Positions 1 to 64,000 of a DNA stretch of 64,000 nt are shown here, one piece after another (positions within the stretch are counted from its first letter, which is position 1; every line of letters begins with the position of its first letter). The stretch is taken from NCBI RefSeq assembly GCF_029643245.1, contig NZ_CP116398.1, positions 3,528,372-3,592,371 on the forward strand, in the 5' to 3' direction. Origin of the DNA: Methylomonas sp. EFPC3. GTDB lineage: Bacteria > Pseudomonadota > Gammaproteobacteria > Methylococcales > Methylomonadaceae. The notes beneath the pieces are model-generated. The model did not search any database. It was given only the letters and a program-made list of their open reading frames with translations, and had not been told where the DNA came from. Made by a program: the position numbers and the translations under genes.

Positions 1-121
1 CCATCAGCACCTTGTCGAACTCTACGCTGTCGCCCGCGCCTAATTCGAGTTTTTCTATTTTTAAGGTAGTACCCTCTGCGACACGATACTGTTTACCACC
101 TGTTTGAATTACCGCATACAT
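1..121 (-). CDS. rplU: 50S ribosomal protein L21 (N-terminal part; gene runs off window start)
   Basis: Reverse translation of 1..121 gives [40 protein letters not shown], the classic L21 N-terminus. Divergent from ispB as in many gammaproteobacteria. Confidence 0.7.
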
Positions 122-324
122 CGGCGTAAGCTCCATCAAGCATAATCTGTTAAAAGTGAACAGCAGATTATATTTTTTCACAAGGCTTACGTCAAACCTA
201 AATTCCTGATAGGAAGGTTGCGGCTCTTTCGCGTTGGTCGGGTACTATTGACACTACCTACGAATATTCATAGCATGACCGGCTATTTACGTCACGCGTC
301 GACAGGCGATTAGCCCAATATTTC

Positions 325-1329
325 ATGATAGCTAAAGTTTCTACGCCAGCTTCAGCCCCGATAGATTTCGATTCGATTAAAAATTTAACCACCGCCGAGA
401 CTCAGGCGGTTGACCGGTTGATTTTAAACGAACTGAGCTCCGATGTTGTGCTGATCAATCAAATCGGCCATTACATCATCGGTAACGGCGGCAAGCGGTT
501 ACGGCCGATGTTGCTGTTGCTGGCAGCAAAGGCTTTGGGACAGGTCGACGAGCGCCACTTGATACTGGCGGCCGTGATCGAATTCATTCACACCGCGACC
601 TTGCTGCACGACGATGTGGTCGACGAGTCCGAGTTGCGGCGCGGTAAAGAATCCGCCAATGCGGTGTGGGGCAATGCAGCCAGCGTTTTGGTCGGCGACT
701 ATTTGTATTCCAGTGCGTTCGAAATGATGGTGCGGACCGACAACATGCGGGTGATGGCCATCATGTCCAAGACCACTACCGCAATCGCTGAAGGCGAGGT
801 ATTGCAGTTGTTGAACTGCAACAACCCGGAGACCAGCGAAGCCAAGTACCTGGAAGTGATTGCCCGCAAAACGGCGATTCTATTCAGCACGGCTACCCGA
901 TTGGCCGCCGTGGTTTCAGGCGCGGATGCAGCGACCGAAGAAGCCTTGGCGATTTACGGCCAGCAACTGGGTGTGGCGTTTCAGTTGATCGACGACGCCC
1001 TGGATTACAAGGCCAATAGTGAGGAGCTGGGTAAGAATCTTGGCGACGATCTGGCCGAGGGCAAACCGACCCTGCCGCTGATTTACGCCATCCAACACGG
1101 CGACCAGCGTCAGTCGCAAATCGTGGTCAATGCGATCCGGCAGGGTTCGCGCGAGGCGTTCAATGACGTGTACGAAGTCGTAAAAGCGACCAATGCGATC
1201 GAGTATACCGAGCAGTGTGCCGAACGCGCGGCTGGGCTGGCTATTGCCGCTCTGGAGTGTCTGCCGGATTCGGAATACAAACAAGCCCTCGAAGCGCTGG
1301 CGCACTTTTCGGTGCAACGTAGTCATTAA
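325..1329 (+). CDS. ispB: Octaprenyl-diphosphate synthase (polyprenyl synthetase)
   Basis: 334 aa. Has the DDxxD motif (LLHDDVVDES) and a second aspartate-rich motif (FQLIDDALD). Rest of the sequence is typical IspB. Confidence 0.9.
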   Translation: MIAKVSTPASAPIDFDSIKNLTTAETQAVDRLILNELSSDVVLINQIGHYIIGNGGKRLRPMLLLLAAKALGQVDERHLILAAVIEFIHTATLLHDDVVDESELRRGKESANAVWGNAASVLVGDYLYSSAFEMMVRTDNMRVMAIMSKTTTAIAEGEVLQLLNCNNPETSEAKYLEVIARKTAILFSTATRLAAVVSGADAATEEALAIYGQQLGVAFQLIDDALDYKANSEELGKNLGDDLAEGKPTLPLIYAIQHGDQRQSQIVVNAIRQGSREAFNDVYEVVKATNAIEYTEQCAERAAGLAIAALECLPDSEYKQALEALAHFSVQRSH

Positions 1330-1739
1330 CCCTCTTCGGCTTCTTCCGCCAGCGTCAGCAGTTGCTGGATGTTTTCCGTCAGCGTTGCGTACAACGTCTC
1401 CGACTTTTCCAGGAGCTGTTGAAAAAAAACGCCGATTTCACCTTCCTCCAGATTGGTCTGCGCGGCAAATATGCGCTCTTCCAGCAGGCTGATCGCGTCC
1501 ATATCCACAAAATCCGCTAACCGGGCCAATTCCGGCGACTGAGCCAGCGTTGCCGCCGCTTCGGTTTTATGGGCGGCGGAAATCTGTTCGGCGATTTTAG
1601 CGGCGCAATCGCCAATTTGGCTGGCGGTTTCGAACAAGCCTTGTAGCAAATCCAAGTCTGCGCACAGAGCCTCCAATCGGTCTGCCGTGGTTTGGATGTC
1701 GGCCAATAAGCGTTTGCTGCGTTTTTTTATCGATTTCAT
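1326..1739 (-). CDS. Hypothetical helical acidic protein, translationally coupled downstream of recD
   Basis: 137 aa ORF whose ATG overlaps the recD stop by 1 nt. Predicted all-helical with no recognisable motif. Its 3' end overlaps the ispB stop convergently. Confidence 0.45.
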   Translation of the reverse strand: MKSIKKRSKRLLADIQTTADRLEALCADLDLLQGLFETASQIGDCAAKIAEQISAAHKTEAAATLAQSPELARLADFVDMDAISLLEERIFAAQTNLEEGEIGVFFQQLLEKSETLYATLTENIQQLLTLAEEAEEG

Positions 1740-3409
1740 CAGTTTGGTCCGGAAGCGTAAGTCTGCAATTTTGCGGCCAGGCCGCTGTGTCTGGTAACCC
1801 GGTGGTCGACGCAGGCATTGAAGATGGCTTGGTCGGCGCTGACCGCCACCGATTGCTTGGCGCGGGTGATCGCCGTGTACAACAGCTCCTTGCTCAGCAC
1901 CGGATTCACGACATCCGGTAACGCAATCAAGATGTTTTCAAACTCCGAGCCTTGGCTTTTGTGGATCGTCATCGCGAATACTGTCTCCCAGGGCGGTAGC
2001 CGGGCCGGTAACACTTTACGGAATTGCTCGCCGCGCTGGAAAAATACCCGGAGCTGGCTGCCTTGTTCAGGGTCGCTCAAGCATAAGCCGATATCACCGT
2101 TGTACAATTGCATGCCGGCGTGGTTGGCGGTAATCATGACGGGTTTGCCGGCGTACCATGTCGAGCCGGGCCGGATTTTGCCCCGGTTTGCCAGCTCCAG
2201 TTCTACCCGCCGATTAATCTCGCCGACCGAGTTATGGCCGCGTTGATTGCTGCAAAGCACCCGAAAGCGGTTGAAGGCGGCGAAAATTTCAGTCGGGTCG
2301 CAGCCGTTCGGAATCGCCTGCAGGTATTCGGCATAATTTTCGATGATCCAATCGATCGGATCGCCGGTCAGGCGCCTAATCGGCGGGCTTGGCTCTTGCA
2401 GTAGTTGCCAGGCTTGATCCGCATCCTGGCAGTTCACGGCGACGGCGAGTTGTTTGATGCGGCCTTGAAACCGATGCGATTTTTGTAGTTCCACCGTGCG
2501 CTCGGCCAGGCCGGCGGCTAGGTCGGCCAAGACCGAGCCGGATTCGACCGAGGCCAGCTGGTCTTTATCGCCCAGTAAAATCAGACGCGATCCTGGTTTA
2601 AGCGCATCGACCAATTTGCTCATTAACGCCAGATCGACCATCGAGGTTTCGTCCACCACCACCACATCGTAAGGCAGCGGATTTTCGGCGTCGTGGCGGA
2701 AATATGGCGTCGGCGGCTTGGCGCCGAGCAGTCGGTGCAGCGTGTGGGCTTGTTCCGGAATTCGGTCTTTCAATTCGTCGACGCAAGCCAGGCCGGGTTT
2801 GTTGGCGACAATCGACTCTTGCAGGCGCATCGCGGCTTTGCCGGTGGGTGCGGCCAGGGCGATATGTAACGCTTGGCGACTGGTTTCCAGCAATAGGGCC
2901 AAAATTTTCAGCACCGTCGTGGTTTTGCCGGTTCCGGGGCCGCCGGTAATGATGCTCAGGGCCTGACTAACCGCCGCTTGCGCCGCGGTTTTTTGCCAAT
3001 CGATTTCGTCGCCTTGGCTTGGGAAATAGCGGTCGAGGCTGGCTGCGAGATGTCCGGTATCGAATTTTTGTCGGGCCAGTGCCGCAAGTTGCCTCGCCAG
3101 GCGCTCCTCGTAATGCCAATAGCGGTGCAAATACAGGCGCTCGGTTTCGGCAATCAACGGGGTGGTTTTGCCGGTGGAGGCCAGGCCTGAGGCCATCACT
3201 ACAGCCATGTCCTCCGCGTCGATCGCGATGCAGCTATGGCCGGCGCCTTGTTGGGCCGATAACTGCAGCAGCAAGGCTTCGAAGCGGTTTTTTTTTGCCC
3301 CGCTCAAGCGGCTGCGTTCGGCGAGGAAGCGGGCGAATCCGCGATCGAGGTCGGTAAAAGTTGGTTGATCGGTCATGGGGCAATGGTTGGATCGGGTGCC
3401 GGTTATCAT
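1739..3409 (-). CDS. recD: Exodeoxyribonuclease V alpha subunit RecD (SF1 helicase)
   Basis: 556 aa. Walker A GGPGTGKTTTV, Walker B VVVDETSM, and RecD-type C-terminal motifs. Confidence 0.85.
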   Translation of the reverse strand: MITGTRSNHCPMTDQPTFTDLDRGFARFLAERSRLSGAKKNRFEALLLQLSAQQGAGHSCIAIDAEDMAVVMASGLASTGKTTPLIAETERLYLHRYWHYEERLARQLAALARQKFDTGHLAASLDRYFPSQGDEIDWQKTAAQAAVSQALSIITGGPGTGKTTTVLKILALLLETSRQALHIALAAPTGKAAMRLQESIVANKPGLACVDELKDRIPEQAHTLHRLLGAKPPTPYFRHDAENPLPYDVVVVDETSMVDLALMSKLVDALKPGSRLILLGDKDQLASVESGSVLADLAAGLAERTVELQKSHRFQGRIKQLAVAVNCQDADQAWQLLQEPSPPIRRLTGDPIDWIIENYAEYLQAIPNGCDPTEIFAAFNRFRVLCSNQRGHNSVGEINRRVELELANRGKIRPGSTWYAGKPVMITANHAGMQLYNGDIGLCLSDPEQGSQLRVFFQRGEQFRKVLPARLPPWETVFAMTIHKSQGSEFENILIALPDVVNPVLSKELLYTAITRAKQSVAVSADQAIFNACVDHRVTRHSGLAAKLQTYASGPN

Positions 3410-3544
3410 AGCAATTGCATTGCAGCTGGCGACAGGAAATAAAACCTATTGTTTTATAAGATTTTTGCCGCTACCGGGGCGTTAACCGAGCTTGCAATTG
3501 CCCTAATTATCATTTAACTTACCGACCCACCTAAAAGGCTAGGG

Positions 3545-5537
<1,993 letters not shown>

Positions 5538-5705
5538 GCGTTGTCTCTGCAGTCGCCGGTCTCCGGCGGCTGCCTCCCTGCATTTATCGCCTGCGGCGGT
5601 CTAGCCGACCCTTTGCCGACATCCTGTGTCGAGTTTGGATAAAATCCTTACTTCATCTATATTTGCAGCACAAAGCTGCAGTAAAACCAATCTTGACCTT
5701 TTTTC

Positions 5706-7421
5706 ATGGCGACAGCACCTTCCAACATTCATTTTAGCGGTCTGGTTAAGTGCCTGATTCAGAAGGGGCTGCTGACAGAAGAGTCGGCAGCGACCTGTTT
5801 ACAGGAGGCGCAAAAGCGCAAACAGGCGTTCATTAGCTATTTGGTCGAACACAAATACGCGGATAGCAAAACCATCGCCACGCTGGCCTCGGCCGAATTC
5901 GGCGTGCCGTTTTTCGATCTGGACGCGATCGATCCCGCGTTTCTGCCGATCAAAATGGTCAGCGAAAAATTGATTCGCCAGCACCACGCCTTGCCCCTCT
6001 TTAAACGCGGTAACCGTTTGTTCGTCGCGACGGCCGACCCGACCAATTTCCAGGCCCTGGACGAGATCAAGTTCCACACCCGGCACAATACCGAAAATAT
6101 TCTGGTCGAAGAAGACAAACTGATCAGAATGATAGACACGGCGCTGGAAGCCGCGGATACGTCGATGAAGGATCTGCTCGACGACGATCTGGACAACATC
6201 GATATTTCCGCCGGCGACGAGGCCAAGCCGGCCGAAGACGCTATGGGTTCGGATATCGACGACGCGCCTATCGTCCGCTTCGTGAATAAGATTTTGCTGG
6301 ATTCGATCAAGCGCGGCGTATCGGATATTCACATGGAACCGTTCGAGAAGCGGTTCCGCATCCGCTTCCGCGCCGACGGCATACTGTCGGAAGTGGCGAG
6401 TCCGCCGGTCGGTATCGCTAATCGGATCATTTCCCGGCTGAAAGTCATGTCCAAGATGGACATCGCCGAACGGCGGGTGCCGCAGGACGGCCGGATCAAG
6501 ATGCAGATCTCGAAAAACCGCGCGATCGACTTCAGGGTCAACACCTGTCCGACCTTGTTCGGCGAAAAAGTGGTGTTACGGATTCTGGATCCGACCAGCG
6601 CCCAGATCGGCATCGAAAAACTCGGGTTCGAACCGGAACAGCAGAAAAATTTCCTGGATGCGATTCATAAACCCTACGGCATGGTGTTGGTCACCGGGCC
6701 GACCGGTAGCGGTAAGACGGTGTCGCTGTATACCGGTTTGAATATTCTGAACAGCGTCGAAACCAATATTTCCACGGCCGAAGACCCGGTAGAGATCACC
6801 GTAGAAGGCATCAACCAGGTCAACGTCAACCCTAAAGCCGGCTTGACTTTTGCCGAAGCGCTCAAAGCATTCTTGCGGCAGGACCCGGACATCATCATGG
6901 TCGGCGAGATCCGCGACTATGAAACCGCCAGTATCGCCGTCAAAGCAGCCCAAACCGGCCACTTGGTGTTGTCGACGCTGCACACCAACGACGCGCCGCA
7001 GACCATCAACCGGCTGGTACAGATGGGGATCGAGCCGTTCAATATCGTCTCGGCAGTTTTGCTGATTATGGCGCAACGTCTGGCACGGCGTTTGTGCGAG
7101 CATTGCAAGAAGGAAATGGATTACCCGGAAAGTGCGCTGATCTCGGCCGGCTTCAAAAAGGAAGAACTTGGCACTTTCAAAATATACGGTCCGGTGGGCT
7201 GCGAGCATTGCAATAACGGCTACAAAGGGCGGGTCGGTATTTACCAGGTGATGCCGATCACCGAAAAAATGCGGGCCTTGATCCTGCGCGGCGGCAATGC
7301 GATGGAGATGGCCGAATTGTCCCGCAGCGAAGGCATCAACGATTTGCGCACCTCCGGCTTGTTGAAAATCCGCCAGGGCATCACCTCACTGGAAGAAATT
7401 GACCGCGTCACCACGGAATAA
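5706..7421 (+). CDS. pilB: Type IV pilus assembly ATPase PilB
   Basis: 571 aa. N-terminal GSPII-like domain, Walker A GPTGSGKT, and tetracysteine CEHCKK...CEHCNNGY. Confidence 0.9.
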   Translation: MATAPSNIHFSGLVKCLIQKGLLTEESAATCLQEAQKRKQAFISYLVEHKYADSKTIATLASAEFGVPFFDLDAIDPAFLPIKMVSEKLIRQHHALPLFKRGNRLFVATADPTNFQALDEIKFHTRHNTENILVEEDKLIRMIDTALEAADTSMKDLLDDDLDNIDISAGDEAKPAEDAMGSDIDDAPIVRFVNKILLDSIKRGVSDIHMEPFEKRFRIRFRADGILSEVASPPVGIANRIISRLKVMSKMDIAERRVPQDGRIKMQISKNRAIDFRVNTCPTLFGEKVVLRILDPTSAQIGIEKLGFEPEQQKNFLDAIHKPYGMVLVTGPTGSGKTVSLYTGLNILNSVETNISTAEDPVEITVEGINQVNVNPKAGLTFAEALKAFLRQDPDIIMVGEIRDYETASIAVKAAQTGHLVLSTLHTNDAPQTINRLVQMGIEPFNIVSAVLLIMAQRLARRLCEHCKKEMDYPESALISAGFKKEELGTFKIYGPVGCEHCNNGYKGRVGIYQVMPITEKMRALILRGGNAMEMAELSRSEGINDLRTSGLLKIRQGITSLEEIDRVTTE

Positions 7422-7423
7422 TC

Positions 7424-8641
7424 ATGGCAAAACAAGAAGAGCAGATCGAATTCAATTGGGACGGTTTCGACAAACAAAACCGGAAAACCAAAGGCACTAT
7501 CAGTGCCAAAAGCGAAGTGATCGCTCGCGCCGAGCTGCGGCGGATGGGCATCCGGGTGATCGGTATCAAACCCAAGGCGAAACCCTTGTTCAGTCCGCGG
7601 GTGCAAAAAATCACGCCGGGCGATGTTGCCGTTTTTGCCCGCCAATTGGCGACCATGCTGGCGGCCGGCGTACCGCTGGTGCAGTCGTTCGATATCATCG
7701 GCAAGGGCCACGACAACGCCAGCATGTCGGAAATGCTGTTGTCGATCAAAGCCGACGTCGAGGGTGGCGATACCCTGGCGCAAGCATTGGGCCGCAAGCC
7801 GCTCTATTTCGACGCCTTGTTTTGCAATCTGGTCGAAGCCGGCGAACATGCCGGGGTATTGGAAACCTTGTTGGATAAGATTGCCACTTACAAGGAAAAA
7901 ACCGAGTCGATCAAGAAAAAAGTCAAAAAGGCTCTGACCTACCCGGTGGCAGTATTGGTGGTGGCGTTTATCGTTACCGCGATTTTGTTGGTGTTCGTGG
8001 TGCCGGTGTTCGAGGACTTGTTTAAAGGCTTCGGCGCCGATTTGCCGGCGTTCACCAAATTCGTCATCGATTTGTCGGCCTGGGTACAGGAATGGTGGTG
8101 GGCCGTGGTCGGCGTGCTATTTGTCGCCGGCTACACCTTTACCTACTTTAAAAAACGCTCGAAGGCCTTCAACCATTTTCTGGATCGGACCCTGTTGAAA
8201 ATACCGGTGGTCGGTATGATTTTGCAAAAATCGGCCATCGCCCGCTTCGCCAGAACCCTCTCGACCATGTCGGCCGCCGGCGTGCCGTTGGTCGAAGCCT
8301 TGGTTTCGGTGGCCGGCGCGTGCGGTAACATCTTGTTTTACGAGGCGGTGATGAAGGTGCGCGACGACGTCGCTACCGGCCAGCAATTGAAGTTCGCCTT
8401 GGAAACCACCGGCATATTTCCGAATATGGTGGTACAGATGGTGGCGATCGGCGAAGAATCCGGTTCGATCGACGCCATGCTGGACAAGGTCGCCGACTTT
8501 TACGAGGAAGAGGTCGATAACTTGGTCGACAACCTGAGCAGTTTGATGGAACCTATCATCATGGTGATCTTGGGGATTTTGGTCGGCGGTTTGATCGTGG
8601 CGATGTATTTGCCGATCTTCAAATTGGGCGCCGCTATCTAA
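7424..8641 (+). CDS. pilC: Type IV pilus inner-membrane platform protein PilC
   Basis: 405 aa GspF/PilC-family polytopic protein. Start lies 3 nt after the pilB stop. Confidence 0.9.
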   Translation: MAKQEEQIEFNWDGFDKQNRKTKGTISAKSEVIARAELRRMGIRVIGIKPKAKPLFSPRVQKITPGDVAVFARQLATMLAAGVPLVQSFDIIGKGHDNASMSEMLLSIKADVEGGDTLAQALGRKPLYFDALFCNLVEAGEHAGVLETLLDKIATYKEKTESIKKKVKKALTYPVAVLVVAFIVTAILLVFVVPVFEDLFKGFGADLPAFTKFVIDLSAWVQEWWWAVVGVLFVAGYTFTYFKKRSKAFNHFLDRTLLKIPVVGMILQKSAIARFARTLSTMSAAGVPLVEALVSVAGACGNILFYEAVMKVRDDVATGQQLKFALETTGIFPNMVVQMVAIGEESGSIDAMLDKVADFYEEEVDNLVDNLSSLMEPIIMVILGILVGGLIVAMYLPIFKLGAAI

Positions 8642-8700
8642 CCTGTTGCCGGTTCCGGCCTATTACAGGCAGCGGACCGGCCAGTCTTTACTGCTTACCT

Positions 8701-9567
8701 ATGTTGTTCAATGTCTTAGCTCAATCTCCCGGTTTTCTGGCCGCAAGCGCTTTAGTACTCGGCTTGCTGGTCGGCAGTTTTCTGAATGTGGTGATTTACC
8801 GGCTGCCGCTGATGATGCAGGCTGCGTGGCGGCGCGAGTGCCGCGAATACCTGGAATTGCCGGCCGAAGCCCCGGGCGAGCGTTTCGATCTGTTATTGCC
8901 GGCTTCGCACTGTCCGGCTTGCAAAGCCGAAATCAAAGCCTATCAAAACATCCCGGTCCTGAGCTATGTGCTGCTCGGCGGCAAATGCGCCAACTGCGGC
9001 AACAAAATCGGTTGGCGTTATCCTTCGATAGAGGCCTTTACCGGCCTGTGTTCGGCGCTGGTCGCTTGGCAACTGGGTTACGGCTGGGCGCTGGCGTTTG
9101 CGTTGCCGTTGACTTGGTGTCTGATTACACTGAGTTTTATCGATATCGATCAGCAATTGCTGCCGGACTCGATCACGCTGCCTTTGGTCTGGCTGGGTTT
9201 GCTGCTCAGCGTGTTCGGCATTTTTGCCGACAGCCGCGACAGTATCGTCGGCGCGGTAGCCGGTTATTTAAGCTTGTGGAGCGTCTACCACGGCTTTAAA
9301 TTGCTGACCGGCAAGGACGGCATGGGTTACGGCGATTTCAAATTACTGGCCGTATTCGGCGCCTGGCTGGGCTGGCAATATTTGCCGCTGATAATCTTGT
9401 TGGCTTCCCTGGTCGGTGCGGTGATTGGCGTCGCGATGATCGTGTTCTGCCGGCGCGATGCGGCCAAGCCGATTCCGTTCGGGCCTTATCTGGCTATGGC
9501 CGGCTGGCTGGCGCTATTGTGGGGTGAGCAAATGAATGCTTGGTATCTGCGGCTTGCAGGTCTGTGA
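8701..9567 (+). CDS. pilD: Prepilin peptidase / N-methyltransferase PilD
   Basis: 288 aa. Tetracysteine CPACK...CANCG and the A24 peptidase membrane core. Confidence 0.9.
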   Translation: MLFNVLAQSPGFLAASALVLGLLVGSFLNVVIYRLPLMMQAAWRRECREYLELPAEAPGERFDLLLPASHCPACKAEIKAYQNIPVLSYVLLGGKCANCGNKIGWRYPSIEAFTGLCSALVAWQLGYGWALAFALPLTWCLITLSFIDIDQQLLPDSITLPLVWLGLLLSVFGIFADSRDSIVGAVAGYLSLWSVYHGFKLLTGKDGMGYGDFKLLAVFGAWLGWQYLPLIILLASLVGAVIGVAMIVFCRRDAAKPIPFGPYLAMAGWLALLWGEQMNAWYLRLAGL

Positions 9568-9570
9568 CCG

Positions 9571-10182
9571 ATGTTGAAAATCGGTTTGACCGGTGGCATC
9601 GGCTGCGGCAAAACCACGGTATGCCGTCTGTTTGCCGACTTGGGCGTGCCGGTGGTCGATGCCGATTTGATCGCCCGCCGTTTGGTTGAACCGGGCGAGC
9701 CGGCCTTGCAAGCCATCGTTCAGACATTCGGTGCCGACATGTTGAAAACCGACGGCAGCCTGGATCGGCCCAAGCTGCGCGAGGCGATCTTTGCCGATCC
9801 GGAGCAAAAGCGGCGGCTGGACGCCATCATGCATCCGCGGGTATACGCCCGTATCGCCGCCGATGTGGCGGCATTGCAGGCCGATTACTGCCTGATTGCG
9901 GTGCCGTTGTTGCTCGAATCTAAAAATCCTTATGTTGTGGACCGGATCCTGGTGGTAGATTGTCCGCAACCCCTGCAGATCGAACGGGTCGTAACCCGGG
10001 ACAAACTCAGCGCCGAACAGGCGCAGGCCATCGTGGCCAGTCAGATGTCGCGGCCGGAACGGCTGGCCCGCGCCGACGATGTGATCGACAATAGCGCCGG
10101 GCCGGAGCTGCTTGCAGAACAGGTTAAAAGTCTGCACAATTCCTACATTTTTTTAGCCACCGCCAGGACACCACCGGCTTGA
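9571..10182 (+). CDS. coaE: Dephospho-CoA kinase
   Basis: 203 aa. P-loop GLTGGIGCGKTT. Confidence 0.9.
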   Translation: MLKIGLTGGIGCGKTTVCRLFADLGVPVVDADLIARRLVEPGEPALQAIVQTFGADMLKTDGSLDRPKLREAIFADPEQKRRLDAIMHPRVYARIAADVAALQADYCLIAVPLLLESKNPYVVDRILVVDCPQPLQIERVVTRDKLSAEQAQAIVASQMSRPERLARADDVIDNSAGPELLAEQVKSLHNSYIFLATARTPPA

Positions 10183-10952
10183 ATACACAAATAGTCTACG
10201 AATTCCCGCTTAACGAACGAATTCGTGTGTTTATGCGCTTGGAGCAGCTCTTTCAACAGCTCAGCCATTTCATGTTGGGCGCTTCGGTTTTCGACAAACG
10301 CGCCGCCATCTCCGTCTTGTTGGATATTCTGACCATCTTCAGCCGCAGCGATCTTAAATCCGAATTGATCAAAGAATTGGACCGTCACACCAAAGTGTTG
10401 AACCAATTGGCCCATAACCACGGCGTCGACGACGAAAAACTGCAGGAAATTCTGGCCGACTTGAATCAGGCCAGCCGCAATTTATACAGCGCCAACGGCA
10501 AGATCGGCATCAGCGTGATGGAAAGCGATTTGTTTCAGAGTATCTCGCAGCGCAATTCGATACCCGGCGGCAGTTGCTCGTTCGATCTGCCGGCGTTTCA
10601 TTACTGGCTGGAGCAGGATGAAGCAGAGCAGCAGAAAGATCTGGAGCGTTGGACCCAACCGTTTGTCGATATCCGGGTTGCGATCGATCTGATATTAGGC
10701 TTCATCCGTCAAAGCAGTATTCCAACCCCGGAGCTTGCCAAAGCCGGTTTTTTTCAACTGGCGCTCGACAACAAAAACCATCCGGTGCAGTTGCTGCGCG
10801 TGGCTTTGCAACCTGAGCAGCGCTGTTTCGCCGAGATCAGTGGCGGCAAACACCGCTTCAGCATCCGCTTCATGATCCCGTCGGCCGATGAAAACCGGCC
10901 GTGCCAAACCCAGGACGATGTCGAATTCCATTTGACCCGCTGCATGTTCTGA
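10179..10952 (+). CDS. zapD: Cell division protein ZapD
   Basis: 257 aa. N-terminus [20 protein letters not shown] matches ZapD/YacF. Start is a TTG overlapping the coaE stop. Confidence 0.8.
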
Positions 10953-11167
10953 TGGCCGCGCAGTCCCCGCCGCAAGTCGCCTGCCCGACCTGCCGTAAAC
11001 CGGTGGCCTGGGTTGCCGCCGAAAAATTCAAACCGTTTTGCTCGGAGCGCTGCAAGCTGATCGACCTCGGCGATTGGGCCACCGAAGCGCACAAGATTCC
11101 CGGTCCGCCGGTTTGGGACGACGAAAACCCCGACCTGTCGAACCTGGATGACGGTGAAGCGGGTTAA
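10952..11167 (+). CDS. yacG: DNA gyrase inhibitor YacG (zinc finger)
   Basis: CPTCRK...[15 protein letters not shown] motif. ATG overlaps the zapD TGA in an ATGA junction. Confidence 0.8.
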
Positions 11168-11266
11168 CACACCCGTTGCTGAGTCTGACCGCGGTCCGAT
11201 ATGAGGTGGCTGCAAAGCTCGGACGTGATAGTCAACAGCAATAAGGGATTTTGTCGAGAGGCCGCT

Positions 11267-12205
11267 TCAAGCCAAAAAGCCGCTGATGCCGGCTATACCC
11301 TGGGCACCGGCGGCTTGCGCCCGCACCAAATCCTGCCGGCTCAATCCGCCCAAGGCGAACACCGGCAAGTTGGCGTGCTCCAGCAGTTCGCTAAAGCGTT
11401 GCCAGCCTAAAGGCGGTGTGTCGGGGTGCGAAGCGGTCGGCATGACCGGCGCCAACACCGCAAAATCCACCCCAATCGCCAGCGCATGCTGCAGTTCCGT
11501 TGAATTGTGGCAAGACGCGGCGACCCAGCGCATTCCGGGCGGACGTCGATCCAGTCTTATTAACGCCCGGCTGCTCAAATGGATGCCTTGCGCCTGACTA
11601 ATATCCAAATCCAGATCGGCGTTGACCAGCACCTCGACAGCGTGGTGCCGGCATTGCTGCAATACCCGTTCGAGCACGGTTTGTTTGTCGTTCGCGCTTA
11701 GCGTTTTGGTCCGGAATTGCACTAATTTGACGCCGTTGTCGATGATGCGTCGGCAATTCGTCATGATCGATTCCGCATCTGCGCCTTCCAGGATGGCGTA
11801 ATACGCCGGCAGCCGGGCGGCTGCGATGATAGGCAGGTTGGCGGCCGGAAAGGTGAAGTCGGAAAGCTGGCCGGCGCTAACCCATTGCATGGCCTGGCCT
11901 TCGCAGGGCCGGGCTTCGCCGCTGAACGAGTTGACGTTCCAGACGTCCAGCAACACCCGGCGGTCGCCGTAATCGTGGCGGATTTTGATCAAAGGCTCGG
12001 CTGCGGCGACCCGAATCCCGACCTCTTCCTCCAGCTCCCGCGCTAGGGCCTGCAACACAGGCTCGCCGGGTTCCAGCTTGCCGCCGGGAAACTCCCACAA
12101 GCCGCCCTGGTGCGCGTGTTGTGCGCGTCGGGCGATCAGTATCCGACCGGCCGTGTCGCGAACGACGCCGACCGCGACGTGAACCACGTTATTTGGCTGG
12201 AGCAT
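11267..12205 (-). CDS. Nudix hydrolase (MutT-like) fused to a ThiE/TenI-like thiamine-phosphate synthase domain
   Basis: 312 aa. N-terminal Nudix box GGKLEPGEPVLQALARELEEEVGI followed by a TMP-synthase-like barrel. This fusion is common in Pseudomonas-like genomes. Confidence 0.75.
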   Translation of the reverse strand: MLQPNNVVHVAVGVVRDTAGRILIARRAQHAHQGGLWEFPGGKLEPGEPVLQALARELEEEVGIRVAAAEPLIKIRHDYGDRRVLLDVWNVNSFSGEARPCEGQAMQWVSAGQLSDFTFPAANLPIIAAARLPAYYAILEGADAESIMTNCRRIIDNGVKLVQFRTKTLSANDKQTVLERVLQQCRHHAVEVLVNADLDLDISQAQGIHLSSRALIRLDRRPPGMRWVAASCHNSTELQHALAIGVDFAVLAPVMPTASHPDTPPLGWQRFSELLEHANLPVFALGGLSRQDLVRAQAAGAQGIAGISGFLA

Positions 12206-12213
12206 GGGCGGAA

Positions 12214-13428
12214 TTAAGTGCGGTATTCGGCGTTGATTTTGACGTAATCGTAGGAAAAATCGCAGGTCAACACCTGTTCGCTGGCCGTGCCGCGGCCCAA
12301 ACGCACCGTGACGTCGATCTCCTGCTGGCTCATGACCCGCTGGCCGTCCTGTTCGGTGTAAGACGGCGCGCGGCCGCCGTTTTCGACGATGCAGACCGTA
12401 CCCAGGTAAATCTCGATCTTCTCCAGTTCCATATTTTCGACCCCGGCCCGGCCCACGGCGGCCAGGATCCGGCCCCAGTTCGGGTCGCTGGCGAAGAACG
12501 CGGTTTTGACCAGCGGCGAATGGGCAATGGTTTTTGCCACTTGCAGCGCTTCGCCGCTGTCGCGGGCTTGCTCGACGATGATGCGCATCAGCTTGGTGGC
12601 GCCTTCACCGTCGCGAATGATCAATTCCGCCAGCCGTTTGCAGACCGAGGTCAAGGCTGCGCTGAACGCCGCCAGATGCTCGCTGCCCGGCAGTATCTCC
12701 GGCGCGCCGCTGCAGCCGCTGGCCAAGACCACGCAGGCATCGTTGGTCGAAGTATCGCCGTCGACGGTGATCCGGTTAAACGATTGCTCGACCGCCGCAT
12801 TCAGGCACTCTTGCAGCAGACCCTGCTCGATTTTGGCGTCGGTGGCGATAAAGCCCAGCATCGTCGCCATATTGGGCTGGATCATGCCGGCGCCTTTGGA
12901 TATGCCGGTAATGGCGACCGGATGGCCGCCGATGTCGAGCTTCAACGAGGCGCCTTTCGGAAAGGTGTCGGTGGTCATGATTGCCCTCGCCGCCCGGTCC
13001 CAGTGCGATTCCGCCAGATTGGCGACCGCGGCCGGCAGTGCCGCCGCCAGTTTTTCCACCGGCAGCGGTTCGCCGATCACGCCGGTCGAAAACGGCAGCA
13101 CTTGCTGCGCCAACGCATCGACTTCTCCAGCCAAACCGGCGCAGCATGCAAAGGCGTCCTGCAAGCCTTGCTTGCCGGTGCCGGCATTGGCGTTGCCGGA
13201 GTTGACCAGCAGCCAGCGCGGGTTCATCGCCAAATGCGCCTTGGCGACCTGTACCGGCGCCGCGCAAAAGGCGTTTTGGGTGAATACCGCCGCGCAACTG
13301 CCGCCTTCGGCCATTGCGATGACCAAGATGTCGTCGCGCACGGTTTGTTTGATGCCGGCGTTACTGGAGCCGAGTGTGATGCCTTGGACGGCATACATTT
13401 CAGGAAATGAGGTGTCTCCGACTGCCAT
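12214..13428 (-). CDS. argJ: Bifunctional glutamate N-acetyltransferase / amino-acid acetyltransferase ArgJ
   Basis: 404 aa. TTDTFPK...ATMLGFIATD with the autocleavage site (ATML). Confidence 0.9.
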   Translation of the reverse strand: MAVGDTSFPEMYAVQGITLGSSNAGIKQTVRDDILVIAMAEGGSCAAVFTQNAFCAAPVQVAKAHLAMNPRWLLVNSGNANAGTGKQGLQDAFACCAGLAGEVDALAQQVLPFSTGVIGEPLPVEKLAAALPAAVANLAESHWDRAARAIMTTDTFPKGASLKLDIGGHPVAITGISKGAGMIQPNMATMLGFIATDAKIEQGLLQECLNAAVEQSFNRITVDGDTSTNDACVVLASGCSGAPEILPGSEHLAAFSAALTSVCKRLAELIIRDGEGATKLMRIIVEQARDSGEALQVAKTIAHSPLVKTAFFASDPNWGRILAAVGRAGVENMELEKIEIYLGTVCIVENGGRAPSYTEQDGQRVMSQQEIDVTVRLGRGTASEQVLTCDFSYDYVKINAEYRT

Positions 13429-13465
13429 TGTTTACCTTGTTAGACTGATTAACTAATTTTGTTGT

Positions 13466-13780
13466 GTCGCTATCGCGACGAATATTTTAATGTCGGTTCG
13501 CGGACCGACAACCGCGATACTTTTCTTTGCATCGCCAAAGAAAAGTATCCAAAAGAAAGGCGACCCGGACGCCGCTTAGCTCACTCGGCACATCCATGTG
13601 CCTCGCCCTACGGGTGCAATGCATGCAAATCGGCTATCCTGCCTATTTGTCCTGCGCTCCTCGCTTTCGACGGGGATCGACAGAAGGTGCTCCTGCCCCT
13701 CTGTCGATGTGCGGCATCCCTGCCGCACCCCTGCGGGCTATTCCCGCCGAAAGCTCCGGTGCTCGGCGCGGCATACGGGA
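13466..13780. repeat. Left arm of a ~315 bp inverted repeat, hairpin-rich
   Basis: Read directly from sequence. 13520..13780 is about 95% identical to the reverse complement of 14853..15113. Contains hairpins cttttctttg-N6-caaagaaaag, gtgcggca-tccc-tgccgcac and a nested atcgacaga(ggggc-agga-gcccc)ttctgtcgat. The outer 55 bp share palindromes with compensatory changes. Confidence 0.85.
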
Positions 13781-13913
13781 CCAAAACCATCCCGGAGTTT
13801 GAAAATTATATTGGTTGTCTATATACACCGTAGCCTCAATGCAGTGAAACGGAATCGAGGGTTAGAGTGCTTCGATTATCCACGATTCCACTACGCTTCA
13901 TGTCGGCTACTTG

Positions 13914-14759
13914 CTATAGGGATTCTGTTTCCTTGAGAGATTTGCCTTGTGCGTTTTTCCATGCCGTGAGTCCATTAGCTGTTCCCCCGTGAATAACCGC
14001 AGCAGCAGCGCTTGGGCTCGTGAACTCCGTATCTTTTGTGAAAAGCAACCTATCGCCATCACGGACAAGGAAGCCATCTTCTTTTAACTTCTGTCGTAAC
14101 GATATGAGCCAAGGGTATTTTTGGGCAGAATCGCGCTCCTGCAATACCGCATGGGAACCAGAAACCACAATAATTCCGTTTGGGGTTAAGTAGCCAGAAG
14201 CCTTTAGCCCCTTTAGCTCACAGAAGAGCATTTCATATGAACCGGAGTTGGTTTTTATTGCGGCAGTGGGGACGAGAGCTTCTACGCCAAGCGCAGGGAG
14301 AAGTTGCTGCATTTTCTCCAAGAACACCTCCATATCTTCTCTGTCGGACTCTGGGAGCTTTGCACCGCTAGATTGTGCGTTCTTGAGTATGGCGCGTCCA
14401 GATTGCTTTGCTTCGTCTATAAGACGGCCTTCCAAAAATCGAATATGCGCTTTGGTTAAATTCTCGTCTTTGCTTGTAAAGAAGACGATTTGATTCCAAA
14501 AGTCCTTTTCGAGATGGCTTTTGAGGCGATCTTTAATTGACTCAGCCTCTCCGATATAAAGAGCTGGCTTTCCTGTTTCTGTATCAATGCCCGTTAGGAA
14601 GTACACGCCTGCATTCGTTGCCTCTTCCCGAGCGAGAATGCTATCGAATTCTGTTCGAGGGCCTGCCACTGCTTTGCCCGTCCAATTTGAGAGTTCTGCA
14701 GTTCGCAACCGTTTTGGGTCACCATGGGCAAGAAATATTTTAATGGTTGCGCTAGCCAA
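13914..14759 (-). CDS. GIY-YIG nuclease family protein with C-terminal DUF4357-like domain
   Basis: 281 aa. GIY-YIG core GVYFLTG...LYIGEAESIKDRL. The C-terminal half resembles the DUF4357 domain that accompanies GIY-YIG modules. Gene GC is about 48% versus about 60% in the flanks. Apparent TTG start. Confidence 0.7.
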   Translation of the reverse strand: MASATIKIFLAHGDPKRLRTAELSNWTGKAVAGPRTEFDSILAREEATNAGVYFLTGIDTETGKPALYIGEAESIKDRLKSHLEKDFWNQIVFFTSKDENLTKAHIRFLEGRLIDEAKQSGRAILKNAQSSGAKLPESDREDMEVFLEKMQQLLPALGVEALVPTAAIKTNSGSYEMLFCELKGLKASGYLTPNGIIVVSGSHAVLQERDSAQKYPWLISLRQKLKEDGFLVRDGDRLLFTKDTEFTSPSAAAAVIHGGTANGLTAWKNAQGKSLKETESL

Positions 14760-14852
14760 GTCCTGAATCCGTATAACAAAAAGATAAATGGTTTCCGTAT
14801 ATCGTACGTATCCTTGAATAAAACCGTTTCTTTACTATCGAGACGGTTTTCC

Positions 14853-15168
14853 TCCCGTATGCCGCGCCGAGCACCGGAGCTTTCGGCGGGAATAGCCCGT
14901 AGGGGTGCGGCAGGGATGCCGCACATCGACAGAGGGGCAGGAGCCCCTTCTGTCGATCCCCGTCGAAAGCGAGGAGCGCAGGACAAATCGGCAGGATAGC
15001 CGATTTGCATGCATTGCACCCGTAGGGCGAGGCACATGGATGTGCCGAGTGAGCTAAGCGGCGTTCGGGTGGCGTTTCTTTTGGTGACTTTTCTTTGGCC
15101 AAACAAAGAAAAGTTACTCGGCTGTCGGGCCGAGACCCGACGTTAAATCAGGCCGTCGCGATAGCGAC
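14853..15168. repeat. Right arm of the ~315 bp inverted repeat
   Basis: Reverse complement matches 13466..13780. The mirrored ORFs on both arms encode near-identical peptides, which is an artefact of the repeat. Confidence 0.85.
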
Positions 15169-15194
15169 TCAACTGATCAGACAACCAAAAACAC

Positions 15195-15419
15195 TCAACC
15201 CACTTCCAAAACAACCACATACTCCCCATCACCCGCACGAGTCTCCAACACCTGATGCCCATTAATCCGACACCAGGCCGGAATATCCTGCATCACCCCT
15301 GGATCGGTGCATTCCACGGTCAATACGTCGCCGGATTGCAAGGTCTTGACCTTGTCCTGGGTGCGGATTACCGGCAACGGGCACAGCAGCCGGCGTGCGT
15401 TTAACGTGAATTCGCTCAT
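15195..15419 (-). CDS. TusA-like sulfur carrier protein (SirA/YedF/YeeD family)
   Basis: 74 aa. CPLPV active-site motif. ATG overlaps the stop of the upstream PP-loop gene in an ATGA junction. Confidence 0.75.
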   Translation of the reverse strand: MSEFTLNARRLLCPLPVIRTQDKVKTLQSGDVLTVECTDPGVMQDIPAWCRINGHQVLETRAGDGEYVVVLEVG

Positions 15420-16459
15420 ACGAACCACTCCTCGGGAATTTGCTCGGCTGCCAACGGCGTTACGAAAATATTGCGTTCGGCACCGGCGCGGTCGCGTATC
15501 GTCACTTCGACTTGCTCGGCGTCGCGGCCCTGGCCGTAACGTGCCAGGATTTGCCCGGCCAAGGCCAAATCGTCTTCGCCGACTTCGCCGTCGATCAGTA
15601 CCAACGGCCCGCGGTGGCTGGTGCAATGCATGCTGACGAACTCTTTTTTATAGCCGCTCATGAAGCGGGCTTCGCCGTCCTCGCGGGCGACGATGATTTT
15701 GAAATGCGGGCGGGGGCGAATATGGCGGCCGACCTTCAACAGCATGATGTCGTCCAGATCGTAGTCGCGCTTGCCGCGGGCCTGCCACAGGTCGGTCAAT
15801 TTTAAGGAATAACTTTCGTCGGTCAGGAAGCAGCAGCCGCCGGCCGGTTGGGCGTAGTCGGCGAAACCGAATTCTTTGGCCAAGCTCATTTGCGGTTTGC
15901 GGGAGCGGCCACTGAAGCCGAACATCTTGTCGCGGCTGATCCAACCCTCGCGCTCCGGCAGCGTGGCCGGCAGGTTTTGCGCGGATAAAGGGCGTACCAA
16001 TAAATCGTCGGCGCCGGATTCGGCGGCGACGATCGGCATGGTCTGCTTGCGTTGCGACATCGGCCGTTGGCCGACCACTTCACCGGTGATGATGAAATCG
16101 AAGCCGTTTTCCTGCATCCACTGCTTGGCCTTGTTGACCATGAAGATCTTGCAGTCCAGGCACGGGTTCAGATTGGCGCCGTAGCCGTGTTTGGGGTTCA
16201 GCAGCACTTGTTTGTATTCCTCGATGATATCGATGATGTGCAGCTTGATGCCGAGTTGTTCGGCTACCCACAGCGCGTTGTTACGCTTGACCTTGTCGGC
16301 ATCCTGCTTGCGGATGGCGTGGGTGTGGCCTTCGACGCAAAATCCGGTAAAGAAGTTGATGCCTTCGACATGGATGCCCTGGTTCATGATGGTCTGGCAG
16401 GCCAGCATGGAATCCAGGCCGCCGGAAATCAGCGCCACGGCTTTTCGTTGTTGACTCAT
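15416..16459 (-). CDS. MnmA/TrmU-like PP-loop ATPase (tRNA thiolase family paralog)
   Basis: 347 aa. N-terminal PP-loop SGGLDS. Collinear similarity to MnmA: QGIHVEGINFF vs QGYQVEGLFMK, LGIKLHIIDIIEEY vs LGIELHTVNFAAEY, and NPCLDCKIFM. Confidence 0.55.
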   Translation of the reverse strand: MSQQRKAVALISGGLDSMLACQTIMNQGIHVEGINFFTGFCVEGHTHAIRKQDADKVKRNNALWVAEQLGIKLHIIDIIEEYKQVLLNPKHGYGANLNPCLDCKIFMVNKAKQWMQENGFDFIITGEVVGQRPMSQRKQTMPIVAAESGADDLLVRPLSAQNLPATLPEREGWISRDKMFGFSGRSRKPQMSLAKEFGFADYAQPAGGCCFLTDESYSLKLTDLWQARGKRDYDLDDIMLLKVGRHIRPRPHFKIIVAREDGEARFMSGYKKEFVSMHCTSHRGPLVLIDGEVGEDDLALAGQILARYGQGRDAEQVEVTIRDRAGAERNIFVTPLAAEQIPEEWFV

Positions 16460-16626
16460 AACGGGGGGAATTAACGGAAAAAACGCAGCATTATACTGCG
16501 GATTAGGTGTTCCGGGTTAGGTCGAGTGTGGCGGTGGGTTGTAAAAGCCCACAAATAACAAGGGCTTGCGCATGTGTCCGTTGCCGTAAGCCGGGGCGAG
16601 TGCGAACGGCGAACAGATGGCCTGGG

Positions 16627-17259
16627 TTATGGCTGCCAAATTTGGGCGTCGTAATAACGGATCAATTCCGCCGTATTATTGATTTGCAATTTGCCGCACA
16701 GCCGCGATTTGTAAGTGCTGACGGTTTTGTTGCTGATTGCCAGTTCCTGGCCGATTTCGGTAATGCCTTTGCCGTTGGCCAGCATTTGCAGAATTTGAAA
16801 CTCGCGGGCAGACAGTTTTGGGTGCGGTTTCGATTCCGGGGCTACTATGTCGGCAAAGGCCAATTTTTCGGCCAGCTTCGGGTCGATAAAGCGTTGGCCG
16901 GCTGCGACTGCGCGGATGGCGGCCATCAGCGTTTCCGGATCGCTGTCTTTGGTCAGGTAACCTTTGGCGCCGGCCCTCAACGCCAGGCTAACGATTTGCA
17001 GTTCGTTGTGCATGCTCAACACCAGCACCGGCAGCGTCGGGAACTCCCGCCGGATCCGGCTTATCGTTTCGCAGCCGCCCGGGCCGGGCATGTTCAAATC
17101 CAGCAGAACCAGGTCTACTGTGCAGCGCTGCAGGCAGTCCAGCAGTTGTTCGCTGTTTTCGGCTTCGCCGCCAATTTCGATGTCCGCGTTCAGTGCGAAC
17201 AATTGTTTGAGCCCGCTACGCACGATGGCGTGGTCGTCGGCTATGAGCAGTCGAATCAT
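16627..17259 (-). CDS. Two-component response regulator, NarL/FixJ (LuxR HTH) family
   Basis: 210 aa. REC domain with the phospho-acceptor Asp, plus a C-terminal LuxR-type HTH. Confidence 0.85.
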   Translation of the reverse strand: MIRLLIADDHAIVRSGLKQLFALNADIEIGGEAENSEQLLDCLQRCTVDLVLLDLNMPGPGGCETISRIRREFPTLPVLVLSMHNELQIVSLALRAGAKGYLTKDSDPETLMAAIRAVAAGQRFIDPKLAEKLAFADIVAPESKPHPKLSAREFQILQMLANGKGITEIGQELAISNKTVSTYKSRLCGKLQINNTAELIRYYDAQIWQP

Positions 17260-19877
17260 AAAAGGTATCTGTTGGGGGTGGCCGGAACCCGGACCCGAAT
17301 GGTCGTGCCCGTGTCCGGGGTGCTGAGGAATTCGCTTGTGCCGCCCAGCATAATGGCGCGTTCCTGGATGCCGATCAAACCGAACGATTGGGCTTTCCTG
17401 GCGTCCGATGCAGCGAATCCCCGACCGTTATCGCAAATTTCCAGGTAGTAAAAGCCGGGCTCCATGGCGATGCGAATTTTAACCTTGTCTGCGCCGGAAT
17501 GCTTCAGGACGTTGGTCAGCGACTCCTGGACAATGCGGAATAACGCCGTTGCGCATTCTTCGTCCATTTCCGGGCCGTTGTCGGGATGACTGAAATCGCA
17601 GGCAATGCCGGATTGGTCGGAGAATTTTTTGATGTGCCATTGCAGCGCCGGCACGATGCCCATTTCAAGCGCCGACGGCCGTAAGGAGGTCGCCACGTCG
17701 CGGGTGACTTCTATGGTTTTGTCCAATAACAGCATCGTATCGCGAATTTTCTCGGCCAGCTCGGCGTTGCCCTCGGCGAACCGCAGACGCATCAGCGAGA
17801 TCTGCATGCGCAGTGCGGTCAGCATCTGGCCGAGTTCGTCGTGGATCTCGCGGGCGATGCGTCTGCGTTCCTCTTCGCGGGCTTTTTCGCGGCGGGCGTA
17901 GAGTTGCCGCAATCGGGAGCGGGAGTATTCCAGGTCGCGTTCGATTTCTTTCAGCTCGGTAATGTCTTGCGACGTACCCACCGCGCGCAGAAACCGGCCC
18001 TGGCTGTCGAAGTCGAGTTCGGCCCGTTCCCGCAGCCATTTGAGCTGGCCGTTGACCAGAATGCGGTGCTGGATATCATACGGCGCGCCGTTCATGGCCG
18101 CCTGCCAGGCTTGGTCGATAAAAGCCCGGTCGTCCGGATGCACGCAGTCCAGGAAATGTTGGTAGGTGACGGCGGCCCCGAGCGGGGTGCCGAATATCCG
18201 GTAGTTTTCGTCCGACCAATGCAAGCTGGTGCGGTCGGCGTCCAGCCGCCAACTGCCCAGATGCGCCTGTGCTTGGGCGTGGGCCAGATGCGCTTCGCTG
18301 TCGCGTAAGGCGTTCTCGATGGTTTTGTAGCGGGTGACATCGATGTTAACGCCGACGATTTTTTGCTGCTCGCCGTTCGGGCCGCTGCCGACGATGGCGG
18401 CCGCCTGGATGTAGCGCAAACTGCCGTCGTTTTGGCGGCGGATGCGGAATTCCCAATGTTGTTCCCGCCTGTCGTGAATCAACTTGCGCAGTTTGGCCTT
18501 GCAGCGCGGCAAATCTTCCTGGACTACCAGTTGCGCCCACGCCTCGTAATCGATCGGCGTGCCTTGGGCGATACCGAACATCTGGTACATGCGCGGGTCC
18601 CAGTCGGCTTGACCGCTGCCGATCTCCCATTCACAGATGCCGATGGCCGAGGCCTGGGTGGCCAGCCGCAAGCGCTCGCTGTAGTTACGCAAGGTATCTT
18701 CCGCGACGCGTTGTTCGGTAATGTCTCTGGCCAGTCCGGTGGTGCCGAGCACTTCGCCGCTTTCGCCGATCACCGGCGATTTGATCGTTTCAGTCCAGGT
18801 TTCGCGGCCGGCGTCGAACGCGCGTTCGGTGAGCTGGATTTGACGACGGTTATGCATGACCTCCCGGTCCACTGCCAGATAATGTTCGGCCAGTTCGCGC
18901 GGCCAGATGTCGTAATCGGTAATACCGTCTAGCGCCTGTAGCTCTTTGATGCCGACCGCCTGCAACCAATGCTTGTTGGCTTGCAGGTAACGGCCGTCGC
19001 GGTCTTTCATCCAGGCCAGGAACGGCAGGTTGTCGTATATCGCCCGCAGGCTGGCGGCCGATTCGCCGATCCTTTTTTGGGCAGACTTCAATTCGGTGAC
19101 ATCGGTCACCAGTACGAAAAAACCGTTGACCCGGCCGTCGCCGTAATCGGGCAGATAGGCCGTCTGGGTGTAGCGCTCCCTGCCGGAAACATCGACGATG
19201 GTGCGTTCGAAAAACTGGGGTTCTCCGGCTAAAACTGCTTCCAGATAGGGTTGGTTCAAGCCATACAATTTATCGCCGATCACGTCGCGGATGTGCTTGC
19301 CGAGCATGCTGCTCGGGGTAAAACCGAACCACTCCTCGTAGGCCGTGTTGCCGAATCGGTTGTGCAGATTCCGGTCCCAGTAACCGATCATGGCCGGCAT
19401 GTGGTTTAGAACCGCACTCAAATTTGGGCTGTGCTCCAGCACTTCGGCCGCGGATTCTGCCGGCGCAGGGGGCGGGCTCGGCGGCCGGGACGAGAATAGC
19501 AACAAGTGGGCTTGGCCTTGCGGACTGTCGATCCGGCGAATTTTCAGCGACAGCGGGATCCAGGTATTGTCAGTGCTGCTCAGGTAAAGGTCGATTACGG
19601 CCGAAGCTTCGGCGGCATGCGAGCTAGCCGGCCACAACTCGTCTGCGATCAGGTAGCGCCGGGTCCGGTCTGCATGATATAGCGCCGGTTGCCATTCGCC
19701 GACTTTGGCGAGCTTGCGGCCGGCGAGTCCGAACAGCGATTCGGCGGCGGGATTGGCGTATAGGATCTGGTGCTTGGCGTCCAGCACCAGGACCGCGTCA
19801 TCGATACTCGCGACAATGCCGTATAGCCAGTCGATTTCGGTATACGGGTCATTCAGCTTGAAACGAGTGTGGGGCAT
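17256..19877 (-). CDS. Multi-PAS sensor histidine kinase (HisKA_3 / NarX-like)
   Basis: 873 aa. Several PAS/PAC repeats, H-box EIHDELGQMLTAL, and a HATPase_c domain. Overlaps the regulator start by 4 nt. Confidence 0.8.
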   Translation of the reverse strand: MPHTRFKLNDPYTEIDWLYGIVASIDDAVLVLDAKHQILYANPAAESLFGLAGRKLAKVGEWQPALYHADRTRRYLIADELWPASSHAAEASAVIDLYLSSTDNTWIPLSLKIRRIDSPQGQAHLLLFSSRPPSPPPAPAESAAEVLEHSPNLSAVLNHMPAMIGYWDRNLHNRFGNTAYEEWFGFTPSSMLGKHIRDVIGDKLYGLNQPYLEAVLAGEPQFFERTIVDVSGRERYTQTAYLPDYGDGRVNGFFVLVTDVTELKSAQKRIGESAASLRAIYDNLPFLAWMKDRDGRYLQANKHWLQAVGIKELQALDGITDYDIWPRELAEHYLAVDREVMHNRRQIQLTERAFDAGRETWTETIKSPVIGESGEVLGTTGLARDITEQRVAEDTLRNYSERLRLATQASAIGICEWEIGSGQADWDPRMYQMFGIAQGTPIDYEAWAQLVVQEDLPRCKAKLRKLIHDRREQHWEFRIRRQNDGSLRYIQAAAIVGSGPNGEQQKIVGVNIDVTRYKTIENALRDSEAHLAHAQAQAHLGSWRLDADRTSLHWSDENYRIFGTPLGAAVTYQHFLDCVHPDDRAFIDQAWQAAMNGAPYDIQHRILVNGQLKWLRERAELDFDSQGRFLRAVGTSQDITELKEIERDLEYSRSRLRQLYARREKAREEERRRIAREIHDELGQMLTALRMQISLMRLRFAEGNAELAEKIRDTMLLLDKTIEVTRDVATSLRPSALEMGIVPALQWHIKKFSDQSGIACDFSHPDNGPEMDEECATALFRIVQESLTNVLKHSGADKVKIRIAMEPGFYYLEICDNGRGFAASDARKAQSFGLIGIQERAIMLGGTSEFLSTPDTGTTIRVRVPATPNRYLL

Positions 19878-20035
19878 GGCGTCCGCCGCATTGTAAAAGA
19901 CGCAAGGATAGACGAGTAAGCGGTGGCGATGGCAAAGATTTTCCGGACTAATTCGTGCCGGCCAATCGTCTCGGCCTTCACATGTCCGGCTGTTGACCTA
20001 AACTTTGAACATTTTTTAACGCGAGATTGGCCGGT

Positions 20036-21190
20036 ATGGAATTTAGAGACTATTTGAAAATCCTGGTGCAGCACGACGGTTCCGATTTGTATTTGACGGC
20101 CGGCGCGCCGCCGGCCGCCAAATTCCAAGGCACCTTGAAGCCGTTGGAAAACGTCAAGCTTACCCCGGAGCGGATCAAGCAAATCGCCGACAGCGTGATG
20201 GACCACGAGCAACGCGCCAGTTTCGAGCACGTGCCGGAGATGAATCTGGCCATCACTGAAGAGGGCATCGGCCGGTTCCGGGTCAATATTTTCAAGCAGC
20301 GCAATTGTTATGCCTTGGTAATCCGCAACATCAAGGTGGATATTCCGAATGCCGACGTTTTGGGTCTGCCGCAGATTTTGAAAGACAAAATCATGGAGAA
20401 GCGCGGCCTGATTTTGTTCGTCGGCGGCACCGGCTCCGGTAAATCGACTTCGCTGGCGGCCTTGATCGATTACCGCAACAGCAATTCGTCGGGCCACATC
20501 ATCACCATCGAAGATCCGATCGAATTCGTGCATCCGCATAAACGCTCGTTGGTCAATCAGCGCGAAGTCGGGGTCGATACCCTAAGCTACGAAGACGCCT
20601 TGAAGAATACGCTGCGCCAAGCGCCCGACGTGATCCTGATCGGCGAAATCCGCAGCCAGGAAACCATGGAGCATGCGTTGGCCTTTGCCGAAACCGGCCA
20701 TTTATGCCTGTCGACCTTGCATGCCAATAACGCCAACCAGGCGCTGGACCGGATCATCAACTTCTTTCCGGAAGAGCGCCGGCCGCAATTGTTGATGGAT
20801 TTGTCTTTGAATTTGCAGGCCTTTGTCTCGCAACGCCTGGTGCCGACCATAGAAGGCAAGCGGGTGGCGGCGATCGAAATTCTGTTAGGTACCAAACTGG
20901 TCAGTGATTTGATCCACAAGGGCGACATTCATGCCATCAAGGAAGCGATGGAAAAGTCGGAAAATATCGGTATGCAGACCTTCGACAGCCATCTGTTGAA
21001 GCTGTACAAAAGCGGCGTGATTTCGTTGGAAGAAGCGCTGCGCAATTCGGATTCGCCGAACAATCTGAAACTGAAAATCAATTTGAGCGAGGGTTTGGGT
21101 TCGGCTACCAAACAAACCGGAGCGCTGGGCAGTCTGGCTTTGGAAGAGATCAGCAAGAAGGAAGGCGACGACGGCGACGGAGGGCATTGA
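20036..21190 (+). CDS. PilT/PilU-family twitching-motility ATPase (third paralog in window)
   Basis: N-terminus MEFRDYLKILVQHDGSDLYLTAGAPP resembles Pseudomonas PilU. Walker A GGTGSGKST. The ORF track starts 3 codons earlier at a TTG. Confidence 0.8.
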   Translation: MEFRDYLKILVQHDGSDLYLTAGAPPAAKFQGTLKPLENVKLTPERIKQIADSVMDHEQRASFEHVPEMNLAITEEGIGRFRVNIFKQRNCYALVIRNIKVDIPNADVLGLPQILKDKIMEKRGLILFVGGTGSGKSTSLAALIDYRNSNSSGHIITIEDPIEFVHPHKRSLVNQREVGVDTLSYEDALKNTLRQAPDVILIGEIRSQETMEHALAFAETGHLCLSTLHANNANQALDRIINFFPEERRPQLLMDLSLNLQAFVSQRLVPTIEGKRVAAIEILLGTKLVSDLIHKGDIHAIKEAMEKSENIGMQTFDSHLLKLYKSGVISLEEALRNSDSPNNLKLKINLSEGLGSATKQTGALGSLALEEISKKEGDDGDGGH

Positions 21191-21210
21191 TGTCGGCCGT
21201 AGCGGCCGGG

Positions 21211-21534
21211 TTATGGCAAATCTTCCGGATTCAGGATTTTATAAATTTCGTAGGCCGGTTGTTGGTAGGGATGGCTGTCTAGCAGGGTTTGCACGGCGGT
21301 TTTGATAACGTGGTCGGCGCAAACCATTTCCACCTTGTACTCGGCGACGGTTTCCAGCCTATCGATCGCGCCTAGATACGGCTCGCTCCCGGCTAAGGGG
21401 CGAAACTGGCCCTGGCCCAGCGTTTGCCAGCAGCAGCGATCGTAATCGCCGAAACGGCCGGCGCCCTGTTCGAATAGCGCTTGCTTGATGGCTTCAACGT
21501 GGCTGGCCGGCGCGTAAAAACAAAGTTTATACAT
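21211..21534 (-). CDS. Small conserved protein, possibly CutA/Nif3-insert-like PII fold
   Basis: 107 aa. HPYQQPAYEIY is reminiscent of the CutA HPYExPE motif. Family assignment is uncertain. Confidence 0.3.
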   Translation of the reverse strand: MYKLCFYAPASHVEAIKQALFEQGAGRFGDYDRCCWQTLGQGQFRPLAGSEPYLGAIDRLETVAEYKVEMVCADHVIKTAVQTLLDSHPYQQPAYEIYKILNPEDLP

Positions 21535-21579
21535 GGCGCGCCGACCTCTCCCGGTGAAACCCGCTATCGGCGAAGCGCA

Positions 21580-21729
21580 TCAGCCGGCCGCCAGCAAAAA
21601 TACGCCCCACAACACGACGACCAGTGTGATTTCCTCGATCATGTTGAGTGCCGCCTGACGGTCGGCGCGAATGTGCATGGCTAATTGGTTGGCTTTTTGG
21701 TCTCGCATATGGACTGATTGGCGCGGCAT
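21580..21729 (-). CDS. 49-aa hydrophobic peptide immediately downstream of lexA
   Basis: Found by eye; too short for the ORF track. Sequence MPRQSVHMRDQKANQLAMHIRADRQAALNMIEEITLVVVLWGVFLLAAG. Strong SD GAGGAAACC 7 nt upstream, 12 nt after the lexA stop, with a C-terminal transmembrane helix. Confidence 0.45.
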   Translation of the reverse strand: MPRQSVHMRDQKANQLAMHIRADRQAALNMIEEITLVVVLWGVFLLAAG

Positions 21730-21741
21730 AAGGTTTCCTCG

Positions 21742-22371
21742 TTAGTGGTGGTGGGTGTAACTCCGCATTTGTCCGACCAATACGCCTTGGATTTCCACTT
21801 GCTCGGGTTTGTAGCGCAGGGCCTGCATCGTGGAATTGGCGGGTATCAGCAAGGTTTCGTGCGGATATTGCTCGATGAATTTCAATGTGGCTTCGGTCTT
21901 GTCGACCAAGGCCACCACAATCTCGCCGTTACGGGCGTGGCTGCGTTGTTCGATGACGACCCAGTCGCCGTCGAAAATACCTTCCTCCAGCATCGAATCG
22001 CCTTTGACCTGCAACACATAACAGGATTTTCCGGTTTTCAACTGTTCCGGTACTGCCATGTAGGCGATGTTTTCGATGGCTTCGATCGGTTTGCCGGCGG
22101 CGATGTATCCGACGAAGGGCAATAGCTCGGAAGGCTCGCCCGGCTTGGTCATGGCCTTGGCGTATTCGGTCAAACGGATGCCGCGCTGTTTGCGCTCCGG
22201 CGCTTCGACCAAATTGGCGTCGATCAACGCCTTGATTTGGCTGTGCAGCGAGCCGCGCGATTTCAAACCCATTGCCGCGCAGAGTTCCTCCAGCGTTGGC
22301 GGATGGTTGAACTGTTCCTGGTTTTGCAGCAGGAAGTCGAAAATTTCTTGTTGTTTACGGGTAAGGTTCAT
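21742..22371 (-). CDS. lexA: LexA repressor
   Basis: MNLTRKQQEIFDFL wHTH N-terminus. S24 peptidase domain with Ala-Gly cleavage site and Ser/Lys dyad. The ORF track extends 13 codons upstream. Confidence 0.9.
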   Translation of the reverse strand: MNLTRKQQEIFDFLLQNQEQFNHPPTLEELCAAMGLKSRGSLHSQIKALIDANLVEAPERKQRGIRLTEYAKAMTKPGEPSELLPFVGYIAAGKPIEAIENIAYMAVPEQLKTGKSCYVLQVKGDSMLEEGIFDGDWVVIEQRSHARNGEIVVALVDKTEATLKFIEQYPHETLLIPANSTMQALRYKPEQVEIQGVLVGQMRSYTHHH

Positions 22372-22952
22372 TTTTGTTCTGTATTTGTTTTGTAAAAATG
22401 ATATATGCAAAACAAATGCAAAACAAACTATTTTTTCAGTTCACGCGAAATGTTAACTTTGTAGCAAATCCAACCTAAAATGCCGCGACCGGTGTCGGCC
22501 AAGTTGTCGCAAAGACTACAAAAAGGTGTCGTTATACCCGCGACCACGCCGGAATTGCACCAGCTTGGATCGCGCTTGCCCGTTTTTAGCACTATCGGAG
22601 TTTTTCGGTTCGGAATCGGAGCGATCGCCGCCCGGAAAAACGTATAGCGCTTCATGCTCGGCGGGTCGCAGGTATGGTTCGCAGCCGAATTCGCGTGTTG
22701 CGATCGGGTTTCGGTCACACTGCGCGGAAATGTTTTTAACGACAAAGCACTGCCCGCAAGCGGTGCTCAGGCCAGGTAAAGCCGGTGTTTGGTTCTGCCG
22801 GGAAAGCCGACGGCGTGAAATTGTTACGAGAATGTGCACCAATTAGGCAATTGGACTGAAATTTGCATGAATAGGATAAACAATCGACGCCTAAGCTAGT
22901 CGGCTGTTTTTCCGCCGCAGTCGCGGCTTGCATCCTCATCGGGGGGCCTATC

Positions 22953-24860
22953 ATGAAAAAATTTCTCATCCCGCTGTTCGTCCTGGCCGGTATCGCAATT
23001 GCACTGTTTGCCGCTTTCGATCCGACCTCTTCCGCCTATCACAAGCAAAACGACGAGTCTTACTCCGACTTCATTCTCGATGTCCGTAGTAAATCGGTCG
23101 CCGAGGTTGTGATCGACGGCCGTTCTATCCGCGGCCGACGCCATAACGGTAGCGAATTCAGCACCTACAACCCCGGCGATATGCGTATGATCGACGACTT
23201 GCTGGAATATGGCGTCAAAATCAAGGTTGAAAGGCCGGAAAACGAAATGAGTTTTCTGCAAATTTTCTACTCTTGGATTCCGACCCTGTTGTTGATTGCC
23301 GTATTGATTTATTTCATGCGTAAGCAGCAAATGGGAGCCGGCGGCCAAAACGCTTTTGGCAAAAGCCGCGCCAAATTAATGACGGAAGACCAGGTCAAGG
23401 TGCGTTTCGATGATGTCGCCGGCGCCGAGGAAGCCAAACAAGACGTGGTGGAATTGGTGGATTTCTTGAAAGACCCCGGTAAATACGAAGCGCTGGGCGG
23501 CAAGATTCCGCGCGGCGTATTGATGGTCGGCCCTCCGGGTACCGGTAAGACCTTGATTGCCAGAGCCATTGCCGGCGAGGCGGGTGTGCCGTTCTTCTCG
23601 ATCTCCGGTTCCGATTTCGTCGAAATGTTCGTTGGCGTCGGCGCTTCGCGTGTCCGCGACTTGTTCGAAAACGCCAAGAAGCGCGCGCCGTGCATCATTT
23701 TTATCGACGAAATCGACGCGGTCGGCCGCCAACGTAGTTCCGGGAATATGGGCGGAGCAGAAGAACGCGAACAAACCTTGAACCAATTGTTGGTGGAAAT
23801 GGACGGTTTCAACGGCAATGAAGGCATTATCGTCATCGCCGCCACCAACCGCGTCGACGTATTGGACAAAGCCTTACTGCGGCCGGGGCGCTTCGATCGC
23901 CAAGTGCAGGTCGGCTTGCCGGATATCAAAGGTCGTGAGCAAATCCTGAAAGTACATGCCGCCCGGGTGCCGCTGGCTGCCGATGTCGATATCAATGCGT
24001 TAGCTCGCGGTACCCCCGGATTCTCCGGGGCCGAACTGGCCAATCTGATCAACGAAGGCGCCTTGTTTGCCGCCCGCAACAACCAGCGGGAAGTGACCAT
24101 GAACGACTTGGACAAGGCGCGCGACAAAACCATCATGGGCGCGGAAAAACGCACGATGATCATGGGCCGCGAAGAACTGTTGATGACAGCCTACCATGAA
24201 GCCGGTCACGCCATCGTCGGTCGGCTGGTGCCGGAGCATGACCCGGTCTATAAAGTCAGCATCATGCCGCGCGGCGGCGCCTTGGGCATCACCATGTTCC
24301 TGCCGGAACGCGATCAATACAGCGCCAGCAAGGAAAAGCTGGAAGGCCAGATTTCCAGTCTGTTTGGCGGTCGGATCGCCGAGGCGCTGATTTACGGCAA
24401 AGACAAAGTCACTACCGGCGCCTCCAACGATATCCAGCGCGCCACCCAACTGGCGCGGAACATGGTGACCAAATGGGGTTTTTCCGACCGCTTGGGGCCG
24501 ATGGATTGCGGTGACAGCGATAGCGGCTATTTCGGGCCGCAGGCCAAGCCGATGTCGGAACAGATGGCTTTATTCGTCGACAAAGAAATTCGGCGGATGC
24601 TGTCCAGCAATTACCACCGCGCCGAAACCATCCTGAAGACGCATATCGATATTTTGCACAACATGGCTCAGGCCTTGCTGGATTGGGAAACTCTGGATAA
24701 GGGGCAGATCGATCAATTGATGAGGGGTAGAAAACTCTCACCGCCCAAGGTGGCGCCGGATAAGGCAAAAACCAACAAAACCAATATCGGATGGGGCGAG
24801 CCGGTCGGACCGTTACCGAACGGCGTCCCGGCGCTAGGCAGGACCCCGTTCCGGCATTGA
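22953..24860 (+). CDS. ftsH: ATP-dependent zinc metalloprotease FtsH
   Basis: 635 aa. Two TM helices, AAA module [11 protein letters not shown], and zinc motif HEAGH. Confidence 0.95.
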
Positions 24861-24872
24861 TTTAGGGCAGTC

Positions 24873-24908
24873 CGGACATAAAAAAACCGGTATCGGTGAC
24901 ACCGATAC
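24873..24908. terminator. Bidirectional rho-independent terminator between ftsH and petC
   Basis: aaaaaaaccggtatcggtgacaccgataccggttttttg: perfect GC stem flanked by an A-tract and a T-tract. Confidence 0.8.
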
Positions 24909-24934
24909 CGGTTTTTTGCGGTCTGGCGGAGCGT

Positions 24935-25657
24935 TTAGTGTACGTCTTTCCAGTATTCCTTTTTCAACAGGTAGGCCAAGACGATGAACATCAAGATAAA
25001 AAACAACACGTATTTACCCATTTGTTGCCGTTCCAGTTGTACCGGCTCGCCGACGTAGACCAGGAAATTGACCAGGTCGTTGACCAATTTGTCGAACTCT
25101 TTCGGCGACAATTGACCCGGTTGTTCCAAGTGCAGGCCGGTTACCATCTCCTGGCCCTCAACTTTGTGGATTTCGGCCGCTTGGCTGCCCTGCAATTGCC
25201 AGAACACATTGGGCATGCCCACATCCTTGAACACTGCGTTATTCACGCCCAACGGTTTCGATGGATCGTTGTAGAAGCTGCGCAGATAGCTGTATAGCCA
25301 GTCGGCGCCGCGAGAGCGGGCGATCAGCGACAAATCCGGCGGCGTGGTGCCGAACCATTTCTCTGCATCGTGCGCATTCATTGCCGAATGCATCTGATCG
25401 TAGATGCCGGCGCCCAACGGCGCGACGTTTTTCAAGATTTCCGCTTCGTCCAGTTTCAAATCCAGCGCGATACGTTTGTAACGGATATGCTTGGCCGAAT
25501 GGCAGCCCAAGCAGTAGGTCACGTAATGTTTCGCACCGCGTTCCAGTGATTGGATGTCGCTCAGATCGATGTCGGCGCTGTCCAGTTTGATGCCGCCGCC
25601 GCTGGCCAGTACGTTGAAAGGCAGCAAAAACAAAAGAGTGTAGAGTGTCTTTTTCAT
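24935..25657 (-). CDS. petC: Cytochrome c1 (bc1 complex)
   Basis: 240 aa. Signal peptide, CLGCH heme motif, and a C-terminal TM anchor. Confidence 0.9.
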   Translation of the reverse strand: MKKTLYTLLFLLPFNVLASGGGIKLDSADIDLSDIQSLERGAKHYVTYCLGCHSAKHIRYKRIALDLKLDEAEILKNVAPLGAGIYDQMHSAMNAHDAEKWFGTTPPDLSLIARSRGADWLYSYLRSFYNDPSKPLGVNNAVFKDVGMPNVFWQLQGSQAAEIHKVEGQEMVTGLHLEQPGQLSPKEFDKLVNDLVNFLVYVGEPVQLERQQMGKYVLFFILMFIVLAYLLKKEYWKDVH

Positions 25658-25660
25658 GGC

Positions 25661-27058
25661 TTAGTCCAGGCTCTTTTTCAGGTTCTTTGCAAAACGAATC
25701 AGCACGGCTTGAATACCGGACCAGTTCGGGCCTTTTTTCGGAATCGTACCGCCCAAATTATCGGGAACCTGACGGACCTCCACCACTTCTTCGATCAATG
25801 CCTTGACGGCCGGAATCCGGTCTTCCAGCGTCGGTTGCGGAGTCAGATGCTCCGGTACCGGCTTGGTTTTTTCCCAGCGGGTGTATAACGGCATCAACAG
25901 GAAGAAGCCGAAATAAACCGCAGTTAATACCCGGGCTACCATTGTGGCGCCGGGTGTGGCTGGTTGCGTACCCAGATAGCCCAGGCCTACGAAGGCGATG
26001 ACGAACAACAGCACCGCTTTTTTGAACAGGCCGCCACGGTAGCGGATGGATTTGACCGGGCTACGGTCCAGCCAAGGCAGCATGAACAGCACGACGATGG
26101 CGCCGCCCATGGCGATGACGCCGGCGAACTTATCCGGCACCGCACGCAAAATTGCGTAGAACGGGGTGAAATACCAGACCGGGGCGATATGTTCCGGCGT
26201 TTTTAAAGGGTCGGCCGGAATGAAGTTGGCGTGTTCCAGGAAGAAGCCGCCCATTTCCGGCATGTAGAAAATTACCGTCGCAAAGAAGAACATGAACACG
26301 CCGACGCCGACGATATCCTTGACGGTGTAGTAGGGATGGAACGGAATGCCGTCGACCGGGTTGCCTTTCCAGTTCAGGTTTTTCTTAATCTCGACGCCGT
26401 CCGGGTTGTTAGAGCCGACTTCGTGCAGTGCGACGATGTGCAGGAATACCAGGATCAGCAACACCAGCGGCACGGCAATGACGTGAAAGGCGAAGAAGCG
26501 GTTCAACGTCGCATCGGAGACCACGTAGTCGCCGCGTATCCACAGCGACAATTCGTCGCCGATCACCGGGATTGCGCTGAACAGCGAGATGATTACCTGT
26601 GCGCCCCAGTAGGACATCTGACCCCATGGCAGCAGATAGCCCATGAAGGCTTCGGCCATCAGGCAGACGAAAATCAGCATGCCGAAGATCCAGATCAGCT
26701 CGCGCGGTTGCTTGAACGAGCCGTAAACCAAGCCGCGGAACATGTGCAGATAGACCACGATGAAGAACGCCGAGGCGCCGGTGGAGTGCATGTAGCGCAC
26801 CAGCCAACCCCAGTTGACATCGCGCATGATGTATTCGACCGAGTCGAACGCCAGTTTGGCGTCCGGTTTGTAGTTCATCGTCAGCAGAATGCCGGTGACG
26901 AACTGGTTGACCAGTACCAGCAGCGCCAGCGAGCCGAAAAAGTACCAGATATTAAAATTTTTCGGCGCGTAGTAATGCGCCATGTGTTCGTTCCACAAAT
27001 CGGAGAGTGGAAACCGCTCCAACAGCCAGTCGCTGTATTGATTCATTTTTTGCTTCAT
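25661..27058 (-). CDS. petB: Cytochrome b (bc1 complex)
   Basis: 465 aa polytopic protein with conserved His ligands. Typical cytochrome b sequence. Confidence 0.9.
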   Translation of the reverse strand: MKQKMNQYSDWLLERFPLSDLWNEHMAHYYAPKNFNIWYFFGSLALLVLVNQFVTGILLTMNYKPDAKLAFDSVEYIMRDVNWGWLVRYMHSTGASAFFIVVYLHMFRGLVYGSFKQPRELIWIFGMLIFVCLMAEAFMGYLLPWGQMSYWGAQVIISLFSAIPVIGDELSLWIRGDYVVSDATLNRFFAFHVIAVPLVLLILVFLHIVALHEVGSNNPDGVEIKKNLNWKGNPVDGIPFHPYYTVKDIVGVGVFMFFFATVIFYMPEMGGFFLEHANFIPADPLKTPEHIAPVWYFTPFYAILRAVPDKFAGVIAMGGAIVVLFMLPWLDRSPVKSIRYRGGLFKKAVLLFVIAFVGLGYLGTQPATPGATMVARVLTAVYFGFFLLMPLYTRWEKTKPVPEHLTPQPTLEDRIPAVKALIEEVVEVRQVPDNLGGTIPKKGPNWSGIQAVLIRFAKNLKKSLD

Positions 27059-27654
27059 GCTGCTTTAGCCTCGCTGTCTTCGCCGATGACGATCAGATTG
27101 TCGGTTTCATACCGGTAGGGCGGAATTTCCAGATTGGTCGGCGCGGGTACGCCGCGGAATACGCGACCGGCCAAATCGAACCAGGAGCCGTGGCAGGGGC
27201 AGAAGAAACCGCCTTTCCAGTCGTTACCCAAATCGGCGGGGGCGATTTCCGGGCGGAAGGTGGGCGAGCAGCCCAAATGAGTGCACAGTCCGATCGCGAC
27301 AAAAACTTCCGGCTTGATCGAGCGCACCGAGTTTTTGCTGTTCTCGGGTTGGAGGGATTCGTTGGACACCGGATCGGCCAGTTTGCTGTCCAGCGTGGCC
27401 AGCGTCGTCAACACTTCCGGAGTACGGTTCAGGACCCATACCGGTTTGCCGCGCCAAGCCACCCGGATCAATTGGCCGGGCTCCATTTTACTGATGTCGA
27501 CCTCGACCGGTGCGCCTGCCGCCATGGCTTTGGCGCTGGGCTGCATTTGCGAGAGGAAGGGCACCGCCAGATATCCGGCACCCACGGCTCCAACCACCGA
27601 CAGCGCCGAGGTCAGAAATTGGCGCTTTGACGTATCGACGCCTTCTTGATTCAT
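27055..27654 (-). CDS. petA: Ubiquinol-cytochrome c reductase Rieske iron-sulfur subunit
   Basis: 199 aa. Tat-like signal and Rieske boxes CTHLGC...CPCHGS. Confidence 0.9.
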   Translation of the reverse strand: MNQEGVDTSKRQFLTSALSVVGAVGAGYLAVPFLSQMQPSAKAMAAGAPVEVDISKMEPGQLIRVAWRGKPVWVLNRTPEVLTTLATLDSKLADPVSNESLQPENSKNSVRSIKPEVFVAIGLCTHLGCSPTFRPEIAPADLGNDWKGGFFCPCHGSWFDLAGRVFRGVPAPTNLEIPPYRYETDNLIVIGEDSEAKAA

Positions 27655-27785
27655 AAAACATACTCCTGTTGCGTGACGATGTATTTTTTAGAGCTACATC
27701 AATTTTTATAATTGTCCGGCAAATATACCTTACTGGCCGTGTTTATTGAAACTGTTATTGCGCGGGGGCTGCGGCGCTTATCGGC

Positions 27786-28865
27786 CTAGGCCAGCGCGGC
27801 ATTCAGGGCCTGCAAAAAGGCCTGGTTTTCCTCCGGTTTGCCTATCGTCGCCCGCAAGCAGTTTTCCAACATTCCGCCCTGCGGGGACAGGTTCTTGATC
27901 AGCACGCCTTGCTGTTTCAAACCGGCAAAGACCGCATCCGCCGGTTTCGTCAGCGTGCGGAATAAAATGAAATTGGCCGCACTGGGGTAAGCTTTGACCG
28001 AATCCATGGTTTGTAAGGCCTGCATGACAATGCCGCGCTGTTCGCGAATCAGTTGGGTTTGGTCCAATAGAAACTGCGGATGGTCCAGCGCAAAACATGC
28101 AGTGGCCTGGGTCAGGCAGTTGATGTTGTAAGGCAGCCGGACTTTGTTCAGTTGTGCCAGCAAGGCGGGCGGGCCGGCCAGAAATCCCAGCCGCAAACCG
28201 GCCAGGCCCAGTTTGGAAACCGTGCGCATTACCAATAGATTGTCGTGTTGCGGCAACTGTTCGATGAAGCTGGCGTCGGCAAACGGCGCATAGGCCTCGT
28301 CCACCACCACCACGCCCGGCGCAGCGGCCAGGATCGCTTCGATAGCCGCCGGATCGAACAGATTGCCGGTCGGATTATTGGGATAGGCCAGGAAAATTAC
28401 GGCCGGTTGTTCGGTTTCGATGGTGGCCAGCATCGCCGGCAAATCCAGATCGAAGCTTTCTGCCAATAACGGCACGCCGCGGTAGCGCAAACCCAGGCTG
28501 AGGGCGATTTGCTTATACATAACAAAGCCGGGCTCGGGTGCCAACACGGCAGCTGTATTGGGCAGGGCCATCAGCAGGATTTGAATGATTTCGTCGGACC
28601 CGTTGCCGAGCAAAATGGCGGAGTCTTCCGGAATGGCGTTGCTGCGACGTAGTGCTGCGGCCAAGTCCTTCGCTTCCGGATCCGGATAGCGGTTCAGCGG
28701 ACAGGATTTCAGATGCTCCAGCCAGGTTTGTTGGATTTCATCCGGCCATGAATAGGGGTTTTCCATCGCGTCGAGTTTGATGTAATTGCTGGCGTCGGCG
28801 ACATGATACGCCGACAGCGCGAGGACTTCGCGGCGGAATAGGGTTTCGAGCGGTGGGAGCGGCAT
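27786..28865 (-). CDS. hisC: Histidinol-phosphate aminotransferase
   Basis: Class II aminotransferase. Start chosen at MPLPPLE; the ORF track allows 17 extra codons upstream. Confidence 0.8.
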   Translation of the reverse strand: MPLPPLETLFRREVLALSAYHVADASNYIKLDAMENPYSWPDEIQQTWLEHLKSCPLNRYPDPEAKDLAAALRRSNAIPEDSAILLGNGSDEIIQILLMALPNTAAVLAPEPGFVMYKQIALSLGLRYRGVPLLAESFDLDLPAMLATIETEQPAVIFLAYPNNPTGNLFDPAAIEAILAAAPGVVVVDEAYAPFADASFIEQLPQHDNLLVMRTVSKLGLAGLRLGFLAGPPALLAQLNKVRLPYNINCLTQATACFALDHPQFLLDQTQLIREQRGIVMQALQTMDSVKAYPSAANFILFRTLTKPADAVFAGLKQQGVLIKNLSPQGGMLENCLRATIGKPEENQAFLQALNAALA

Positions 28866-29145
28866 AGTGTTAAATCCGGCGGCATTGGAACGGGCGGCGG
28901 TTGGTCCTGGTTGCAAGCAGGCGGCCGCGGGGCAAAAAGTCGGCGGATTTTAACAAAGCGAGGGACGAAAGCGTAACCTTGCAAACCAGCCATCCAGCGT
29001 CCCCGTTGACGCGAATCGCCTGCTTCACTGCAGGCAAATCGGCGCGCGGATTTTAACACCGCATTGCTGCGCTCGCAAAGCCGGCTTGCTCAAGAGTTCA
29101 TAAGGTGTTTGCGGCTGCAAACGTCTATTTCAAACGGCGCTCACT

Positions 29146-30657
29146 TTAACCGCAATACACTTCGTCCTGTTCGATCAGAAACAACACCCAGGAAAATTGG
29201 CCGGTGCTGATTTTGCTGCCGCAGTAACCGCATTCGCCGCTTTGGCCCATGTTGTCGGCCGGCGCGCCGCAGCTGGGGCATTGGCTCAGGCTGTAGGGTT
29301 TGTCTTGGCGCTCCTTACCGCTACGGCGGACGAAGGTCCAGTATTCTGAAAAACGCCTGAGCGATGTTTTCGAACCGCCGACGATCTTGCCGGCGGCGTC
29401 TTCGGTGTAGTCGTTACAGGCGGCGAAGATGCGTACCGTGATGGCCTCGTAAAATTTGTCGCTGTCGATTTTCGCCAGCACGATTTGCTCGATACGCAGA
29501 TGCTCCAGTCGGTTGAACCAGCCGCGTTCGACATACATTTTCTGCCAGAAGGCATTGGTTTCGTAGAGCCGGTCCGATAACAGGTGCCGCGCCGCCTGCC
29601 AGTCGCGCCGGCTCCAGTGGCCGTATATCGCCGCAAAATAATTGCGTACCACGTCGTTCTCGAACGGCAACCAGAATTGCTGCCACTCGCCGATGCCGTA
29701 ACGCTGCTGCCAGCGGTTCATCTGTTCGATCAGGTCGGCTTGCTTGACCGTGATGGCTTGCGTGCCCTGCTCTTCGGCGTACGCCGCCAGTCCTTCCACA
29801 GCCGGCACCGCATGGGTGGCGACCACGACCCTTTTGCCCAGGCACCACTGCGCGTCGCCCTTTTGCACGCTGGCGCCGCAATAACCGCAGACGCCGGCGT
29901 CGGTGAAATGGGCCGGCGCGCCGCATTGCGGACAGTTCACGCTTTGTATTTTCTCCGGTTCCCCCGATAACAGGCCTTTGCGCCGGTAAAACTGCCAGCG
30001 CTCGACCACGGCATAGCGCGAACGCTGGTCCTGCAAATCCAAGGTGTAATTGGCGTCGAATTCGACGGTAATCGTGTCGGTATCGCTGCCGGCAGTTTTG
30101 ATCTCCAGCCAACGCAGACTGTTGACGACGATTTCGCTGACGGTCCAGGGTTGCGAGCGTTGGAAATGGCCTTGCAACTCGGCGCTCAAGAACGGCGACA
30201 GGTAGCTGAACTCCGGCTTGGTGGAATATTCGTAGAATTTGCAGTAGAGCGAATGGGCGAAATCCAAAAACACCACCGCGGAGAAATTGGCGCCGGCCTG
30301 TTTCAATGCCGCGATTTGCTCGGCAATGCTTTGTTGGCGTTGGGCGCGGTATTGCGCCGGCGGGGCCGTCACCATGCTCCTAGCCCCGGCTTGGCTGCGA
30401 AGCACGATGATAACAATCACGACGATGATGATGAACAAAATCAAGGCTTCCAGCGACGACATCGGATGGGCGCTGCCGGACGAGCTGCCGGAGCTGTCGT
30501 GCGTGCTCCAACTGGAGCCGGAATGCGACCAGCCGCCGGAGCTGTGCGAACTCGACGAACTGTGCGAGCTGCTGGAATGACCGCCGCCTGGCCGGGCCGG
30601 CAACGGTGGAGAAATGGCCAGACCGGCCAGTGCCAGGAGCAATAGCCACTTTTTCAT
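29146..30657 (-). CDS. Exported membrane-anchored protein with Ser/His-rich linker and 2x (Tim44-like NTF2-fold domain + CPxCG..CGYCG zinc ribbon)
   Basis: 503 aa from MKKWLLLLALAGLA. Signal peptide, about 45-aa S/H/G low-complexity stretch, TM helix ALILFIIIVVIVIIVL, then two repeated units ending in VNCPQCGAPA..GVCGYCG and SQCPSCGAPA..GECGYCG. The ORF track extends 194 aa over the upstream gene in another frame, which is read-through. Confidence 0.6.
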   Translation of the reverse strand: MKKWLLLLALAGLAISPPLPARPGGGHSSSSHSSSSSHSSGGWSHSGSSWSTHDSSGSSSGSAHPMSSLEALILFIIIVVIVIIVLRSQAGARSMVTAPPAQYRAQRQQSIAEQIAALKQAGANFSAVVFLDFAHSLYCKFYEYSTKPEFSYLSPFLSAELQGHFQRSQPWTVSEIVVNSLRWLEIKTAGSDTDTITVEFDANYTLDLQDQRSRYAVVERWQFYRRKGLLSGEPEKIQSVNCPQCGAPAHFTDAGVCGYCGASVQKGDAQWCLGKRVVVATHAVPAVEGLAAYAEEQGTQAITVKQADLIEQMNRWQQRYGIGEWQQFWLPFENDVVRNYFAAIYGHWSRRDWQAARHLLSDRLYETNAFWQKMYVERGWFNRLEHLRIEQIVLAKIDSDKFYEAITVRIFAACNDYTEDAAGKIVGGSKTSLRRFSEYWTFVRRSGKERQDKPYSLSQCPSCGAPADNMGQSGECGYCGSKISTGQFSWVLFLIEQDEVYCG

Positions 30658-31277
30658 AGGTCGATATCCAGCCGGTCCGGCAGTTCGTTGATGTCGCCAG
30701 CGCGCACCGGCAGGTAGCGGGCGAACGCGGCAGCCGTTTTTTCCAGCGCCTGCAGCAGACACTGTTCCGGTTGGCGCTCGGCGAAGATCCGGTCGAACTC
30801 GCTTTGCAATTCCTGCCATATCGCAAGCGGGATGGCCAGCTCCAAGCCGCGGTCCGGCAACAGAAACACCCGCCGTTCCAGCAACGAGCAATACACCAGA
30901 AAGCCGGTTTTGTCCCGAGTATGTTGAATCCCGCCTTTCTGGAAAATGGCTCTGGCCATGATTTCGACGCGCTTGTCCCGCGTCGACCGCCTGACGCTGC
31001 AGCGTTTGACCGCCGGCAGCGAACCGACGCCATAGGCGAGCGCAAACATCGCCAGCGGCGCGTAATAGACCAGCCAATTCTCGAAATAAACCGGCGCGTA
31101 CATTATCAGGGTGAAAGCCAACCAGGCCGCGGCCAAGCCCCATAGCAACGGTACCGCGGCATAGTCGCCGGATCGGGCGCGAAACACCACTACCGCTTCG
31201 GCCTGCGAACCGTTTTCCAGGCTTTTGATCGCGTCCCACAGCCGGCTTTGGTAGGCCGGCGCCAAATACTGTTTCAT
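30654..31277 (-). CDS. Membrane protein with TPM-like (TLP18.3/Psb32/MOLO-1) region
   Basis: 208 aa from MKQYLAPAY. Two TM helices. EAVVVF and GFLVYCSLLERRVFLLPDRGLE resemble the TPM domain. Stop overlaps the downstream ATG. Confidence 0.5.
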   Translation of the reverse strand: MKQYLAPAYQSRLWDAIKSLENGSQAEAVVVFRARSGDYAAVPLLWGLAAAWLAFTLIMYAPVYFENWLVYYAPLAMFALAYGVGSLPAVKRCSVRRSTRDKRVEIMARAIFQKGGIQHTRDKTGFLVYCSLLERRVFLLPDRGLELAIPLAIWQELQSEFDRIFAERQPEQCLLQALEKTAAAFARYLPVRAGDINELPDRLDIDL

Positions 31278-31489
31278 AGGCTTGTTCCAGCTTGATCTAT
31301 ACTCAGAGTTGCCGCTTGGTACTTCTAATAGCCTCGGTTGCGGCCGGGGCATGGCAGGCAAATCCGTTCTGCGGCTAAGTCTAGTCGTTTTGCAGAATGG
31401 TGTTGTTCACCGGGAGTGTGCCGATCTGATGGCGGCGGTGGCGCGACGCGCCATCGGACACCCAATTCAAAAATCCACAGGAGACTCTC

Positions 31490-32512
31490 ATGGGACTTTT
31501 CGACGGTTTGCAACGCCAATTGCGTTCGGTCATCGAATGGCAAAATCCGGCGCCCAATGCGCTGTTCCAACAATGGAGCGACAACGGCGACGAAATCAAG
31601 AACGCCTCGACACTGATCGTCGGCCCCGGCCAGGGTTGCATATTCGTCTACCGCGGCAAGGTGCAAGCGGTATTCGACAGCGAAGGCTCCTACAACCTGC
31701 AAACCGATAACATCCCGTTCTGGACCACGATTGCCAGCTTCATGCAGTTCTTCGAAAGCCAGTTCAAGGTCGGGATTTATTTCTATCGCAAGACTGTGAT
31801 TCTGGATCAGAAATGGGGCACCAGCTCGCAGATCAAATATCTGGACCCGACCTACAAATTCCCGGTCGGTTTGAGAGCTTTCGGCAATTACAGTTACCGT
31901 TTGGCCGAACCGGCGCAGTTCTTCGTCAACGTGGTCGGCGAGCAAAACCTGTTTACCACCGACCAATTGCGCAACGTGATTGTCGCCCGCCTCAGCCAGC
32001 CGTTGGCGGATTTTCTGGCGACCAGCCGTTTCGGTTATCTGGATATCGACACCAACCGCGAGGAAATCGCCGCCGGCGTGCTGCAAAAATTATTGCCGCA
32101 GTTCGCCGATCTCGGTTTTACCATCACCGATTTTCGGATCGAAGGCACCGACTTCGACGAGGAAACCCTCAAGCGCGTCAATCGCATCGCCGATATGACC
32201 GCCGAGGCCCAGGCGGCCAAGGAAGTCGGTCTGGATTACGCCCGGATCCAGCAACTGGAAGCGATGCGCGAAGCCGCCCGCAACGAAGGCGGCGGCGCCG
32301 GAGTCGGAATGGGCTTGGGCGCCGGCATCAGTTTTGGCCAAAATCTGGCGCAAGCGATGAACACCCCAGCCGCTGCATCGCCCGCGCCCGCCCAGGCAGC
32401 GGCAGCCGACCCGATGGAAAAACTGGCGCAACTGAAGAAAATGTTCGAGGCGGAATTGATCACCGCCGAGGAATATGCAGAGAAGAAGAAAAGCATTCTG
32501 GAGGGAATCTAA
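31490..32512 (+). CDS. SPFH/Band-7 (flotillin-like, YdjI-like) protein with C-terminal SHOCT domain
   Basis: 340 aa. SPFH core followed by Gly/Ala linker and MEKLAQLKKMFEAELITAEEYAEKKKSIL, a SHOCT-type motif. Confidence 0.7.
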   Translation: MGLFDGLQRQLRSVIEWQNPAPNALFQQWSDNGDEIKNASTLIVGPGQGCIFVYRGKVQAVFDSEGSYNLQTDNIPFWTTIASFMQFFESQFKVGIYFYRKTVILDQKWGTSSQIKYLDPTYKFPVGLRAFGNYSYRLAEPAQFFVNVVGEQNLFTTDQLRNVIVARLSQPLADFLATSRFGYLDIDTNREEIAAGVLQKLLPQFADLGFTITDFRIEGTDFDEETLKRVNRIADMTAEAQAAKEVGLDYARIQQLEAMREAARNEGGGAGVGMGLGAGISFGQNLAQAMNTPAAASPAPAQAAAADPMEKLAQLKKMFEAELITAEEYAEKKKSILEGI

Positions 32513-32685
32513 TGCCGTCGCCGCGCTAGCGCTCAACGCCCGCCGGTGGGCCGGCAATCCGGCCGAGTCTCCTGCGGCAAACGGCTGTCTGAAGACTCTG
32601 CCCCGGAAAAATCGGCTTTGCCGGCTGCCAGTTTCCGGATGTGTACTATTCTTGGCAGCGACATTTTCACCATTGAGAATCGACC

Positions 32686-33723
32686 ATGGATATCGCCGAA
32701 CTGTTGACGTTCTCCGTCAAGAATAAAGCTTCCGACTTGCACCTTTCCGCCGGCTTGCCGCCGATGATCCGGGTGGACGGCGACATTCGCCGGATCAACA
32801 TCCCGGCCCTGAACCACAAGGAAGTGCACGCGCTGATTTACGACATCATGAACGACAAGCAGCGCCGCGATTACGAGGAGTTTCTGGAAACCGACTTTTC
32901 GTTTGCCTTGCCGGGGGTAGCCCGATTCCGGGTCAACGCCTTCAATCAGGATCGCGGTGCCGGCGCGGTATTCCGGACCATTCCGTCGAAAGTCTTGACC
33001 CTGGAAGAGCTGGATGCGCCCAAGTTTTTTCAGGAGCTGTGTACCAAGCCGCGCGGTTTGATTTTGGTGACCGGACCGACCGGTTCCGGTAAATCCACCA
33101 CGTTGGCGGCGATGATCAACCACATCAACAACAACGATTACGCCCACATCCTCACGGTCGAAGATCCGATCGAGTTTGTTCACGAAAGCCAGAAATCGCT
33201 GATTAACCAGCGCGAGGTGCATCGCGATACGCTGGGTTTCAACGAAGCCTTGCGCTCGGCGTTGCGGGAAGACCCGGACATCATCCTGGTCGGCGAGATG
33301 CGCGATTTGGAAACCATTCGTCTGGCGCTGACTGCGGCCGAAACCGGCCACTTGGTGTTCGGCACCTTGCACACCACTTCGGCCGCCAAGACCATAGACC
33401 GGATCATCGACGTGTTCCCGGCGGCCGAGAAAGACATGATCCGGGCCATGTTGTCCGAGTCGTTACAGGCGGTTATTTCGCAAACACTGCTGAAGAAGGT
33501 CGGCGGCGGCCGGATCGCTGCGCATGAGATCATGGTCGGTACCCCGGCGATCCGCAACCTGATCCGTGAAGCCAAGGTGGCGCAGATGTATTCGGCGATT
33601 CAGACCGGGCGCAAGGACGGCATGCAGACGCTGGACCAAAACCTGAAAGAGCTGGTCGACAAGGGCCTGATTACCGCCAAGGCGGCGATGACTCGGGCCG
33701 TCAATAAAGACATGTTCCGCTGA
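32686..33723 (+). CDS. pilT: Twitching motility ATPase PilT
   Basis: 345 aa. GPTGSGKSTT Walker A and PilT family motifs. Confidence 0.9.
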   Translation: MDIAELLTFSVKNKASDLHLSAGLPPMIRVDGDIRRINIPALNHKEVHALIYDIMNDKQRRDYEEFLETDFSFALPGVARFRVNAFNQDRGAGAVFRTIPSKVLTLEELDAPKFFQELCTKPRGLILVTGPTGSGKSTTLAAMINHINNNDYAHILTVEDPIEFVHESQKSLINQREVHRDTLGFNEALRSALREDPDIILVGEMRDLETIRLALTAAETGHLVFGTLHTTSAAKTIDRIIDVFPAAEKDMIRAMLSESLQAVISQTLLKKVGGGRIAAHEIMVGTPAIRNLIREAKVAQMYSAIQTGRKDGMQTLDQNLKELVDKGLITAKAAMTRAVNKDMFR

Positions 33724-33739
33724 TGAACGAGGAGGCCTG

Positions 33740-34873
33740 ATGGACTTTACCGCGCTATTGGCATTGATGGTGGAAAAACGGGCGTCGGATTTATTCATTA
33801 CCGCCGGGCGGCCGCCGTCGATGAAAGTCAACGGCAAAGTCGTCGAAGTCTCGAAGACGTCGCTGACCAGCGAACAAACCCTGAAGCTGGTGCTCGGCAT
33901 CATGTCGCAACGCCAGCGCGACGAATTCGAAAACACCAAGGAATGCCAATTCGCGTTAAGCGCGCACAGTCTGGGCCGGTTCCGGGTCAGCGCCTTCACC
34001 CAGCGCGATTCGGCCGGCATGGTGTTGCGCCGGATCGAAACCACGATTCCGACTGCGGAAGAGTTGCATCTGCCGCCGGTGTTGAAGGAATTGATCATGC
34101 ACAAGCGCGGCTTGGTCATGTTCGTCGGTGCGACCGGCACCGGTAAATCGACCTCGCTCGCGGCCTTGATCCGCCACCGCAACGAAAACAGCAGCGGCCA
34201 CATCATTTCCATCGAAGATCCGATCGAGTTCATTCACCCCCACCAGGGCTGTATCATTACCCAGCGCGAAGTGGGTCTGGATACCGAATCGTTCGAAGTC
34301 GCTTTGAAAAACACACTGCGTCAAGCGCCGGACGTGATTCTAATCGGCGAGGTCAGGACCCGCGAGACCATGCAACACGCGATAACCTTTGCCGAGACCG
34401 GCCACCTGTGCGTCTGTACCTTGCACGCCAACAACGCCAACCAGGCCATAGACCGCATCCTGCACTTTTTCCCGGAAGACATGCACAGCCAGTTGTTCAT
34501 GGACTTGTCTTTGAATTTGCGCGGCATCGTCGCTCAGCAATTGATTCAGCGTGCTGATGGCAAAGGCCGTTATCCCGCCATCGAAATTCTGTTGAATACG
34601 CCGCTAGTCGCCGATTTGATTCGTAAGGGCGAGGTGCATAAATTAAAAGAATTGATGAAGAGCTCGCGCGAGCATGGCATGCAAACTTTCGACCAGGCGC
34701 TTTACGATCTGTACACAGCCGGTAAAATTAGTTACGAAGATGCTCTGCACGCTGCCGACTCCCGCAACGAAGTCCGCCTGATGATCAAATTGGGCGCCGA
34801 GAACGTCAATTTCGAAACCGCCGGCATGACGTTGGCCGAAAGCGACGAAGACGGAGGCAGCCTTTATAAATAA
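33740..34873 (+). CDS. pilU: Twitching motility ATPase PilU
   Basis: 377 aa PilT paralog directly downstream of pilT. Confidence 0.85.
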   Translation: MDFTALLALMVEKRASDLFITAGRPPSMKVNGKVVEVSKTSLTSEQTLKLVLGIMSQRQRDEFENTKECQFALSAHSLGRFRVSAFTQRDSAGMVLRRIETTIPTAEELHLPPVLKELIMHKRGLVMFVGATGTGKSTSLAALIRHRNENSSGHIISIEDPIEFIHPHQGCIITQREVGLDTESFEVALKNTLRQAPDVILIGEVRTRETMQHAITFAETGHLCVCTLHANNANQAIDRILHFFPEDMHSQLFMDLSLNLRGIVAQQLIQRADGKGRYPAIEILLNTPLVADLIRKGEVHKLKELMKSSREHGMQTFDQALYDLYTAGKISYEDALHAADSRNEVRLMIKLGAENVNFETAGMTLAESDEDGGSLYK

Positions 34874-34891
34874 ACCCCGGATTTAGCCGTT

Positions 34892-36046
34892 TTGCCAGAC
34901 TTAGCCCCACCGAATTCGATACTCAAATTTGCCGCTGCCGCAGCGTTGGCCACACTTCTATGCGGCTGTGCTTCCGAGCCGCCGCGTAGCCAACTGCGAA
35001 CGTCGGCACCGGTCAAACCCAATCCGCCCAGCCAATCGGTCAAGGTCCAGCCCGACCTTAGGCCCTATGCCAGCATTGGCAGCTATCGGGCCGCTGCGAT
35101 AAGCGGCGATTACGCCGCTTATCCGGCATTGGCTCAATTTATCGAGCAGATGGTGCAAAAGCACGGCTTCGATCGGGAATATTTGAACGGTCTGTTCTCG
35201 CAAGCCAAACGCAAACAATGGACCTTGGATTATCTGGCCAAGTCCGACCAAGGTTTAAAAGGCAAGCCCAGCAAAGGCGGCTGGACCCGTTACCGTTCCC
35301 AATTTCTGGATGCCCGCCATATTGATGCCGGCGTGGCGTTCTGGCGGGCGCACCAGAACGCTTTGCAGCGTGCCAGCCGACAATACGGCGTTCCGGCGGA
35401 ATACATTCTGGGTATTCTGGCGGTGGAAACCACCTTCGGCGGCTTCGTCGGCAATCACCGGGTGATCGATGCGCTGACCACGCTGGGTTTCGATTACCAG
35501 CGCCGCGGCGAATTTTTTCGTAGCGAGCTGGAGAGTTTTCTGGTGATGACCCGGGGCGAAGGCATCGATCCCGCCAAGCCGGTCGGCTCCTTCGCCGGGG
35601 CGATGGGGCTGGGCCAATTCATGCCCAGCAGCTTTTTGCAATGGGCGGTGGATTTCAATGGCGACGGTCGGCGTGACTTATGGAACCCCCAGGACGCGAT
35701 CGGCAGTGTCGCCAATTATTTTGCCCAGCACGGCTGGCGTAGCGAGCAGCCGGTAGTTAGTAACACTCGCGGCAGCTACAGCGGTATCGATAGTTTGGAG
35801 CCGGGTATCGATCGCGAATATCCGCTGGGTACATTGCTGCAAGCCGGTATCGAACCGGCCGGCAATTGCGGCTGCGATTATCCGCTCCGATTGTTGTTGC
35901 TCAGGCACCAAAACTCCGATGAATATTTATTGGGACACCCGAATTTCTACGTGATTACCCGCTACAACCACAGCACCCATTACGCGATGGCGGTGCATGA
36001 GCTGGCTCAGGCCATCAGACGCGGCTATCAACAGCTCGCCGGATAA
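34892..36046 (+). CDS. mltB: Lytic murein transglycosylase B (lipoprotein)
   Basis: Lipobox LLCGCA. MltB/Slt family 2 catalytic region. Apparent TTG start. Confidence 0.8.
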   Translation: MPDLAPPNSILKFAAAAALATLLCGCASEPPRSQLRTSAPVKPNPPSQSVKVQPDLRPYASIGSYRAAAISGDYAAYPALAQFIEQMVQKHGFDREYLNGLFSQAKRKQWTLDYLAKSDQGLKGKPSKGGWTRYRSQFLDARHIDAGVAFWRAHQNALQRASRQYGVPAEYILGILAVETTFGGFVGNHRVIDALTTLGFDYQRRGEFFRSELESFLVMTRGEGIDPAKPVGSFAGAMGLGQFMPSSFLQWAVDFNGDGRRDLWNPQDAIGSVANYFAQHGWRSEQPVVSNTRGSYSGIDSLEPGIDREYPLGTLLQAGIEPAGNCGCDYPLRLLLLRHQNSDEYLLGHPNFYVITRYNHSTHYAMAVHELAQAIRRGYQQLAG

Positions 36047-36193
36047 GGCGAGCGACGAGATTGCGATCGATTGATTCGGTTTTTCGGTTGCCTGTATGGG
36101 CTCTTAGTCGATACGCTCCAATTCCTGCTCGATGTCACGGAAATGACTTAATTGCTTGCTACGATATAGTCAAGCCGTTAGAGAGGAGAAACG

Positions 36194-36640
36194 ATGCGCG
36201 CCCTTCATTTGTTAATATCTGGTTTGGGTTTATTTTGTAGTTCGGCCCAAGCCGCGCTTGACCACTCACAAACTTCGCCAGTGCCGTCGTTATCGATTTC
36301 CTATCCGCGACTATCGGATCAAATCGGCGTCAAGCCCGGTCGTCAACTGTTTTGGCAGCAATTCGATCTCAATGGCTCTGGTGCTGTCTTCGTACAGCCT
36401 GGCGCCAACATCACTGGAGGCAGTGCCGGAGCGGGGATTCGGAATATCAGCGGAGAATTGAAGCTGAAAGGCGGTGGTGATGTGGTGCTTGTTCGATCCG
36501 GACACATATCGATTGCCGCTAGCAGCGTACTGGGAACAGCCCCCATCACGATAGTGCCTTTACCGGCACCGTTTGTGCTGTTTGGAGTTGGCGCACTGGG
36601 CTTGGCGATAAATTCCAAACGGACTGCAGCGAAGTTTTAA
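36194..36640 (+). CDS. Secreted protein with PEP-CTERM-like C-terminal sorting signal
   Basis: 148 aa. Signal peptide. C-terminus VPLPAP-FVLFGVGALGLAI-NSKR matches the PEP-CTERM pattern of motif, TM helix and basic tail. Confidence 0.4.
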   Translation: MRALHLLISGLGLFCSSAQAALDHSQTSPVPSLSISYPRLSDQIGVKPGRQLFWQQFDLNGSGAVFVQPGANITGGSAGAGIRNISGELKLKGGGDVVLVRSGHISIAASSVLGTAPITIVPLPAPFVLFGVGALGLAINSKRTAAKF

Positions 36641-36668
36641 CTCTATGAGCGCTGGTCTATGCCGGGTT

Positions 36669-37778
36669 TTAAAAAGTCTTTGTCGCTTCCGAATAATCGA
36701 ATAAATCCAACTGCCGATAAGGCTTAGCGTGAGGGGCTTCGTTATCCAAGCCGGATAGGGTTACGCCAAGCAAACGGACTTTACTGGAACCCACCGGAGT
36801 GTTTTTGATTAACTCGGTCAGCAGCAATGCACATGCCGGGTTATCGGCGACCGGCTCGTTTAGGGTGCGGCTGCGGGTGATTTGCACGAAGTTCTGGAAT
36901 TTGATTTTTACCGTCAGGGTGTAGGCGGTCAGGCCTTTCTCGGCCAAGCGCTGCAACGCGGTGCGCATCAGAGCCTGCAACTGCCGCTGAATCGAGGCGA
37001 GATCGGCCAAATCCTGTTCGAAGGTGGTTTCCACGCCGACCGACTTGCGAACCCGGTCGGCGCGAACCGGGCGCAAATCGATGCCGCGGGCAATGTTGAA
37101 ATAATGCCGGGCGGCCTTGCCGAAATGTTGGTGCAAGATTGCCAATGGTACGGCTTTCAAGTCCTTGCCGGTATTGACCCCTAAATCGCGCATTTTCTGT
37201 TCGGTGGCCGGACCGATGCCGTGAAACCGGCCGATGTCCAGTTTCTCGGCGAATTCGGGGCCTTGTTCCGGAGGAATCAGGTACAGTCCGTCCGGCTTCC
37301 CCATATCCGAGGCGAGTTTGGCCAGAAATTTATTGTAAGAAATGCCGGCCGATGCGATCAGGCGGGTTTGTTTCAGGATGTCTTGTTTGATTTGCTTGGC
37401 CAATAACGTGGCCGAGCCTTGGTAAAGCTCAGAATCGCTGACGTCCAGATAGGCTTCGTCCAGAGATAGCGGCTCGACACAGTCGCAATAGCGGGCGAAA
37501 ACGTCGCGGACGAGGGCCGAGGCCTCCCGGTAGGCGTCGAAACGCGGCTTGACAAAGATCGCCTGCGGACAGAGCCGGTAGGCGTGGGCGGAAGGCATGG
37601 CCGAACGTACGCCGAACTGGCGGGCTTCGTAGCTGCAGGTGGCCACCACGCCACGCGAATCGGGTCTGCCGCCGACGATGATAGGCTTGTTCCGGTATTG
37701 CGGATGGTCGCGTTGTTCGACCGCTGAGTAAAACGCATCCATATCGATGTGGATGATTTTGCGCGGACGGTCGTCCAT
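36669..37778 (-). CDS. dinB: DNA polymerase IV (Y-family)
   Basis: 369 aa. IIHIDMDAFYSAVE N-terminus. Confidence 0.9.
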   Translation of the reverse strand: MDDRPRKIIHIDMDAFYSAVEQRDHPQYRNKPIIVGGRPDSRGVVATCSYEARQFGVRSAMPSAHAYRLCPQAIFVKPRFDAYREASALVRDVFARYCDCVEPLSLDEAYLDVSDSELYQGSATLLAKQIKQDILKQTRLIASAGISYNKFLAKLASDMGKPDGLYLIPPEQGPEFAEKLDIGRFHGIGPATEQKMRDLGVNTGKDLKAVPLAILHQHFGKAARHYFNIARGIDLRPVRADRVRKSVGVETTFEQDLADLASIQRQLQALMRTALQRLAEKGLTAYTLTVKIKFQNFVQITRSRTLNEPVADNPACALLLTELIKNTPVGSSKVRLLGVTLSGLDNEAPHAKPYRQLDLFDYSEATKTF

Positions 37779-37784
37779 CGGCGT

Positions 37785-38087
37785 TTACGGTTTGTCGAGC
37801 TGCTCCAGCTTGGCGGTTTCGTTCCAATCGGAAAACGGAAACGGCAATTGCTCGGTATTGAAAGTTAAAAACAGCAGGATATGGTAATGGTAGGTCGACA
37901 GGCTGCGGCCGAAACTGAGGATGTTGGCGTTGGCCGCACCGGTAAACAGTACCGAACCTACCTGCAGCAAAATCACCAGCCACAACAGCAGTTTGACCAA
38001 ACTGTCTATCGCAGCGAAAACCAGCATGAAGATCACCCGTTTCCAGGTTTCGATTTTTTTCAAATTCTCGTTGATCTGTTCTTGCAT
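37785..38087 (-). CDS. Small membrane protein (DUF4389-like)
   Basis: 100 aa with two TM helices. Sits 6 nt upstream of dinB in the same orientation. Confidence 0.45.
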   Translation of the reverse strand: MQEQINENLKKIETWKRVIFMLVFAAIDSLVKLLLWLVILLQVGSVLFTGAANANILSFGRSLSTYHYHILLFLTFNTEQLPFPFSDWNETAKLEQLDKP

Positions 38088-38097
38088 GGTCGTGGTT

Positions 38098-39120
38098 TTA
38101 ACCTCTGTTCATCACGTCGCGCAAGTCCAGTGCGGCCGCATTGGCGCGGGCAATGTAGTTGGCCATGGCCAGCGAATAGTTGGCAAACACGCCGAAACCG
38201 TCGCCGTTCAGAACCACCGGACTTAAAGTCGGCGTCAACGCATTTTCCAGCGCCTGAATCATGTTATCCAGCGTGTTCATCGCCCGTTTGTCCAACAGAA
38301 TGTCGGAAAAGTCGTGTTTGATGGCTCTCAGGATGTGTAGCAAGGCCCAGCAGGAACCGCGCGCTTCGTAGAATACGTTGTCGATTTCCATCCAAGGCGT
38401 CTGGCCGATGGTCGGCATGTTGATGTCGACCGGATTCGATGGGTCGCCGTGCGCAGCGCCGGCAAATTTGTCGGTACTGGCGGCGAGACGGGTCGACAGA
38501 CCGCCCAGGCGCTTGATCACGACTTCGGTATATTGCCACAAGTTGTCAGCGCGGGAATGGAACTGGGCTGCTCTCGAGGTCGAAGTCGGATTTTGCAGCC
38601 GCGACATATAGGCATGTAATGCCTCGATACCTTTAATATATTCGGACTCGGTGGACGGCAAGGCCCAGGAATTGCGTTCGTAGTAGAAGTAAGGCTCCGC
38701 TTTGGCTAAATCCGGGTCTTCCGCCGATTGCGATTGGTCTCTGGCAAAGTGGTTGCGTAAGGCGGTGGTACCGTCGCGCAGCATGACCAGTGCGCCGTAT
38801 TCGAAACTTTGGATGTTGTCGCAAAACAGGCCGGGAGGCGCGACGTCGTTGGACAGGTAGCCGCCGGCTTTGAACAGAATGACGTCGGCGATGTGGGCCA
38901 GCGTATTGGCGTAAACGTAACCGATCGGCATCTGGTCGGTATGGGTCACATTCATGCGTTCGATCGCTTCATCCTGAACGTTAAATTGCTCGGGCTCACG
39001 GCTCCACCATTCGCCTAAAATCAACATGACCACAACGACGATGCCTATCAGCGTACCGAAACCCCAGAGTATGCCTTTAGACTTGGCGTCTTCTTCGAGT
39101 GCGAATGAATTGTCTGACAT
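38098..39120 (-). CDS. DUF2333-family protein (N-terminal TM anchor)
   Basis: 340 aa. One TM helix then a large soluble domain. Family assigned from memory of dinB-neighbour genes in pseudomonads. Confidence 0.5.
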   Translation of the reverse strand: MSDNSFALEEDAKSKGILWGFGTLIGIVVVVMLILGEWWSREPEQFNVQDEAIERMNVTHTDQMPIGYVYANTLAHIADVILFKAGGYLSNDVAPPGLFCDNIQSFEYGALVMLRDGTTALRNHFARDQSQSAEDPDLAKAEPYFYYERNSWALPSTESEYIKGIEALHAYMSRLQNPTSTSRAAQFHSRADNLWQYTEVVIKRLGGLSTRLAASTDKFAGAAHGDPSNPVDINMPTIGQTPWMEIDNVFYEARGSCWALLHILRAIKHDFSDILLDKRAMNTLDNMIQALENALTPTLSPVVLNGDGFGVFANYSLAMANYIARANAAALDLRDVMNRG

Positions 39121-39204
39121 GTGTTACGTATCCGGATAAGTGCAAAAAGGCCCTGGCGGCCGAATGGCGGCATGTTAGCACGGATTAAGTTGGCTAGCTC
39201 GCTT

Positions 39205-39477
39205 TCAGTGTAGTTGCCGGGCCGCAGCAGGCTGGACCGGGGAGAACAGCGCCGGCGGCATCTGCACGAAGAAGCCTTTGGCCTGCAGACTGGCGATGAC
39301 TTTGGCCGAGTCGGCGCGCGCCAGCTTGCGTTCCGGCGTCAATTCAAGCTCCATGACGAATTCGAGCCGGCCAAAGCTTTTGTAGAGTTGTTCCGGCACG
39401 GCCGAAAAATCGTCTTTTTTATCCAAGTAAAGGTAAAGTTCGTCCTTCTTCAGGCTTTTGTAAATAAAGCAGTTCAT
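39205..39477 (-). CDS. YcgL-domain protein
   Basis: 90 aa. MNCFIYKSLKKDELYLYL matches the YcgL (DUF709) signature. Confidence 0.65.
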   Translation of the reverse strand: MNCFIYKSLKKDELYLYLDKKDDFSAVPEQLYKSFGRLEFVMELELTPERKLARADSAKVIASLQAKGFFVQMPPALFSPVQPAAARQLH

Positions 39478-39563
39478 GTTTGCCGCTCCTGATGTAACCC
39501 TGCCAATTCTAACGGTTTTTGTTTAGAATTTTCAGCCCTTGTCGACCTAGACCGCTTTCGCAG

Positions 39564-40163
39564 ATGAAAACCAGCCCGTTCTCCACCCAAAATTTTTTTA
39601 ACGCGGCTTGTTATTTCGAGTCGGCATTGGCCGGCTTGGCCGTGCTGTTCGGCTGGCTGGCCGATGTCGATCCGTTTCAGGACTTGTATTTTTCGGAAAG
39701 TGCCCTGGCAATCGGGTTGCTGGCGACTTTGCCGTTATTGTTGTTGTTTTTTGCATTGCAACGTCTGGCGTATCCGCCGTTGCAAGCCATCCGCGAGTTG
39801 CTACTGGATACTCTGGGCGCCAGGTTGAGCGACCGGCATTGGGCTGACTTACTGGTTTTGGCTTGTATCGCCGGCTTCGCCGAAGAGGCGCTGTTTCGCG
39901 GCTTCTTGCAGCCCTGGCTGGAATTACGCTGGAATGCCGAACTCGGCCTGCTGTGCAGCAACGTGGTATTTGCCCTGGTACACGCCGTAACGCCTTTGTA
40001 TGCGCTGTTGGCTTTCCTGATGGGGTTGTATTTGGGAGCCCTGCTCGATTATGGCGGCGGTCGCAATCTGCTGACCCCGATCGTGATCCACGCGGCTTAC
40101 GATTTCGTGGCCTTTGTTGTTATTCTGCGCGATTACCGTAATCGCCTCGACAGGAGTGTTTAA
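39564..40163 (+). CDS. CPBP-family intramembrane glutamic endopeptidase (CAAX protease-like)
   Basis: EEALFRGF and H..Y motifs in a polytopic protein. Confidence 0.7.
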   Translation: MKTSPFSTQNFFNAACYFESALAGLAVLFGWLADVDPFQDLYFSESALAIGLLATLPLLLLFFALQRLAYPPLQAIRELLLDTLGARLSDRHWADLLVLACIAGFAEEALFRGFLQPWLELRWNAELGLLCSNVVFALVHAVTPLYALLAFLMGLYLGALLDYGGGRNLLTPIVIHAAYDFVAFVVILRDYRNRLDRSV

Positions 40164-40639
40164 TGTCCGTCACCTCCCCGTTGCCGTCCACCGCTCTGCG
40201 CAGCCATTGGCTGGTCTGCGCCGCGATGCTGCTCATGCTGATTGTTTACAATGTTGTTTGCCATGTCTGGGGGGCTGAGCTGCAGATCGCGGTCAGCGAA
40301 GAGCGCCGCGTGTTGCTGCGCAGCGTGTTGTACGGCGTCGCGATCGTATTGTTTCCGTTGACCAATCTGACCAAGCATGTCTTGCTGCGGCTGAACCAGA
40401 CCATGCCCGGCCCGAGAAGTGCGGGGCAACGCTATTTCACAACGGTAACCGTCAGCCAGGCCTTGATCGAATGGGTCGGCCTGTTCGGCCCGATCATGAT
40501 TGTGTTGGGCGACGGCTTCAATACCTTATACATATTCAGCACGATGCATGCCTTGGGCATATTCCTGCATCGTCCCAAAATGGCGGAATATCATGCGATT
40601 GCTGCGGCGCTTTCGGCGCAAAACAGCCGGGGCGAGTAA
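40163..40639 (+). CDS. Hypothetical polytopic membrane protein coupled to the CPBP protease
   Basis: 158 aa with 4 predicted TM helices. Start overlaps the CPBP stop. Confidence 0.5.
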   Translation: MSVTSPLPSTALRSHWLVCAAMLLMLIVYNVVCHVWGAELQIAVSEERRVLLRSVLYGVAIVLFPLTNLTKHVLLRLNQTMPGPRSAGQRYFTTVTVSQALIEWVGLFGPIMIVLGDGFNTLYIFSTMHALGIFLHRPKMAEYHAIAAALSAQNSRGE

Positions 40640-40721
40640 GTCCTTGACTATTTCGGGTTTTTAGGAACCTCAGTAAAGTTGTACAATGGCTGGCTTATCC
40701 ACGATTAGCCCCCAGGTGTGA

Positions 40722-42191
<1,470 letters not shown>

Positions 42192-42267
42192 ACCGGCCGC
42201 GCCGGTTTGCGCACCGGACCCAAGCCGGTCCGGTGCGAATCTCAACCCTCACAACCTCGTAAGCGCA

Positions 42268-43230
42268 ATGTCAGAAACTTCTTCGACCCCCTGCAATTTA
42301 TGCGGCAATCACCATGTCAGCGTACTGTCCATGCGTAGCCGAAGCGGCGCCCAATTGCGCACCGTGATCTGCGACCAGTGCGGCTTAGTCTGGAGCGATC
42401 CGTTTCCGCACGATCCGCGCCAGTTTTACGAAGAAGAGTACCGGCTGGACTACAAAAAGACCTACGCGCCGCAAGCCAAACACATATTGCGTGCCGGCCG
42501 AGTGGCGATTGAACGTCACGACAAGATCAAGCATTTGCTACAAAGCCGGAAGACCATGCTCGATGTCGGCACCGGCGGCGGTGAGTTCGCTTACCTGATG
42601 CAGGCCTTGGGCCACGACATTCAAGGTATCGAACCGAATAAAGGCTATGCCGAATACTCCAAAGCCCAGTACCAGTTGAACTTGCAGGTCGGCTTTGTCC
42701 AGGACGGCGACTTTACCGAAGCCAGCTTCGACTTGATCACGATCTGGCATGTACTGGAACACACCGCGGACCCTGGTTCGGTACTCGGCTTTTTGCGCAA
42801 GCTGCTGAAACCCGACGCGACCTTGGTCGTGGAAGTACCGAATGTCGAAGCGGTGTGCCAATCGCCGGCCAGCAGTTTCCACGAAGCGCATTTGTTCAAC
42901 TTCAATGTGCAGACGCTGCAGAAAATGGGCGAAAAAGCCGGCCTGCACGCGGTCGGCCATTTGCTGTCGGCGGACGGCGGCAATCTGACCATGTTCTTCC
43001 AGCCTGCCGCCGCCGCTGCCGCAACGGATTGGCGATTGCCGGGCAATGCCGAGCGGATCAGTGCCGTCGTCAAAGGCCATACCAATTTGCGCCATTACAT
43101 GCGGGCGGCGCCGTATTTGCGATTTGTGAAAAAGTTGCAACGTACCATTGCCGAGCGCAACTTGAGTCAGCAAGTCGCCGACAGTAAAGCCTTGCTCGAT
43201 CAACTTTATCGCGAGCATCGGCTGCTGTGA
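42268..43230 (+). CDS. Class I SAM-dependent methyltransferase with N-terminal C4 zinc ribbon
   Basis: 320 aa. CNLCGNHH...CDQCGLVW followed by SAM motif I LDVGTGGGEF. Confidence 0.7.
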   Translation: MSETSSTPCNLCGNHHVSVLSMRSRSGAQLRTVICDQCGLVWSDPFPHDPRQFYEEEYRLDYKKTYAPQAKHILRAGRVAIERHDKIKHLLQSRKTMLDVGTGGGEFAYLMQALGHDIQGIEPNKGYAEYSKAQYQLNLQVGFVQDGDFTEASFDLITIWHVLEHTADPGSVLGFLRKLLKPDATLVVEVPNVEAVCQSPASSFHEAHLFNFNVQTLQKMGEKAGLHAVGHLLSADGGNLTMFFQPAAAAAATDWRLPGNAERISAVVKGHTNLRHYMRAAPYLRFVKKLQRTIAERNLSQQVADSKALLDQLYREHRLL

Positions 43231-43304
43231 CAGCCGACCGCGCCAATAGCCACAAACAGGCCTTAACCGGTTAAGGCCTCTCCAGCATCATCGAAGGTTA
43301 CACC

Positions 43305-44894
43305 GTGACGAATCCTGCCGCCGCCAACATCCATTCCGACAAAATCCTGATCCTCGACTTCGGTTCGCAATATACGCAACTGATCGCCCGCCGCATCCGC
43401 GAAATCGGCGTGTACTGCGAAATCTATTCCTGCGACAGCAGCGACGAAGAGGTCAAAAACTTCGGCGCCAAGGGCATCATCCTGTCCGGCGGCCCGGAGA
43501 CCGTGACCAGCAGCGACACTCCGCGCGCACCGCAAGCCGTGTTCGAACTGGGCGTACCGGTGCTGGGTATTTGCTACGGCATGCAGACCATGGCCGAACA
43601 ATTGGGCGGCAAGGTCGAATCGTCCGACCACCGCGAATTCGGTTACGCCCAAATCCGCGCCCGCGGCCACTCGAAACTGCTCAAGGAAATCGAAGACCAG
43701 GTCTCGGCGGAAGGCTTTGGCCTATTGGACGTGTGGATGAGCCACGGCGACCGCGTGGTTGAACTGCCGGCAGGTTTTAAACTAATCGCCAGCTCGGACG
43801 GCGCGCCGATTGCCGGCATCGCCGACGAAGAGCGCAATTTCTACGCGCTGCAATTCCACCCGGAAGTCACCCATACCAAGCAGGGCGGCCGCATCCTCAG
43901 TCGTTTTGTATTGGACATCTGCGGCTGCGCGGCGCTATGGAATTCCAGTAATATCATCGAAGACAGCATCAAAGCGGTGCGGGAAAAAGTCGGCAATGAC
44001 CAAGTTATTCTCGGCTTATCCGGCGGTGTCGATTCCTCGGTAGTCGCCGCGTTGCTGCATCGCGCCATCGGCGAACAACTGACCTGCGTCTTCGTCGATA
44101 CCGGCCTGCTGCGTCTGCACGAAGGCGACCAGGTGATGGCGATGTTCGCTCAGCATATGGGCATCAAAGTGATCCGGGTCGATGCCGAAGCCCGCTATAT
44201 GAGCGCGCTATCCGGCGTCAACGATCCGGAACAAAAACGCAAAATCATCGGCGGCCTGTTCGTGGAAATCTTCGACCAGGAAGCCGGCAAACTGACCGAC
44301 GCCAAATGGCTGGCGCAAGGCACCATCTATCCGGACGTGATCGAGTCGGCCGGCGCCAAGAGCGGCAAGGCGCATTTGATTAAATCGCATCACAACGTCG
44401 GCGGCCTGCCGGAAAACATGACCTTGAAACTGGTCGAACCGCTGCGCGAACTGTTCAAGGACGAAGTGCGCAAACTCGGCTTGGAACTGGGCCTACCCGC
44501 CGACATGATCCACCGCCACCCCTTCCCCGGTCCCGGCCTGGGCGTGCGCATCCTCGGCGAAGTCAAAAAATCCTACGCCGACCTGCTGCGCCGCGCCGAC
44601 GACATCTTCATTGCCGAACTGCGCAATCACGGCCTGTACGACAAAGTCAGCCAAGCCTTCGCGGTCTTTCTGCCGGTCAAATCGGTCGGCGTGATGGGCG
44701 ACGGCCGCAAATACGACTACGTCGTCGCCCTGCGTGCCGTGGAAACCATCGACTTCATGACCGCCCGCTGGGCGCATCTGCCGTACGACTTCCTGGACTT
44801 GGTTTCCCGTCGCATCATCAACGAAGTGCCGGGGATTTCGCGGGTGACTTACGATATTTCGGGTAAGCCGCCGGCGACGATTGAGTGGGAGTAG
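43305..44894 (+). CDS. guaA: GMP synthase (glutamine-hydrolysing)
   Basis: 529 aa. GATase catalytic Cys (GICYGMQ) and PP-loop SGGVDSSV. Confidence 0.95.
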
Positions 44895-45013
44895 TGGCGT
44901 AATACGGATTCCTTAGCGGCAGCCCGTCCGAAATTGCCGTAACTGCAGCGGCCGTTGCCGTTTGTCCGAATCTCGGGTAAAACCCTCTGCGATTTCGACG
45001 GGAGCGGTTAGGC

Positions 45014-47398
45014 ATGGCTAAAGCTAAAAAAATCTGGGTCAATTTGGCCAGTGCAGGGGCGGCATTGTTGTTGGGGATTAGCGGCCTGGGCTACGCCTGG
45101 TTGCATAGTTCGTTGCCGGCGCTGGATGGGGAGCGCCGCTTGCCGCAGTTGGCGGCGCCGGCGGCGGTCGCAACCGACCTGCACGGTATTCCTTCGATTC
45201 ATGCCGCTAGTCGGACCGACGCGGTGCGGGTGCTGGGTTATGTCACCGCCCGCGACCGTTTGTTTCAAATGGATTTGATGCGGCGTAAGAATGCCGGTCG
45301 TTTGGCCGAAGTCTTCGGCGACAAGGCCTTCGACAGCGACAAGCAGGCCCGGATTTACGGTTTTAAGCTCCGCGCCGGCCGTGTTTTTGCGGCATTGCCG
45401 GTCACGCACCGCGAGTATTTGCAAGCTTACGCCGACGGGGTCAACAGCTATCTGATGCAAGCCAGGGTGTTACCGTTCGAGTTCGGCGCCCTCGGTTACA
45501 GTCCGGAACTCTGGCAGGCCGAGGATTGCTTGCTGATGATGTTCGGCATGTTCGAAACGCTGACCGCGCGCGCCGAGCAGAGCGAGCGGATGTTGAGCGT
45601 GATGCAACGCAGCTTGCCTGCGGCCGCCGTCGCTTTTTTCACGCCGGATACCGACCGCTATACCGATCAACTATTGCAAGCGGGAGCCTCTTTGCGGCCA
45701 TCGCAGCCGGTGCCCGCCGCAATCTTGCAGCCGCTGTTGGCGCAGACTGGAAGCGTTGGGCCGCAATTGGCCGACGCCGCTGCCGGCGAAAGCCTGGCCG
45801 GCTCCAATGCCTGGGCGGTCAGCGGCCGCAAAACCGCGGATGGTCGGGCAATTTTGGCCAATGACATGCATTTGAGCATCAACGTCCCCAATATCTGGTA
45901 CCGGATCGAGCTGGCGTATCCGGGCGTGGAAGCGGTCGGCGTCAACTTGCCCGGTACGCCGTTTCTGATCGCCGGCAGCAACCGCTATTTGGCCTGGGGG
46001 GTGACCAATCTCGGCGGCGATTTTCTGGATTTGGTCCAACTCGAAACCGATCCGGAGCATGCCGGACAGTACCGCGACGGCGACGGCTGGCGCGCTTTCG
46101 AGCAACGCCGGGAGACGATTCGAATCAAAGGCGGCGGCGAACGCGAATTGGTGGTCCGCGAAACCCGCTGGGGCCCGGTCGCGGACAAGCCTTTGCTGGG
46201 CCGGCCGGTCGCGATTCGCTGGGCGGCGCTGGACACGGAAGCGGTCAATACCGAATGGCTGGAATTGGAGCAGAGCCAAAACCTCGAGCAGGCCTTGGCC
46301 ATCGCCAACCGCGCCGGTGTGCCGCAGCTGAACGTGCTGTTTGCCGATAACAGCGGCCGGATCGCCTGGACTTTGACCGGCAAAATTCCGTTGCGCTTCG
46401 GCGGCGACGGTTCGGTCAGTACCTCCTGGGCCGACGGCAATACCGGTTGGAGCGGCTATTTGCCGCCGGAACGGATGCCGCGCAACCTGGACCCGACGCA
46501 GGGCTTTCTGGCCTCGGCCAACGAGCGCCGGTTCGGTGCCGACTATCCTGTCGTGATCGGCCATCAGTTCGCCAACGGTTACCGGGCGTTCCGGATTTCG
46601 CAAAAACTGCGGCAGACGGCATTGCATGACGAATGGTCGCTGTTCAATCTGCAATTGGATACCGAATCCGAGTTTTTCGGTTACTACCGGCAACTGGCCT
46701 TGCACGCGCTTAATGGTATCGATCCGGCCGCGCAAGCCGAAACGGCGGCGATTCGCGCTTATTTGCTGGCCTGGAACGGCCGTGCCGATGCCGACAGTTT
46801 GGGGTTGCCGTTATTGGTCGAGTTTCGCAAACAACTGATCGAAGCGGTAATTCCGCCGTTTCTGGCCGCTTGCAAACAAGCCGATCCCGAGTTCAGCTAC
46901 GCCTGGAATTACGTCGATACGCCGCTGCAGGCCTTGCTGAGCGCTGCCGATCCGGCCCTGTTGCCGGACGCCGCTCGGTATCGGGATTGGGATGACTTTG
47001 TCGCAGCCCAACTGCAAGCCGCTGCCGGCAAATTGTTGGCGCGCAATCCCGGCAAAAAATTGGCCGATCTGACCTGGGGTTCGCAGAACAGGGCCGCGTA
47101 TGCGCATCCGTTCAGTAAGGCGATGCCGTTTCTGGCGGCGTTTTTGAACATGCCGGAGCAGACGCTGGCCGGTTGCACCGGATATTGCGTCCGGGTGGCC
47201 GGCGCCAATTTTGCCGCCAGCGAGCGCTTGGTGGTCTCGCCGGGGCATTGGCAAGACGGCATTCTGCATATGCCAGGCGGCCAGTCCGGTCATCCGCTGT
47301 CCGAGTTTTATATGGACCAGCAGCCGTATTGGTTACAGGGGGTGCCCTTGGCATTGCAAGCGGGCGATGCCGAATACCGGTGGACGCTGAAACCGTAA
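45014..47398 (+). CDS. Penicillin amidase / acyl-homoserine-lactone acylase family Ntn-hydrolase (S45)
   Basis: 794 aa. Signal/TM N-terminus. GSNAWAVSG block contains the beta-subunit N-terminal Ser nucleophile. Confidence 0.8.
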   Translation: MAKAKKIWVNLASAGAALLLGISGLGYAWLHSSLPALDGERRLPQLAAPAAVATDLHGIPSIHAASRTDAVRVLGYVTARDRLFQMDLMRRKNAGRLAEVFGDKAFDSDKQARIYGFKLRAGRVFAALPVTHREYLQAYADGVNSYLMQARVLPFEFGALGYSPELWQAEDCLLMMFGMFETLTARAEQSERMLSVMQRSLPAAAVAFFTPDTDRYTDQLLQAGASLRPSQPVPAAILQPLLAQTGSVGPQLADAAAGESLAGSNAWAVSGRKTADGRAILANDMHLSINVPNIWYRIELAYPGVEAVGVNLPGTPFLIAGSNRYLAWGVTNLGGDFLDLVQLETDPEHAGQYRDGDGWRAFEQRRETIRIKGGGERELVVRETRWGPVADKPLLGRPVAIRWAALDTEAVNTEWLELEQSQNLEQALAIANRAGVPQLNVLFADNSGRIAWTLTGKIPLRFGGDGSVSTSWADGNTGWSGYLPPERMPRNLDPTQGFLASANERRFGADYPVVIGHQFANGYRAFRISQKLRQTALHDEWSLFNLQLDTESEFFGYYRQLALHALNGIDPAAQAETAAIRAYLLAWNGRADADSLGLPLLVEFRKQLIEAVIPPFLAACKQADPEFSYAWNYVDTPLQALLSAADPALLPDAARYRDWDDFVAAQLQAAAGKLLARNPGKKLADLTWGSQNRAAYAHPFSKAMPFLAAFLNMPEQTLAGCTGYCVRVAGANFAASERLVVSPGHWQDGILHMPGGQSGHPLSEFYMDQQPYWLQGVPLALQAGDAEYRWTLKP

Positions 47399-47659
47399 GC
47401 GTTGTATTCCTTCCGGCAGGCGGCTTCGATCGTCGGCCCATTGCTAATGCCGGCGAGCTAAACCCTGGGGCCAATCCCACAAACGCCGATGCCTCGCTAT
47501 ACTTCCGGTCGGCTGACCGTGTCCGTTTTGTGAGGGATACGGGTATTTTCGATTGTCGGTTTAGAGCCAGCGTTTTTTTACGGTACTCTGAAGCCGTTTG
47601 GCTGCCTTAACCGGCTTTCTTTTAACACTACTGTTACTTCCCGAGAAATATTCGTACCT

Positions 47660-48136
47660 ATGTTCAACCGCAAACTCCAACGATCCGGCTTTACCTTGAT
47701 AGAGGCACTGATTGCCACCGCGATCGTCGGCATCCTGACGGCGATTGCCGTTCCGGCTTATAACGGCTATATCGACCGGACCCGAAATTCGTTGGCGATC
47801 AGCGAGATCATGGCCATCCAGACCGAGATTGAGCGCTATTACACCCGCGAATTCCGCTATCCGGACTCGCTGGCAGCTTTAGGCGCCGCCTTGCCCAGCG
47901 GCGGCATCGATCCCTGGGGCAACGCCTATGTTTATCTGAATATCGCCAACGGCGATCCGGGCGTGAAAGGCGATGTCCGCAAAGACCACGCCTTGAATCC
48001 GATCAATACCAACTACGATTTGTACAGCATGGGCAAAGACGGTGTGACCAAAAAACAAATCAGCCAGAAAGACAGTCTGGACGACATCATTATTGCCCGC
48101 GACGGCGCATTTGTCGGTTTGGCGGCCGATTTTTGA
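47660..48136 (+). CDS. GspG-like type II secretion major pseudopilin / type IV pilin-like protein
   Basis: 158 aa. Prepilin signal GFTLIEALIATAIVGILTAIAVP. GspG hallmark DPWGNAY and DLYSMGKDG. Confidence 0.65.
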   Translation: MFNRKLQRSGFTLIEALIATAIVGILTAIAVPAYNGYIDRTRNSLAISEIMAIQTEIERYYTREFRYPDSLAALGAALPSGGIDPWGNAYVYLNIANGDPGVKGDVRKDHALNPINTNYDLYSMGKDGVTKKQISQKDSLDDIIIARDGAFVGLAADF

Positions 48137-48146
48137 GTTAGCGGCG

Positions 48147-51023
48147 ATGAACTGGACGCTGCCGATTTTCAATAGCAAGGTGGCGCGGCGGATTTTACTG
48201 TCGTTCGTCCTGGCGGCGCTGATACCAATCCTGCTGTTGGGCGGACTATCCTACCGCCAGGTCGAAACCCAGCTGCGCGGCCAAACCGGCAAAGCCTTGC
48301 AGCGCAGTTGTAAGGATTACGCTTACGGCCTGATCGGCCGCTTGATCTTTTTGGACAAGTCGCTACGCATGGCCGCCATGCGGCTGGAGCAAGCCGGCGA
48401 TAATGGCGGCGGCGCGGCAATCGGCGAGGAACATCGACAATGGTTACAAGGCCAGTTTGCCGAAGCGGTGTTGCTAGGCCCGAACGGGGCAACGCTTTCC
48501 CCCGCTGCCGACGCCGGCGAGGTTCCGGAACTCGGCGAGCAAGAGCTGAAGTCGGTCGGGGCCGGCAAGACTTTCATCAGAGCGGCCGCGAACCGGAGCG
48601 GCAGCTACAGCTTGTGGATGGCCGTCAATCTGGTCGAGAACCGCCCGGAAGCTGGGATCTTGATGGTGGAATTAAAGCCGGAACAATTGTGGGAAGCGGA
48701 AAACATCGATCCGAACAATCTGTTATGGATCATGGATGCCGCCAGCCGCCAGCTATTGTTCGCATCGGAGCCGGAGTACGGGCTGCCGGCCGACGCCAGA
48801 GACCGGCTGGCACAGCTCAACAGCGACCAATTCGATTGGCAAATCGGTAACGAAACCTATTTGACCGCCTCCTGGAAGTTGCCGGTCGGCAATTTGTTTG
48901 CCGGTTCCGATCTGGTCATCGTCCAAAGCCAGCCGGCTGCGGTGGCCTTCGCCGGCATGCGCCAATTCAGAGAGATTTACCCGCCGGTGACGGCGCTGGC
49001 GTTGCTGGTGGTCATTTATTTAAGTATGCGTATGATCGGCAAGTACCTGACGCCGCTGGCCAGCCTGAAAGCCGCCACACAGGACATTGCCGCGGGCAAT
49101 TTCGACACCAGGGTCCTGATCGATAGCCGGGACGAGTTCGAAACCCTGGCCGATTCGTTCAATGCCATGACCCAACGCTTGCGCGGGCAATTCGATCTGC
49201 TCGAGGCCATGGCCGAAATCGACCGCACCATTCTGTCGGCCTTGAACGCCGGGGACATTATCGAAATCGTATTGAACCGCCTGCCCGGCATTCTCGGCTG
49301 CGAGATGATCGCGATAGCCGATATCGACCCGGTACACTTGGCGCTCGGCAATATCCGCGTCCGTAGCGGCGGTCAAGCGGTCGAGCTGCCGCAAGAGCCT
49401 TTGTTTCTGGAGCAGCAGGATTTTACCGGATTGCTCGAAGCCGGCATCCAGCTCCTGGCGCTCGAACCGAACCGGCCGGCGCCGTCGGCCTATCTGCAAC
49501 GTTTGCGCGGCGAGGGGGCTTGGCAATATCTGATCGTGCCGGTGGCGATCAACGGCGCTCTGGCGGCCTTGCTTTGCTTGGGATACAAGGCGCCGAACAC
49601 TATTTCGGCCGAGGCCAGACAAGCCGCGGCCGATTTTGCCGACCGCATCGCCGTGGCGTTGTCGAATGCGGCCTGGGAAGAAAAGCTTTACCGGCAGGCG
49701 CATTACGATCCTTTGACCGATTTGCCCAATCGACTGGTGTTGCACGACCGACTGCAACAGGAGTTAGATAGAGCCCGGCGCGACGATTCGCAGGTTGCGG
49801 TGTTTTTCCTTGATCTGGACCGGTTCAAGAATATCAACGATTCGCTCGGCCACACGGCCGGCGACGAGCTGTTGGCGCAGGCGGCGCGGATTTTTTTGCA
49901 ATGCGTGCGCAAAACCGATTTGGTCGTCAGGATGGGCGGCGACGAATTTGTGATCGTGCTGTCCGATTTGCATCAGCACGGCAACCCGGCCGGCTTCGTC
50001 ACGACCATCGCCGAGAAAATACTGGCTGCGATACAGCGTACCCTGGTCGTCGCCGGATTGCCGGTCAAGATCGGCACCAGTCTCGGCATCGCCATGTTCC
50101 CCGGCGACGCCGACAATGTCGAAGACTTGCTGAAAAATGCCGACGCCGCAATGTACCACGCCAAAAGCGAGGGCCGCGGCGTGTTCCGGTTTTACTCGCC
50201 GGAACTCAATGCCGCCGCGTTGGAAAATATCAAACTCGAACACGAGTTGCGCGAGGCCGTTTCCCGCCAGGAATTACTGGTTTACTACCAGCCCAAGGTC
50301 GACTGGAACGGCCGCATCGTCGGCGCCGAAGCCTTGATTCGTTGGCAGCATGCCGAATTGGGCATGGTCTCGCCGGCCAAATTCATTCCATTGGCGGAGC
50401 AGACCGGCTTGATTGTCGAAATCAGCGATTGGGTGCTGGAACAGGCCTGCCTGTGGGTCAAATTCTGCCATCAGCAAGGCTTCGAGCCATTGCGGGTTTC
50501 CGTCAACCTTTCCGCTATCGATTTCAAACGGTCCGACCTGGTGGAAAAGGTGGCGGCGGTTTTGCACTCGACCGGCATCGATCCGTGTTGGCTGGAGTTG
50601 GAATTGACCGAGTCGGTCGTGATCGGCGATGTGGCAAGCTGCGTCGCGAGAATGCAGCAATTGAAAGACCTGGGCTTGACTCTGTCGATGGACGATTTCG
50701 GTACTGGCTTTTCGTCTTTGTCTTATCTGAAGCAATTGCCGCTGGACGTGTTGAAAATCGACCAGTCCTTCGTCCGCCAGCTCGATACCGACGACAGCAG
50801 CGAGGCTATCGTCCGGGCGATTTTGGCCCTGGCCGATGGTTTGGGGATGGAGACCATTGCCGAGGGCGTCGAAAACCAGCAACAGGTGGATTTTCTGAAG
50901 CAACAGCACTGCGCCTTGTTTCAAGGCTATCTCTACAGTCGGCCGCTGCCTGCCAACGAGTTTCTGCGTAGTTTGCAAAGTGGCGTCGGGCGCACCGAGC
51001 CGGAACGCACGCTGACCGGCTAG
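48147..51023 (+). CDS. Membrane sensor diguanylate cyclase/phosphodiesterase (periplasmic sensor-HAMP-GAF/PAS-GGDEF-EAL)
   Basis: Two TM helices flank a periplasmic domain of about 270 aa. Intact GGDEF (RMGGDEFVIV) and EAL (EALIRWQH) motifs. Start is 10 nt after the pseudopilin stop. Confidence 0.85.
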   Translation: MNWTLPIFNSKVARRILLSFVLAALIPILLLGGLSYRQVETQLRGQTGKALQRSCKDYAYGLIGRLIFLDKSLRMAAMRLEQAGDNGGGAAIGEEHRQWLQGQFAEAVLLGPNGATLSPAADAGEVPELGEQELKSVGAGKTFIRAAANRSGSYSLWMAVNLVENRPEAGILMVELKPEQLWEAENIDPNNLLWIMDAASRQLLFASEPEYGLPADARDRLAQLNSDQFDWQIGNETYLTASWKLPVGNLFAGSDLVIVQSQPAAVAFAGMRQFREIYPPVTALALLVVIYLSMRMIGKYLTPLASLKAATQDIAAGNFDTRVLIDSRDEFETLADSFNAMTQRLRGQFDLLEAMAEIDRTILSALNAGDIIEIVLNRLPGILGCEMIAIADIDPVHLALGNIRVRSGGQAVELPQEPLFLEQQDFTGLLEAGIQLLALEPNRPAPSAYLQRLRGEGAWQYLIVPVAINGALAALLCLGYKAPNTISAEARQAAADFADRIAVALSNAAWEEKLYRQAHYDPLTDLPNRLVLHDRLQQELDRARRDDSQVAVFFLDLDRFKNINDSLGHTAGDELLAQAARIFLQCVRKTDLVVRMGGDEFVIVLSDLHQHGNPAGFVTTIAEKILAAIQRTLVVAGLPVKIGTSLGIAMFPGDADNVEDLLKNADAAMYHAKSEGRGVFRFYSPELNAAALENIKLEHELREAVSRQELLVYYQPKVDWNGRIVGAEALIRWQHAELGMVSPAKFIPLAEQTGLIVEISDWVLEQACLWVKFCHQQGFEPLRVSVNLSAIDFKRSDLVEKVAAVLHSTGIDPCWLELELTESVVIGDVASCVARMQQLKDLGLTLSMDDFGTGFSSLSYLKQLPLDVLKIDQSFVRQLDTDDSSEAIVRAILALADGLGMETIAEGVENQQQVDFLKQQHCALFQGYLYSRPLPANEFLRSLQSGVGRTEPERTLTG

Positions 51024-51110
51024 GCGTTTACTGCCGCGCTGGCGGTGCACGCAATCTACCGAGTCTATGGCAGAATGCCGATATCGCGATTTTCCCTAGA
51101 GAGTATTTTT

Positions 51111-51617
51111 ATGCCGCTATCCAGACTCCTACCGATTTTATGCAGCCTTATGCTGGCATCTTGCGCCGAGACGCCGGAGCTGCCGCCACCGGTCCCGCCG
51201 ACACAGTTGACCTTGCAAATCAATGCCGGCAAGCAATTGAATCCCGATGCGGCCGGCAAAGCCTCGCCGGTATTGCTGCGGATTTACGAACTGCGCGAAC
51301 AGAGCGGTTTCGCCGCGGCGGATTTCTTTACCTTGTTCGATAAGGAGCAGCTGGCTTTGGGCGGCGACTTGCTGCGCAAGCAGGAATTGCTGATCAAGCC
51401 CGGCGAACAGAAAACGCTGCCGATCGAGCCCGCCGCAGACACGCGCAAGCTCGGCTTCTTCGCGGCTTTCCGCAAACTGGATGACGCGCAATGGCGGGCG
51501 TTGGCGCCGTTGGTCTTGCACCAAAACAACACCGTTACCTTGGAGATAGACCGCAATGTGCTTGGCGCCAAGGCCAGCGCAGTCGAGCCGGCACCGGCGA
51601 CGCCCGCAGAGCCTTGA
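51111..51617 (+). CDS. Lipoprotein with TssJ/SciN-like sequence pattern (orphan)
   Basis: Lipobox LMLASC. Core LRIYELREQSGFAAADFFTLFDKEQLALGGDLL..PGEQKTL..FFAAFRKLDDAQWRAL resembles T6SS TssJ. No other T6SS genes are present in the window. Confidence 0.4.
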   Translation: MPLSRLLPILCSLMLASCAETPELPPPVPPTQLTLQINAGKQLNPDAAGKASPVLLRIYELREQSGFAAADFFTLFDKEQLALGGDLLRKQELLIKPGEQKTLPIEPAADTRKLGFFAAFRKLDDAQWRALAPLVLHQNNTVTLEIDRNVLGAKASAVEPAPATPAEP

Positions 51618-51852
51618 GTTCCCGGCCCGCGCAGTGCGCGGGGAAATCGGCTGAAGCCGGGCGGGCTTGAAGCGAGCGCGCTCCGGCCGACTTTATTAAA
51701 CTATGTTAAGCAATTCATTCCGCTGCGGCATATCGCTTATTTTTTCGGGCCGAATCGGCCGAGAAATTTTCCCAAGATTACTAAGGCCTTGTTCGGACAG
51801 GTGTTGATACCGATCTGGCACGAGTTTTGGTTGCTTCCGGCCATCGCTTCGC

Positions 51853-52368
51853 TTGGCCGGGACCATGAGCACTATTCTTGATATTTCCGATCTGATCAAA
51901 ACCTACGACGACGAATTGCGCCGAGTCATGTTCAGGCGTTGCGGCTGTTTGGACACGGCGGGCGACATCGTCCAGGAAACCTATCAGCGCATGCTGGCCG
52001 GCGACTTGTGGCGCCAGGCGGAGAATCCGCGCGCCTTGCTGCACCGAATCGCCGCCAATCTGGCGACCGATTACGAACGCCGCCGCCAGGTGCGCGAGCA
52101 GTATGCGCATTACGAAGACGGCGCAGAGGCCGATTCCGGCGTCGACAGTACGGCCGATCCGGAACAAATCAACGCCGCCCGCGAACGTTTGCACCGGCTG
52201 ATTTCTGCGGTAGAACGGCTGCCGCCGAAATGCCGCACGGTGTTCGTCATGCGTAAATACGACGGCCTGAGCCATGCCGAGATCGCCGAGCGTTTGGGGA
52301 TCTCGCGCAATATGGTCGAAAAACATCTGCGCAACGCATTGGCGGCATTGCAGGACTGCGACGACTAG
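51853..52368 (+). CDS. ECF sigma factor (FecI-like)
   Basis: 171 aa with sigma-70 regions 2 and 4. Confidence 0.85.
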   Translation: MAGTMSTILDISDLIKTYDDELRRVMFRRCGCLDTAGDIVQETYQRMLAGDLWRQAENPRALLHRIAANLATDYERRRQVREQYAHYEDGAEADSGVDSTADPEQINAARERLHRLISAVERLPPKCRTVFVMRKYDGLSHAEIAERLGISRNMVEKHLRNALAALQDCDD

Positions 52369-52501
52369 CGGCCTTCCTGTTTTTGCGCCATCGCGCGTCC
52401 TATAATGGCAACGCTTCCACCATGATGCCGCCGATGAACATATCCGCTCCCCAACCGCTAGTGCGCGACCGCCTCCTGCAATCCCGGCGCGAGACTGCGC
52501 G

Positions 52502-53461
52502 ATGAAAATCCCGGCATCGGTCAAGGCCGAGGCTCGCGCCTGGTGGGTCAAATTGGACGGCGGTAGTGACGATCCCTCGCTGTTGGCCGAATTCGAGCGC
52601 TGGCTGGCCGCCGACGCCGCCCACGCGGAAGCCTATCGCCGGTTGCAGCAGTTGTGGAGCGATCTGGCGGAAGTCGAGCCGGGCTTGGTTCCGGTGGCGG
52701 CCGATTTGCCTCTCCAGCCGCCAAAACCGGTTTCGGCGAAAATCCGGCAGCGAGCCTGGTTACCGTTGGCGTTGGCGGCGAGTTTGGCACTGTGGTGGTT
52801 GAGCCCTTTGTCCCTGGGTTTGCGCGCCGACTTTCATACCGGTTTCGGCGAAGTGCGCGATATTGCCCTCAGCGACGGTTCCACCGTGCATTTGAACGGC
52901 AACAGCGCGCTGCTGGTTCAATTCGGCGCCGGCCAGCGCCGATTGACGCTGCTGCGCGGCGAAGCGCTGTTCGAAGTCAGTCCCGACCCGGCCAGAGCGT
53001 TTCAAGTGCAGGCCGGCGACGGCCTGATCACCGCGTTGGGCACCGCATTCAATGTGCGTGTCGACGGCGACAATGTCGAGGTTGGCGTCACCGAGCACAG
53101 TGTCGCCCTCGACGTGCAACGCGGCTCGGGCCGCCAGCACGGCGTGCTGGCGGAGGGCGAGCAGGCGATGTTTAGCCGGGAAGACGGGATAGGCCCGGCG
53201 ATCGCCGTCGACCAGCTGGCCGCCACGGCCTGGCGCCGCGGCAAGCTGGTATTCGAAAACCGGCCGCTCGGCGATGTCGTCGCCGAGTTGAACCGCTACC
53301 ACCGCGGTTTGTTGCTGATCGGCGATGCGGCGCTCGCCGAACGCCGGGTCAGCGGCGTATTTCGTACCGACCAGCCGCTGGCAGTACTGGCCGCACTGGA
53401 ATCTTCTCTACACATTCGTTCCTCCCGCCTCGGCGACTATTTGATTTTGCTACACCGGTAA
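52502..53461 (+). CDS. FecR-family anti-sigma / transmembrane sensor
   Basis: 319 aa. N-terminal cytoplasmic domain, TM helix, and periplasmic FecR domain. Confidence 0.85.
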   Translation: MKIPASVKAEARAWWVKLDGGSDDPSLLAEFERWLAADAAHAEAYRRLQQLWSDLAEVEPGLVPVAADLPLQPPKPVSAKIRQRAWLPLALAASLALWWLSPLSLGLRADFHTGFGEVRDIALSDGSTVHLNGNSALLVQFGAGQRRLTLLRGEALFEVSPDPARAFQVQAGDGLITALGTAFNVRVDGDNVEVGVTEHSVALDVQRGSGRQHGVLAEGEQAMFSREDGIGPAIAVDQLAATAWRRGKLVFENRPLGDVVAELNRYHRGLLLIGDAALAERRVSGVFRTDQPLAVLAALESSLHIRSSRLGDYLILLHR

Positions 53462-53577
53462 CCGGCGGCGTTTTCTGCGGCGGATTGCGGTTTTTGCGTT
53501 TCCTCACCTCCTGTTTTCGGCTGCTAGTGCGTCAAAAGCAGTATCAGTCATCCGATAACAACCTTAGAGGGAAATGC

Positions 53578-56010
53578 ATGATCGTTAGAACCACGAAGAG
53601 ATGCGCCGGCCGCGGATTGAAAAACCAGGTTGCGGCTTGGGCGCTGGGGGTTGGCCTTGCGGCTTCGCTGGCCCACGCCGACAGTGCCGCCCGGCCGTTC
53701 GACATACCGGCAGGCGCCTTGGCAACGGCCTTGAACCGGCTGGCCGAAAGCGCCGGCCTGCAACTGGTTTATGATGCCTCGATCGCCGCAGGCCTGAGCA
53801 GCCGGCCGCTACGCGGCAGTTACACACCGGAAGCGGCGCTGCAGCTCTTGCTGCGAGATAGTGGGTTGAGTTACCGCATTGCCGAAAACGGCAACGTGGT
53901 GATCGAAAAACAGGCTTTGAATTACCGGCCGGACCCGGCCGCATTGCCGGCGGTCAACGTGGTCGGTAACAGAGCTTACGATCCGAACAATCCGTTCAAC
54001 CAGCTATATGCGGTGCCGAACGCGTCCACCGCGACCAAGACCAATATTGCTGTCATGGATACGCCGGTGTCGATTCAAGTCGTGCCTCGTTCCATATTGA
54101 ACGACCAGCAGGCGGTCCGGTTCGAGGATGCCGTGATCAATAACGTCAGCGGCGTGCAACGCGCCTACGGTACCGCCGATATGTACGAAAGCTTTATCGT
54201 CCGCGGTTTCGACTCCGGCGAACAAAACTACCGGAACGGCTTTCGGCGCTCGATGGGTAAATTCGACGTATCGAACATGGAGCAAATCGAAGTGCTGAAA
54301 GGTCCGGCGGCGGTGCTGTACGGCCGCTTGCAGCCCGGCGGCATGGTTAATTACGTGACCAAAAAGCCGTTAGCCACGCCGTATTACGCGCTGCAGCAGC
54401 AATTCGGCTCGTTCAGTGAATTCCGGACCACCGTCGATGCCACCGGGCCGCTGGATAGTGCAAAAACCCTGCTCTACCGCTTTAACGGCGCCTACGATAG
54501 TGGCGAGTCGTTTCGCGACATCGTCGATCACGAACGCATATTCATCGCCCCTTCGCTGACTTGGCGGCCGAACGACCGCTTCGAGGCCAACCTGGATATC
54601 GAAAAGCGTCACGACAACTATATGGACGATTACGGCGTGCCGGTGCTGGACAACAGGCCGGTGGTGGGCCGGCGCAATTTGTTCACCGGCGATCCGGCGT
54701 TTCGGCCGCGCCAGGACAATACCCTGGTTTACGCCGACTGGAGCTTCAAATTCAACGACGATTGGGCGATCAAGCATAAATTCCAGTGGGACGAAACCGA
54801 TATCGTCTTCGGCGGGCCGGGACCGAATGGCAAGCTGAATGCGGACGGCCGCACCTTGGGGCGCTGGGTCATTACCGGGACCTCCGAGCGGCGCTCGTAT
54901 TCGACCAGTCTGGATTTGACCGGCAAATTCGAGACCTACGGCCTGAAACACAATGTGTTGGTCGGCGGCGACTGGTTTTTCTTCAATCAGGACGCACCGG
55001 ACAATATGTTCGCGTCCAGCGATTGGGGCGATCCGATCAATTCGACCTTCGATATCGACAACCCGCGCTATGACACGATCGATGTCGCCGCAGTCAACGC
55101 AATCCGGCCCAACTGGTTCTGGCGCGAGCGCGACGATTGGTACGGCGTCTATTTTCAGGATCAGATCACGCTCTGGGATAAATTGCACATCATGGGCGGC
55201 GGCCGCTACGACATGGCCGGTTACGGCGGCTTCGGCGGCACGTCCTGGGAAGCCACCAAGGACGGCTTCAGCATGCGCCACGAGGACAAATTCACGCCGC
55301 GGGTCGGCATCCTCTACCAGCCGTGGGACTGGTTGTCGGTCTACGGCAATTACGTCGAATCTTTCGGCAGCAACAACGGTCGCAATGGCTTGACCGGCGG
55401 TAGCTTTCAGCCGCAATCGGCCGAGCAGTACGAAATCGGCTTCAAGACCGAGCTGTTCGATAAACGCTTGTCGTCCACCGTGGCTTACTACCACCTGAAA
55501 AAAACCAATATGCTGACCGCCGACCTCAGCACGCCCGATCCATTGGACCAGGTGGCGATCGGCGAAGCGCGCAGCCAGGGCATCGAGGTCGATATCAAAG
55601 GCCAACTCAGCGATAACTTCAGTCTGGTCACGACCTATGCCTATACCGACGGCCGGGTTACCAAAGACAACAACGGCACGGAAGGCAATCGTCTGTTGAA
55701 CGTGCCAGAGCATCAAGCCAGCCTGTGGGGAAGCTACCAATTTACCGAGCATTTCAAGGCCGGCCTGGGCGGGGTAGTGGTCGGCAAACGCGAGGGCGAC
55801 ACCGCCAATAGCTTTCAGTTGCCCGGTTACACCCGGCTGGACGCGATGGCGGCTTATGTGCAGCCGATCGGTAAAACCCGCCTGACCGCACAAGTCAATG
55901 TCTATAACTTGCTGGACAAGGAATATTTCACCGGCTCGACCTCATGGATACCGACGGCCAACGTCGGCGCGCCGATTTCGGCGATGGGCTCATTGAAGCT
56001 GGAATACTAA
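53578..56010 (+). CDS. TonB-dependent siderophore receptor with N-terminal signalling (STN) extension (FecA-like)
   Basis: Signal peptide, STN domain, TonB box, plug, and barrel ending in a terminal aromatic residue. ATG chosen at 53578; the track extends to a TTG at 53485. Confidence 0.85.
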   Translation: MIVRTTKRCAGRGLKNQVAAWALGVGLAASLAHADSAARPFDIPAGALATALNRLAESAGLQLVYDASIAAGLSSRPLRGSYTPEAALQLLLRDSGLSYRIAENGNVVIEKQALNYRPDPAALPAVNVVGNRAYDPNNPFNQLYAVPNASTATKTNIAVMDTPVSIQVVPRSILNDQQAVRFEDAVINNVSGVQRAYGTADMYESFIVRGFDSGEQNYRNGFRRSMGKFDVSNMEQIEVLKGPAAVLYGRLQPGGMVNYVTKKPLATPYYALQQQFGSFSEFRTTVDATGPLDSAKTLLYRFNGAYDSGESFRDIVDHERIFIAPSLTWRPNDRFEANLDIEKRHDNYMDDYGVPVLDNRPVVGRRNLFTGDPAFRPRQDNTLVYADWSFKFNDDWAIKHKFQWDETDIVFGGPGPNGKLNADGRTLGRWVITGTSERRSYSTSLDLTGKFETYGLKHNVLVGGDWFFFNQDAPDNMFASSDWGDPINSTFDIDNPRYDTIDVAAVNAIRPNWFWRERDDWYGVYFQDQITLWDKLHIMGGGRYDMAGYGGFGGTSWEATKDGFSMRHEDKFTPRVGILYQPWDWLSVYGNYVESFGSNNGRNGLTGGSFQPQSAEQYEIGFKTELFDKRLSSTVAYYHLKKTNMLTADLSTPDPLDQVAIGEARSQGIEVDIKGQLSDNFSLVTTYAYTDGRVTKDNNGTEGNRLLNVPEHQASLWGSYQFTEHFKAGLGGVVVGKREGDTANSFQLPGYTRLDAMAAYVQPIGKTRLTAQVNVYNLLDKEYFTGSTSWIPTANVGAPISAMGSLKLEY

Positions 56011-56634
56011 GTCGTTCCCAGCCTTCCTCATTGCCGTTTCCGTAGTGGCGGGGGCGGCACTTTTTTCCGCGCCACGGCTGTAAGCCTGCAACACGCCGGC
56101 GCAAGGCCTGACGCTGCTTAGCGGGCTGACAATGGGATTGGACCGCGGAGGTGTTTTTCGGTGCGGTTTGCACCAGAGTGAAAACCAAATTTGGCTCGGC
56201 TTGGGGCCGAATGAATCAGAAAAGAGACCATCCTTGCCTGGATAGAAGTGTTTCGTCCACGCTTCTATCCAGGTATTCCCTGGCGTCGTTGTTTTCCATG
56301 TTCACGGGGGAGAGAACTTAACATCCTTGATGCCGCAATTTATATAACACTATTCGTGCCAATTTTGTTTGTGCTTGATTTTCTGTGTGGCCGGCGGATC
56401 GGAAGCGCGTAAATCAATCTAATCTATGTTAAATGCCGTAAATAACGCCAAAATTCAGGCGATTTGCCACACTTCTCTGCGCTCGGTCTGCTTGGTCGCA
56501 CCCTAGCGGCTGCGGATCGCCGCAACGGCGATCGAATTTGTTGCACTTTTTTGGTGCCGGTGCGCTGTTTCGGATTGTCGGAAGGGAAAGCGGCTGTGCG
56601 CTATGCCGACCGGGATTCGCTATGCCACTGAATC

Positions 56635-57417
56635 GTGGATAATAACCAGCCTGTTGATTATCTGGCATCGCTTGTGAACCACTTTCGTCATCCGGCACGC
56701 TATCGCTTTCCGTCTCCTCGCCGGTCCAAGCCGACTCTCAGTTGGCCCAGGCGCTTGAAACGTCTGGCAAGTGTCGCAGTGTGGTGCTTTTTGGCCAGTT
56801 CCCTGTTGCTGGTCGCGGCGCTAAGGGTTTTGCCGGCGCCGACTTCGGCCTTCATGCTGCACCAGCATATCGACGATCTGGCCGAAGGCAGGGCTTACCG
56901 GCCGATCAATCAGAATTGGGTCGGCCGCGAGCGGATTTCGGCGCATGCCTTTCATGCGGTGATCGCCTCTGAGGACCAGTTGTTCTACCAGCATAACGGC
57001 TTCGACGTCGATGCGATCGGCAAAGCCTTTCAGCAATATTTACGGGGCGGCAAATTGCGCGGCGCCAGCACGATTAGCCAGCAAGTGGCGAAAAACCTGT
57101 TTCTGAGCCCAGCGAAACACTTCGTGCGCAAGGGCTTGGAGATCTGGTTTACCGTACTGATAGAGGCGCTGTGGGACAAACAGCGGATTTTGGAGGTGTA
57201 TCTGAACATCGCCGAATTCGGCGATCACCTGTTCGGTATCGAGGCCGCCAGCCGGCATTACTTCGGTATTCCGGCCCGGCAGTTGTCGGCGGCGCAAGCG
57301 GCATTGCTTGCTGCCACGCTGCCGAATCCGATCTTGCTCAAGGCCGACCAACCCAGCGCTTATGTGCTGAAACGGCAGAGCTGGATTCTCGGCCAGATGC
57401 GAAACTTGACCGACTGA
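56635..57417 (+). CDS. mtgA: Monofunctional biosynthetic peptidoglycan transglycosylase
   Basis: GT51 motifs EDQLFYQHNGFD and RQ..LL. The true start may lie downstream of 56635. Confidence 0.75.
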   Translation: MDNNQPVDYLASLVNHFRHPARYRFPSPRRSKPTLSWPRRLKRLASVAVWCFLASSLLLVAALRVLPAPTSAFMLHQHIDDLAEGRAYRPINQNWVGRERISAHAFHAVIASEDQLFYQHNGFDVDAIGKAFQQYLRGGKLRGASTISQQVAKNLFLSPAKHFVRKGLEIWFTVLIEALWDKQRILEVYLNIAEFGDHLFGIEAASRHYFGIPARQLSAAQAALLAATLPNPILLKADQPSAYVLKRQSWILGQMRNLTD

Positions 57418-57429
57418 GAGATCGCTGGA

Positions 57430-58092
57430 TCAGTCCGAATCGTCTTCCGGCTCTGCCGCGTCGGCTGCGGTGGAATGGCCGGTGTCGCTGATTAATTGTT
57501 TCAGGTATTTGTAGAGCAGGCGCGCCGACTTCGGCGGTTTGGCGTCCTTGGCTTCTTTCAGCGCGTTGCGTTGCAGTTGGCGCAGATGCTGGGTATCGGC
57601 CTCCGGAAATTCGGACACTAACTGCGTCAACGCGGCGTTGCCGGCTTCGCTCAACAGTTGGTCGCGCCAGCGCTCGGCCTGATGGTGTTCGCGCACACCG
57701 TGGGCGCTGCGGTTTTTCAAGCGCGCCAGCTTTTCCCGGATCGCGTCGACATCCAATTCGCGCATCTGACCGGTGATGTACTTTAACAGGCGCTTTTTCG
57801 CCGCATTGCGGCCCATCTTGCCGGCGTCGCATAGCGCTTTCTCGATGTTCTCCGGCAATTCGAACTCGGCGATGTGGGCCGGTGCCAACGCGCTGATTTC
57901 TTCCGCCATGGCGAAAATCGCCGCAATCTCTTTTTTGATGCGGGTCTTGTTGGGGCGGACCGCGTAATATTCGACTTCGTCCTCTTCCTCGACTTCGTCG
58001 TCGTAGGCAAATTGGGTGCGGTCGTCGTAGCCGTCGTCCTCGAAATCGTCTTCGTCTTCGAATTCTGCGTCGTCGTAATCTTCGTGTTTCAT
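57430..58092 (-). CDS. yjgA: Ribosome-associated protein YjgA/DarP (DUF615) with acidic N-terminal extension
   Basis: 220 aa. Highly acidic first 45 aa, then the DUF615 core. Confidence 0.6.
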   Translation of the reverse strand: MKHEDYDDAEFEDEDDFEDDGYDDRTQFAYDDEVEEEDEVEYYAVRPNKTRIKKEIAAIFAMAEEISALAPAHIAEFELPENIEKALCDAGKMGRNAAKKRLLKYITGQMRELDVDAIREKLARLKNRSAHGVREHHQAERWRDQLLSEAGNAALTQLVSEFPEADTQHLRQLQRNALKEAKDAKPPKSARLLYKYLKQLISDTGHSTAADAAEPEDDSD

Positions 58093-58093
58093 G

Positions 58094-58276
58094 TCAAACC
58101 ATCGATATTAAAAACAGGACGAACATTGCCACCGCAAGTAGCGGCACGATCACCCCCGGCCAATCGGACGGACTGTTTTCGCTGCGCTCTATCGCGGCTT
58201 TGACGCCGGGTCGCATCCAGAACAGGATCAGCAGGGCCAACAGACCCAGCAGCAGATTTTCCCAGGGTGATTCCAT
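58094..58276 (-). CDS. Small two-TM membrane protein
   Basis: 60 aa with two hydrophobic helices. Start is 2 nt before the yjgA stop. Confidence 0.35.
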   Translation of the reverse strand: MESPWENLLLGLLALLILFWMRPGVKAAIERSENSPSDWPGVIVPLLAVAMFVLFLISMV

Positions 58277-58304
58277 AACGTGTTCGCCAGTCGGGTCCTG
58301 CGGC

Positions 58305-58895
<591 letters not shown>

Positions 58896-59264
58896 TCAGG
58901 TTTGAAACGCGTTTTTGATCCAATTGAGGCGGTTATCGCCGGAGATTGCCACGACATCGAAACGGATCGCGCAATGGCTCAGGTTGTTGATTATGACATA
59001 GTGTTGCGTGGCCGCGACGATGCGCGCCTGCTTTTGCGCGGTAATACTGGCCAACGCGCCGCCAAATTGCTCCGATTTACGGTAGCGGACTTCGACGATG
59101 ACCAGCACGGCGCCGTCGCGCATCACCAGATCCAGCTCGCCGTGCTTGCAGCGGAAATTGCTGCAGACCAGTTGCAGGCCTTGTTGTTGCAGGTGGGCGG
59201 CCGCCCTTTGTTCGGCGCCGGCGCCTTTTTGCAGATGGGCCGGTTTGGGTTTGCCGAACAGCAT
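58896..59264 (-). CDS. yraN: YraN-family (UPF0102) endonuclease-like protein
   Basis: 122 aa from MLFGKPK. Confidence 0.7.
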   Translation of the reverse strand: MLFGKPKPAHLQKGAGAEQRAAAHLQQQGLQLVCSNFRCKHGELDLVMRDGAVLVIVEVRYRKSEQFGGALASITAQKQARIVAATQHYVIINNLSHCAIRFDVVAISGDNRLNWIKNAFQT

Positions 59265-61081
59265 TATTCGAGGTAAGCGGCCGCAGCGGGTACTCCGGCC
59301 TTGAATTCGGCGCAGGCCAATTTGCGGGTGATGCGGTTTTCGCCGTTCGACGCTAAACGGCCGGTGGCGCCGGCATAAGATGCGGTGCCCAGCTGGCCTA
59401 ATTGACCCAATACGTTGAAGGCATCGACGCCCAGCGCCACCAGTTTGATCTGGCTGTCGCTCAGGCCTTGCCAGGCGCTTTGCAACGCTTGTTGGCTGAG
59501 CGGTCCGCCGTAGACCTCGCCGAACAGCCAGGGTACATCGCAAAACGTGATTTTGCCCAAATCGGTATCTTTGGCCGGATTGGGGCGGCCGCTGTAGATG
59601 TTGGGCATCGCGTAAACCGCAAGCTCGCTGCTTTGGCTATAGCGCAATTGCGGCGCAATCTCCCGCGCCTGTTCCGGCCCGGCGCTGATGAATACGGCCA
59701 AAGTCTGTTTCGCGCCGGTGGTATTCACGCTCGGCGCCAGCAGGGCTTTGACCACGGCACTGAAGTCGCGCGATTTCGGGTCGTAACTCTGTACCCCAAG
59801 CACGGCGCCACCGGCCGCTTGCCAGGCCGACATCAGATAATGGCGGATACGTTGGCCTTGCGGCGTTTCCGGGGTCAACAGCACGGCGTTCTGCAAACCG
59901 TCGCGGCGAGCTTTCAATACCAACTGTTCGGCGTCGTCGATCGGGCTCAGGCCGAATTGGTAGAGGTTGGCTTTGCTCAGGTTCTCGACATGGTTCAAGG
60001 CCAGTACCGGCACGCTCAGGTCGCCGCTGTCGGCCAGGGTCTGAATCTGCTCCTTCACCAACGGGCCGATCACCTGTTTGGCGCCGTCGGCGACGGCTTG
60101 TTTGTAGAGCGCGACGATGTCGCCGCTGTCGCTGTCGTAATATTTCAAGGCCGGTTGCGGCGCGGCACTGGCCGCCAGGCGATAGGCGGTGGCCAGGCCG
60201 TTTCTGATCGCCTTGCCGGCCGCCGCATACTGGCCGGAATTGGGCAGCAGCACCGCGATCAGCGGGCCGCTGGCCGCAGTCGCCGCCGGTTGCGGCGTTT
60301 GCTGGTCCGGCTCGGGCGCGGCTTCTGCGGCGACGGCCGGCGCGCCGTTCAGATAGGCTTGCAGGTAGTCGGCATTGGCCGGATGGCCGGGAAAGGTTTG
60401 CTTCCATTGCTGGATTTGGCCGGCGCTATCGAAGCCCGGCATATTGCGCTGTTTCAGAATTTTGGCCAGCGCCATCCAGCCGCTCAATTCGTCGGCGACC
60501 GAGGCGGTCGTGCTCAGGGTTTCGCTCGGCAATACGCTGAGGGCGTCGAGAATGGCGATGATGTTCTGCTTTTGCCGGTCGCGGTCGGTCAACAGCCGGC
60601 CCAGCTTCAACCGCATCCGCACGCCGGCCAGCACATCGCCGAGCAAGGACTGGGCAAAAGCCATCGACTGGTAATAGGCGATCTGGTCCGCTTCCGCCAG
60701 CACCGCCGGCCTTACCCCTTCCAATTTGCGCACCGCGGTTTCGGCATCGCCCATGCTCAGCGCAATCTGGCCGTCGATCAGTTTGTATTTACTGGTTTGT
60801 TCCGGATTGAGTTCGGCCGGGTTGACTGCGTCCAGGGCCTGGCGGGCGCCGGCACTGTCGCCGGCTTGCAGGCGGGTATCGGCATCCAGCAATCGCACTC
60901 CGCTGCGGCTGTCTTGCAAGCGGTAGCTGCGCGCGGCCGCGGAGGCTTCCGCCGGTTTCGGCCGTTTGGCGCTGGCCGGCGGCTTGACTTCGAATTGCGG
61001 TTTGCGGGCCGGCGGTTCGCCGGCACAGGCGCTGAGCAGTAGCAGGCCGAAAAAACAGCAGCTCGGCAAGCGACGCGGCAT
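59264..61081 (-). CDS. lpoA: Penicillin-binding protein activator LpoA (lipoprotein)
   Basis: Lipobox LLLSAC. TPR-like N-terminal part and LppC-type periplasmic-binding C-terminal part. Divergent from rsmI. Confidence 0.75.
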   Translation of the reverse strand: MPRRLPSCCFFGLLLLSACAGEPPARKPQFEVKPPASAKRPKPAEASAAARSYRLQDSRSGVRLLDADTRLQAGDSAGARQALDAVNPAELNPEQTSKYKLIDGQIALSMGDAETAVRKLEGVRPAVLAEADQIAYYQSMAFAQSLLGDVLAGVRMRLKLGRLLTDRDRQKQNIIAILDALSVLPSETLSTTASVADELSGWMALAKILKQRNMPGFDSAGQIQQWKQTFPGHPANADYLQAYLNGAPAVAAEAAPEPDQQTPQPAATAASGPLIAVLLPNSGQYAAAGKAIRNGLATAYRLAASAAPQPALKYYDSDSGDIVALYKQAVADGAKQVIGPLVKEQIQTLADSGDLSVPVLALNHVENLSKANLYQFGLSPIDDAEQLVLKARRDGLQNAVLLTPETPQGQRIRHYLMSAWQAAGGAVLGVQSYDPKSRDFSAVVKALLAPSVNTTGAKQTLAVFISAGPEQAREIAPQLRYSQSSELAVYAMPNIYSGRPNPAKDTDLGKITFCDVPWLFGEVYGGPLSQQALQSAWQGLSDSQIKLVALGVDAFNVLGQLGQLGTASYAGATGRLASNGENRITRKLACAEFKAGVPAAAAYLE

Positions 61082-61128
61082 AATGGCGCCCAGTTTAGAT
61101 GCGGACATGAGAGGGCCTGGAAAAACAA

Positions 61129-61980
61129 ATGTACGGAAAATTATACGTGGTTGCCACGCCGATAGGTAATCTGGCCGATTTCAGCTTCCGGGCCTTGGAA
61201 GTATTAAAACAAGTGGATCTGATCGCCGCCGAAGACACCCGGCACGTCAAGATGTTGCTTTCGCATTACGGTGTCAACAAGCCGCTGACCTCCTTGCACC
61301 AACACAACGAGGACAAAGCCTCGCAAGGGCTGGTGGAGCGCATGCAGCAGGGCCAATCTGTCGCGCTGGTTTCCGACGCCGGCACGCCGATCATCAGCGA
61401 TCCGGGGCTGCCGCTGGTCAAACTGGCCCGCCAGCACGGCATCGAGGTTACGCCGATACCCGGCGCCTGCGCTTTGATCGCCGCATTGTCGGTGGCCGGG
61501 TTGCCGACCAGTCGCTTCAGTTTCGAGGGTTTTCTGCCGCGCACCGGCTCGGCCCGACGCGAATTTTTTCGAGACAAGCTGGCCGACGAATCGACCTGGG
61601 CCTTTTACGAGTCCAGCCACCGGATTCAGGCGGCGCTGGAGGACATGTTGAGCGTATTTCCGGCAGACCATCGCATTGTCGTGGCGCGCGAAATTACCAA
61701 ACTGCACGAAACCATCGCCGACGGTAGCTTGAGCGAGGTGTTGGCGCGAGTGCAAGCCGACGAAAACATGCGCAAAGGCGAGTTTGTCGTTGTGGTTGCC
61801 GGCAGCCCGCCGGCGGAAAAATCCGATTTGATCAGCGACGAAGAGCGGCGAATATTGGCGTTGTTGCTGCAGGAATGTTCGATCAAAACTGCTGTGGCGC
61901 TGGCGGTGGAGATCACCGGCCAGCGCAAGAAGCCGCTATATCAGGCGGCATTGGCGATGCAGGGCGAAAGCAGCGACTGA
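61129..61980 (+). CDS. rsmI: 16S rRNA (cytidine1402-2'-O)-methyltransferase
   Basis: 283 aa. LYVVATPIGNLAD tetrapyrrole-methylase fold. Confidence 0.9.
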   Translation: MYGKLYVVATPIGNLADFSFRALEVLKQVDLIAAEDTRHVKMLLSHYGVNKPLTSLHQHNEDKASQGLVERMQQGQSVALVSDAGTPIISDPGLPLVKLARQHGIEVTPIPGACALIAALSVAGLPTSRFSFEGFLPRTGSARREFFRDKLADESTWAFYESSHRIQAALEDMLSVFPADHRIVVAREITKLHETIADGSLSEVLARVQADENMRKGEFVVVVAGSPPAEKSDLISDEERRILALLLQECSIKTAVALAVEITGQRKKPLYQAALAMQGESSD

Positions 61981-62039
61981 GAGCGGCTCAGTTATAGCGA
62001 CCGCTGGAGGCGGGCGATGATCGCTTCTCGGCTAGCGGG

Positions 62040-62594
62040 CTACCACATCAAATCGTCCGGAATCTGATACGCCGCGTAAGGGTCGTCTTCCACGGCAATG
62101 TCGTGGTTGGCGTCATTCAACACCACCACGCTGGCCGCATCGCGTTGCTGGATTTTTCGCGCCACTTCGGCCGGGACGATTTCGTAACGGTTTTCCGTTT
62201 TGGCAATGCCGGCCCGGCCGCTGCTCAAGGCGTCGCGGACTTTTTCGGAAACATACATGGTTTTGACTTTGTTGACGTCGGTAAAGTTATAGGCCACGCC
62301 GTTGGCATCCTGGGCAATGCGGTTCAAATCGACGATTTGCTTGATCTGCGCCACCAACGCTTTCTGTTCTTCCGCCAGCTTGCGTTGCCGGTTCAATTCC
62401 CGGTCGCGTTCGGCCTGTTGCTGGCGCAATTGTTCCGCGCTCAGTTTCACTTCGTCGACAATCTCGACGCCGTTATTGCGTTCCAGTTTGGTTTGCTTGC
62501 GCTTTTCGGCTTTGACCTGCTTTAGTTTGGCGTCGTTGGACAGGCCGGATTTCAACAGTTGTTCTTGCAGCGACAAGGTTTGCGGTTTTTTCAT
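62040..62594 (-). CDS. DUF2058-family protein (YaiL-like)
   Basis: 184 aa from MKKPQTL. Lys/Glu-rich coiled-coil region. Confidence 0.5.
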   Translation of the reverse strand: MKKPQTLSLQEQLLKSGLSNDAKLKQVKAEKRKQTKLERNNGVEIVDEVKLSAEQLRQQQAERDRELNRQRKLAEEQKALVAQIKQIVDLNRIAQDANGVAYNFTDVNKVKTMYVSEKVRDALSSGRAGIAKTENRYEIVPAEVARKIQQRDAASVVVLNDANHDIAVEDDPYAAYQIPDDLMW

Positions 62595-62647
62595 GGCTAA
62601 CGGGCGGAAATGGACTGGAAAAACGCCGGCAGCATAGCACAAAGCGC

Positions 62648-63895
62648 TTATTGGCCCAGCATCTTGCCGGTGGCGTATTGCCACCAATTCAGCGGCTTGG
62701 TCAGCGGCCGATCGCAGCGGTCGTAGCCCTGGTATTCGATGCCGCGGAAAATATCGTCGCGCAGCCAGCGGTAAGCGGCCGGCGCGCTTTGTTGCAGGCG
62801 TTCCGGAATCAACACGTATTGCGCCACCAGTTCCGCCAGCTTTTCCTGGGTGTTGCCGTCGTAACGGCCCTGATTGACTTCACCCAGATATTCGAACGCT
62901 TCGAACCATTTCGACGGCCACAGCGCCAACTGGGCCTCGGCGATGATTTTCATGATCTCGGCGTCGTTGGAAATCTTGTGGTACTTGTAAAAGAAGTAGA
63001 GATCGTCCTCGCCGTTCCAGAAATGAAAATTGTCGATGGTATGGGCGATCTCGTGGACCACGATGGGCAGCCGGAAATCGACCAGGTACTCCACGCCGAT
63101 GTCGCGGTAGCTGCCGCCTTCCTTGCCCTTGTCGAAGGCCTTGACGGTAAACACGATCAGATTCTGGCCGCTGAACACCTGGGCCACGGTCTGCGAGCGA
63201 AAACCGATGCCGGGCACCAGCGTCAACGGATGGGTGTGGTCCTGCCAGATACTGTTTTTGTAATCTTCCTGGAACGCGTCGCGGATCAGTTGCTGCATCG
63301 CCGTGGGCTTGTCGGCGATTTCCTGTTCCAGTTTGTCCACCGGCTTGGCCTTGCTGATGTTTTGCCGCAGAAAGGCCGGAATCTTGCGGATGGCTTTTTC
63401 GAAGATGCGTAAATGGTCGACGGAGAAGCGCTTCACTTCGTAGCGATAGTCGTCGCTGTGCTTGACCACGGTCTTGGTATCGTAAAACAAGGCCAGCGCC
63501 CGCCAGGCGGCTTCGCGGTCGCCCCAGTATTTTTCCAACACGCACAGATCGCCGGCGGCGTTACCGGTGCAGTCTTCGCGGTAATCGGTCAGGTCGTCCA
63601 GGTGGTCCTGGTTTTTATGGTCGGTCAATACTGCGATGGCCTGGCTGCGCAGGCCGGGGTGTTCGGCTTCGTAGAACCGGATGATGTCGGCCAGCGCCGC
63701 GGTTGGGGTGTATTGCTGTTGGCTGGTCGCGCACAACAGGTCGTTGGTTTGCGACAGCGTGAAGAAGCGGTTTTGAAACAACGGCGGCGGCGTTGCGCCG
63801 GCGCCGGCAGCGTAACCGAGAACCAAGCCCAGCCCGCCGCATCGGATTAAAACGGATAAAGCGCTCAACCGCTTATTGGTCCAGGCCCATCGCAT
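62648..63895 (-). CDS. Secreted putative zinc metalloprotease (HExxH)
   Basis: Signal peptide MRWAWTNKRLSALSVL. HEIAH motif (VVHEIAHTID). No confident family assignment. Confidence 0.5.
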   Translation of the reverse strand: MRWAWTNKRLSALSVLIRCGGLGLVLGYAAGAGATPPPLFQNRFFTLSQTNDLLCATSQQQYTPTAALADIIRFYEAEHPGLRSQAIAVLTDHKNQDHLDDLTDYREDCTGNAAGDLCVLEKYWGDREAAWRALALFYDTKTVVKHSDDYRYEVKRFSVDHLRIFEKAIRKIPAFLRQNISKAKPVDKLEQEIADKPTAMQQLIRDAFQEDYKNSIWQDHTHPLTLVPGIGFRSQTVAQVFSGQNLIVFTVKAFDKGKEGGSYRDIGVEYLVDFRLPIVVHEIAHTIDNFHFWNGEDDLYFFYKYHKISNDAEIMKIIAEAQLALWPSKWFEAFEYLGEVNQGRYDGNTQEKLAELVAQYVLIPERLQQSAPAAYRWLRDDIFRGIEYQGYDRCDRPLTKPLNWWQYATGKMLGQ

Positions 63896-64000
63896 CCCAA
63901 AGTTTTTGAATTGCACCTTCGTCCTTGTAGTTGCCTTGCGGCGCACCGTTCGGGTAGTTCAGTTTGAACACGCGTTCGGCGTCGGTGGCCAGTTCCTCCA
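63873..64000 (-). CDS. 3' end of an unidentified gene (partial)
   Basis: Reverse frame ends ...NYPNGAPQGNYKDEGAIQKLWDAMGLDQ*. Overlaps the metalloprotease start by about 20 nt. Confidence 0.3.
   Translation of the reverse strand, partial: EELATDAERVFKLNYPNGAPQGNYKDEGAIQKLWDAMGLDQ

Follow-up and report, generated by a model that had tools for sequence, protein, structure and literature searches.

In Methylomonas sp. EFPC3, a GIY-YIG nuclease gene framed by two long inverted repeats lies between argJ and a tusA-like gene. Our analysis indicates that this gene is probably an integron-type cassette held in an integrase-less slot that resembles a CALIN or SALIN, and that the slot is nested within an ancient foldback whose arms form an older frame. 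We analysed a 64-kb stretch of DNA (hereafter the window, to which all positions refer) together with comparison loci from other genomes and metagenomes, which carry L numbers below.

Anatomy of the argJ-tusA interval

The nuclease gene (13914..14759, minus strand) begins with a TTG start codon, encodes 281 aa, and is the only open reading frame between the arms. Its GC content of 0.48, compared with 0.55-0.62 in neighbouring genes, bears out the single low-GC gene described in the first-pass annotation. The GIY-YIG/DUF4357 identity proposed there likewise held in profile searches: Pfam DUF4357 (PF14267) matches at 8e-22, above its gathering score, and the PADLOC PDC-S14 profile PDLC04923 matches residues 2-279 at 1.9e-102. 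The N-terminal region has the alpha/beta fold and the GIY, YIG, Arg, Glu and Asn motifs of the GIY-YIG superfamily, and the C-terminal region is a DUF4357 or SAND-MPND-like domain. In its near full-length profile match and its GIY-YIG catalytic fold the protein resembles PDC-S14 and enzymes such as R.Eco29kI, and the fusion of a nuclease to a DNA-reader domain is also seen in modification-dependent nucleases. More than 7,000 homologues exist. Exact-protein look-ups of the window nuclease and of ArgJ returned no record, and experimental evidence for defence by PDC-S14 was not found in the literature searched. The product thus joins a GIY-YIG nuclease to a DNA-reader domain of SAND/RAMA-like type, and most likely it works as a single-gene anti-phage nuclease of type IV restriction-like character. 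The earlier suggestion of a horizontally acquired, low-GC, defence-like nuclease cassette within a housekeeping region is supported.

Profile matches also place the gene, as the annotation had it, between argJ and sulfur-relay genes. Upstream lies a tusA-like sulfurtransferase gene (15195..15419, minus strand) whose stop codon is about 20 nt from the arm; NCBIfam TusA matches its product at 2e-13, below the curated cut-off, and Pfam TusA is assigned to orthologues of this protein. A ThiI-like protein is also encoded in the flank. Downstream is argJ (12214..13428, minus strand; NCBIfam ArgJ, 5.9e-160), with a product 99% identical to ArgJ of Methylomonas koyamae.

The two arms form an inverted repeat that is real and far above chance. 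An inverted-repeat search across the 64-kb window returned 13486-13794 and 14839-15147 (309 nt, 93% complementary) and an outer 20-nt pair at 13461-13480 and 15154-15173; BLASTN aligned arm with arm over 335 nt at 91.3%; and global alignment of 13461-13794 with 14839-15173 gave 306 of 334 positions identical (92%). All three methods agree with the initial picture of mirror images around one gene. They place the arms where that picture had them (13466..13780 and 14853..15168), although those limits miss a few bases at both ends. The expected near-identical core with more divergent termini was recovered too, as identity is 81% over the outer 100 nt and 96% over the inner 234 nt. BLASTN and profile nhmmer both count two arm copies in the window.

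Read from its outer to its inner end, the long-form tusA-side arm (14839..15173) runs on the minus strand, the direction of transcription. It comprises hairpins H1 and H2, H3 with its purine tract (15073-15117), an optional 69-nt module (about 14983-15054), a multi-branched inner domain and an invariant 22-nt motif (14853-14874). The long-form argJ-side arm (13461..13794) runs outer to inner on the plus strand, with H1 at 13466-13479, H2 at 13492-13509, H3 at 13516-13549, the purine tract at 13549-13560, the optional module at about 13578-13649 and the invariant motif at 13759-13780. Within this arm a sigma-70-like site, TTGTCG-16-TAAAAT (13484..13511, minus strand), called by consensus match alone, points outward at argJ, whose start codon is only 32 nt past the arm. 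Terminator-like hairpins in each arm face transcription arriving from outside, and each arm also has a promoter-like site directed outward. These hairpins, together with the outward promoter-like sites, may explain how the element is tolerated in an operon-like region without silencing argJ.

Cassette boundaries and the Methylomonas slot

Gene and arms occur separately. The nuclease gene lacks arms in 5 of 5 homologue loci inspected outside Methylomonas (L001-L005). Copies from Janthinobacterium and from a gammaproteobacterial MAG, 87% identical at the nucleotide level, are armless, and DNA similarity to them is limited to the open reading frame plus 18 nt upstream. Two of the five loci, L001 and L003, are cassette arrays in which small genes, all on one strand, alternate with canonical attC sites (GCCTAAC...GTTAGC), and L003, from Janthinobacterium, also retains an IntI remnant. 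Conversely, the arms are present at the same locus in at least 10 other Methylomonas genomes or contigs around different cargo, with at least eight other unrelated cargos represented (M. aurea, metagenome loci L008-L022, CP143089.1 and M. koyamae L041). A 20-mer scan of a genome collection matched only M. aurea; its query lay inside the optional 69-nt module, so that it is silent on short-form arm copies. One metagenome organism carries a cargo-less arm pair between rnfG and rnfE and, beside rlmL, a single partial arm that is truncated where the retrieved sequence stops. The first-pass annotation had asked whether an empty argJ-to-TusA junction exists, and a related Methylococcaceae supplies one: in L043, tusA and argJ are 82 nt apart and no arms intervene. 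As gene and arms are separable, the arms are not part of the gene's mobility, and the earlier view of nuclease and repeats as one mobile unit is not supported: related genomes do have this gene with no repeats around it, albeit at non-syntenic positions.

We located the 5' boundary of the cassette at an integron-type core site, GTTATAC (14771..14777, minus strand), cut as G/TTATAC. DNA homology between the window gene and the cassettes of L003 and L025 starts exactly at this heptamer, L004 has the same core upstream of its start codon, and L026 shows the same core junction in the same slot, so that independent copies share the G/TTRRRY boundary of integron cassettes. Between arm and cargo lies a side-specific conserved leader (14778..14838, minus strand). 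In an alignment of 11 loci it is conserved as far as ...ACTT-GTT and similarity is abruptly lost beyond that point, which suggests an attI-like docking region and possibly a promoter. A consensus scan flagged a sigma-70 site in the leader of L020 and none in that of the window or of L019. The purine-rich bases after GTT may partly represent a Shine-Dalgarno sequence rather than core site.

The 3' boundary is less well preserved. A degenerate, R''-like inverse core with two mismatches, CTATAGC (13913..13919, minus strand), overlaps the nuclease stop codon; the cassettes of L025 and L004 end in GTATAAC, the exact complement of GTTATAC. Directly after the nuclease gene comes an imperfect palindrome, GTAG...CTAC (13830..13910). 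It represents a degenerate attC or else a REPIN-like element, its GTAG...CTAC ends being typical of REP, and it is also found in M. aurea and L041 behind different cargo. The window cassette thus has no canonical attC: its inverse core is mutated, the shared palindrome follows, and there is no closing GTT. By eye, the window has at most one attC, degenerate and SALIN-like, and L008, L020 and L041 have two or more.

In sister loci, cargo always begins at the same GTT after the conserved leader (about 60-90 nt) and in many cases terminates at a canonical attC, the inverse core of which is complementary to the 5' core. Cargo numbers one to three cassettes per slot, with all genes running in the tusA-to-argJ direction. 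In L030 the heptamer GTTAGGC follows the leader and GCCTAAC stands at the end of the open reading frame, where a 113-nt attC folds with an R''/R' stem. The heptamer and its reverse complement at the end of the reading frame match exactly in L008 and L019 and with one mismatch in L015 and L020, the last of which also has a canonical 55-nt attC. The architecture had been thought to lack precedent; in its boundary, and in the attC sites of sister loci, the cargo instead behaves as a standard integron-type cassette. Slot cargo is enriched in defence candidates, with PDC-S19 (4e-148), PD-T7-4 (2e-77) and an Mrr-like nuclease (Mrr_cat, 1e-14) in addition to PDC-S14, and it also includes several unknowns.

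An integrase was sought in several ways. In agreement with the initial annotation, the 64-kb window contains no transposase or integrase, and none lies within 13 kb on one side of the slot or 49 kb on the other. Using an approximate IntI1 query, tblastn found no intI in the window or in any fetched Methylomonas locus, the sole positive control being XerC in L024 (1.6e-13), and a scan for the integrase box-II motif was negative. A complete integron, with intI beside attI, was not found in these sequences, and the leader has no match in plasmids.

The slot shares with CALINs, SALINs and attG insertions a promoterless reading frame, a G/TTRRRY boundary and the lack of an adjacent integrase; it also shares the complementary attC inverse core, seen in sister loci and homologous cassettes, and the presence of the same gene in true arrays. 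Expression would depend, as in those elements, on a resident upstream promoter, possibly in the leader. It departs from them in being one fixed docking point with a conserved leader reused clade-wide, in being framed by long structured inverted repeats, and in the degenerate attC of the window. Sedentary chromosomal integrons occupy a conserved locus, for example next to ilvD in Xanthomonas (see also 10.1101/2025.06.18.660453). The slot is like them in its conserved position and in cassette content that varies by strain and species, defence genes included, but they keep intI and attI beside the array. Integron cassettes are known to carry defence genes, and IntI can place them at GWT sites in the genome, with expression driven by promoters close by (10.1101/2024.07.02.601686; 10.1101/2022.09.11.507474).

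We propose that the locus was built in two layers. A foldback of two inverted structured repeats, each about 265-335 nt, would have inserted between tusA and argJ in an ancestor of the Methylomonas clade; its descendants would have kept the element, whose arms now and then underwent gene conversion or exchange with one another. At the centre of the foldback, the leader ending in G/TT would dock promoterless integron-type cassettes in the manner of attI, with an integrase encoded elsewhere or transiently supplied inserting and replacing cassettes at the leader GTT. Homologous recombination in the arms may in addition let strains exchange the entire segment that the arms enclose. Across species the arms group by side, which argues for vertical descent, and since they are orthologous by side they predate the cargo.

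Structure and possible roles of the arms

Each arm folds far better than shuffled controls (z = -6.4 to -6.7). Of the cells in the arm alignment, 98.2% pair, and compensatory changes are seen in 23 pairs (111 cells), a level reached in 0 of 500 shuffles; slid controls gave 0-3 such pairs. Hairpin H3 and the mirror purine tract covary three ways in Methylomonas, Pasteurella, Burkholderia, Aeromonas and Ralstonia, and related foldbacks lie in intergenic DNA of Pasteurella and Ralstonia, so that one predicted triple-helix-capable arm module recurs in other Proteobacteria. Pairing of the third purine tract with the 5' arm of H3 was considered as well; it fits type 1 and fails for type 2, and the mirror, or triplex, reading of the tract is therefore preferred.

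It is possible, though doubtful, that the arms are not inert relics and instead serve the slot as functional structured RNAs, or else as DNA structures, whether by insulating or regulating toxic cargo or as a transcript-stabilising triple-helix element; this would be compatible with a cassette slot as the explanation for the cargo. The extensive compensatory change, the invariant 22-nt motif, the three-way covariation across five genera and the hairpins set against incoming transcription all speak for a function, as does the better conservation of tusA-side arms than of adjacent coding DNA. Covariation is nevertheless no proof of function, because templated repair of quasi-palindromes can yield compensatory changes, and hairpin symmetry can be maintained, without selection. 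Moreover, the operon would transcribe the two arms in opposite senses, and no clear strand bias of G.U over A.C pairs, which would tell RNA from DNA and point to the strand, emerges: the outer-to-inner strand has 15 A.C and 5 G.U cells, which are neither side-specific nor independent. Rfam returned only sub-threshold generic hairpin and miRNA matches for the window arms and for the Pasteurella and Ralstonia foldbacks. The invariant 22-mer had 0 matches in a viral-contig scan, the inner part of the arm matched no phage, the outer module matched no E. coli genome, and a literature search with sequence words gave only irrelevant primer matches.

A stronger version, which we regard as unlikely, takes foldback and leader together as a dedicated integrase-less cassette dock and a new integron platform: a non-autonomous structured element with an attI-like site and an expression signal, whose arms take an active part in capture, in insulation or as exchange homology. 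The arms would then act through ssDNA or RNA hairpins and the triple-helix module shared with other proteobacterial foldbacks.

The arms resemble REP/BIME/REPIN, ERIC and Correia-like elements in being non-coding nested palindromes tolerated in operon spacers. They differ from REP-type families in being much longer, multi-domain and apparently low in copy number, in lacking GTAG, and in framing a gene-capture site. The possibility that they are giant attC sites was dropped because they have no AAC/GTT boxes, and look-alikes of Tus/Ter, matS, IHF and sigma-32/54 sites spotted by eye were poor matches.

Turnover of the slot and its wider meaning

Cassette docking is not the only conceivable source of turnover. 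The locus could be a generic variable hotspot whose content turns over solely when DNA that has been taken up recombines, through homology, with the conserved arms or the flanks, the GTT and attC-like features being leftovers of the donors. Consistent with this, the flanks of M. koyamae L041, the closest relative of the window, are 96-97% identical to those of the window and homology stops at 14831, just inside the arm, so that the whole inter-arm block including the leader differs between the two. Between genomes with flanks of 80-84% identity, the tusA-side arms share 93-96%, as arm-mediated exchange would produce, and no integrase is nearby. Recombination alone, however, leaves unexplained that cassettes unrelated to one another are all joined to the leader at a single GTT, and that the heptamer at the join agrees with the inverse core found at the 3' end of the cassette itself, a match expected only if each cassette entered as a circle via its attC. 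We consider this account improbable.

Quite improbable is a MITE-bounded composite transposon of the IMU or TIME-COMP type, with a transposase acting in trans to move arms and cargo. MITE pairs are known to bracket integron cassettes (PMC3575428, PMC13367494). The rnfG-rnfE arm pair and the partial arm beside rlmL, the TG...CA arm termini and the related foldbacks of Pasteurella and Ralstonia would fit such mobility, and the slot is like IMUs, TIME-COMPs and the 439-bp MITEs of Acinetobacter in that its cassettes lie between two non-coding repeats, each a few hundred bp long, that enclose no transposase. Those elements, though, are recent and plasmid-borne and have Tn3- or IS-type ends and 5-bp target duplications; the window arms show neither ends nor duplications of this kind. 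They are ancient and remain at one locus, and compensatory change preserves their internal hairpins. Inspection by eye of the window, L014 and L024 junctions revealed no target-site duplication, which for the window agrees with the earlier annotation. Despite the long inverted repeats, the features of a MITE or IS are missing, as there is neither target duplication nor transposase and the window holds two copies. A single arm lacks both terminal inverted repeats and the Tn3-family inverted repeats of about 38 bp found on each TIME or IMU unit; its outer and inner ends bear no relation to one another and are not of GGGG type. The element is also fixed at one locus across species whose genes differ by 20%, the grouping of its arms by side indicates vertical descent, and tandem arms duplicate flanking sequence and hence arose by local duplication.

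That the nuclease is the homing or transposition enzyme of a selfish cassette comprising itself and its repeats is highly improbable: GIY-YIG enzymes drive homing elsewhere, and here the nuclease is low in GC, the sole reading frame between the arms, with no other mobility gene in sight, but the arms flank unrelated cargos or none and are older than the gene, armless homologues share only the reading frame and 18 nt, no intron or ribozyme is present, and neighbours differ in every genome inspected.

With an integrase-less cassette slot as the preferred explanation, the locus is a natural one-slot expression site at a fixed position across a whole methanotroph genus. It is remote from any integrase found and framed by an unusual structured repeat, and strains that differ by only 3-4% in their flanks carry different content. 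It offers a test case for the recruitment of a trans-acting integrase at a non-classical site, for the turnover of defence genes in environmental bacteria, and for the function of a hairpin-plus-mirror-repeat (triplex-capable) module found in several proteobacterial orders. Integron cassettes are a large reservoir of anti-phage genes whose use outside classical integrons is barely charted, and the slot is a source of compact single-gene defence candidates, among them PDC-S14, PDC-S19, PD-T7-4 and the unknowns.

A defence-like gene between two inverted arms

The first-pass annotation had described a low-GC gene bracketed by inverted repeats, and a repeat search, BLASTN, global alignment and ORF calling confirmed this arrangement. 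The single long ORF between the arms (13914..14759, minus strand, 281 aa) has a GC content of 48% versus 55–62% in its neighbors, and shares its strand with argJ (NCBIfam, 5.9e-160) on one flank and a tusA-like and then a thiI-like gene (NCBIfam-based) on the other. The repeat search delimited arms of 309 nt at 13486–13794 and 14839–15147 that are 93% complementary, plus an outer 20-nt pair, and BLASTN gave a pair of 335 nt at 91.3%. Global alignment of the argJ-side arm (arm L, 13461–13794) with the tusA-side arm (arm R, 14839–15173) matched 306 of 334 positions, with 81% identity over the outer 100 nt and 96% over the inner 234 nt. BLASTN and profile nhmmer found only these two copies in the 64-kb window. 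At its outer tip (~15162–15173), arm R carries a 12-nt insert, CTGATCAGTTGA, relative to the comparison loci L007 and L041.

The encoded nuclease has a C-terminal DUF4357 domain (Pfam, 8e-22) and matches over its full length PDC-S14, a PADLOC candidate single-gene defence family (1.9e-102); neither PDB sequence search nor Foldseek returned a match. The family is large and highly conserved, with more than 7,600 matches across Beta- and Gammaproteobacteria, many of them 70–96% identical, and our literature search found no experimental work on PDC-S14. The window copy starts with TTG (14757–14759) where all homologs inspected have ATG; apart from this the ORF is complete, and it shares 96% identity with its nearest relative.

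For comparison we took homologs in their genomic context: L001 and L002 from a gammaproteobacterial MAG, L003 from Janthinobacterium sp. B9-8, and L004 and L005 from a metagenome organism. None of these five loci has the arms, or any inverted repeat, around the nuclease gene, and their similarity to the window (86–87% nucleotide identity) is limited to 13907–14777, the ORF plus 18 nt upstream. The arms likewise occur with other genes. An arm 20-mer search matched one genome, Methylomonas aurea SURF-1, whose argJ–tusA locus has flanks ~94–96% identical to the window and the same two arms enclosing two unrelated AT-rich ORFs. A 22-mer search recovered 15 metagenome stretches; L008/L021, L010, L015/L022, L019 and L020 each show the order tusA, arm, cargo, inverted arm, argJ, with flanking genes only 78–84% identical to the window and cargos of 1.0–1.7 kb at 39–48% GC, none alike. 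The window is Methylomonas koyamae-like by its ArgJ homologs (99% identity), and its closest relative, L041, has flanks 96–97% identical with a DUF3644/PDC-S19 gene in place of the nuclease. CP143089.1 (L030) carries a 151-aa protein with no assigned family, other cargos match PD-T7-4 (2e-77) and Mrr_cat (1e-14), and profile searches gave no match for cargos outside the named defence and nuclease families. Every cargo gene points from tusA to argJ. Of the earlier proposal, the real and unusual structure is upheld, and so is the acquired, defence-like character of the cassette; the nuclease does not drive a new mobile element, nor do the arms form the ends of one.

An arm-less empty site occurs in a Methylococcaceae MAG (L043; ArgJ 79% identical), where 82 nt separate tusA from argJ. 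TusA has 88 residues there (4652–5001) versus 74 in Methylomonas (window 15195–15230 compared), in which the tusA stop lies 10–25 nt ahead of the arm; insertion of the foldback may have shortened tusA at its 3' end. M. aurea has an additional ~235-bp hairpin-rich stretch between tusA and the arm (L006 1478–1714). A second small variable spot lies ~2 kb from the slot (window ~11140–11255; L006 5981–6766; L030 6700–7485), where M. aurea and CP143089.1 carry, between a NUDIX/ThiE-like gene and yacG, a 261-aa SAM-methyltransferase gene that is missing from the window and weakly matches PADLOC mad2.

Cassette junctions and turnover in the slot

Among 11 aligned loci, the leader (14778–14838 in the window, from the tusA-side arm to the cargo) is conserved through ...ACTT-GTT(A/G), and similarity is lost entirely past that point. 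The window junction reads GTTATAC (14771–14777). Homology of the Janthinobacterium and L025 gene copies to the window begins exactly at its G, and the same core lies upstream of the L004 start codon. At the 3' end of homologous copies, GTATAAC, the exact complement of this core, spans the stop codon. Such complementarity between a cassette's 5' core and its inverse core marks an integron cassette that was at some time closed on its own attC. L001 and L003 are cassette arrays of small same-strand genes separated by GCCTAAC...GTTAGC sites. Beside the array in L003, a 24-aa stretch (4711–4782, minus strand) is 58% identical to the IntI1 N-terminus and is probably a decayed integron integrase.

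Other occupants of the slot show the same features. L030 has the layout leader-GTTAGGC-ORF-GCCTAAC-113-nt hairpin-GTTAGGA, with the hairpin predicted to fold with an R''/R' (inverse-core/core) stem at its base. Complementarity between 5' core and inverse core is exact in L008 and L019 and has one mismatch in each of L015 and L020; L020 has a canonical 55-nt attC, closely similar to that of aadA. The window has a degenerate 3' end with CTATAGC as inverse core. Directly after the nuclease stop lies a GTAG...CTAC palindrome (13830–13910), which M. aurea and L041 also have behind other cargo. L026, another Methylomonas, holds the same PDC-S14 cassette in the equivalent slot, with the 5' junction of the window and a different downstream element. 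That unrelated cassettes join at an identical GTT, and that their 5' and 3' cores are complementary, speaks for site-specific insertion of the cargo.

No tyrosine recombinase was found in the window or any fetched Methylomonas locus by tblastn with an approximate IntI1 query, a search that recovered its positive control, XerC in L024, nor by a crude motif scan of the window. The closest established category is therefore a cassette site of the integrase-less kind (CALIN/SALIN), or else a genomic site favoured for insertion. IntI inserts cassettes at GWT sites genome-wide, with expression from nearby promoters (10.1101/2022.09.11.507474), and anti-phage genes are known to be stored in the cassettes of chromosomal integrons (10.1101/2024.07.02.601686).

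Homology between the window and L041 ends at 14831, just inside the arm, and the leaders differ far more than the flanks; here, then, the entire inter-arm block was exchanged, most simply through homologous recombination in the arms. Between genomes where adjacent genes are only 80–84% identical, tusA-side arms are 93–96% identical, a pattern that inter-lineage exchange or strong selection could account for. Additional partial or tandem arm copies and ORF-less attC-like units (L008 1051–1096; L010 1723–2260; L018 3328–3977; L041 3792–4468) show the slot expanding and contracting through local duplication and recombination; the tandem arms in L010, L018 and L041 contain duplicated flanking sequence, pointing to an origin by local duplication.

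Fold, descent and spread of the arms

RNAalifold predicts three outer hairpins (H1–H3) and a multi-branched inner domain for each arm. In the arm alignment 98.2% of cells are paired, and compensatory changes occur in 23 pairs (111 cells), a count reached by none of 500 shuffles; slid controls gave 0–3 such pairs. Almost all pair changes are Watson-Crick to Watson-Crick, G.U is rare, and A.C is found somewhat more often on the outer-to-inner strand, with no preference for the tusA or argJ side. Templated repair of palindromes could produce this compensatory pattern without selection. Read from outside to inside, each arm opens with two terminator-like hairpins, and arm L, read outward, has a sigma-70-like site towards argJ, with only 32 nt between the arm and the argJ start codon.

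The usual arm is ~265 nt. Most arms lack an optional 69-nt module of three small hairpins (13578–13649, 14983–15054), which looks like an insertion nested in the repeat and is found in both arms of the window, on the argJ side in M. aurea, in L014_b and on the tusA side in L041. Arms cluster by side across genomes, tusA-side with tusA-side and argJ-side with argJ-side, which makes the pair an old, inherited one; homogenization between the two arms has affected their inner parts in the window and M. aurea. The arms are not confined to the tusA–argJ locus, as in one metagenome organism a pair lies between rnfG and rnfE (190-bp centre, no ORF) and a third arm locus adjoins rlmL and a HicB-like antitoxin gene (L009 4206–4490, 4515–4796; contig Ga0208264_1000012). 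At this third locus, a ~90-nt insertion splits the H3 region, and the available sequence ends within the locus.

H3, a 14-bp A/T hairpin followed by a mirror purine tract (13516–13560, 15073–15117), is 86–92% identical over ~45 nt to intergenic DNA of Pasteurella, Burkholderia, Ralstonia, Aeromonas, Pseudoalteromonas and Chitinibacter (H3-type modules at L024 4002–4050 and 4360–4411; L028 3502–3550 and 3890–3935; L023 4003–4045; L027 3502–3548). It lies near both tips of a 400–500-bp foldback in Pasteurella, where dapF and a DUF484 gene are the neighbors, and in Ralstonia, where cphA and a flavin reductase gene are; the Burkholderia and Aeromonas copies likewise belong to intergenic foldbacks. 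H3 takes two forms: the hairpin CTTTTCTTTG/CAAAGAAAAG is always followed by CAAAAGAAAG as third tract, and the hairpin CTTTCTTTTG/CAAAAGAAAG always by CAAAGAAAAG. The three strands co-vary with no exception among the copies examined, the Pasteurella arm included, so the third tract invariably mirrors the purine strand of the hairpin. As judged from sequence, H3 has what an intramolecular triple helix requires and would be able to form one, of R.R-Y type on this strand or of U.A-U/C+.G-C type on the complementary strand. No Rfam family covers the module.

A probable single-slot platform

The best-supported reading is that the nuclease gene is an integron-type cassette docked at the conserved leader GTT within an ancient structured tusA–argJ foldback of Methylomonas, in a slot with rapid turnover of its content and an abundance of single-gene defence candidates. 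The individual ingredients have precedents (cassettes, CALINs, repeat-bracketed cassettes and intergenic foldbacks), and we found no description of the combination as a whole in the literature searched. This combination consists of an integrase-less platform with one slot at a fixed position, enclosed by long structured inverted repeats that contain a triplex-capable module.

Follow-up and report, generated by a model that had tools for sequence, protein, structure and literature searches.

A dispersed structured repeat of Methylococcaceae forms the inverted-repeat arms around a GIY-YIG nuclease gene in Methylomonas sp. EFPC3

Between tusA and argJ of Methylomonas sp. EFPC3, a single gene lies between two long inverted-repeat arms whose hairpins differ from one arm to the other in ways that tend to preserve pairing, and the question raised by this locus is what keeps the stems intact. 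A preliminary description, made from the letters of the locus, held that covariation between the arms implies selection on secondary structure, either as a structured RNA or as single-stranded DNA (ssDNA) hairpins recognised by an HUH/Y1-type or other end-binding enzyme. In what follows, the window is the whole stretch of DNA that was analysed (64,000 nucleotides; contig NZ_CP116398.1, positions 3,528,372 to 3,592,371), and coordinates refer to it unless another locus is named. The locus consists of the following features:

12214-13428, minus strand: argJ, in the flank of the inverted repeat
13461..13794, minus strand: left arm, a copy of a dispersed structured repeat of about 265 nt with a 71-nt insert (nhmmer match 13457-13794, minus)
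13830..13910, unstranded: a separate long GTAG...CTAC hairpin, REPIN-like, just inside the inner end of the left arm
13914..14759, minus strand: GIY-YIG nuclease of 281 aa with a C-terminal DUF4357 domain (Pfam DUF4357, 8e-22)
14839..15173, plus strand: right arm, a second copy of the repeat, head to head with the left arm (inverted repeat and nhmmer)
15195-15434, minus strand: tusA, in the flank of the inverted repeat

A ThiI-like gene is also found in the flank. The inverted repeat itself was readily confirmed: its arms span 13486-13794 and 14839-15147, each 309 nt long and 93% complementary, and the repeat extends outward to 13461 and 15173 (arms of about 335 nt), so that the interval 13466-13780, for which it had been described, is the left arm only. 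Arm-to-arm homology ends at the inner boundary of the window arms; the GTAG...CTAC hairpin listed above recurs just inside the inner ends of arms at L028, L119, L154, L189, L190 and L164. The 10-bp stem CTTTTCTTTG/CAAAGAAAAG is present with the loop CATCGC on the left and GCCAAA/TTTGGC on the right (0 expected by chance), and the terminal palindromes GTCGGTTCGCGGACCGAC (13492-13509) and GTCGGGTCTCGGCCCGAC (15124-15141, minus strand) do differ by a paired T:A to G:C double change. One detail has to be corrected, namely that a nested hairpin is identical in both arms: the left arm has T at position 13688 where the right arm has G (ggTgc versus ggGgc), and this T breaks one pair of the hairpin in the left arm. 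Folding of single arms gave structures far more stable than those of shuffled sequences on both strands (z = -5.3 and -6.0, the latter for the minus strand of the left arm; 0 of 100 shuffles). The identity of the two arms is 98.2% over about 217 inner aligned positions and 78.6% over the outer 103-110 nt or so; the inner part has been homogenised, and because the differences are concentrated outside, the compensated changes noted earlier lie in the older, outer part. The arms are mosaics: the outer part of the right arm of the window is nearest to arms at other loci and not to its M. aurea counterpart.

Each arm represents one member of a non-coding, structured repeat family that is dispersed in the Methylococcaceae and whose basic unit measures about 265 nt. 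An exact 20-mer of the arm matched at least 120 metagenome loci, and a profile built from eleven arms produced about 200 arm matches. Full copies are mostly of the basic length (75 of the 112 unique full arms are about 265 nt long); the window arms are the basic unit plus an insert. The outer flanks of the 112 arms fall into 93 distinct clusters, i.e., at least 93 genomic contexts. We found 37 divergent, head-to-head pairs with centres of 16 nt to 3.7 kb, and 43 solo arms, for which at least 3 kb of inner-side sequence holds no partner; direct-repeat arrangements were also seen (L100, L213, L190). Since arms also occur solo as a dispersed repeat, they are not the ends of a locus-specific unit. 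Often a convergent gene has its stop codon a few nucleotides away from the outer end (58 convergent versus 31 co-directional neighbours, median distance 66 nt), and T-runs are located 3' of the outer hairpins on the inward-reading strand. Solo arms show no orientation preference with respect to neighbouring ORFs (8/6/6/5). No conserved promoter was found in arms or pairs, the centres of cargo-less pairs being mutually unrelated and lacking a shared core, and no single arm contains a terminal inverted repeat.

Searches of other collections place the family outside the described ones. Rfam models gave nothing at E<=1 on window positions 12000-17000, the arm itself yielding only weak matches at E<=10; viral contigs and phage records contain no arm match, and plasmid records contain only one of its hairpins (H3, see below), in chromosome-like records. 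Literature searches with the sequence itself, and on Methylomonas repeats and links between REP sequences and CsrA, returned nothing that describes the family, which is therefore without an Rfam model and without a description found in the literature. The H3 hairpin is found at 92-94% identity in Aeromonas and Pasteurella. In Pasteurella multocida, H3 with a U-rich leader stands at both ends of a foldback of about 430 nt between a DUF484 gene and dapF; in Aeromonas caviae, H3 with the U-rich leader adjoins a match to the Rfam model TwoAYGGAY (41.5 bits, cut-off 43).

We aligned 100 distinct arms, derived a consensus structure with RNAalifold, and compared the counts of pairs with slid controls and with 500 shuffles. 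Standard pairs occupy 97.9% of the cells, compared to 39-48% in the slid controls; 40 of the 72 pairs are changed on both sides (11-15 in the controls), there are 843 double-change cells (29-90), and the covariation score is 0.335 (0.016-0.059). None of the 500 shuffles attained any of the observed values. The further copies, which might have shown substitutions that destroy the stems, keep them, and the selection on secondary structure that had been proposed from two arms is upheld with 100. Roughly eight helices are maintained by compensatory change, among them an interleaved helix and a closing helix with a span of about 140 nt. Helix 1, the closing helix, joins the 5' end to a segment about 140 nt downstream and shows A-U replaced by U-A in 28 copies; helix 3 consists of 12 pairs that enclose three hairpins; an extra helix at the outer end, which interleaves with helix 10, covaries too. 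The elements of the left arm to which these counts refer are as follows:

13466..13479, unstranded: outermost hairpin GTCGC-TATC-GCGAC (helix 11), with a T-rich tail 3' of it on the plus strand
13492..13516, minus strand: two interleaved helices at the outer end, GTCGGT/ACCGAC and CGCGG/CCGCG, both covarying across copies
13516..13549, unstranded: H3, an A/T-rich hairpin of 14 bp with a variable loop (helices 7 and 8)
13676-13708, minus strand: nested hairpin with an AGGA apical loop (region of helices 5 and 6)
13709-13728, minus strand: hairpin with a cAGGGAUg loop (region of helices 5 and 6)

In the interleaved region, helix 10 shows double changes in four of its six pairs, and the other helix, (a), has 64 double-change cells and is 94% paired. 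The H3 stem alternates between CTTTTCTTTG and CTTTCTTTTG, both sides changing together. The outermost hairpin at 13466-13479 can be read as terminator-like for transcription that enters the arm.

An important feature of the alignment is its asymmetry between strands. The outward strand, i.e., the minus strand of the left arm (from its inner end, 13794, to its outer end, 13461) and the plus strand of the right arm, folds better, with an RNAalifold consensus energy of -102.9 kcal/mol versus -66.3 kcal/mol for the complement. Pairs that appear as A.C on the outward strand would be G.U on the complement; counted on the outward strand, G.U and A.C stand at 325:44 over all pairs and at 80:36 over the 46 pairs predicted from both strands, although G.T wobbles are tolerated in ssDNA as well and this asymmetry alone is no proof of RNA. 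The outward strand is also rich in GGA, with 7.6 occurrences per arm versus 2.6 on the complement (10 versus 4 in the left arm of the window). The two best-conserved GGA loops, which lie on covarying stems at 13676-13728 (minus strand), are the apical loops of helices 5 and 6: GGA is kept in 95 and 98 of the 100 copies, while the stems vary freely. The loop of helix 5 conforms to CA-N-GGA-N-G, or CANGGANG, in 90 of the 100 copies, and CA-N-GGA-N-G is the consensus of high-affinity CsrA/RsmE sites. The conserved CA-N-GGA-UG apical loops present a CsrA/Rsm-type motif. A role as CsrA binders has been proposed for hairpins whose loops read AYGGAY (PMC4333381).

The insert that distinguishes the window arms from the basic unit is a module of four hairpins, present once in each arm:

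13579..13649, minus strand: 71-nt module of the left arm (arm positions 119-190)
14984..15054, plus strand: the same RtT-like 71-nt module in the right arm

It comprises hairpin A (loop AGGAUA), hairpin B, CCC-GUA-GGG and hairpin D (loop cAUGGAUg). The module is missing from the orthologous arm of M. aurea (L028, 1717-1976) and is found elsewhere, inside the loop of another hairpin, in Methylomonas sp. TEB (L016) and three other arms. The H3 loop of other arms holds a second module of 72 nt, with the same layout and different stems, as well as a 48-nt insert. A 22-mer of the 71-nt module occurs at 85 loci in many Gammaproteobacteria. At 52 of these loci, a tRNA or tmRNA gene lies within 600 nt, and in 45 of the 52 the module is downstream of it on the same strand, at a median distance of 130 nt; tRNA-Ser genes account for 30 of the 45. 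In such tRNA-linked units, a tRNA 3' end (with CCA) is duplicated and closed by its complement, the module standing where the T-loop would be, and the units are often tandem (L071 has three identical units of 159 nt). The window module is 84-86% identical to modules in the tandem tRNA-linked units. Hairpins A, B and C covary across 64 copies, whereas hairpin D is fixed by the search pattern and is uninformative on covariation.

RtT RNA, the repeat of the E. coli tyrT tRNA operon, which is annotated there as a small RNA and is a processed transcript, has a core to which the 71-nt module is related. One tRNA-linked unit (L083, 3523-3659) aligns end to end with the RtT model (RF00391), scoring 42 bits where the cut-off is 45 (E = 7e-5, search space 46 kb), and the tyrT-tyrV region of E. 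coli K-12 (annotated rttR, tpr) contains four units of the same architecture that score 133-137 bits. The link is drawn from the covariance model and the shared architecture; a BLAST search of E. coli genomes with the module itself gave no match. Like RtT, the window module has hairpin A, hairpin B and CCC-NNN-GGG followed by CGAGGC...GAGU; for the RtT core of hairpins plus CCCGAAGGG-CGAGGC...GAGU, the window has CACCCGTAGGGCGAGGCACATGGATGTGCCGAGTGAGC, and this block is the best-aligned part of the RtT match of L083. It differs from RtT in that positions 13455-13800 of the window give no RtT match at E<=10 (the gathering cut-off of 45 bits is not reached), neither a tRNA nor a tmRNA was detected with ARAGORN across the 64-kb window, and the module is flanked by arm sequence, GCGCAGGA and TAAGCGGCG, without a tRNA-derived closing stem, and sits in the loops of another repeat. 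GGA loops are present in the Methylomonas and Lysobacterales versions and absent from E. coli RtT, so CsrA binding cannot be common to the whole RtT kind. It should be noted that two associations of the tRNA-linked modules were considered and abandoned: tRNA-Ser beside the module as a csrA neighbour, which is true of one locus only (L075), and an integrase or island boundary, the neighbours being housekeeping genes and the unit being kept at orthologous sites (L083, L041).

Between paired copies lies low-GC cargo, which varies by locus and species. In the window, the GIY-YIG cargo has a GC content of 0.46 versus 0.60 in the flanks, and across pairs the centres have 0.32-0.47 versus 0.5-0.6. 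The exact GIY-YIG protein is not on record; proteins 91-96% identical to it occur in Janthinobacterium, Iodobacter and a gammaproteobacterial MAG, with ATG as the start codon where the window gene has TTG. Nucleotide identity to these relatives is about 87% and runs only from about 17 nt before the start codon to the stop codon, and four related loci carry the gene without arms. These relationships and its low GC content mark the GIY-YIG gene as horizontally acquired. An apparent ArgJ beside the GIY-YIG homologue of L004 turned out to be wrong when checked.

The tusA-argJ site has arms in every Methylomonas checked, each time with a different cargo. The same two arms surround two unrelated small ORFs in the spacer of M. 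aurea, two ORFs and an IS110 transposase in M. koyamae (CP023669), two small ORFs in M. montana, an EcoRV-type restriction-modification pair with extra arm copies in Methylomonas sp. TEB, and a single ORF of 157 aa in one metagenome contig. The window ArgJ is 99% identical to that of M. koyamae, and arms persist at this locus across species whose ArgJ identity is 80-87%. The cargo of 29 pairs comprises 38 unrelated protein families. Among those identified are three HSDR_N restriction-endonuclease-like proteins, an AIPR abortive-infection protein, a STAND NTPase with a HEPN domain, NADAR and PRTase-CE proteins together with an IS110 transposase, a GNAT acetyltransferase, a RelB-like protein, a DUF1152 protein, a REP-associated tyrosine transposase (RAYT), and the GIY-YIG nuclease of the window. 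No transposase recurs among the pair cargoes: the only ones are IS110 (2 loci) and the one RAYT, each with its own features. Target-site duplications were not found at the pairs examined (window, L028, L016). The arm pairs mark sites of exchange for foreign, mostly defence-type genes.

Several explanations of the arms have to be weighed against these observations. If the compensatory changes were a functionless by-product, with template switching in quasi-palindromes and gene conversion keeping the stems perfect, one could point to the inner window arms, whose 98% identity indicates that conversion does occur, and to the H3 stem, which flips between two states on both sides at once. However, such mechanics leave unexplained why loops are 90-98% conserved while stems vary, why G.U exceeds A.C on one strand, and why helices 1 and 3 covary, with halves about 140 nt apart and other helices between them; we consider this origin very improbable. 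The arms may also be viewed as dedicated genes for small RNAs that sequester CsrA/RsmA (similar to CsrB, RsmY or RsmZ), duplicated divergently. The 7-10 GGA motifs of each arm, located mainly in hairpin loops and showing the CANGGANG consensus, would suit such genes, as would the TwoAYGGAY score of the Aeromonas relative and the matches to RsmY and RsmV on the outward strand, the sole weak matches to the Csr/Rsm clan of Rfam. Those two matches reach only 12.7 versus 57 bits and 10.8 versus 100 bits, respectively, and dozens of copies in unrelated contexts and in random orientation, with no shared promoter, make dedicated genes quite improbable. Hardly any credence can be given to the view that the two arms are terminal inverted repeats of a transposon-like unit, a mobile insertion cassette that brought the GIY-YIG gene into the tusA-argJ site. 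A 335-nt inverted repeat around a single low-GC foreign gene is what such a unit would look like, and other pairs surround other single genes; nevertheless, the view is largely refuted by the GIY-YIG relatives at four other loci, which lack arms and whose homology stops at the gene ends, by the same arms at the same site with different cargo in five other genomes, and by the 43 solo arms, the missing target duplication and the lack of any transposase sharing these ends. Each of these three explanations fails at least one test.

More can be said for recognition as ssDNA, in which a trans-acting Y1/HUH enzyme (RAYT-type) or another recombinase would act on the hairpins, the arms would amount to giant mobile DNA of the REPIN or MITE type, and mobilisation would be what the structure is selected for. 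Dispersal over at least 93 contexts, head-to-head doublets as in REPINs, and selection on one strand are consistent with it, and so are sub-modules that lie inside pre-existing hairpin loops at three or more positions, as though inserted. A RAYT gene lies between the arms of one pair (L159), and IS110-family transposases, whose relatives target hairpins, lie within two. Against this, the RAYT of L159 (NF047646, 96.5 bits) is flanked, at 1791 and 2432, by a different palindrome of 23 nt that is also found elsewhere, so that the arms are not its REP and this RAYT is ruled out as their mobiliser. The arms are about ten times as long as a REP and lack its conserved GTAG head, no pair examined has a target-site duplication, a 140-nt closing helix in a multibranch fold is unlike what end-binding transposases are known to read, and arms at the same locus across 80-87% ArgJ identity imply low mobility. 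We regard this explanation as possible but doubtful. Of the two alternatives offered in the preliminary description, the structured RNA is the better fit (long-range and interleaved helices that covary, G.U on one strand, GGA loops, a module of the RtT kind), and the HUH/Y1 enzyme is disfavoured, the sole RAYT found between arms having its own palindrome and the arms not being the ends of a locus-specific unit.

Judged from these patterns, the structured repeat was most likely selected at the transcript level. A fuller version of this reading, in which the fold is selected in a transcript of the outward strand, the GGA loops are read by a protein, and the copies recombine and so enable cargo exchange, has in our estimate an even chance of being right. 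The outward strand would be transcribed by read-through from the cargo or from neighbouring genes, and the hairpins on that transcript may serve as protein-binding and as 3'-end or stabilising structures, the most likely reader of the GGA loops being a protein of the CsrA/RsmA type. The outer hairpins with their T-runs could stop transcription that enters from flanking genes. At the DNA level, copies would be spread and reshuffled by recombination among themselves, and recombination in the arms may provide portable homology for incoming DNA, by which the cargo between two arms is swapped. Some observations count against the RNA reading: solo arms follow no orientation rule, whereas a dedicated 3'UTR element or sRNA gene should follow one; a conserved promoter is lacking; and the number of copies is far above that of known CsrA sponge genes. 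No csrA was found in the 64-kb window. A bolder proposal, which we think unlikely, is that RtT-type modules are small invasive units that insert into hairpin loops, including T-loops of duplicated tRNA ends and loops of these arms, and have built, in methanotrophs, a repeat of 265-340 nt with a dual role, supplying CsrA-type binding sites distributed over the genome as RNA and, as DNA in head-to-head pairs, a platform of portable homology for the exchange of single defence genes.

The size of the family and its unusually clean covariation make it a candidate for a new structured-RNA or structured-repeat family. The old, unexplained RtT repeats of the E. coli tyrT operon are linked by it to modules outside tRNA operons, and such RtT-type modules are suggested to be insertable units. 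In methanotroph genomes, the arms provide a recognisable marker of sites with a turnover of defence genes, such as those for restriction and abortive infection. Were the GGA loops to bind CsrA, genes would be wired to this regulator in a new way, through dispersed repeats.

The arms can be compared with several known systems. Sponge RNAs of the CsrB/RsmY/RsmZ type and TwoAYGGAY (Rfam clan CL00106) share the repeated hairpins with apical GGA loops and A-U closing pairs (CANGGANG, AYGGAY); they have their own promoter and terminator and one to few genes per genome, which the many, dispersed and promoterless arms with sub-threshold model scores do not fit. Cassette exchange (integron attC, mobile insertion cassettes, minimal mobile elements of Neisseria) is similar in that one or two promoter-poor foreign genes, often for defence, interchange between constant flanks. 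In contrast to these systems, the arms are inverted and not direct, scattered and not arrayed, far longer than attC and without an adjacent integrase, none having been seen among the arm neighbours examined. In integrons, attC sites form an array of direct orientation beside an intI integrase, each a single imperfect hairpin of 60-140 nt, and the inverted, scattered and multibranched arms do not qualify. From MITEs and mobile insertion cassettes, the arms are set apart by the lack of target duplication (window, L028, L016) and of any autonomous, transposase-bearing element that shares their ends (29 pairs). We know of no cassette-exchange system built on RtT modules or head-to-head repeats of this type.

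Closer relatives are the dispersed intergenic repeats. Similar to REP, BIME and REPIN sequences, the arms are dispersed, palindromic, intergenic and often arranged as inverted doublets (37 divergent pairs; at least 93 contexts for the family as a whole), they stay in place at orthologous sites, and their hairpin structure is more conserved than their sequence. They differ in having 265-340 nt and about eight helices in a multibranch fold, whereas a REP is a single hairpin of 20-40 nt, and in lacking the conserved 5' GT[A/G]G, GTAG occurring in the arm only as part of a variable loop, GCCCG-[TA/CA/AA/TTA]-GGGG. The ERIC/IRU elements of enterobacteria and the Correia elements of Neisseria, with 100-300 nt, many copies and positions beside gene ends, are similar as well; co-transcribed with adjacent genes, they influence termination and the stability of mRNA. 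A single arm differs from them by the absence of a terminal inverted repeat and of target duplication, and, to our knowledge, a GGA-loop signature, insertion of sub-modules into loops, and pairing around variable cargo have not been described for them. The kind of element, i.e., dispersed structured intergenic repeats and RtT-type modules, is already known; the novelty lies in the size and multibranch fold, in the GGA loops, in sub-modules inserted into loops, and in pairs placed around sites of defence-gene exchange.

The cargo of the paired arms, the copies of the dispersed structured hairpin repeat that stand head to head in the window, is a low-GC GIY-YIG/DUF4357 gene (13907-14777) with about 87% DNA identity to genes of Janthinobacterium sp. 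B9-8, a gammaproteobacterial MAG and a metagenome contig. This homology has sharp limits, one at the stop codon and the other about 17 nt 5' of the initiation codon; TTG replaces the ATG start in the window. The gene seems to move as a bare unit of one gene. An imperfect hairpin lies close to the left arm on its inner, cargo-facing side:

13830-13910, GTAG...CTAC imperfect hairpin of about 81 nt, REPIN-like, immediately inside the left-arm inner end

The same hairpin was found immediately inside the inner ends of arms at six other loci (L028, L119, L154, L189, L190 and L164), and the neighbouring cargo differs between loci.

Transposase genes were also found as cargo. A REP-associated tyrosine transposase gene, carrying the 23-nt palindrome GTTCCCACGCGCCGCGTGGGAAC on each side, is bracketed by an arm pair (L159, 1791-2454; L152, 260-923); the palindrome was found in L172 and L206, too. 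Paired arms likewise enclose IS110-family transposase genes at two unrelated loci (L210, 3289-4326; L147, 2187-3233), one of which is the tusA-argJ site, the spacer occupied in the window, in another M. koyamae strain. The same spacer has a nested arrangement in a further genome:

L213, 827-4987, nested tusA-argJ spacer of Methylomonas sp. TEB

Here, an arm is followed by an EcoRV-like endonuclease and a D12 methyltransferase, and then by a second arm oriented like the first. A 175-aa ORF and two partial arms come next, and a last arm adjoins argJ; the order looks like arm-plus-cargo units added one after another. At L157 (528-1051, chromosomal), only 16 nt separate two arms, which together make up an almost perfect palindrome about 520 nt long.

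The loop of H3, the 14-bp A/T-rich hairpin of the arm, holds two more insert types in some arms. One, of 72 nt, has the layout of the RtT-like module, the four-hairpin insert of the window arms, with stems that are different and compensated; the other, of 48 nt, contains two GGA-loop hairpins. Arms with an insert of either type are as follows:

First group: L195 6787-7123, L159 1422-1760, L118, L143, L109, L015 3697-4154
Second group: L096 13652-13964, L161, L163, L201, L130, L095

The H3 hairpin with its leader GGGTCGCCTTTCTTTTGG was also detected, at 92-94% identity, outside the arms in distant Gammaproteobacteria:

L215, 1130-1556, H3 hairpin with leader, Pasteurella multocida
L214, 1380-1560, H3 hairpin with leader, Aeromonas caviae

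In P. multocida, the hairpin forms the two ends of a foldback of about 430 nt, which has a DUF484 gene on one side and dapF on the other. In A. caviae, it follows GGA-loop hairpins that almost reach the cut-off of the Rfam motif TwoAYGGAY.

Units of RtT architecture were observed at L071 (551-1074), L083 (3523-3659), L029 (3600-3900) and about 50 more loci within L005-L089. The genes upstream are those for tRNA-Ser, tRNA-Gln, tRNA-Ala, tRNA-Arg, tRNA-Met and tmRNA, and the hosts include Lysobacterales, Cellvibrionaceae, Steroidobacterales, Thalassolituus and others. In every tRNA-linked unit, a duplicate of the 3' end of the tRNA is combined with the complement of that end; a 72-nt module stands at the T-loop position, and a copy of the tRNA-gene terminator closes the unit. 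Tandem arrangement is frequent. The tRNA/tmRNA-linked units fall slightly under the cut-off of the Rfam model for RtT RNA (RF00391) and have two GGA-loop hairpins, whereas RtT of the E. coli tyrT operon is without them.

Follow-up and report, generated by a model that had tools for sequence, protein, structure and literature searches.

In Methylomonas sp. EFPC3 we describe a candidate SOS operon in which lexA is followed by the gene for a 49-aa membrane protein and preceded by a GTTC direct repeat. As far as the promoter sequences tell, the LexA clade concerned probably reads the direct repeat GTTC-N7-GTT(C/T) as its operator and not CTGT-N8-ACAG. The small gene very probably encodes an SOS-controlled protein; its conservation, the selection acting on it and its position are observed, and it is presumably transcribed together with lexA. 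The explanation as a whole, an autoregulated SOS operon with a GTTC-repeat operator and the small membrane protein as effector, is one to which we give slightly less than an even chance.

LexA (209 aa) is encoded on the minus strand at 21742-22371 (ATG at 22371, stop codon TAA at 21744-21742) of the window, by which we mean the whole stretch of 64,000 nucleotides that was analysed. In a Pfam search the protein matched LexA_DNA_bind (PF01726, 1.6e-10) and Peptidase_S24 (PF00717, 2.7e-28). It also passed the NCBIfam model TIGR00498 with 155.6 bits (cutoff 110.95) and shows the architecture of this family, an N-terminal winged-helix DNA-binding domain and a C-terminal self-cleaving S24 domain. 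Alignment to E. coli LexA revealed that the Ala-Gly cleavage site and the Ser/Lys dyad are retained, the aligned pairs being AAGKP/AAGEP, GDSM/GMSM and TLKF/TVKR. The similarity to E. coli LexA amounts to about 90 bits, and likewise about 90 bits were obtained for Thermotoga LexA. The recognition helix reads SRGSLHSQ, and all E. coli helix-3 residues between S39 and K48 (P40, N41, A42, A43, E44, E45, H46 and L47) are substituted. Sequence comparison showed that the nearest LexA clade carries SRGSLH as well. Representatives with the helix SKSGIHRLI, which we take to be the signature of alphaproteobacterial LexA, are 34-39% identical to the Methylomonas protein and thus no nearer to it than other LexAs. 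By its sequence, LexA is a member of a divergent LexA clade and not of the alpha type, and a horizontally transferred alphaproteobacterial lexA is unsupported since the alpha-type representatives are no nearer than the others. A tie to the divergent ftsH neighbour of lexA was discarded as well, as this synteny is confined to the closest relative.

An earlier note on this DNA had seen no CTGT-N8-ACAG site upstream of lexA. This is the case for the entire 64-kb window, in which neither CTGT-N8-ACAG nor the relaxed CTGW-N8-WCAG gave a single match. The direct repeats that had been noticed in the promoter are real but were under-described, as an 11-nt unit, TTTGTTTTGCA, occurs there four times, in two direct and two inverted copies. 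Together these copies build a palindrome with 27-nt arms at 22373-22399 and 22401-22427. The arms TTGTTTTG and CAAAACAA reported before are present, with a separation of 15 nt and not of 14 nt as had been stated. Comparison with relatives shows the repeats to be two GTTC-N7-GTT(C/T) boxes in inverted orientation, which flank the -10 element and share the consensus TTGTTCTnTATTTGTTCT, where G, T, T and C carry near-maximal information. Using a position weight matrix (PWM) built from relatives, a proximal LexA box was predicted on the plus strand at 22373-22393, inverted with respect to lexA (GTTC at 22376-22379, N7, GTTT at 22387-22390; 32.7 bits). A distal box was predicted on the minus strand at 22407-22427 in the orientation of lexA (GTTT at 22424-22421, N7, GTTT at 22413-22410; 24.8 bits). 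Both boxes lie above shuffled sequences, for which the maximum was 9.5 +/- 2.5 bits, and no other site in the window exceeded 10.7 bits, which supports the earlier suggestion that the repeat is a non-canonical operator, here a predicted one, rather than noise.

The putative sigma-70 promoter of lexA is located on the minus strand at 22398-22426 and consists of the -35 element TTGTTT (22426-22421), a 17-nt spacer and the -10 element TATCAT (22403-22398). A simple promoter scanner missed this arrangement and proposed TTAACA-18-AATAGT at 22456-22427; the register TTGTTC-17-TATAxT recurs among relatives. Of the two boxes, the distal one overlaps this putative -35 element and the spacer, and the proximal one extends roughly from +1 to the start codon. 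Boxes at the equivalent distal position were found in 77 of 80 loci, mostly as perfect GTTC-N7-GTTC, and at the proximal position in 71. At least one box with at most one mismatch was present in all 80 loci and perfect boxes in 61. In the lexA promoters of these 80 loci, taken as windows of 140 nt, perfect GTTC-N7-GTTC occurred 6.45 times per kb versus 0.020 times per kb elsewhere, an approximately 320-fold difference. Between the two boxes we measured 33 bp in 38 loci and 44 bp in another 13, which corresponds to three or four turns of the helix. Five distant high-GC loci (GC 0.60-0.71) each have their sole perfect box within 500 nt upstream of lexA, and one locus (L216), whose LexA is 46% identical, has two perfect inverted boxes. 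In Methylomonas sp. EFPC3 the core of the distal box has decayed and only one of the four half-sites is GTTC, the other three being GTTT. Therefore, repression may be weak in this strain.

A palindrome of this kind might also act as a hairpin within a long leader RNA or as the site of another regulator. The 55-nt palindrome does fold as RNA (-16.3 kcal/mol, z = -3.5), and the upstream promoter proposed by the scanner would place it inside the transcript. However, the GTTC half-sites are kept in sequence and the variable positions change without compensation. Within a locus, no covariation was seen between the variable positions of one box and those of the other, which favours a protein site over RNA pairing. 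Moreover, the distance between the arms changes in a step of exactly 11 bp, a single box without an inverted partner occurs in some relatives (L202 and L062), and the motif tracks lexA over GC contents of 0.37-0.71. A search of positions 21000-23000 against Rfam gave no RNA family at the gathering score, only sub-threshold matches to microRNA hairpins that are caused by the palindrome. The motif furthermore equals a known LexA box (PMC4951493), and we regard both the hairpin and a site for another regulator as very improbable.

GTTC-N7-GTTC has been described as the LexA box of Alphaproteobacteria such as Rhodobacter, Caulobacter and Rhizobium (PMC4951493). The Methylomonas motif shares with it the GTTC direct repeat, the 7-nt spacer and the tandem sites in the lexA promoter. 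It also shares the extended consensus TTGTTCT-N4-TTGTTCT with alphaproteobacterial uvrA, umuDC and splB-like promoters; this extended motif precedes uvrA, splB-like and umuDC genes on alphaproteobacterial contigs. In contrast to the alphaproteobacterial situation, the host belongs to a gammaproteobacterial family and its LexA has the helix SRGSLHSQ, the two boxes are inverted around the -10 element, and the second half-site is often GTTT. The difference from the canonical SOS box of Beta- and Gammaproteobacteria lies in the missing CTGT-N8-ACAG and in the replaced recognition-helix residues of E. coli. The earlier note had proposed to look for the repeat at other SOS genes. recA, uvrA and the like are encoded outside the 64-kb window; dinB, the only SOS-type gene within it, has no box in the PWM scan, and nothing credible beyond lexA promoters was found when the window and the flanks of the 80 loci were scanned with the PWM. 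Nine perfect matches outside lexA promoters were detected, mostly within ORFs. Some relatives have umuDC, a Y-family polymerase gene or a repair-type helicase gene served by the same box region as lexA, and in one of them (L059) the operon runs on into umuDC. A metagenome scan for TTGTTCTNNNTTTGTTCT returned 120 stretches, mainly from high-GC Alphaproteobacteria and low-complexity repeats, among which there was one lexA promoter of the methanotroph type (L086). As a search for further regulon members in methanotrophs the scan was thus uninformative, and its value is that of a positive control for the alphaproteobacterial box.

The second gene of the putative operon (21580-21729, minus strand) starts exactly 12 nt past the lexA stop codon on the same strand, and its Shine-Dalgarno sequence GAGGA is read within this spacer at 21740-21736. 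Thus, the 49-aa ORF with a strong Shine-Dalgarno sequence behind lexA, which the earlier note had pointed out, was found as described. A lack of conservation in related genomes had been named there as the finding that would refute the idea; this is clearly not the case, as the gene was recovered downstream of lexA in 76 of the 80 species-level Methylomonadaceae loci. In 75 of these it follows on the same strand after 9-30 nt, with an AGGAG-like element at the equivalent Shine-Dalgarno position, and in the remaining one (L080) it lies farther downstream; four loci lack it. The homologues form 42 clusters with 59-100% identity. The median dN/dS was 0.11 over 279 pairs and 0.05 over the motif codons, by which a spurious ORF is ruled out. 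Residues H7, M8, D10, Q11 and N14 do not vary within the Methylomonadaceae. A profile search retrieved 314 proteins (clusters), all labelled "hypothetical", and every named one belongs to the Methylococcales; no significant match was obtained in the Pfam, NCBIfam or PHROG libraries. Two more distant high-GC lineages (L202/L203 and L204/L205) encode a recognisable homologue immediately upstream of lexA, with the motif M(R/H)DRV.NRV, a C-terminal membrane helix and a box upstream of the homologue. Hence the two genes have stayed together, whereas their order has changed. Comparative sequence analysis thereby identifies the small ORF as a real, conserved protein-coding gene tied to lexA.

Near its N-terminus the protein carries the invariant motif (V)HMRDQ..N, and it ends in a predicted membrane anchor (I34-G49). 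These last 16 residues are hydrophobic, with a Kyte-Doolittle 15-residue mean of up to 2.7, in agreement with the transmembrane helix proposed earlier for the end of the ORF. AlphaFold2 modelled a single helix from residue 2 to residue 48 with a pLDDT of 90.8, and we predict one long helix with the membrane anchor at its C-terminus. According to this model the basic N-terminal two thirds, which bear HM(R/Q)DQ..N, would face the cytoplasm and the last ~16 residues would be anchored in the inner membrane. At most three residues would protrude beyond the membrane, so that there is essentially no extracytoplasmic part. It is the polar N-terminus that is conserved, whereas the sequence of the membrane helix varies freely. 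Three lineages have no membrane helix and possess a strongly amphipathic tail (muH 0.75) in its place, which suggests that membrane association, not a pore, is the feature retained.

In the mechanism that we propose, the -10 element of the lexA promoter would lie between two boxes of opposite orientation. LexA on the distal box would cover the -35 element and the spacer, and LexA on the proximal box the short leader together with the transcription start, so that bound LexA would block RNA polymerase. As the small gene has its own Shine-Dalgarno sequence 12 nt behind lexA, the level of its product should track lexA transcription. Upon DNA damage LexA would cleave itself and the operon would be derepressed. 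The membrane-tethered protein would then accumulate and its cytoplasmic motif would bind a conserved membrane-proximal partner, most likely a component of the divisome, and septation would be delayed until repair is complete. New LexA made from the same transcript would subsequently switch the operon off.

An SOS division inhibitor acting on a membrane-proximal partner is thus our best guess for the small protein and is preferred to a TisB-like toxin, although we put it forward tentatively, by analogy, and consider it somewhat more likely to be wrong than right. In Caulobacter, SidA is reportedly an SOS-induced small membrane division inhibitor (Modell et al. 2011). SOS division inhibitors of other bacteria are small, have a single transmembrane segment, are mutually non-homologous and are typically encoded beside lexA, as described for YneA, SosA, ChiZ and DivS (PMC6851548). 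Traits of this class are present here, as hydropathy and AlphaFold2 both indicate a small single-helix membrane protein and the gene lies beside lexA. With all five proteins the Methylomonas protein would share its small size, a single membrane helix, a lineage-restricted distribution and, by inference, LexA control; the position beside lexA is shared with YneA, SosA, ChiZ and DivS but not with SidA. In contrast to the former four, the Methylomonas gene is apparently co-transcribed with lexA and not divergent from it, and its product is tail-anchored. Moreover, YneA, SosA and ChiZ act through their extracytoplasmic parts, whereas the conserved part of the Methylomonas protein is predicted to be cytoplasmic. 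No homology to SidA, YneA, SosA, ChiZ or SulA was detected. Co-transcription with the repressor would also entail basal expression, which is awkward for a potent inhibitor.

The earlier note had also compared the small protein with SulA and with TisB or DinQ. In Pseudomonas and its relatives lexA and sulA form an operon, with a damage-response effector directly downstream of lexA, and SulA itself is a soluble protein of about 160 aa that binds FtsZ. The likeness to SulA holds for the position, since the gene likewise lies directly downstream of lexA and presumably on the same transcript, but not for homology: a 49-aa peptide with a predicted membrane anchor stands against a soluble protein, and no Pfam match to SulA (PF03846) was obtained at E <= 0.1. 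TisB and DinQ are type I toxins with their own LexA-controlled promoter, an inhibitory or silenced leader and an antisense RNA, and their activity resides in the membrane helix. A toxin of this type, which would depolarise the inner membrane upon SOS induction and lead to dormancy or persistence, would fit the small size, the SOS link and the hydrophobic helix of the protein. However, in the Methylomonas family of proteins the polar N-terminus is conserved while the membrane helix is freely variable and, in the three lineages mentioned above, exchanged for an amphipathic tail. Besides, a strong Shine-Dalgarno sequence follows lexA with no room for an inhibitory leader, the Rfam search found no sRNA family in the region, and a toxin expressed at a basal level along with lexA would come at a cost. 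We therefore consider a TisB- or DinQ-like toxin improbable.

Instead of being an effector, the protein could act on the SOS switch as a regulator, i.e. as a membrane-anchored protein whose invariant N-terminal motif binds LexA or the RecA filament. In this role it would tune the cleavage, the DNA binding or the localisation of LexA, as a co-repressor or anti-repressor at a fixed ratio to LexA, and such a ratio would be provided by the shared operon. That the gene is linked to lexA in either order, in lineages whose LexAs are only about 50% identical, fits a co-evolving partner. Small LexA-binding proteins are known, namely gp7 of phage GIL01 (PMC4551915) and the Acinetobacter co-repressor DdrR (PMC11332147), which also comprise about 50 aa and are tied to a LexA-type repressor, as the Methylomonas protein is by gene linkage. 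Nevertheless, gp7 and DdrR are soluble, and the Methylomonas protein has no sequence similarity to them or to DinI or RecX and no family matches. Regulation of LexA or RecA would not explain the membrane anchoring, and bacteria with a LexA of the same clade manage without the protein (L206, L212, L213, L216 and the four Methylomonadaceae loci). We regard a regulator as unlikely. A shade less likely still is the narrower version, in which the micro-protein is a dedicated membrane-tethered LexA/RecA* partner that sets the threshold or the reset of the SOS response through the HM(R/Q)DQ..N helix and has co-evolved with the non-alphaproteobacterial GTTC-reading clade. If the protein did act on LexA or RecA, this would add a new level of control to the SOS response, one that E. 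coli is not known to have. If, on the other hand, it is the SOS checkpoint of methanotrophs, a cytoplasm-facing, tail-anchored type would be added that has not been described yet.

In the literature that was searched we found no report of a LexA motif in Methylococcales, of a direct-repeat LexA motif in Gammaproteobacteria or of a small membrane protein co-transcribed with lexA. The boxes provide a candidate SOS operator for the main freshwater and marine methane-oxidising family, which includes Methylomonas, Methylobacter, Methyloprofundus and mussel symbionts, and with it the DNA-damage regulon of these bacteria would become predictable from genome sequence. GTTC-N7-GTTC has been held to be a hallmark of Alphaproteobacteria and is apparently also used by a separate SRGSLH clade of LexA in genomes with 37-71% GC, which bears on the evolution of LexA motifs. 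The micro-protein family is unannotated, has lexA as its only conserved neighbour and possesses a sharply defined 10-residue motif, so that tests by point mutants, two-hybrid assays and overexpression are straightforward.

Downstream of the small gene, after 45 nt, a 107-aa ORF is located on the minus strand (21211-21534), for which neither Pfam nor NCBIfam gave a match. Homologues were found in 15 loci of the Methylomonas type and in none of the others; in most of the 15 they follow the peptide gene after 6-50 nt, and in a few after 20-328 nt. This ORF may be a third member of the operon that is confined to the genus Methylomonas.

The lexA gene lies on the minus strand, running from its ATG at 22371 to its stop at 21742, and encodes a protein of 209 aa. 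A longer TTG-started ORF in the mechanical ORF list lacks support from homologues, whose sequences start at MNLTRKQ. As described in the earlier note, a 49-aa ORF (21729-21580, minus strand) starts 12 nt past the lexA TAA with a GAGGA ahead of its start; its product matches a Methylomonas sp. EFPC3 hypothetical protein at 100% identity. Conservation of this ORF in relatives had been set as a test beforehand. A LexA-based scan with one genome per species yielded 80 Methylomonadaceae loci with LexAs 68-95% identical, including Methylomonas, Methylobacter, Methyloglobulus, Methyloprofundus and Bathymodiolus symbionts. In 75/80 loci a 44-61-codon ORF preceded by an AGGAG-like element was located 9-30 nt past the lexA stop, and in one more (L080) the ORF lay about 170 nt downstream of lexA. 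The small gene was absent at lexA in four of the 80 loci (L065, L066, L068, L076), where a convergent gene was found instead. H7, M8, D10, Q11 and N14 are common to all 69 distinct small-protein sequences, and this motif is followed by a variable linker and a hydrophobic C-terminus. The median pairwise dN/dS was 0.11 (279 pairs), with 0.05 for the motif codons and 0.15 for the remainder; given this purifying selection a spurious ORF is the less likely reading. Among 5.8 billion proteins a profile search revealed 314 members, of which all named ones belong to Methylococcales and are called hypothetical. Pfam, NCBIfam and PHROGs hold no model for the protein, and no paper on it was found in the literature searched. 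The small ORF is a true gene that is conserved and tied to lexA, and its product represents a new family of small membrane proteins with linkage to lexA; overall, the finding of the earlier note is genuine.

Upstream of lexA no CTGT-N8-ACAG box had been noticed before, and indeed there are zero matches across the whole 64-kb window. The repeats reported instead are real, as an 11-nt unit occurs in two direct and two inverted copies which form a palindrome with 27-nt arms centred at 22400; the spacing, given earlier as N14, is 15. The core TTGTTTTGCA did not hold as the conserved repeat: an alignment of the 80 lexA promoters gave TTGTTCT every 11 bp, equivalent to GTTC-N7-GTT(C/T). A box in lexA orientation was present about 55-70 nt ahead of the start codon in 77/80 loci, and a second one in opposite orientation immediately ahead of the start codon in 71/80. 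Perfect GTTC-N7-GTTC boxes occurred at 6.45 per kb in the 140-nt lexA promoter windows versus 0.020 per kb in the other 460 kb of these loci. Because the -35/-10 register recurs across loci, the first half-site would provide a TTGTTC -35 hexamer with a TATAxT -10 element 17 nt on, and the second box would cover the transcript start. On a weight matrix built from the relatives' lexA promoters, the proximal box of the window (22373-22393; GTTC-N7-GTTT) scored 32.7 bits and the distal one (22407-22427), which has drifted to GTTT-N7-GTTT, 24.8 bits; no other site in the 64 kb exceeded 10.7 bits. The two boxes are 33 bp apart in 38 loci and 44 bp apart in 13, differing by one 11-bp unit or about one helical turn. 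In two loci (L016, L025) the 11-nt TTGTTCT unit is tandemly repeated three to four times instead of twice, about 60-85 nt upstream of lexA, which suggests that the operator changes in length through gain and loss of entire 11-bp units. The palindrome could also be an element unrelated to LexA, as its RNA, if transcribed, would fold at -16.3 kcal/mol. However, at variable positions boxes of the same locus match no more often than boxes of different loci, with the exception of one position. Therefore, the symmetry stems from a shared protein-binding motif and not from base pairing, and a non-LexA element is highly improbable. The boxes are probably the LexA operator of an autoregulated, damage-inducible operon.

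The LexA of the window contains the LexA DNA-binding and S24 peptidase domains (Pfam), passes the NCBI LexA equivalog model with 155.6 bits (cutoff 110.95) and, in the alignment, retains the Ala-Gly cleavage site as well as the catalytic Ser-Lys dyad. It shares 32% identity with E. coli LexA. In an ungapped alignment with the E. coli DNA-binding domain, S39-PNAAEEHL-K48 corresponds to S-RGSLHSQI-K, and all positions between S39 and K48 are changed, among them N41, E44 and E45, which reportedly read the CTGT half-site in the E. coli LexA-operator crystal structure (PDB 3JSO). LexAs with the helix SKSGIHRLI, which we take to be the alphaproteobacterial signature, are 34-39% identical to the window LexA, which judging by its sequence is not an alpha LexA. 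An exhaustive search placed it in a clade of 41-62% identity with the common recognition-helix sequence SRGS(L/M)H.

In Alphaproteobacteria the published LexA box is GTTC-N7-GTTC; for Gammaproteobacteria CTGT-N8-ACAG has been described, exceptions being associated with duplications of lexA (PMC4951493). A metagenome scan for TTGTTCTNNNTTTGTTCT recovered mostly high-GC contigs, where the motif stood ahead of uvrA (L157), splB-like genes (L124, L156, L174), a helicase gene (L175) and umuDC (L161, L166). The proteins of L161 fall into clusters whose named members are Alphaproteobacteria, and from this together with the positions at SOS genes it follows that the extended consensus equals the alpha-type box, whereas the LexA protein here comes from another clade. 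The lineage-specific LexA operator thus appears to be an alpha-type direct repeat used by a different LexA clade. We found no paper on a LexA motif in Methylococcales or a direct-repeat LexA box in Gammaproteobacteria in the literature searched.

Across this clade the box seems to follow LexA rather than base composition. Five independent high-GC lineages (L202, L204, L206, L212, L213; GC 0.60-0.71) have the sole perfect box of the fetched locus no more than 500 nt ahead of lexA; in L202 and L204 it is located just upstream of a small ORF preceding lexA. At low GC (L216, 0.37; LexA 46% identical; 2445-4439) two perfect inverted GTTC-N7-GTTC boxes surround a -10 element; a Y-family polymerase gene follows 13 nt after lexA, and the locus has no small protein gene. 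Two loci (L214, L215) showed no box, and the only box of L210 has one mismatch. Moreover, a single box region is common to lexA and a divergent umuDC in three Methylococcales lineages (L208, 1936-3282; L062, 1700-1920; L073). In one Methylobacter MAG (L059, 3001-5570) lexA, the small gene, umuD and umuC form the operon on one strand, with 45 nt and no box between the small gene and umuD. L059 and L064 are two contigs of this MAG, STD1_208, each with a lexA-small-gene pair (LexA identity to the query about 73% and 72%), which reflects either a true duplication or the binning of two strains together. Two high-GC lineages (L207, 566-3001; L213, 1-2501) encode, divergently from lexA, a DEAD/Hrq1-type helicase about 800 aa long; with the LexA box in the intergenic region between the two genes, it is a candidate SOS helicase. 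The sole SOS-type gene in the window, a dinB-type Y-family polymerase gene (36669-37778), is the last of a minus-strand run (36669-39120) behind a DUF2333 gene (38098-39120) and a 100-aa ORF (37785-38087). As no GTTC-N7-GTTC box was found near it, dinB may not be LexA-controlled in EFPC3.

Contigs fetched for several SRGS(L/M)H-clade LexAs extended the linkage beyond the family. Directly upstream of lexA and on the same strand, L202/L203 (LexA 52% identical, GC 0.60) carry a small ORF with FMRDRVSNRV and a terminal membrane helix, and L204/L205 (LexA 49% identical, GC 0.65) an equivalent one with MHDRVVNRV and likewise a terminal membrane helix. When all ORFs of seven fetched loci were searched with the family HMM, those of L202/L203 ranked first (E-value 0.14) and those of L204/L205 just below (3.8), neither being significant alone. 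The case for homology is based on a nine-residue motif, 7/9 identical to MRDQVTNRV of Methylobacter, on equal motif-to-end length (48-50 aa), equal architecture and the equal neighbour lexA. Adjacency to lexA is therefore conserved without gene order, a signature of selection for co-expression. No other neighbours are conserved; ftsH lies upstream in the closest relative only. A 107-aa ORF (21211-21534, minus strand) without family match follows 45 nt past the small gene; found at that place in Methylomonas-type loci only (15/80), it may be a genus-specific third operon member. A PilB/PilT-type ATPase gene (20027-21190) converges on the lexA operon.

AlphaFold2 predicted a single helix (residues 2-48, pLDDT 90.8; 49 family members). 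Residues 1-30 have a net charge of +3, and the hydrophobic stretch is followed by three residues at most; the protein is therefore predicted to be tail-anchored and to expose its conserved motif to the cytoplasm. Three lineages (L073, L079, L208), two of them from umuDC-divergent loci (L208, L073), lack the hydrophobic helix and have a strongly amphipathic terminal helix instead (muH about 0.75). The invariance of the polar cytoplasmic helix, together with an anchor that is variable and replaceable by an amphipathic tail, suggests a specific partner located in the cytoplasm close to the membrane, and not pore formation.

The small protein would be translated from the lexA transcript of a putative damage-inducible, LexA-autoregulated operon and is thus very probably SOS-controlled. 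In other bacteria SOS division inhibitors are small membrane proteins with one helix that do not resemble one another and are typically found beside lexA (PMC6851548), and the protein described here resembles them in size, single membrane helix and location. By this analogy we tentatively regard it as a checkpoint protein whose cytoplasmic motif would engage its membrane-proximal partner and so delay division. The main rival has LexA or RecA as the partner; it would explain why the linkage to lexA is so tight and independent of gene order but leaves the membrane anchor and the clade members without the small protein unexplained, and we consider it rather unlikely. The TisB/DinQ-like toxin proposed in the earlier note is more doubtful still, because the conserved part is the polar N-terminal helix, and the anchor varies and can be substituted by the amphipathic tail.

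Besides, the window contains four PilB/PilT-type ATPase genes in all (within 5706-9567, 20027-21190 and 32686-34873), along with a pilC-like gene (7424-8641) and a prepilin-peptidase gene (8701-9567). The ORFs at 11877-15102, which include a DUF4357 protein gene (13914-14759), have a low third-position GC of 0.43-0.56 compared to about 0.7 elsewhere, and the region therefore looks like a horizontally acquired island.

Follow-up and report, generated by a model that had tools for sequence, protein, structure and literature searches.

A conserved TPM-Tim44/zinc-ribbon gene pair and its SPFH neighbour in Methylomonas: a candidate membrane platform loosely resembling SamGHI of Bacillus subtilis

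What, if anything, holds together three adjacent genes of Methylomonas sp. EFPC3 that encode an SPFH protein, a TPM-like membrane protein and a protein combining Tim44-like domains with zinc ribbons (ZnR)? The three domain types recall YdjG, YdjH and YdjI (SamG, SamH and SamI) of Bacillus subtilis, and an original prediction, made by reading a 64,000-nucleotide stretch of contig NZ_CP116398.1 (the window), was of an uncharacterised system of that kind in a Gram-negative bacterium, lacking pspA. "Uncharacterised" it is: no literature on the TPM-Tim44/ZnR pair or on the three-gene system was found, and the PADLOC models match none of the three proteins at E up to 0.01. Whether the three genes form one system, and how far the likeness to B. 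subtilis reaches, are the questions taken up here.

The three predicted gene models hold (Table 1), as does the ATGA junction of the two minus-strand genes. The divergent region shared with the SPFH gene also exists, although its length is 212 bp rather than the predicted 210; among 13 related genomes, 9 have a shorter TPM-SPFH spacer, of 52-66 bp. When the spacers of 13 loci are compared by eye, a conserved TATAAT-like element stands out, of which the window has a TATACT version; a scan of the 212-bp spacer for the sigma-70 consensus yielded no match at the scan threshold, and a search of the same spacer against Rfam yielded none either.

Table 1. Features of the locus, in window coordinates.
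Feature	Positions	Strand	Description	Basis
Tim44/ZnR gene	29146-30657	-	503 aa, start MKKW	ORF and start codon; database homologues ~500 aa (502 aa)
Second Tim44-like domain and zinc ribbon 2	29149-29760	-	residues 300-503; Cys 460, 463, 476, 479	Pfam Tim44
First Tim44-like domain and zinc ribbon 1	29806-30360	-	residues 100-284; Cys 242, 245, 257, 260	hhalign to second half
TM helix	30394-30456	-	residues 68-88, then basic residues (RSQAGAR)	hydropathy peak 3.36; modelled helix 68-88
Ser/Gly/His-rich low-complexity linker	30457-30573	-	residues 29-67, predicted periplasmic	low pLDDT, composition
R-P-G-G-G-H-S motif	30574-30594	-	residues 22-28, directly after predicted cleavage site	near-invariant
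Predicted cleavable signal peptide	30595-30657	-	residues 1-21, MKKWLLLLALAGLAISPPLPA	-1/-3 residue pattern in 103 homologues
ATGA overlap (TPM stop TGA / Tim44/ZnR start ATG)	30654-30657	-		read from sequence
TPM gene	30654-31277	-	207 aa, BA42-like	207-aa homologue, 100% identical: Methylomonas sp. EFPC3 PL263_15970
C-terminal motif D-I-N-E-L-P-D	30675-30695	-	residues 195-201	conserved in family
Two-helix TM hairpin inserted in TPM fold	31023-31157	-	residues 41-85	AlphaFold, BA42 alignment gap, hydropathy
Divergent intergenic region	31278-31489	.	212 bp	
TATACT box, TATAAT-like, facing SPFH gene	31298-31303	+	putative	spacers of 13 loci compared by eye
SPFH gene	31490-32512	+	340 aa, soluble Band_7_1, Gly/Ala-rich linker, C-terminal SHOCT-like helix pair	database homologues 340 aa

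The TPM-like identity of the 207-aa protein is confirmed on three counts: the Pfam TPM_phosphatase model (PF04536) scores 30.6 bits, where 22.1 would suffice; BA42 is matched at E 2e-7 with the single TPM sequence and at 1.3e-18 with the family profile; and the AlphaFold model (pLDDT 84) draws TPM proteins as all eight of its best Foldseek matches, with a TM-score of 0.79 for the BA42 target. BA42, a stand-alone TPM domain from Bizionia argentinensis (PDB 4OA3/2LT2), is the closest solved relative. Both proteins lack a signal peptide and share a C-terminal D-I-x-E-L-P motif: BA42 reads DDIDELPN at the place of the Methylomonas motif, in which N197, E198 and L199 are invariant, and D195, P200 and D201 at least 90% conserved, among 65 TPM sequences (E27, T120, E134 and D142 are also invariant in this set). 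The difference is that BA42 is soluble, whereas the Methylomonas protein has a TM hairpin of ~70 residues between BA42 residues 39 and 46. The BA42 alignment jumps from TPM profile position 36 to 108, and the modelled hairpin helices (41-60 and 67-85, the second followed by KRCSVRRSTRDKR) sit between strand 26-33 and helix 97-114. To judge by its sequence, the TPM domain looks cytoplasmic and split by this two-TM hairpin.

The 503-aa protein is more composite. The signal peptide, Ser/His-rich linker and internal TM helix that had been read in its sequence are each present. Position -1 of the signal peptide is Ala in 102 of 103 homologues, and at position -3 a single sequence, with Met, departs from A/V/S/L/T/I; we infer cleavage after residue 21. 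R22, G25 and G26, just beyond, are invariant in the 103 sequences and G24 almost so; the linker that follows varies from 17 to 77 aa across these homologues, with a family composition of 43% Ser and 25% Gly. The duplicated Tim44-like/zinc-ribbon architecture is likewise sustained. The Pfam Tim44 match (PF04280, E 4e-20, above the gathering score) is limited to residues 337-458, in the second half, to which the first half is homologous by profile-profile alignment (hhalign probability 99.2%, E 7e-20, 166 columns); zinc ribbon 1 gives weak Zn_ribbon_3/DZR matches at residues 239-262, and both Cys4 ribbons are invariant across the 103 sequences. Structure prediction agrees: the AlphaFold model (pLDDT 83.8 overall, below 50 at residues 15-63) has the Tim44 C-terminal fold, and its best structural matches are Tim44 and the mitoribosomal protein mL45. 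The NCBIfam models of the bacterial Tim44/TimA adaptors (NF033779 and NF033778) score below cut-off, at 52.2 against 80 bits and 24.1 against 200 bits. What does not survive is the description of this protein as exported: sequence rules predict it to be membrane-anchored, with both Tim44/ZnR modules cytoplasmic and only ~45 residues outside the cytoplasm.

The 340-aa protein is firmly SPFH (Band_7_1, E 5.6e-39 at residues 32-236); the other half of its "SPFH-SHOCT" label is less so. SHOCT scores 22.3 bits at residues 310-337, under the 27-bit Pfam cut-off, yet PF09851 is recorded for many SPFH homologues of 65-85% identity, and a Ralstonia relative scores 26.9 bits; a C-terminal SHOCT domain is probable. 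Band_7_1 is the commonest partner domain in SHOCT fusions (PMC3581485). Hydropathy analysis of the 340 residues reveals no hydrophobic segment. The membrane-anchored SPFH systems (HflK/C-FtsH, stomatin-NfeD, flotillins) were considered as models and set aside, the SPFH protein having neither TM helix nor hairpin of its own. (An FtsH paralogue lies 6.6 kb from the module, with four unrelated genes between.)

Which of these genes belong together? Of 71 species genomes that could be evaluated, 64 have the TPM gene as the immediate upstream neighbour of the Tim44/ZnR gene, with both in the same orientation, and 25 have the 4-nt ATGA-type overlap. The count for the operon came to 466 clusters (50% identity, E up to 1e-30) and ~490 species genomes, and the pair spans about five phyla, mostly with no SPFH gene nearby: it stands without one in Beggiatoa, which has the same arrangement of the two genes, in Bacteroidota, Chlorobiota and Gemmatimonadota, and in other Methylococcales. 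Comparison of the pair's neighbours across lineages brings up no common gene besides the pair itself. The divergent triad, conversely, is confined to 14 genomes of Methylomonadaceae, from five genera or more, where it stays intact even as the genes on either side change from one genome to nearly every other. The conserved unit, then, is the TPM-Tim44/ZnR pair, joined by an SPFH gene in one methanotroph family. Profile searches, by which the prediction proposed to stand or fall, back its TPM and Tim44-like assignments; the co-conservation of the three genes on which it also depended is real within the 14 genomes and fails outside Methylomonadaceae.

The explanation that we tentatively prefer, at somewhat less than even odds, is that in Methylomonadaceae the pair forms an inner-membrane platform on which an SPFH oligomer docks. 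The two-gene operon would specify the core, a heterocomplex of the inner membrane in which the BA42-like TPM protein is held to the membrane through its inserted hairpin. The Tim44/ZnR partner would be a type-I membrane protein: signal-peptidase cleavage would leave a short Ser/Gly-rich periplasmic tail starting R-P-G-G-G-H-S, with the two Tim44-like/zinc-ribbon modules facing the cytoplasm. If Tim44 and mL45 are a guide, the Tim44-like domains may be an adaptor that keeps the complex against the inner leaflet, and the zinc ribbons may be knobs on which other proteins dock. Within Methylomonadaceae a divergent control region shared with the pair would also drive expression of the soluble SPFH-SHOCT protein, which would be recruited to this platform, oligomerise there, and scaffold or restrain it, much as SamG-SamH recruits SamI in B. 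subtilis, except that the anchors are not orthologous and PspA has no part. The role of such a module is likely to lie in membrane or envelope homeostasis. It counts against the scheme that quite different functions have been ascribed to TPM domains (PMC13456599).

The SPFH gene is the least secure element of this scheme: since the pair lacks an adjacent SPFH gene outside one family, the SPFH link could be secondary, or absent in most hosts. Indeed, the SPFH protein might be a mere neighbour, placed there by one rearrangement in the ancestor of Methylomonadaceae, the two units remaining independent and the SPFH protein working with the products of other loci (LemA, a zinc-ribbon protein, or a protease, for example FtsH). 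This is the less probable reading, but a serious one. Most lineages carry the pair without SPFH; the closest SPFH relatives outside the triad clade (65-70% identity) have an operon of their own, (LemA)-SPFH-3xZnR, in which a gene for a soluble protein with three zinc ribbons comes next downstream; contigs of a single assembly accession (ERZ1034363) hold both units at separate places (L060 and L097); and the Tim44/ZnR protein is without clade-specific residues of consequence, one of its 503 positions distinguishing triad from non-triad genomes, with no SPFH-binding surface marked. Against mere vicinity speak the junction itself, unbroken in the 14 genomes, nearly all of which have different junctions on the two outer sides; the 52-66 bp spacer of most triads, which compels the control regions to overlap; the loss from beside SPFH in the triads of its ancestral zinc-ribbon partner, of which a remnant persists only in one locus (L006); and the pairing of other sampled Band_7_1 genes with zinc-ribbon membrane proteins.

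The pair might also be the whole system: an autonomous, undescribed inner-membrane adaptor complex, widespread in several phyla, its processed external tail (R-P-G-G-G-H-S at the N-terminus and a Ser/Gly-rich stretch) coupling it to the state of the envelope and SPFH rings being one client among others. It would then be a free-living bacterial counterpart of the tethering of a soluble machine to the cytoplasmic membrane face by Tim44 or mL45. This is unlikely as things stand.

Might the pair instead be an enzyme system, with the TPM protein a membrane-bound phosphatase or nucleotidase at the cytoplasmic face, Tim44/ZnR its regulator or substrate presenter, and scaffolding secondary? The Pfam family name TPM_phosphatase suggests as much; phosphatase or ATPase activity is reported for AtTLP18.3, Rv2345, BA41 and BA42 (PMC13456599, PMC9478572); and the invariant residues E27, T120, E134 and D142 are acidic or polar. 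On the other side, AscF, a TPM subunit in the cytoplasm, has been described as an adaptor that does not bind metal or nucleotide (PMC13456599), and the role that Ravi et al. prefer for TPM is in assembly or as a chaperone (PMC11237479). An enzyme is improbable here. The weakest proposal, a strict Psp-type envelope-stress module whose three proteins anchor and regulate a PspA/Vipp1-family ESCRT-III protein encoded elsewhere, draws on the requirement for YdjI, YdjG and YdjH together in forming PspA foci in B. subtilis (PMC8581546) and on the Band-7 genes that adjoin pspA in several phyla (PMC9239133), but is very unlikely: jackhmmer searches with B. subtilis and E. coli PspA found no homologue in the 64-kb window, as had been predicted, or in ~95 related pair and triad loci (the B. 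subtilis loci, the positive control, were recovered as sole matches), the coiled-coil candidate ORFs of the window are DarP and DUF2058, and the TPM and Tim44/ZnR proteins lack homology to YdjH and YdjG.

Why should a docking platform matter? A soluble Band_7_1 SPFH protein needs a receptor in the membrane, and the one studied case is SamG/SamH of B. subtilis. The Methylomonas locus suggests a second, non-orthologous SPFH receptor drawn from the same domain classes; if that is true, SPFH, TPM and zinc ribbon/NTF2 fold make up a modular theme that has been put together anew on more than one occasion. The BA42-type TPM subfamily, whose sole solved member has no known function, gains a genomic partner, and the pair offers a tractable bacterial system in which to ask what Tim44-like domains do at the membrane. 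Genetic methods work in both Methylomonas and Methylomicrobium, which opens these predictions to experiment.

How does the locus compare with systems already described? AscF/AscG of the mycobacterial CIII-CIV supercomplex place a TPM domain on the cytoplasmic side with a TM element at the membrane, and serve as adaptor rather than enzyme (PMC13456599); the same disposition is predicted for the Methylomonas TPM protein, although their structures (8OVC, 6ADQ) are weak matches to it (Foldseek E ~0.2-0.4). (The bc1 genes lie two genes from the module in the window, an adjacency not kept even in Methylomonas aurea.) From the Tim44 C-terminal domain and mL45 (PF04280) the 503-aa protein differs in its duplicated domain, in the Cys4 zinc ribbon capping each copy, and in being anchored by a true TM helix with an external tail; the evidence implies no link to an import motor or ribosome. 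Other proteobacterial loci (Methylomarinum, related MAGs, Paracoccus, Vibrio, Ralstonia) have a Band_7_1 gene followed by a co-directional zinc-ribbon gene, for a soluble 3xZnR protein, a YdjG homologue or a ZnR/DUF4178 membrane protein; unlike the Methylomonas locus, they have no Tim44-like domains and no TPM gene.

To SamGHI itself the resemblance is loose. In both, an SPFH protein is encoded with a TPM membrane protein and a membrane protein that joins zinc ribbons to an NTF2-type domain, and in both the membrane partners would recruit a soluble SPFH protein: proposed for the Methylomonas triad, this has been shown in B. subtilis, where YdjG and YdjH are needed to bring YdjI to the membrane, YdjH interacts with YdjI (PMC8581546), and SamI restrains SamGH (bioRxiv 10.64898/2026.02.06.704340). 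The predicted likeness is one of sequence for the SPFH protein, a homologue of YdjI (27% identity over 267 aa, BLASTP E 2e-30; both match PF13421), and one of domain class for its partners. The TPM family profile has no significant similarity to YdjH (probability 0.2%), though both match Pfam TPM, and the hhalign alignment of the Tim44/ZnR family with YdjG, at 36% probability, is 23 columns long and confined to one zinc ribbon; in the control comparison, the partners from Paracoccus (E 1e-31) and Vibrio (E 1e-34) match YdjG over its whole length. Because these true YdjG homologues adjoin Band_7_1 genes, YdjI-YdjG pairs without pspA already occur in Proteobacteria, and a YdjI-like module in a Gram-negative is not in itself new. 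The designs differ as well: 1) the SamGHI genes form one operon, with pspA in it, whereas the Methylomonas triad is divergent and has no pspA linked to it; 2) YdjI ends in a zinc ribbon, the Methylomonas SPFH protein in a probable SHOCT domain; 3) YdjH, to read its sequence, consists of a signal peptide, an external TPM domain, a TM helix and a cytoplasmic low-complexity tail, so that the Methylomonas TPM protein, predicted to be cytoplasmic with an inserted hairpin, has an apparently inverted topology; 4) YdjG runs from two N-terminal zinc ribbons through a YpeB/NTF2-like domain to a C-terminal TM helix, the Methylomonas protein from signal peptide, tail and TM helix to its two Tim44/ZnR modules. 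With no homology between its two membrane proteins and YdjH and YdjG, the analogy with SamGHI is one of shared domain classes and a single homologous protein.

The conserved unit is a two-gene operon: a TPM gene followed by a gene for a protein that joins Tim44-like domains to zinc ribbons (Tim44/ZnR; 503 aa in the window). With each species represented by a single genome, a scan showed that 490 genomes encode relatives of the 503-aa protein, and an exhaustive HMMER search yielded 466 clusters (50% identity) at E <=1e-30. The best 80 loci of the 490 genomes come from Methylococcales, Bacteroidota, Chlorobiota, Gemmatimonadota and Leptospirales; 71 of them could be evaluated, having 700 bp or more of sequence in front of the 503-aa gene. 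A TPM gene lies on the same strand within 400 bp upstream in 64 of the 71 (25 of these with an exact 4-nt overlap of the two genes), is more distant in two (782 and 2311 bp) and was not found in five. Three loci (L051, L067 and L076) lack an adjoining TPM gene although their upstream sequence exceeds 3 kb; L067 and L076, from a Leptospirales and a Bacteroidales MAG, with citrate-synthase-like and peptidase-like genes upstream (identified by reading translations), are uncommon departures from the pairing. Clustering the ORFs of these loci gave, besides the pair, no family common to different lineages. The bare pair also occurs in Beggiatoa alba, a Flammeovirgaceae MAG and two metagenome contigs. 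One Gemmatimonadota MAG has two Tim44/ZnR copies on separate contigs: in one (L056) the TPM and Tim44/ZnR genes overlap by 4 nt; in the other (L063) no TPM gene was found within 780 bp of upstream sequence.

In the window the TPM gene ends in a TGA that shares bases with the start codon ATG of the 503-aa gene, which is the ATGA junction of the original prediction, and the spacer toward the divergent SPFH gene, put there at 210 bp, measures 212 bp. The lengths of all three genes (the "triad") agree with those of database homologues; PL263_15970 of Methylomonas sp. EFPC3 is 100% identical to the 207-aa TPM protein, and the 503-aa protein is 96% identical to its Methylomonas aurea counterpart (best aligned segment) and 90% to that of M. 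koyamae. The flanking genes are ordinary. HflK/C-type SPFH proteins are regulators of FtsH, and TPM proteins have been linked with the assembly of complex III and with the CIII-CIV supercomplex of mycobacteria. Links to either neighbor were rejected: the FtsH-type gene does not adjoin the triad and its proximity is not kept in related loci, and the proximity of petABC recurs in none of the other loci, not even in M. aurea. A defence-system reading was set aside, PADLOC giving zero matches for any of the three proteins.

Positions of features in the window and in loci from other genomes and contigs (L numbers)
Feature	Locus	Position	Strand	Remark
FtsH-type protease gene (FtsH_ext, AAA, Peptidase_M41)	window	22953-24860	+	6.6 kb from SPFH gene
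Cytochrome bc1 genes (Rieske, cytochrome b, cytochrome c1; petABC)	window	24935-27654	-	two genes from triad
Aminotransferase gene	window	27786-28916
Tim44/ZnR gene	window	29146-30657	-	ORF, 503 aa
Predicted mature N-terminal motif, Tim44/ZnR	window	30574-30594	-
TPM gene	window	30654-31277	-	ORF, 207 aa, directly 5' of 503-aa gene
C-terminal motif, TPM protein	window	30675-30695	-
Divergent spacer	window	31278-31489
TATAAT-like box	window	31298-31303		TATACT
Imperfect hairpin	window	31425-31458		~30 nt before SPFH start
SPFH gene	window	31490-32512	+	340 aa; AGGAG box precedes start
Two PilT/PilU-type ATPase genes	window	32686-34873
Lytic transglycosylase gene	window	34892-36046
DUF4389 (100 aa) and DUF2333 (340 aa) gene pair	window	37785-39120	-	conserved membrane proteins
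Tim44/ZnR gene, no adjoining TPM	L067	9737-11311
Tim44/ZnR gene, no adjoining TPM	L076	9782-11290
(LemA)-SPFH-3x zinc-ribbon operon	L084	5413-7672		other Methylococcales
(LemA)-SPFH-3x zinc-ribbon operon	L085	6001-7668		other Methylococcales
(LemA)-SPFH-3x zinc-ribbon operon	L086	5414-7670		other Methylococcales
(LemA)-SPFH-3x zinc-ribbon operon	L097	5001-6697		other Methylococcales
(LemA)-SPFH-3x zinc-ribbon operon	L098	5001-6687		other Methylococcales
Zinc-ribbon gene remnant	L006	8049-8306	-	Methylobacter sp. KS41
Split reverse-transcriptase/maturase (RVT_1, GIIM)	L084	8081-9393		Methylomarinum sp. Ch1-1
DUF350, SPFH-SHOCT, ZnR/DUF4178 membrane protein, in that order	L088	4551-7542		Ralstonia megaplasmid
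Band_7_1 and YdjG-homologue genes	L089	5001-7437		Paracoccus ferrooxidans chromid
Band_7_1 and YdjG-homologue genes	L090	5001-7154		Vibrio coralliilyticus plasmid

Is the SPFH gene a partner of the pair or "merely" its neighbor? It is the divergent neighbor of the pair only in the window and 13 further loci (L004-L016) from Methylomonas, Methylobacter, Methylovulum, Methylomicrobium and Methylocucumis, whose Tim44/ZnR proteins share 53% identity or more with that of the window. The expected co-conservation of three genes thus holds within this set, where the triad is never broken, but not elsewhere, where the pair stands without an adjoining SPFH gene. The genes outside the triad, at both ends, differ in nearly every genome of the set; the triad is intact throughout. 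The spacer varies (174 bp in M. aurea, 52-66 bp in nine of the 13 related loci, 440 bp with GGGGAGGG-type inverted repeats in L016) and retains a TATAAT-like box. A sigma-70 promoter scan of the spacer found none at the tool's threshold, and terminator-like matches were at chance level. An RNA element was considered and rejected: Rfam gave no match at E <=1, and only an imperfect, species-specific hairpin, within the window's extra spacer DNA, is present. A search for an SPFH-binding surface on Tim44/ZnR, as clade-specific residues, turned up a single differing position. A link between SPFH gene and pair is plausible on the one ground of gene order; that the SPFH gene is no more than a neighbor we regard as rather unlikely.

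Outside this set, the nearest relatives of the SPFH protein (65-70% identity) are encoded in a different operon, in which the SPFH gene is followed by that of a ~220-aa soluble protein with three zinc ribbons and is sometimes preceded by LemA. A single assembly accession, ERZ1034363, covers contigs with such an operon (L097) and, at a separate place, a bare pair (L060). Among the triads, only L006 retains a zinc-ribbon gene remnant 3' of SPFH (a homologue of the zinc-ribbon partner, 53% identity over 86 aa), and this locus resembles a transitional stage between the two arrangements. In our reading, two units that related genomes carry separately were brought together in this clade, and the SPFH gene lost its former zinc-ribbon neighbor in the process. 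The SPFH-zinc-ribbon operon adjoins a divergent hexapeptide-repeat (gamma-carbonic-anhydrase-like) gene; in Methylomarinum sp. Ch1-1, just 3' of the operon, stands a split reverse-transcriptase/maturase gene, probably a degraded group II intron.

The SPFH protein matches Pfam Band_7_1 (E 5.6e-39) and lacks a hydrophobic segment; its SHOCT match, at 22.3 bits, is slightly below the cut-off, and SHOCT is recorded for many close homologues. SHOCT is fused most often to Band_7_1 (PMC3581485). In the 503-aa protein the Pfam Tim44 match is confined to the second half; the two halves align with each other profile-to-profile (99.2% probability, E 7e-20, 166 columns), which bears out the doubled Tim44-like plus zinc-ribbon architecture proposed for it. 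Among 103 sequences none of the eight zinc-ribbon cysteines varies. Searching PDB sequences with the SPFH protein and with Tim44/ZnR gave no significant match.

The TPM protein exceeds the Pfam TPM threshold over its C-terminal two thirds only. A profile of 65 homologues matches BA42, a solved stand-alone TPM protein (E 1.3e-18), in two pieces that skip residues ~37-107, because two long helices (41-60 and 67-85), placed after the first strand and before the helix that would follow it, interrupt the TPM fold in the AlphaFold model (pLDDT 84.2). The best eight Foldseek matches of that model are all TPM proteins. Its near-invariant C-terminal motif D-I-N-E-L-P-D-x-L (alignment A3 of TPM proteins), aligned with DDIDELPN in BA42, sits in a low-confidence tail (pLDDT <50 for residues 196-207) and could be a docking peptide. 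One might take this TPM protein for a phosphatase and the pair for an enzyme system; we consider this improbable.

The TPM protein lacks a signal peptide, and KRCSVRRSTRDKR follows its TM hairpin; its TPM domain should therefore be cytoplasmic in both parts. At its N-terminus the 503-aa protein carries what resembles a standard signal peptide: the residue before invariant Arg22 (position -1) is Ala in 102 of 103 homologues, and position -3 is small or aliphatic in all except one. Signal-peptidase cleavage there would expose a near-invariant R-[PMFL]-G-G-G-[HSQ]-S, present in all homologues (alignments A1 and A2); its conservation at a predicted mature N-terminus is strict. After it come 17-77 residues (43% Ser, 25% Gly), a single TM helix and basic residues. 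This predicted topology would expose ~45 residues to the periplasm and keep both Tim44/ZnR modules cytoplasmic, a placement that suits Cys4 zinc sites, and would make "exported protein" the wrong description.

Tim44 and mL45 are membrane-face adaptors. AscF is another (PMC13456599), and the folds of the pair are those of these three. The paired genes are co-oriented and often overlap, both products have TM segments, and the globular parts of both are predicted to face the cytoplasm; in the triad clade a soluble SamI-family SPFH gene shares a control region with the pair. Our tentative preference is for a membrane complex of the two pair proteins, in which 1) the Tim44-like domains would rest on the inner leaflet, 2) the zinc ribbons would serve as docking sites, 3) the SPFH-SHOCT protein would assemble on the complex and scaffold or restrain it, and 4) the external tail of the 503-aa protein might report on the envelope. 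Each domain, the Band_7_1-SHOCT architecture and the SamGHI theme (SamGHI being B. subtilis YdjG/YdjH/YdjI) are already known; literature searches on Tim44-like plus TPM plus SPFH, Band_7_1 and TimA returned nothing relevant to the pair, and we found no description of the TPM(hairpin)-Tim44/ZnR operon, of the invariant, predictedly processed N-terminal motif or of the clade-specific coupling to SPFH.

For comparison, the B. subtilis pspA-ydjGHI locus was recovered from a metagenome contig by means of a pattern from a published primer; its PspA C-terminus and gene starts agree with the published primers (PMC8581546). The likeness to YdjGHI originally perceived is partial: the SPFH protein is homologous to YdjI (27% identity, 267 residues, E 2e-30), but the TPM family has no significant similarity to YdjH, and Tim44/ZnR shares with YdjG a single zinc ribbon (23 columns). 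YdjH, to judge by its sequence, runs signal peptide, TPM, TM, tail, and its TPM domain would be extracellular. That the triad is a Psp system proper, its PspA encoded elsewhere, is very unlikely: jackhmmer searches validated on B. subtilis loci found no PspA in any related locus or, as first noted, in the window, where DarP and DUF2058 account for the candidate coiled-coil ORFs. Among the loci sampled, proteobacterial Band_7_1 SPFH genes are repeatedly followed by genes for zinc-ribbon proteins, and pspA is in none of these loci: full-length YdjG homologues are encoded 3' of Band_7_1 genes in Paracoccus (E 1e-31; its SPFH protein has GYF_2 in place of SHOCT) and Vibrio (E 1e-34). The window has the same domain classes as these loci in a different assortment, and the proposed assembly of SPFH on the pair would parallel the recruitment of YdjI by YdjG/YdjH (PMC8581546) and the restraint of SamGH by SamI (bioRxiv 10.64898/2026.02.06.704340).
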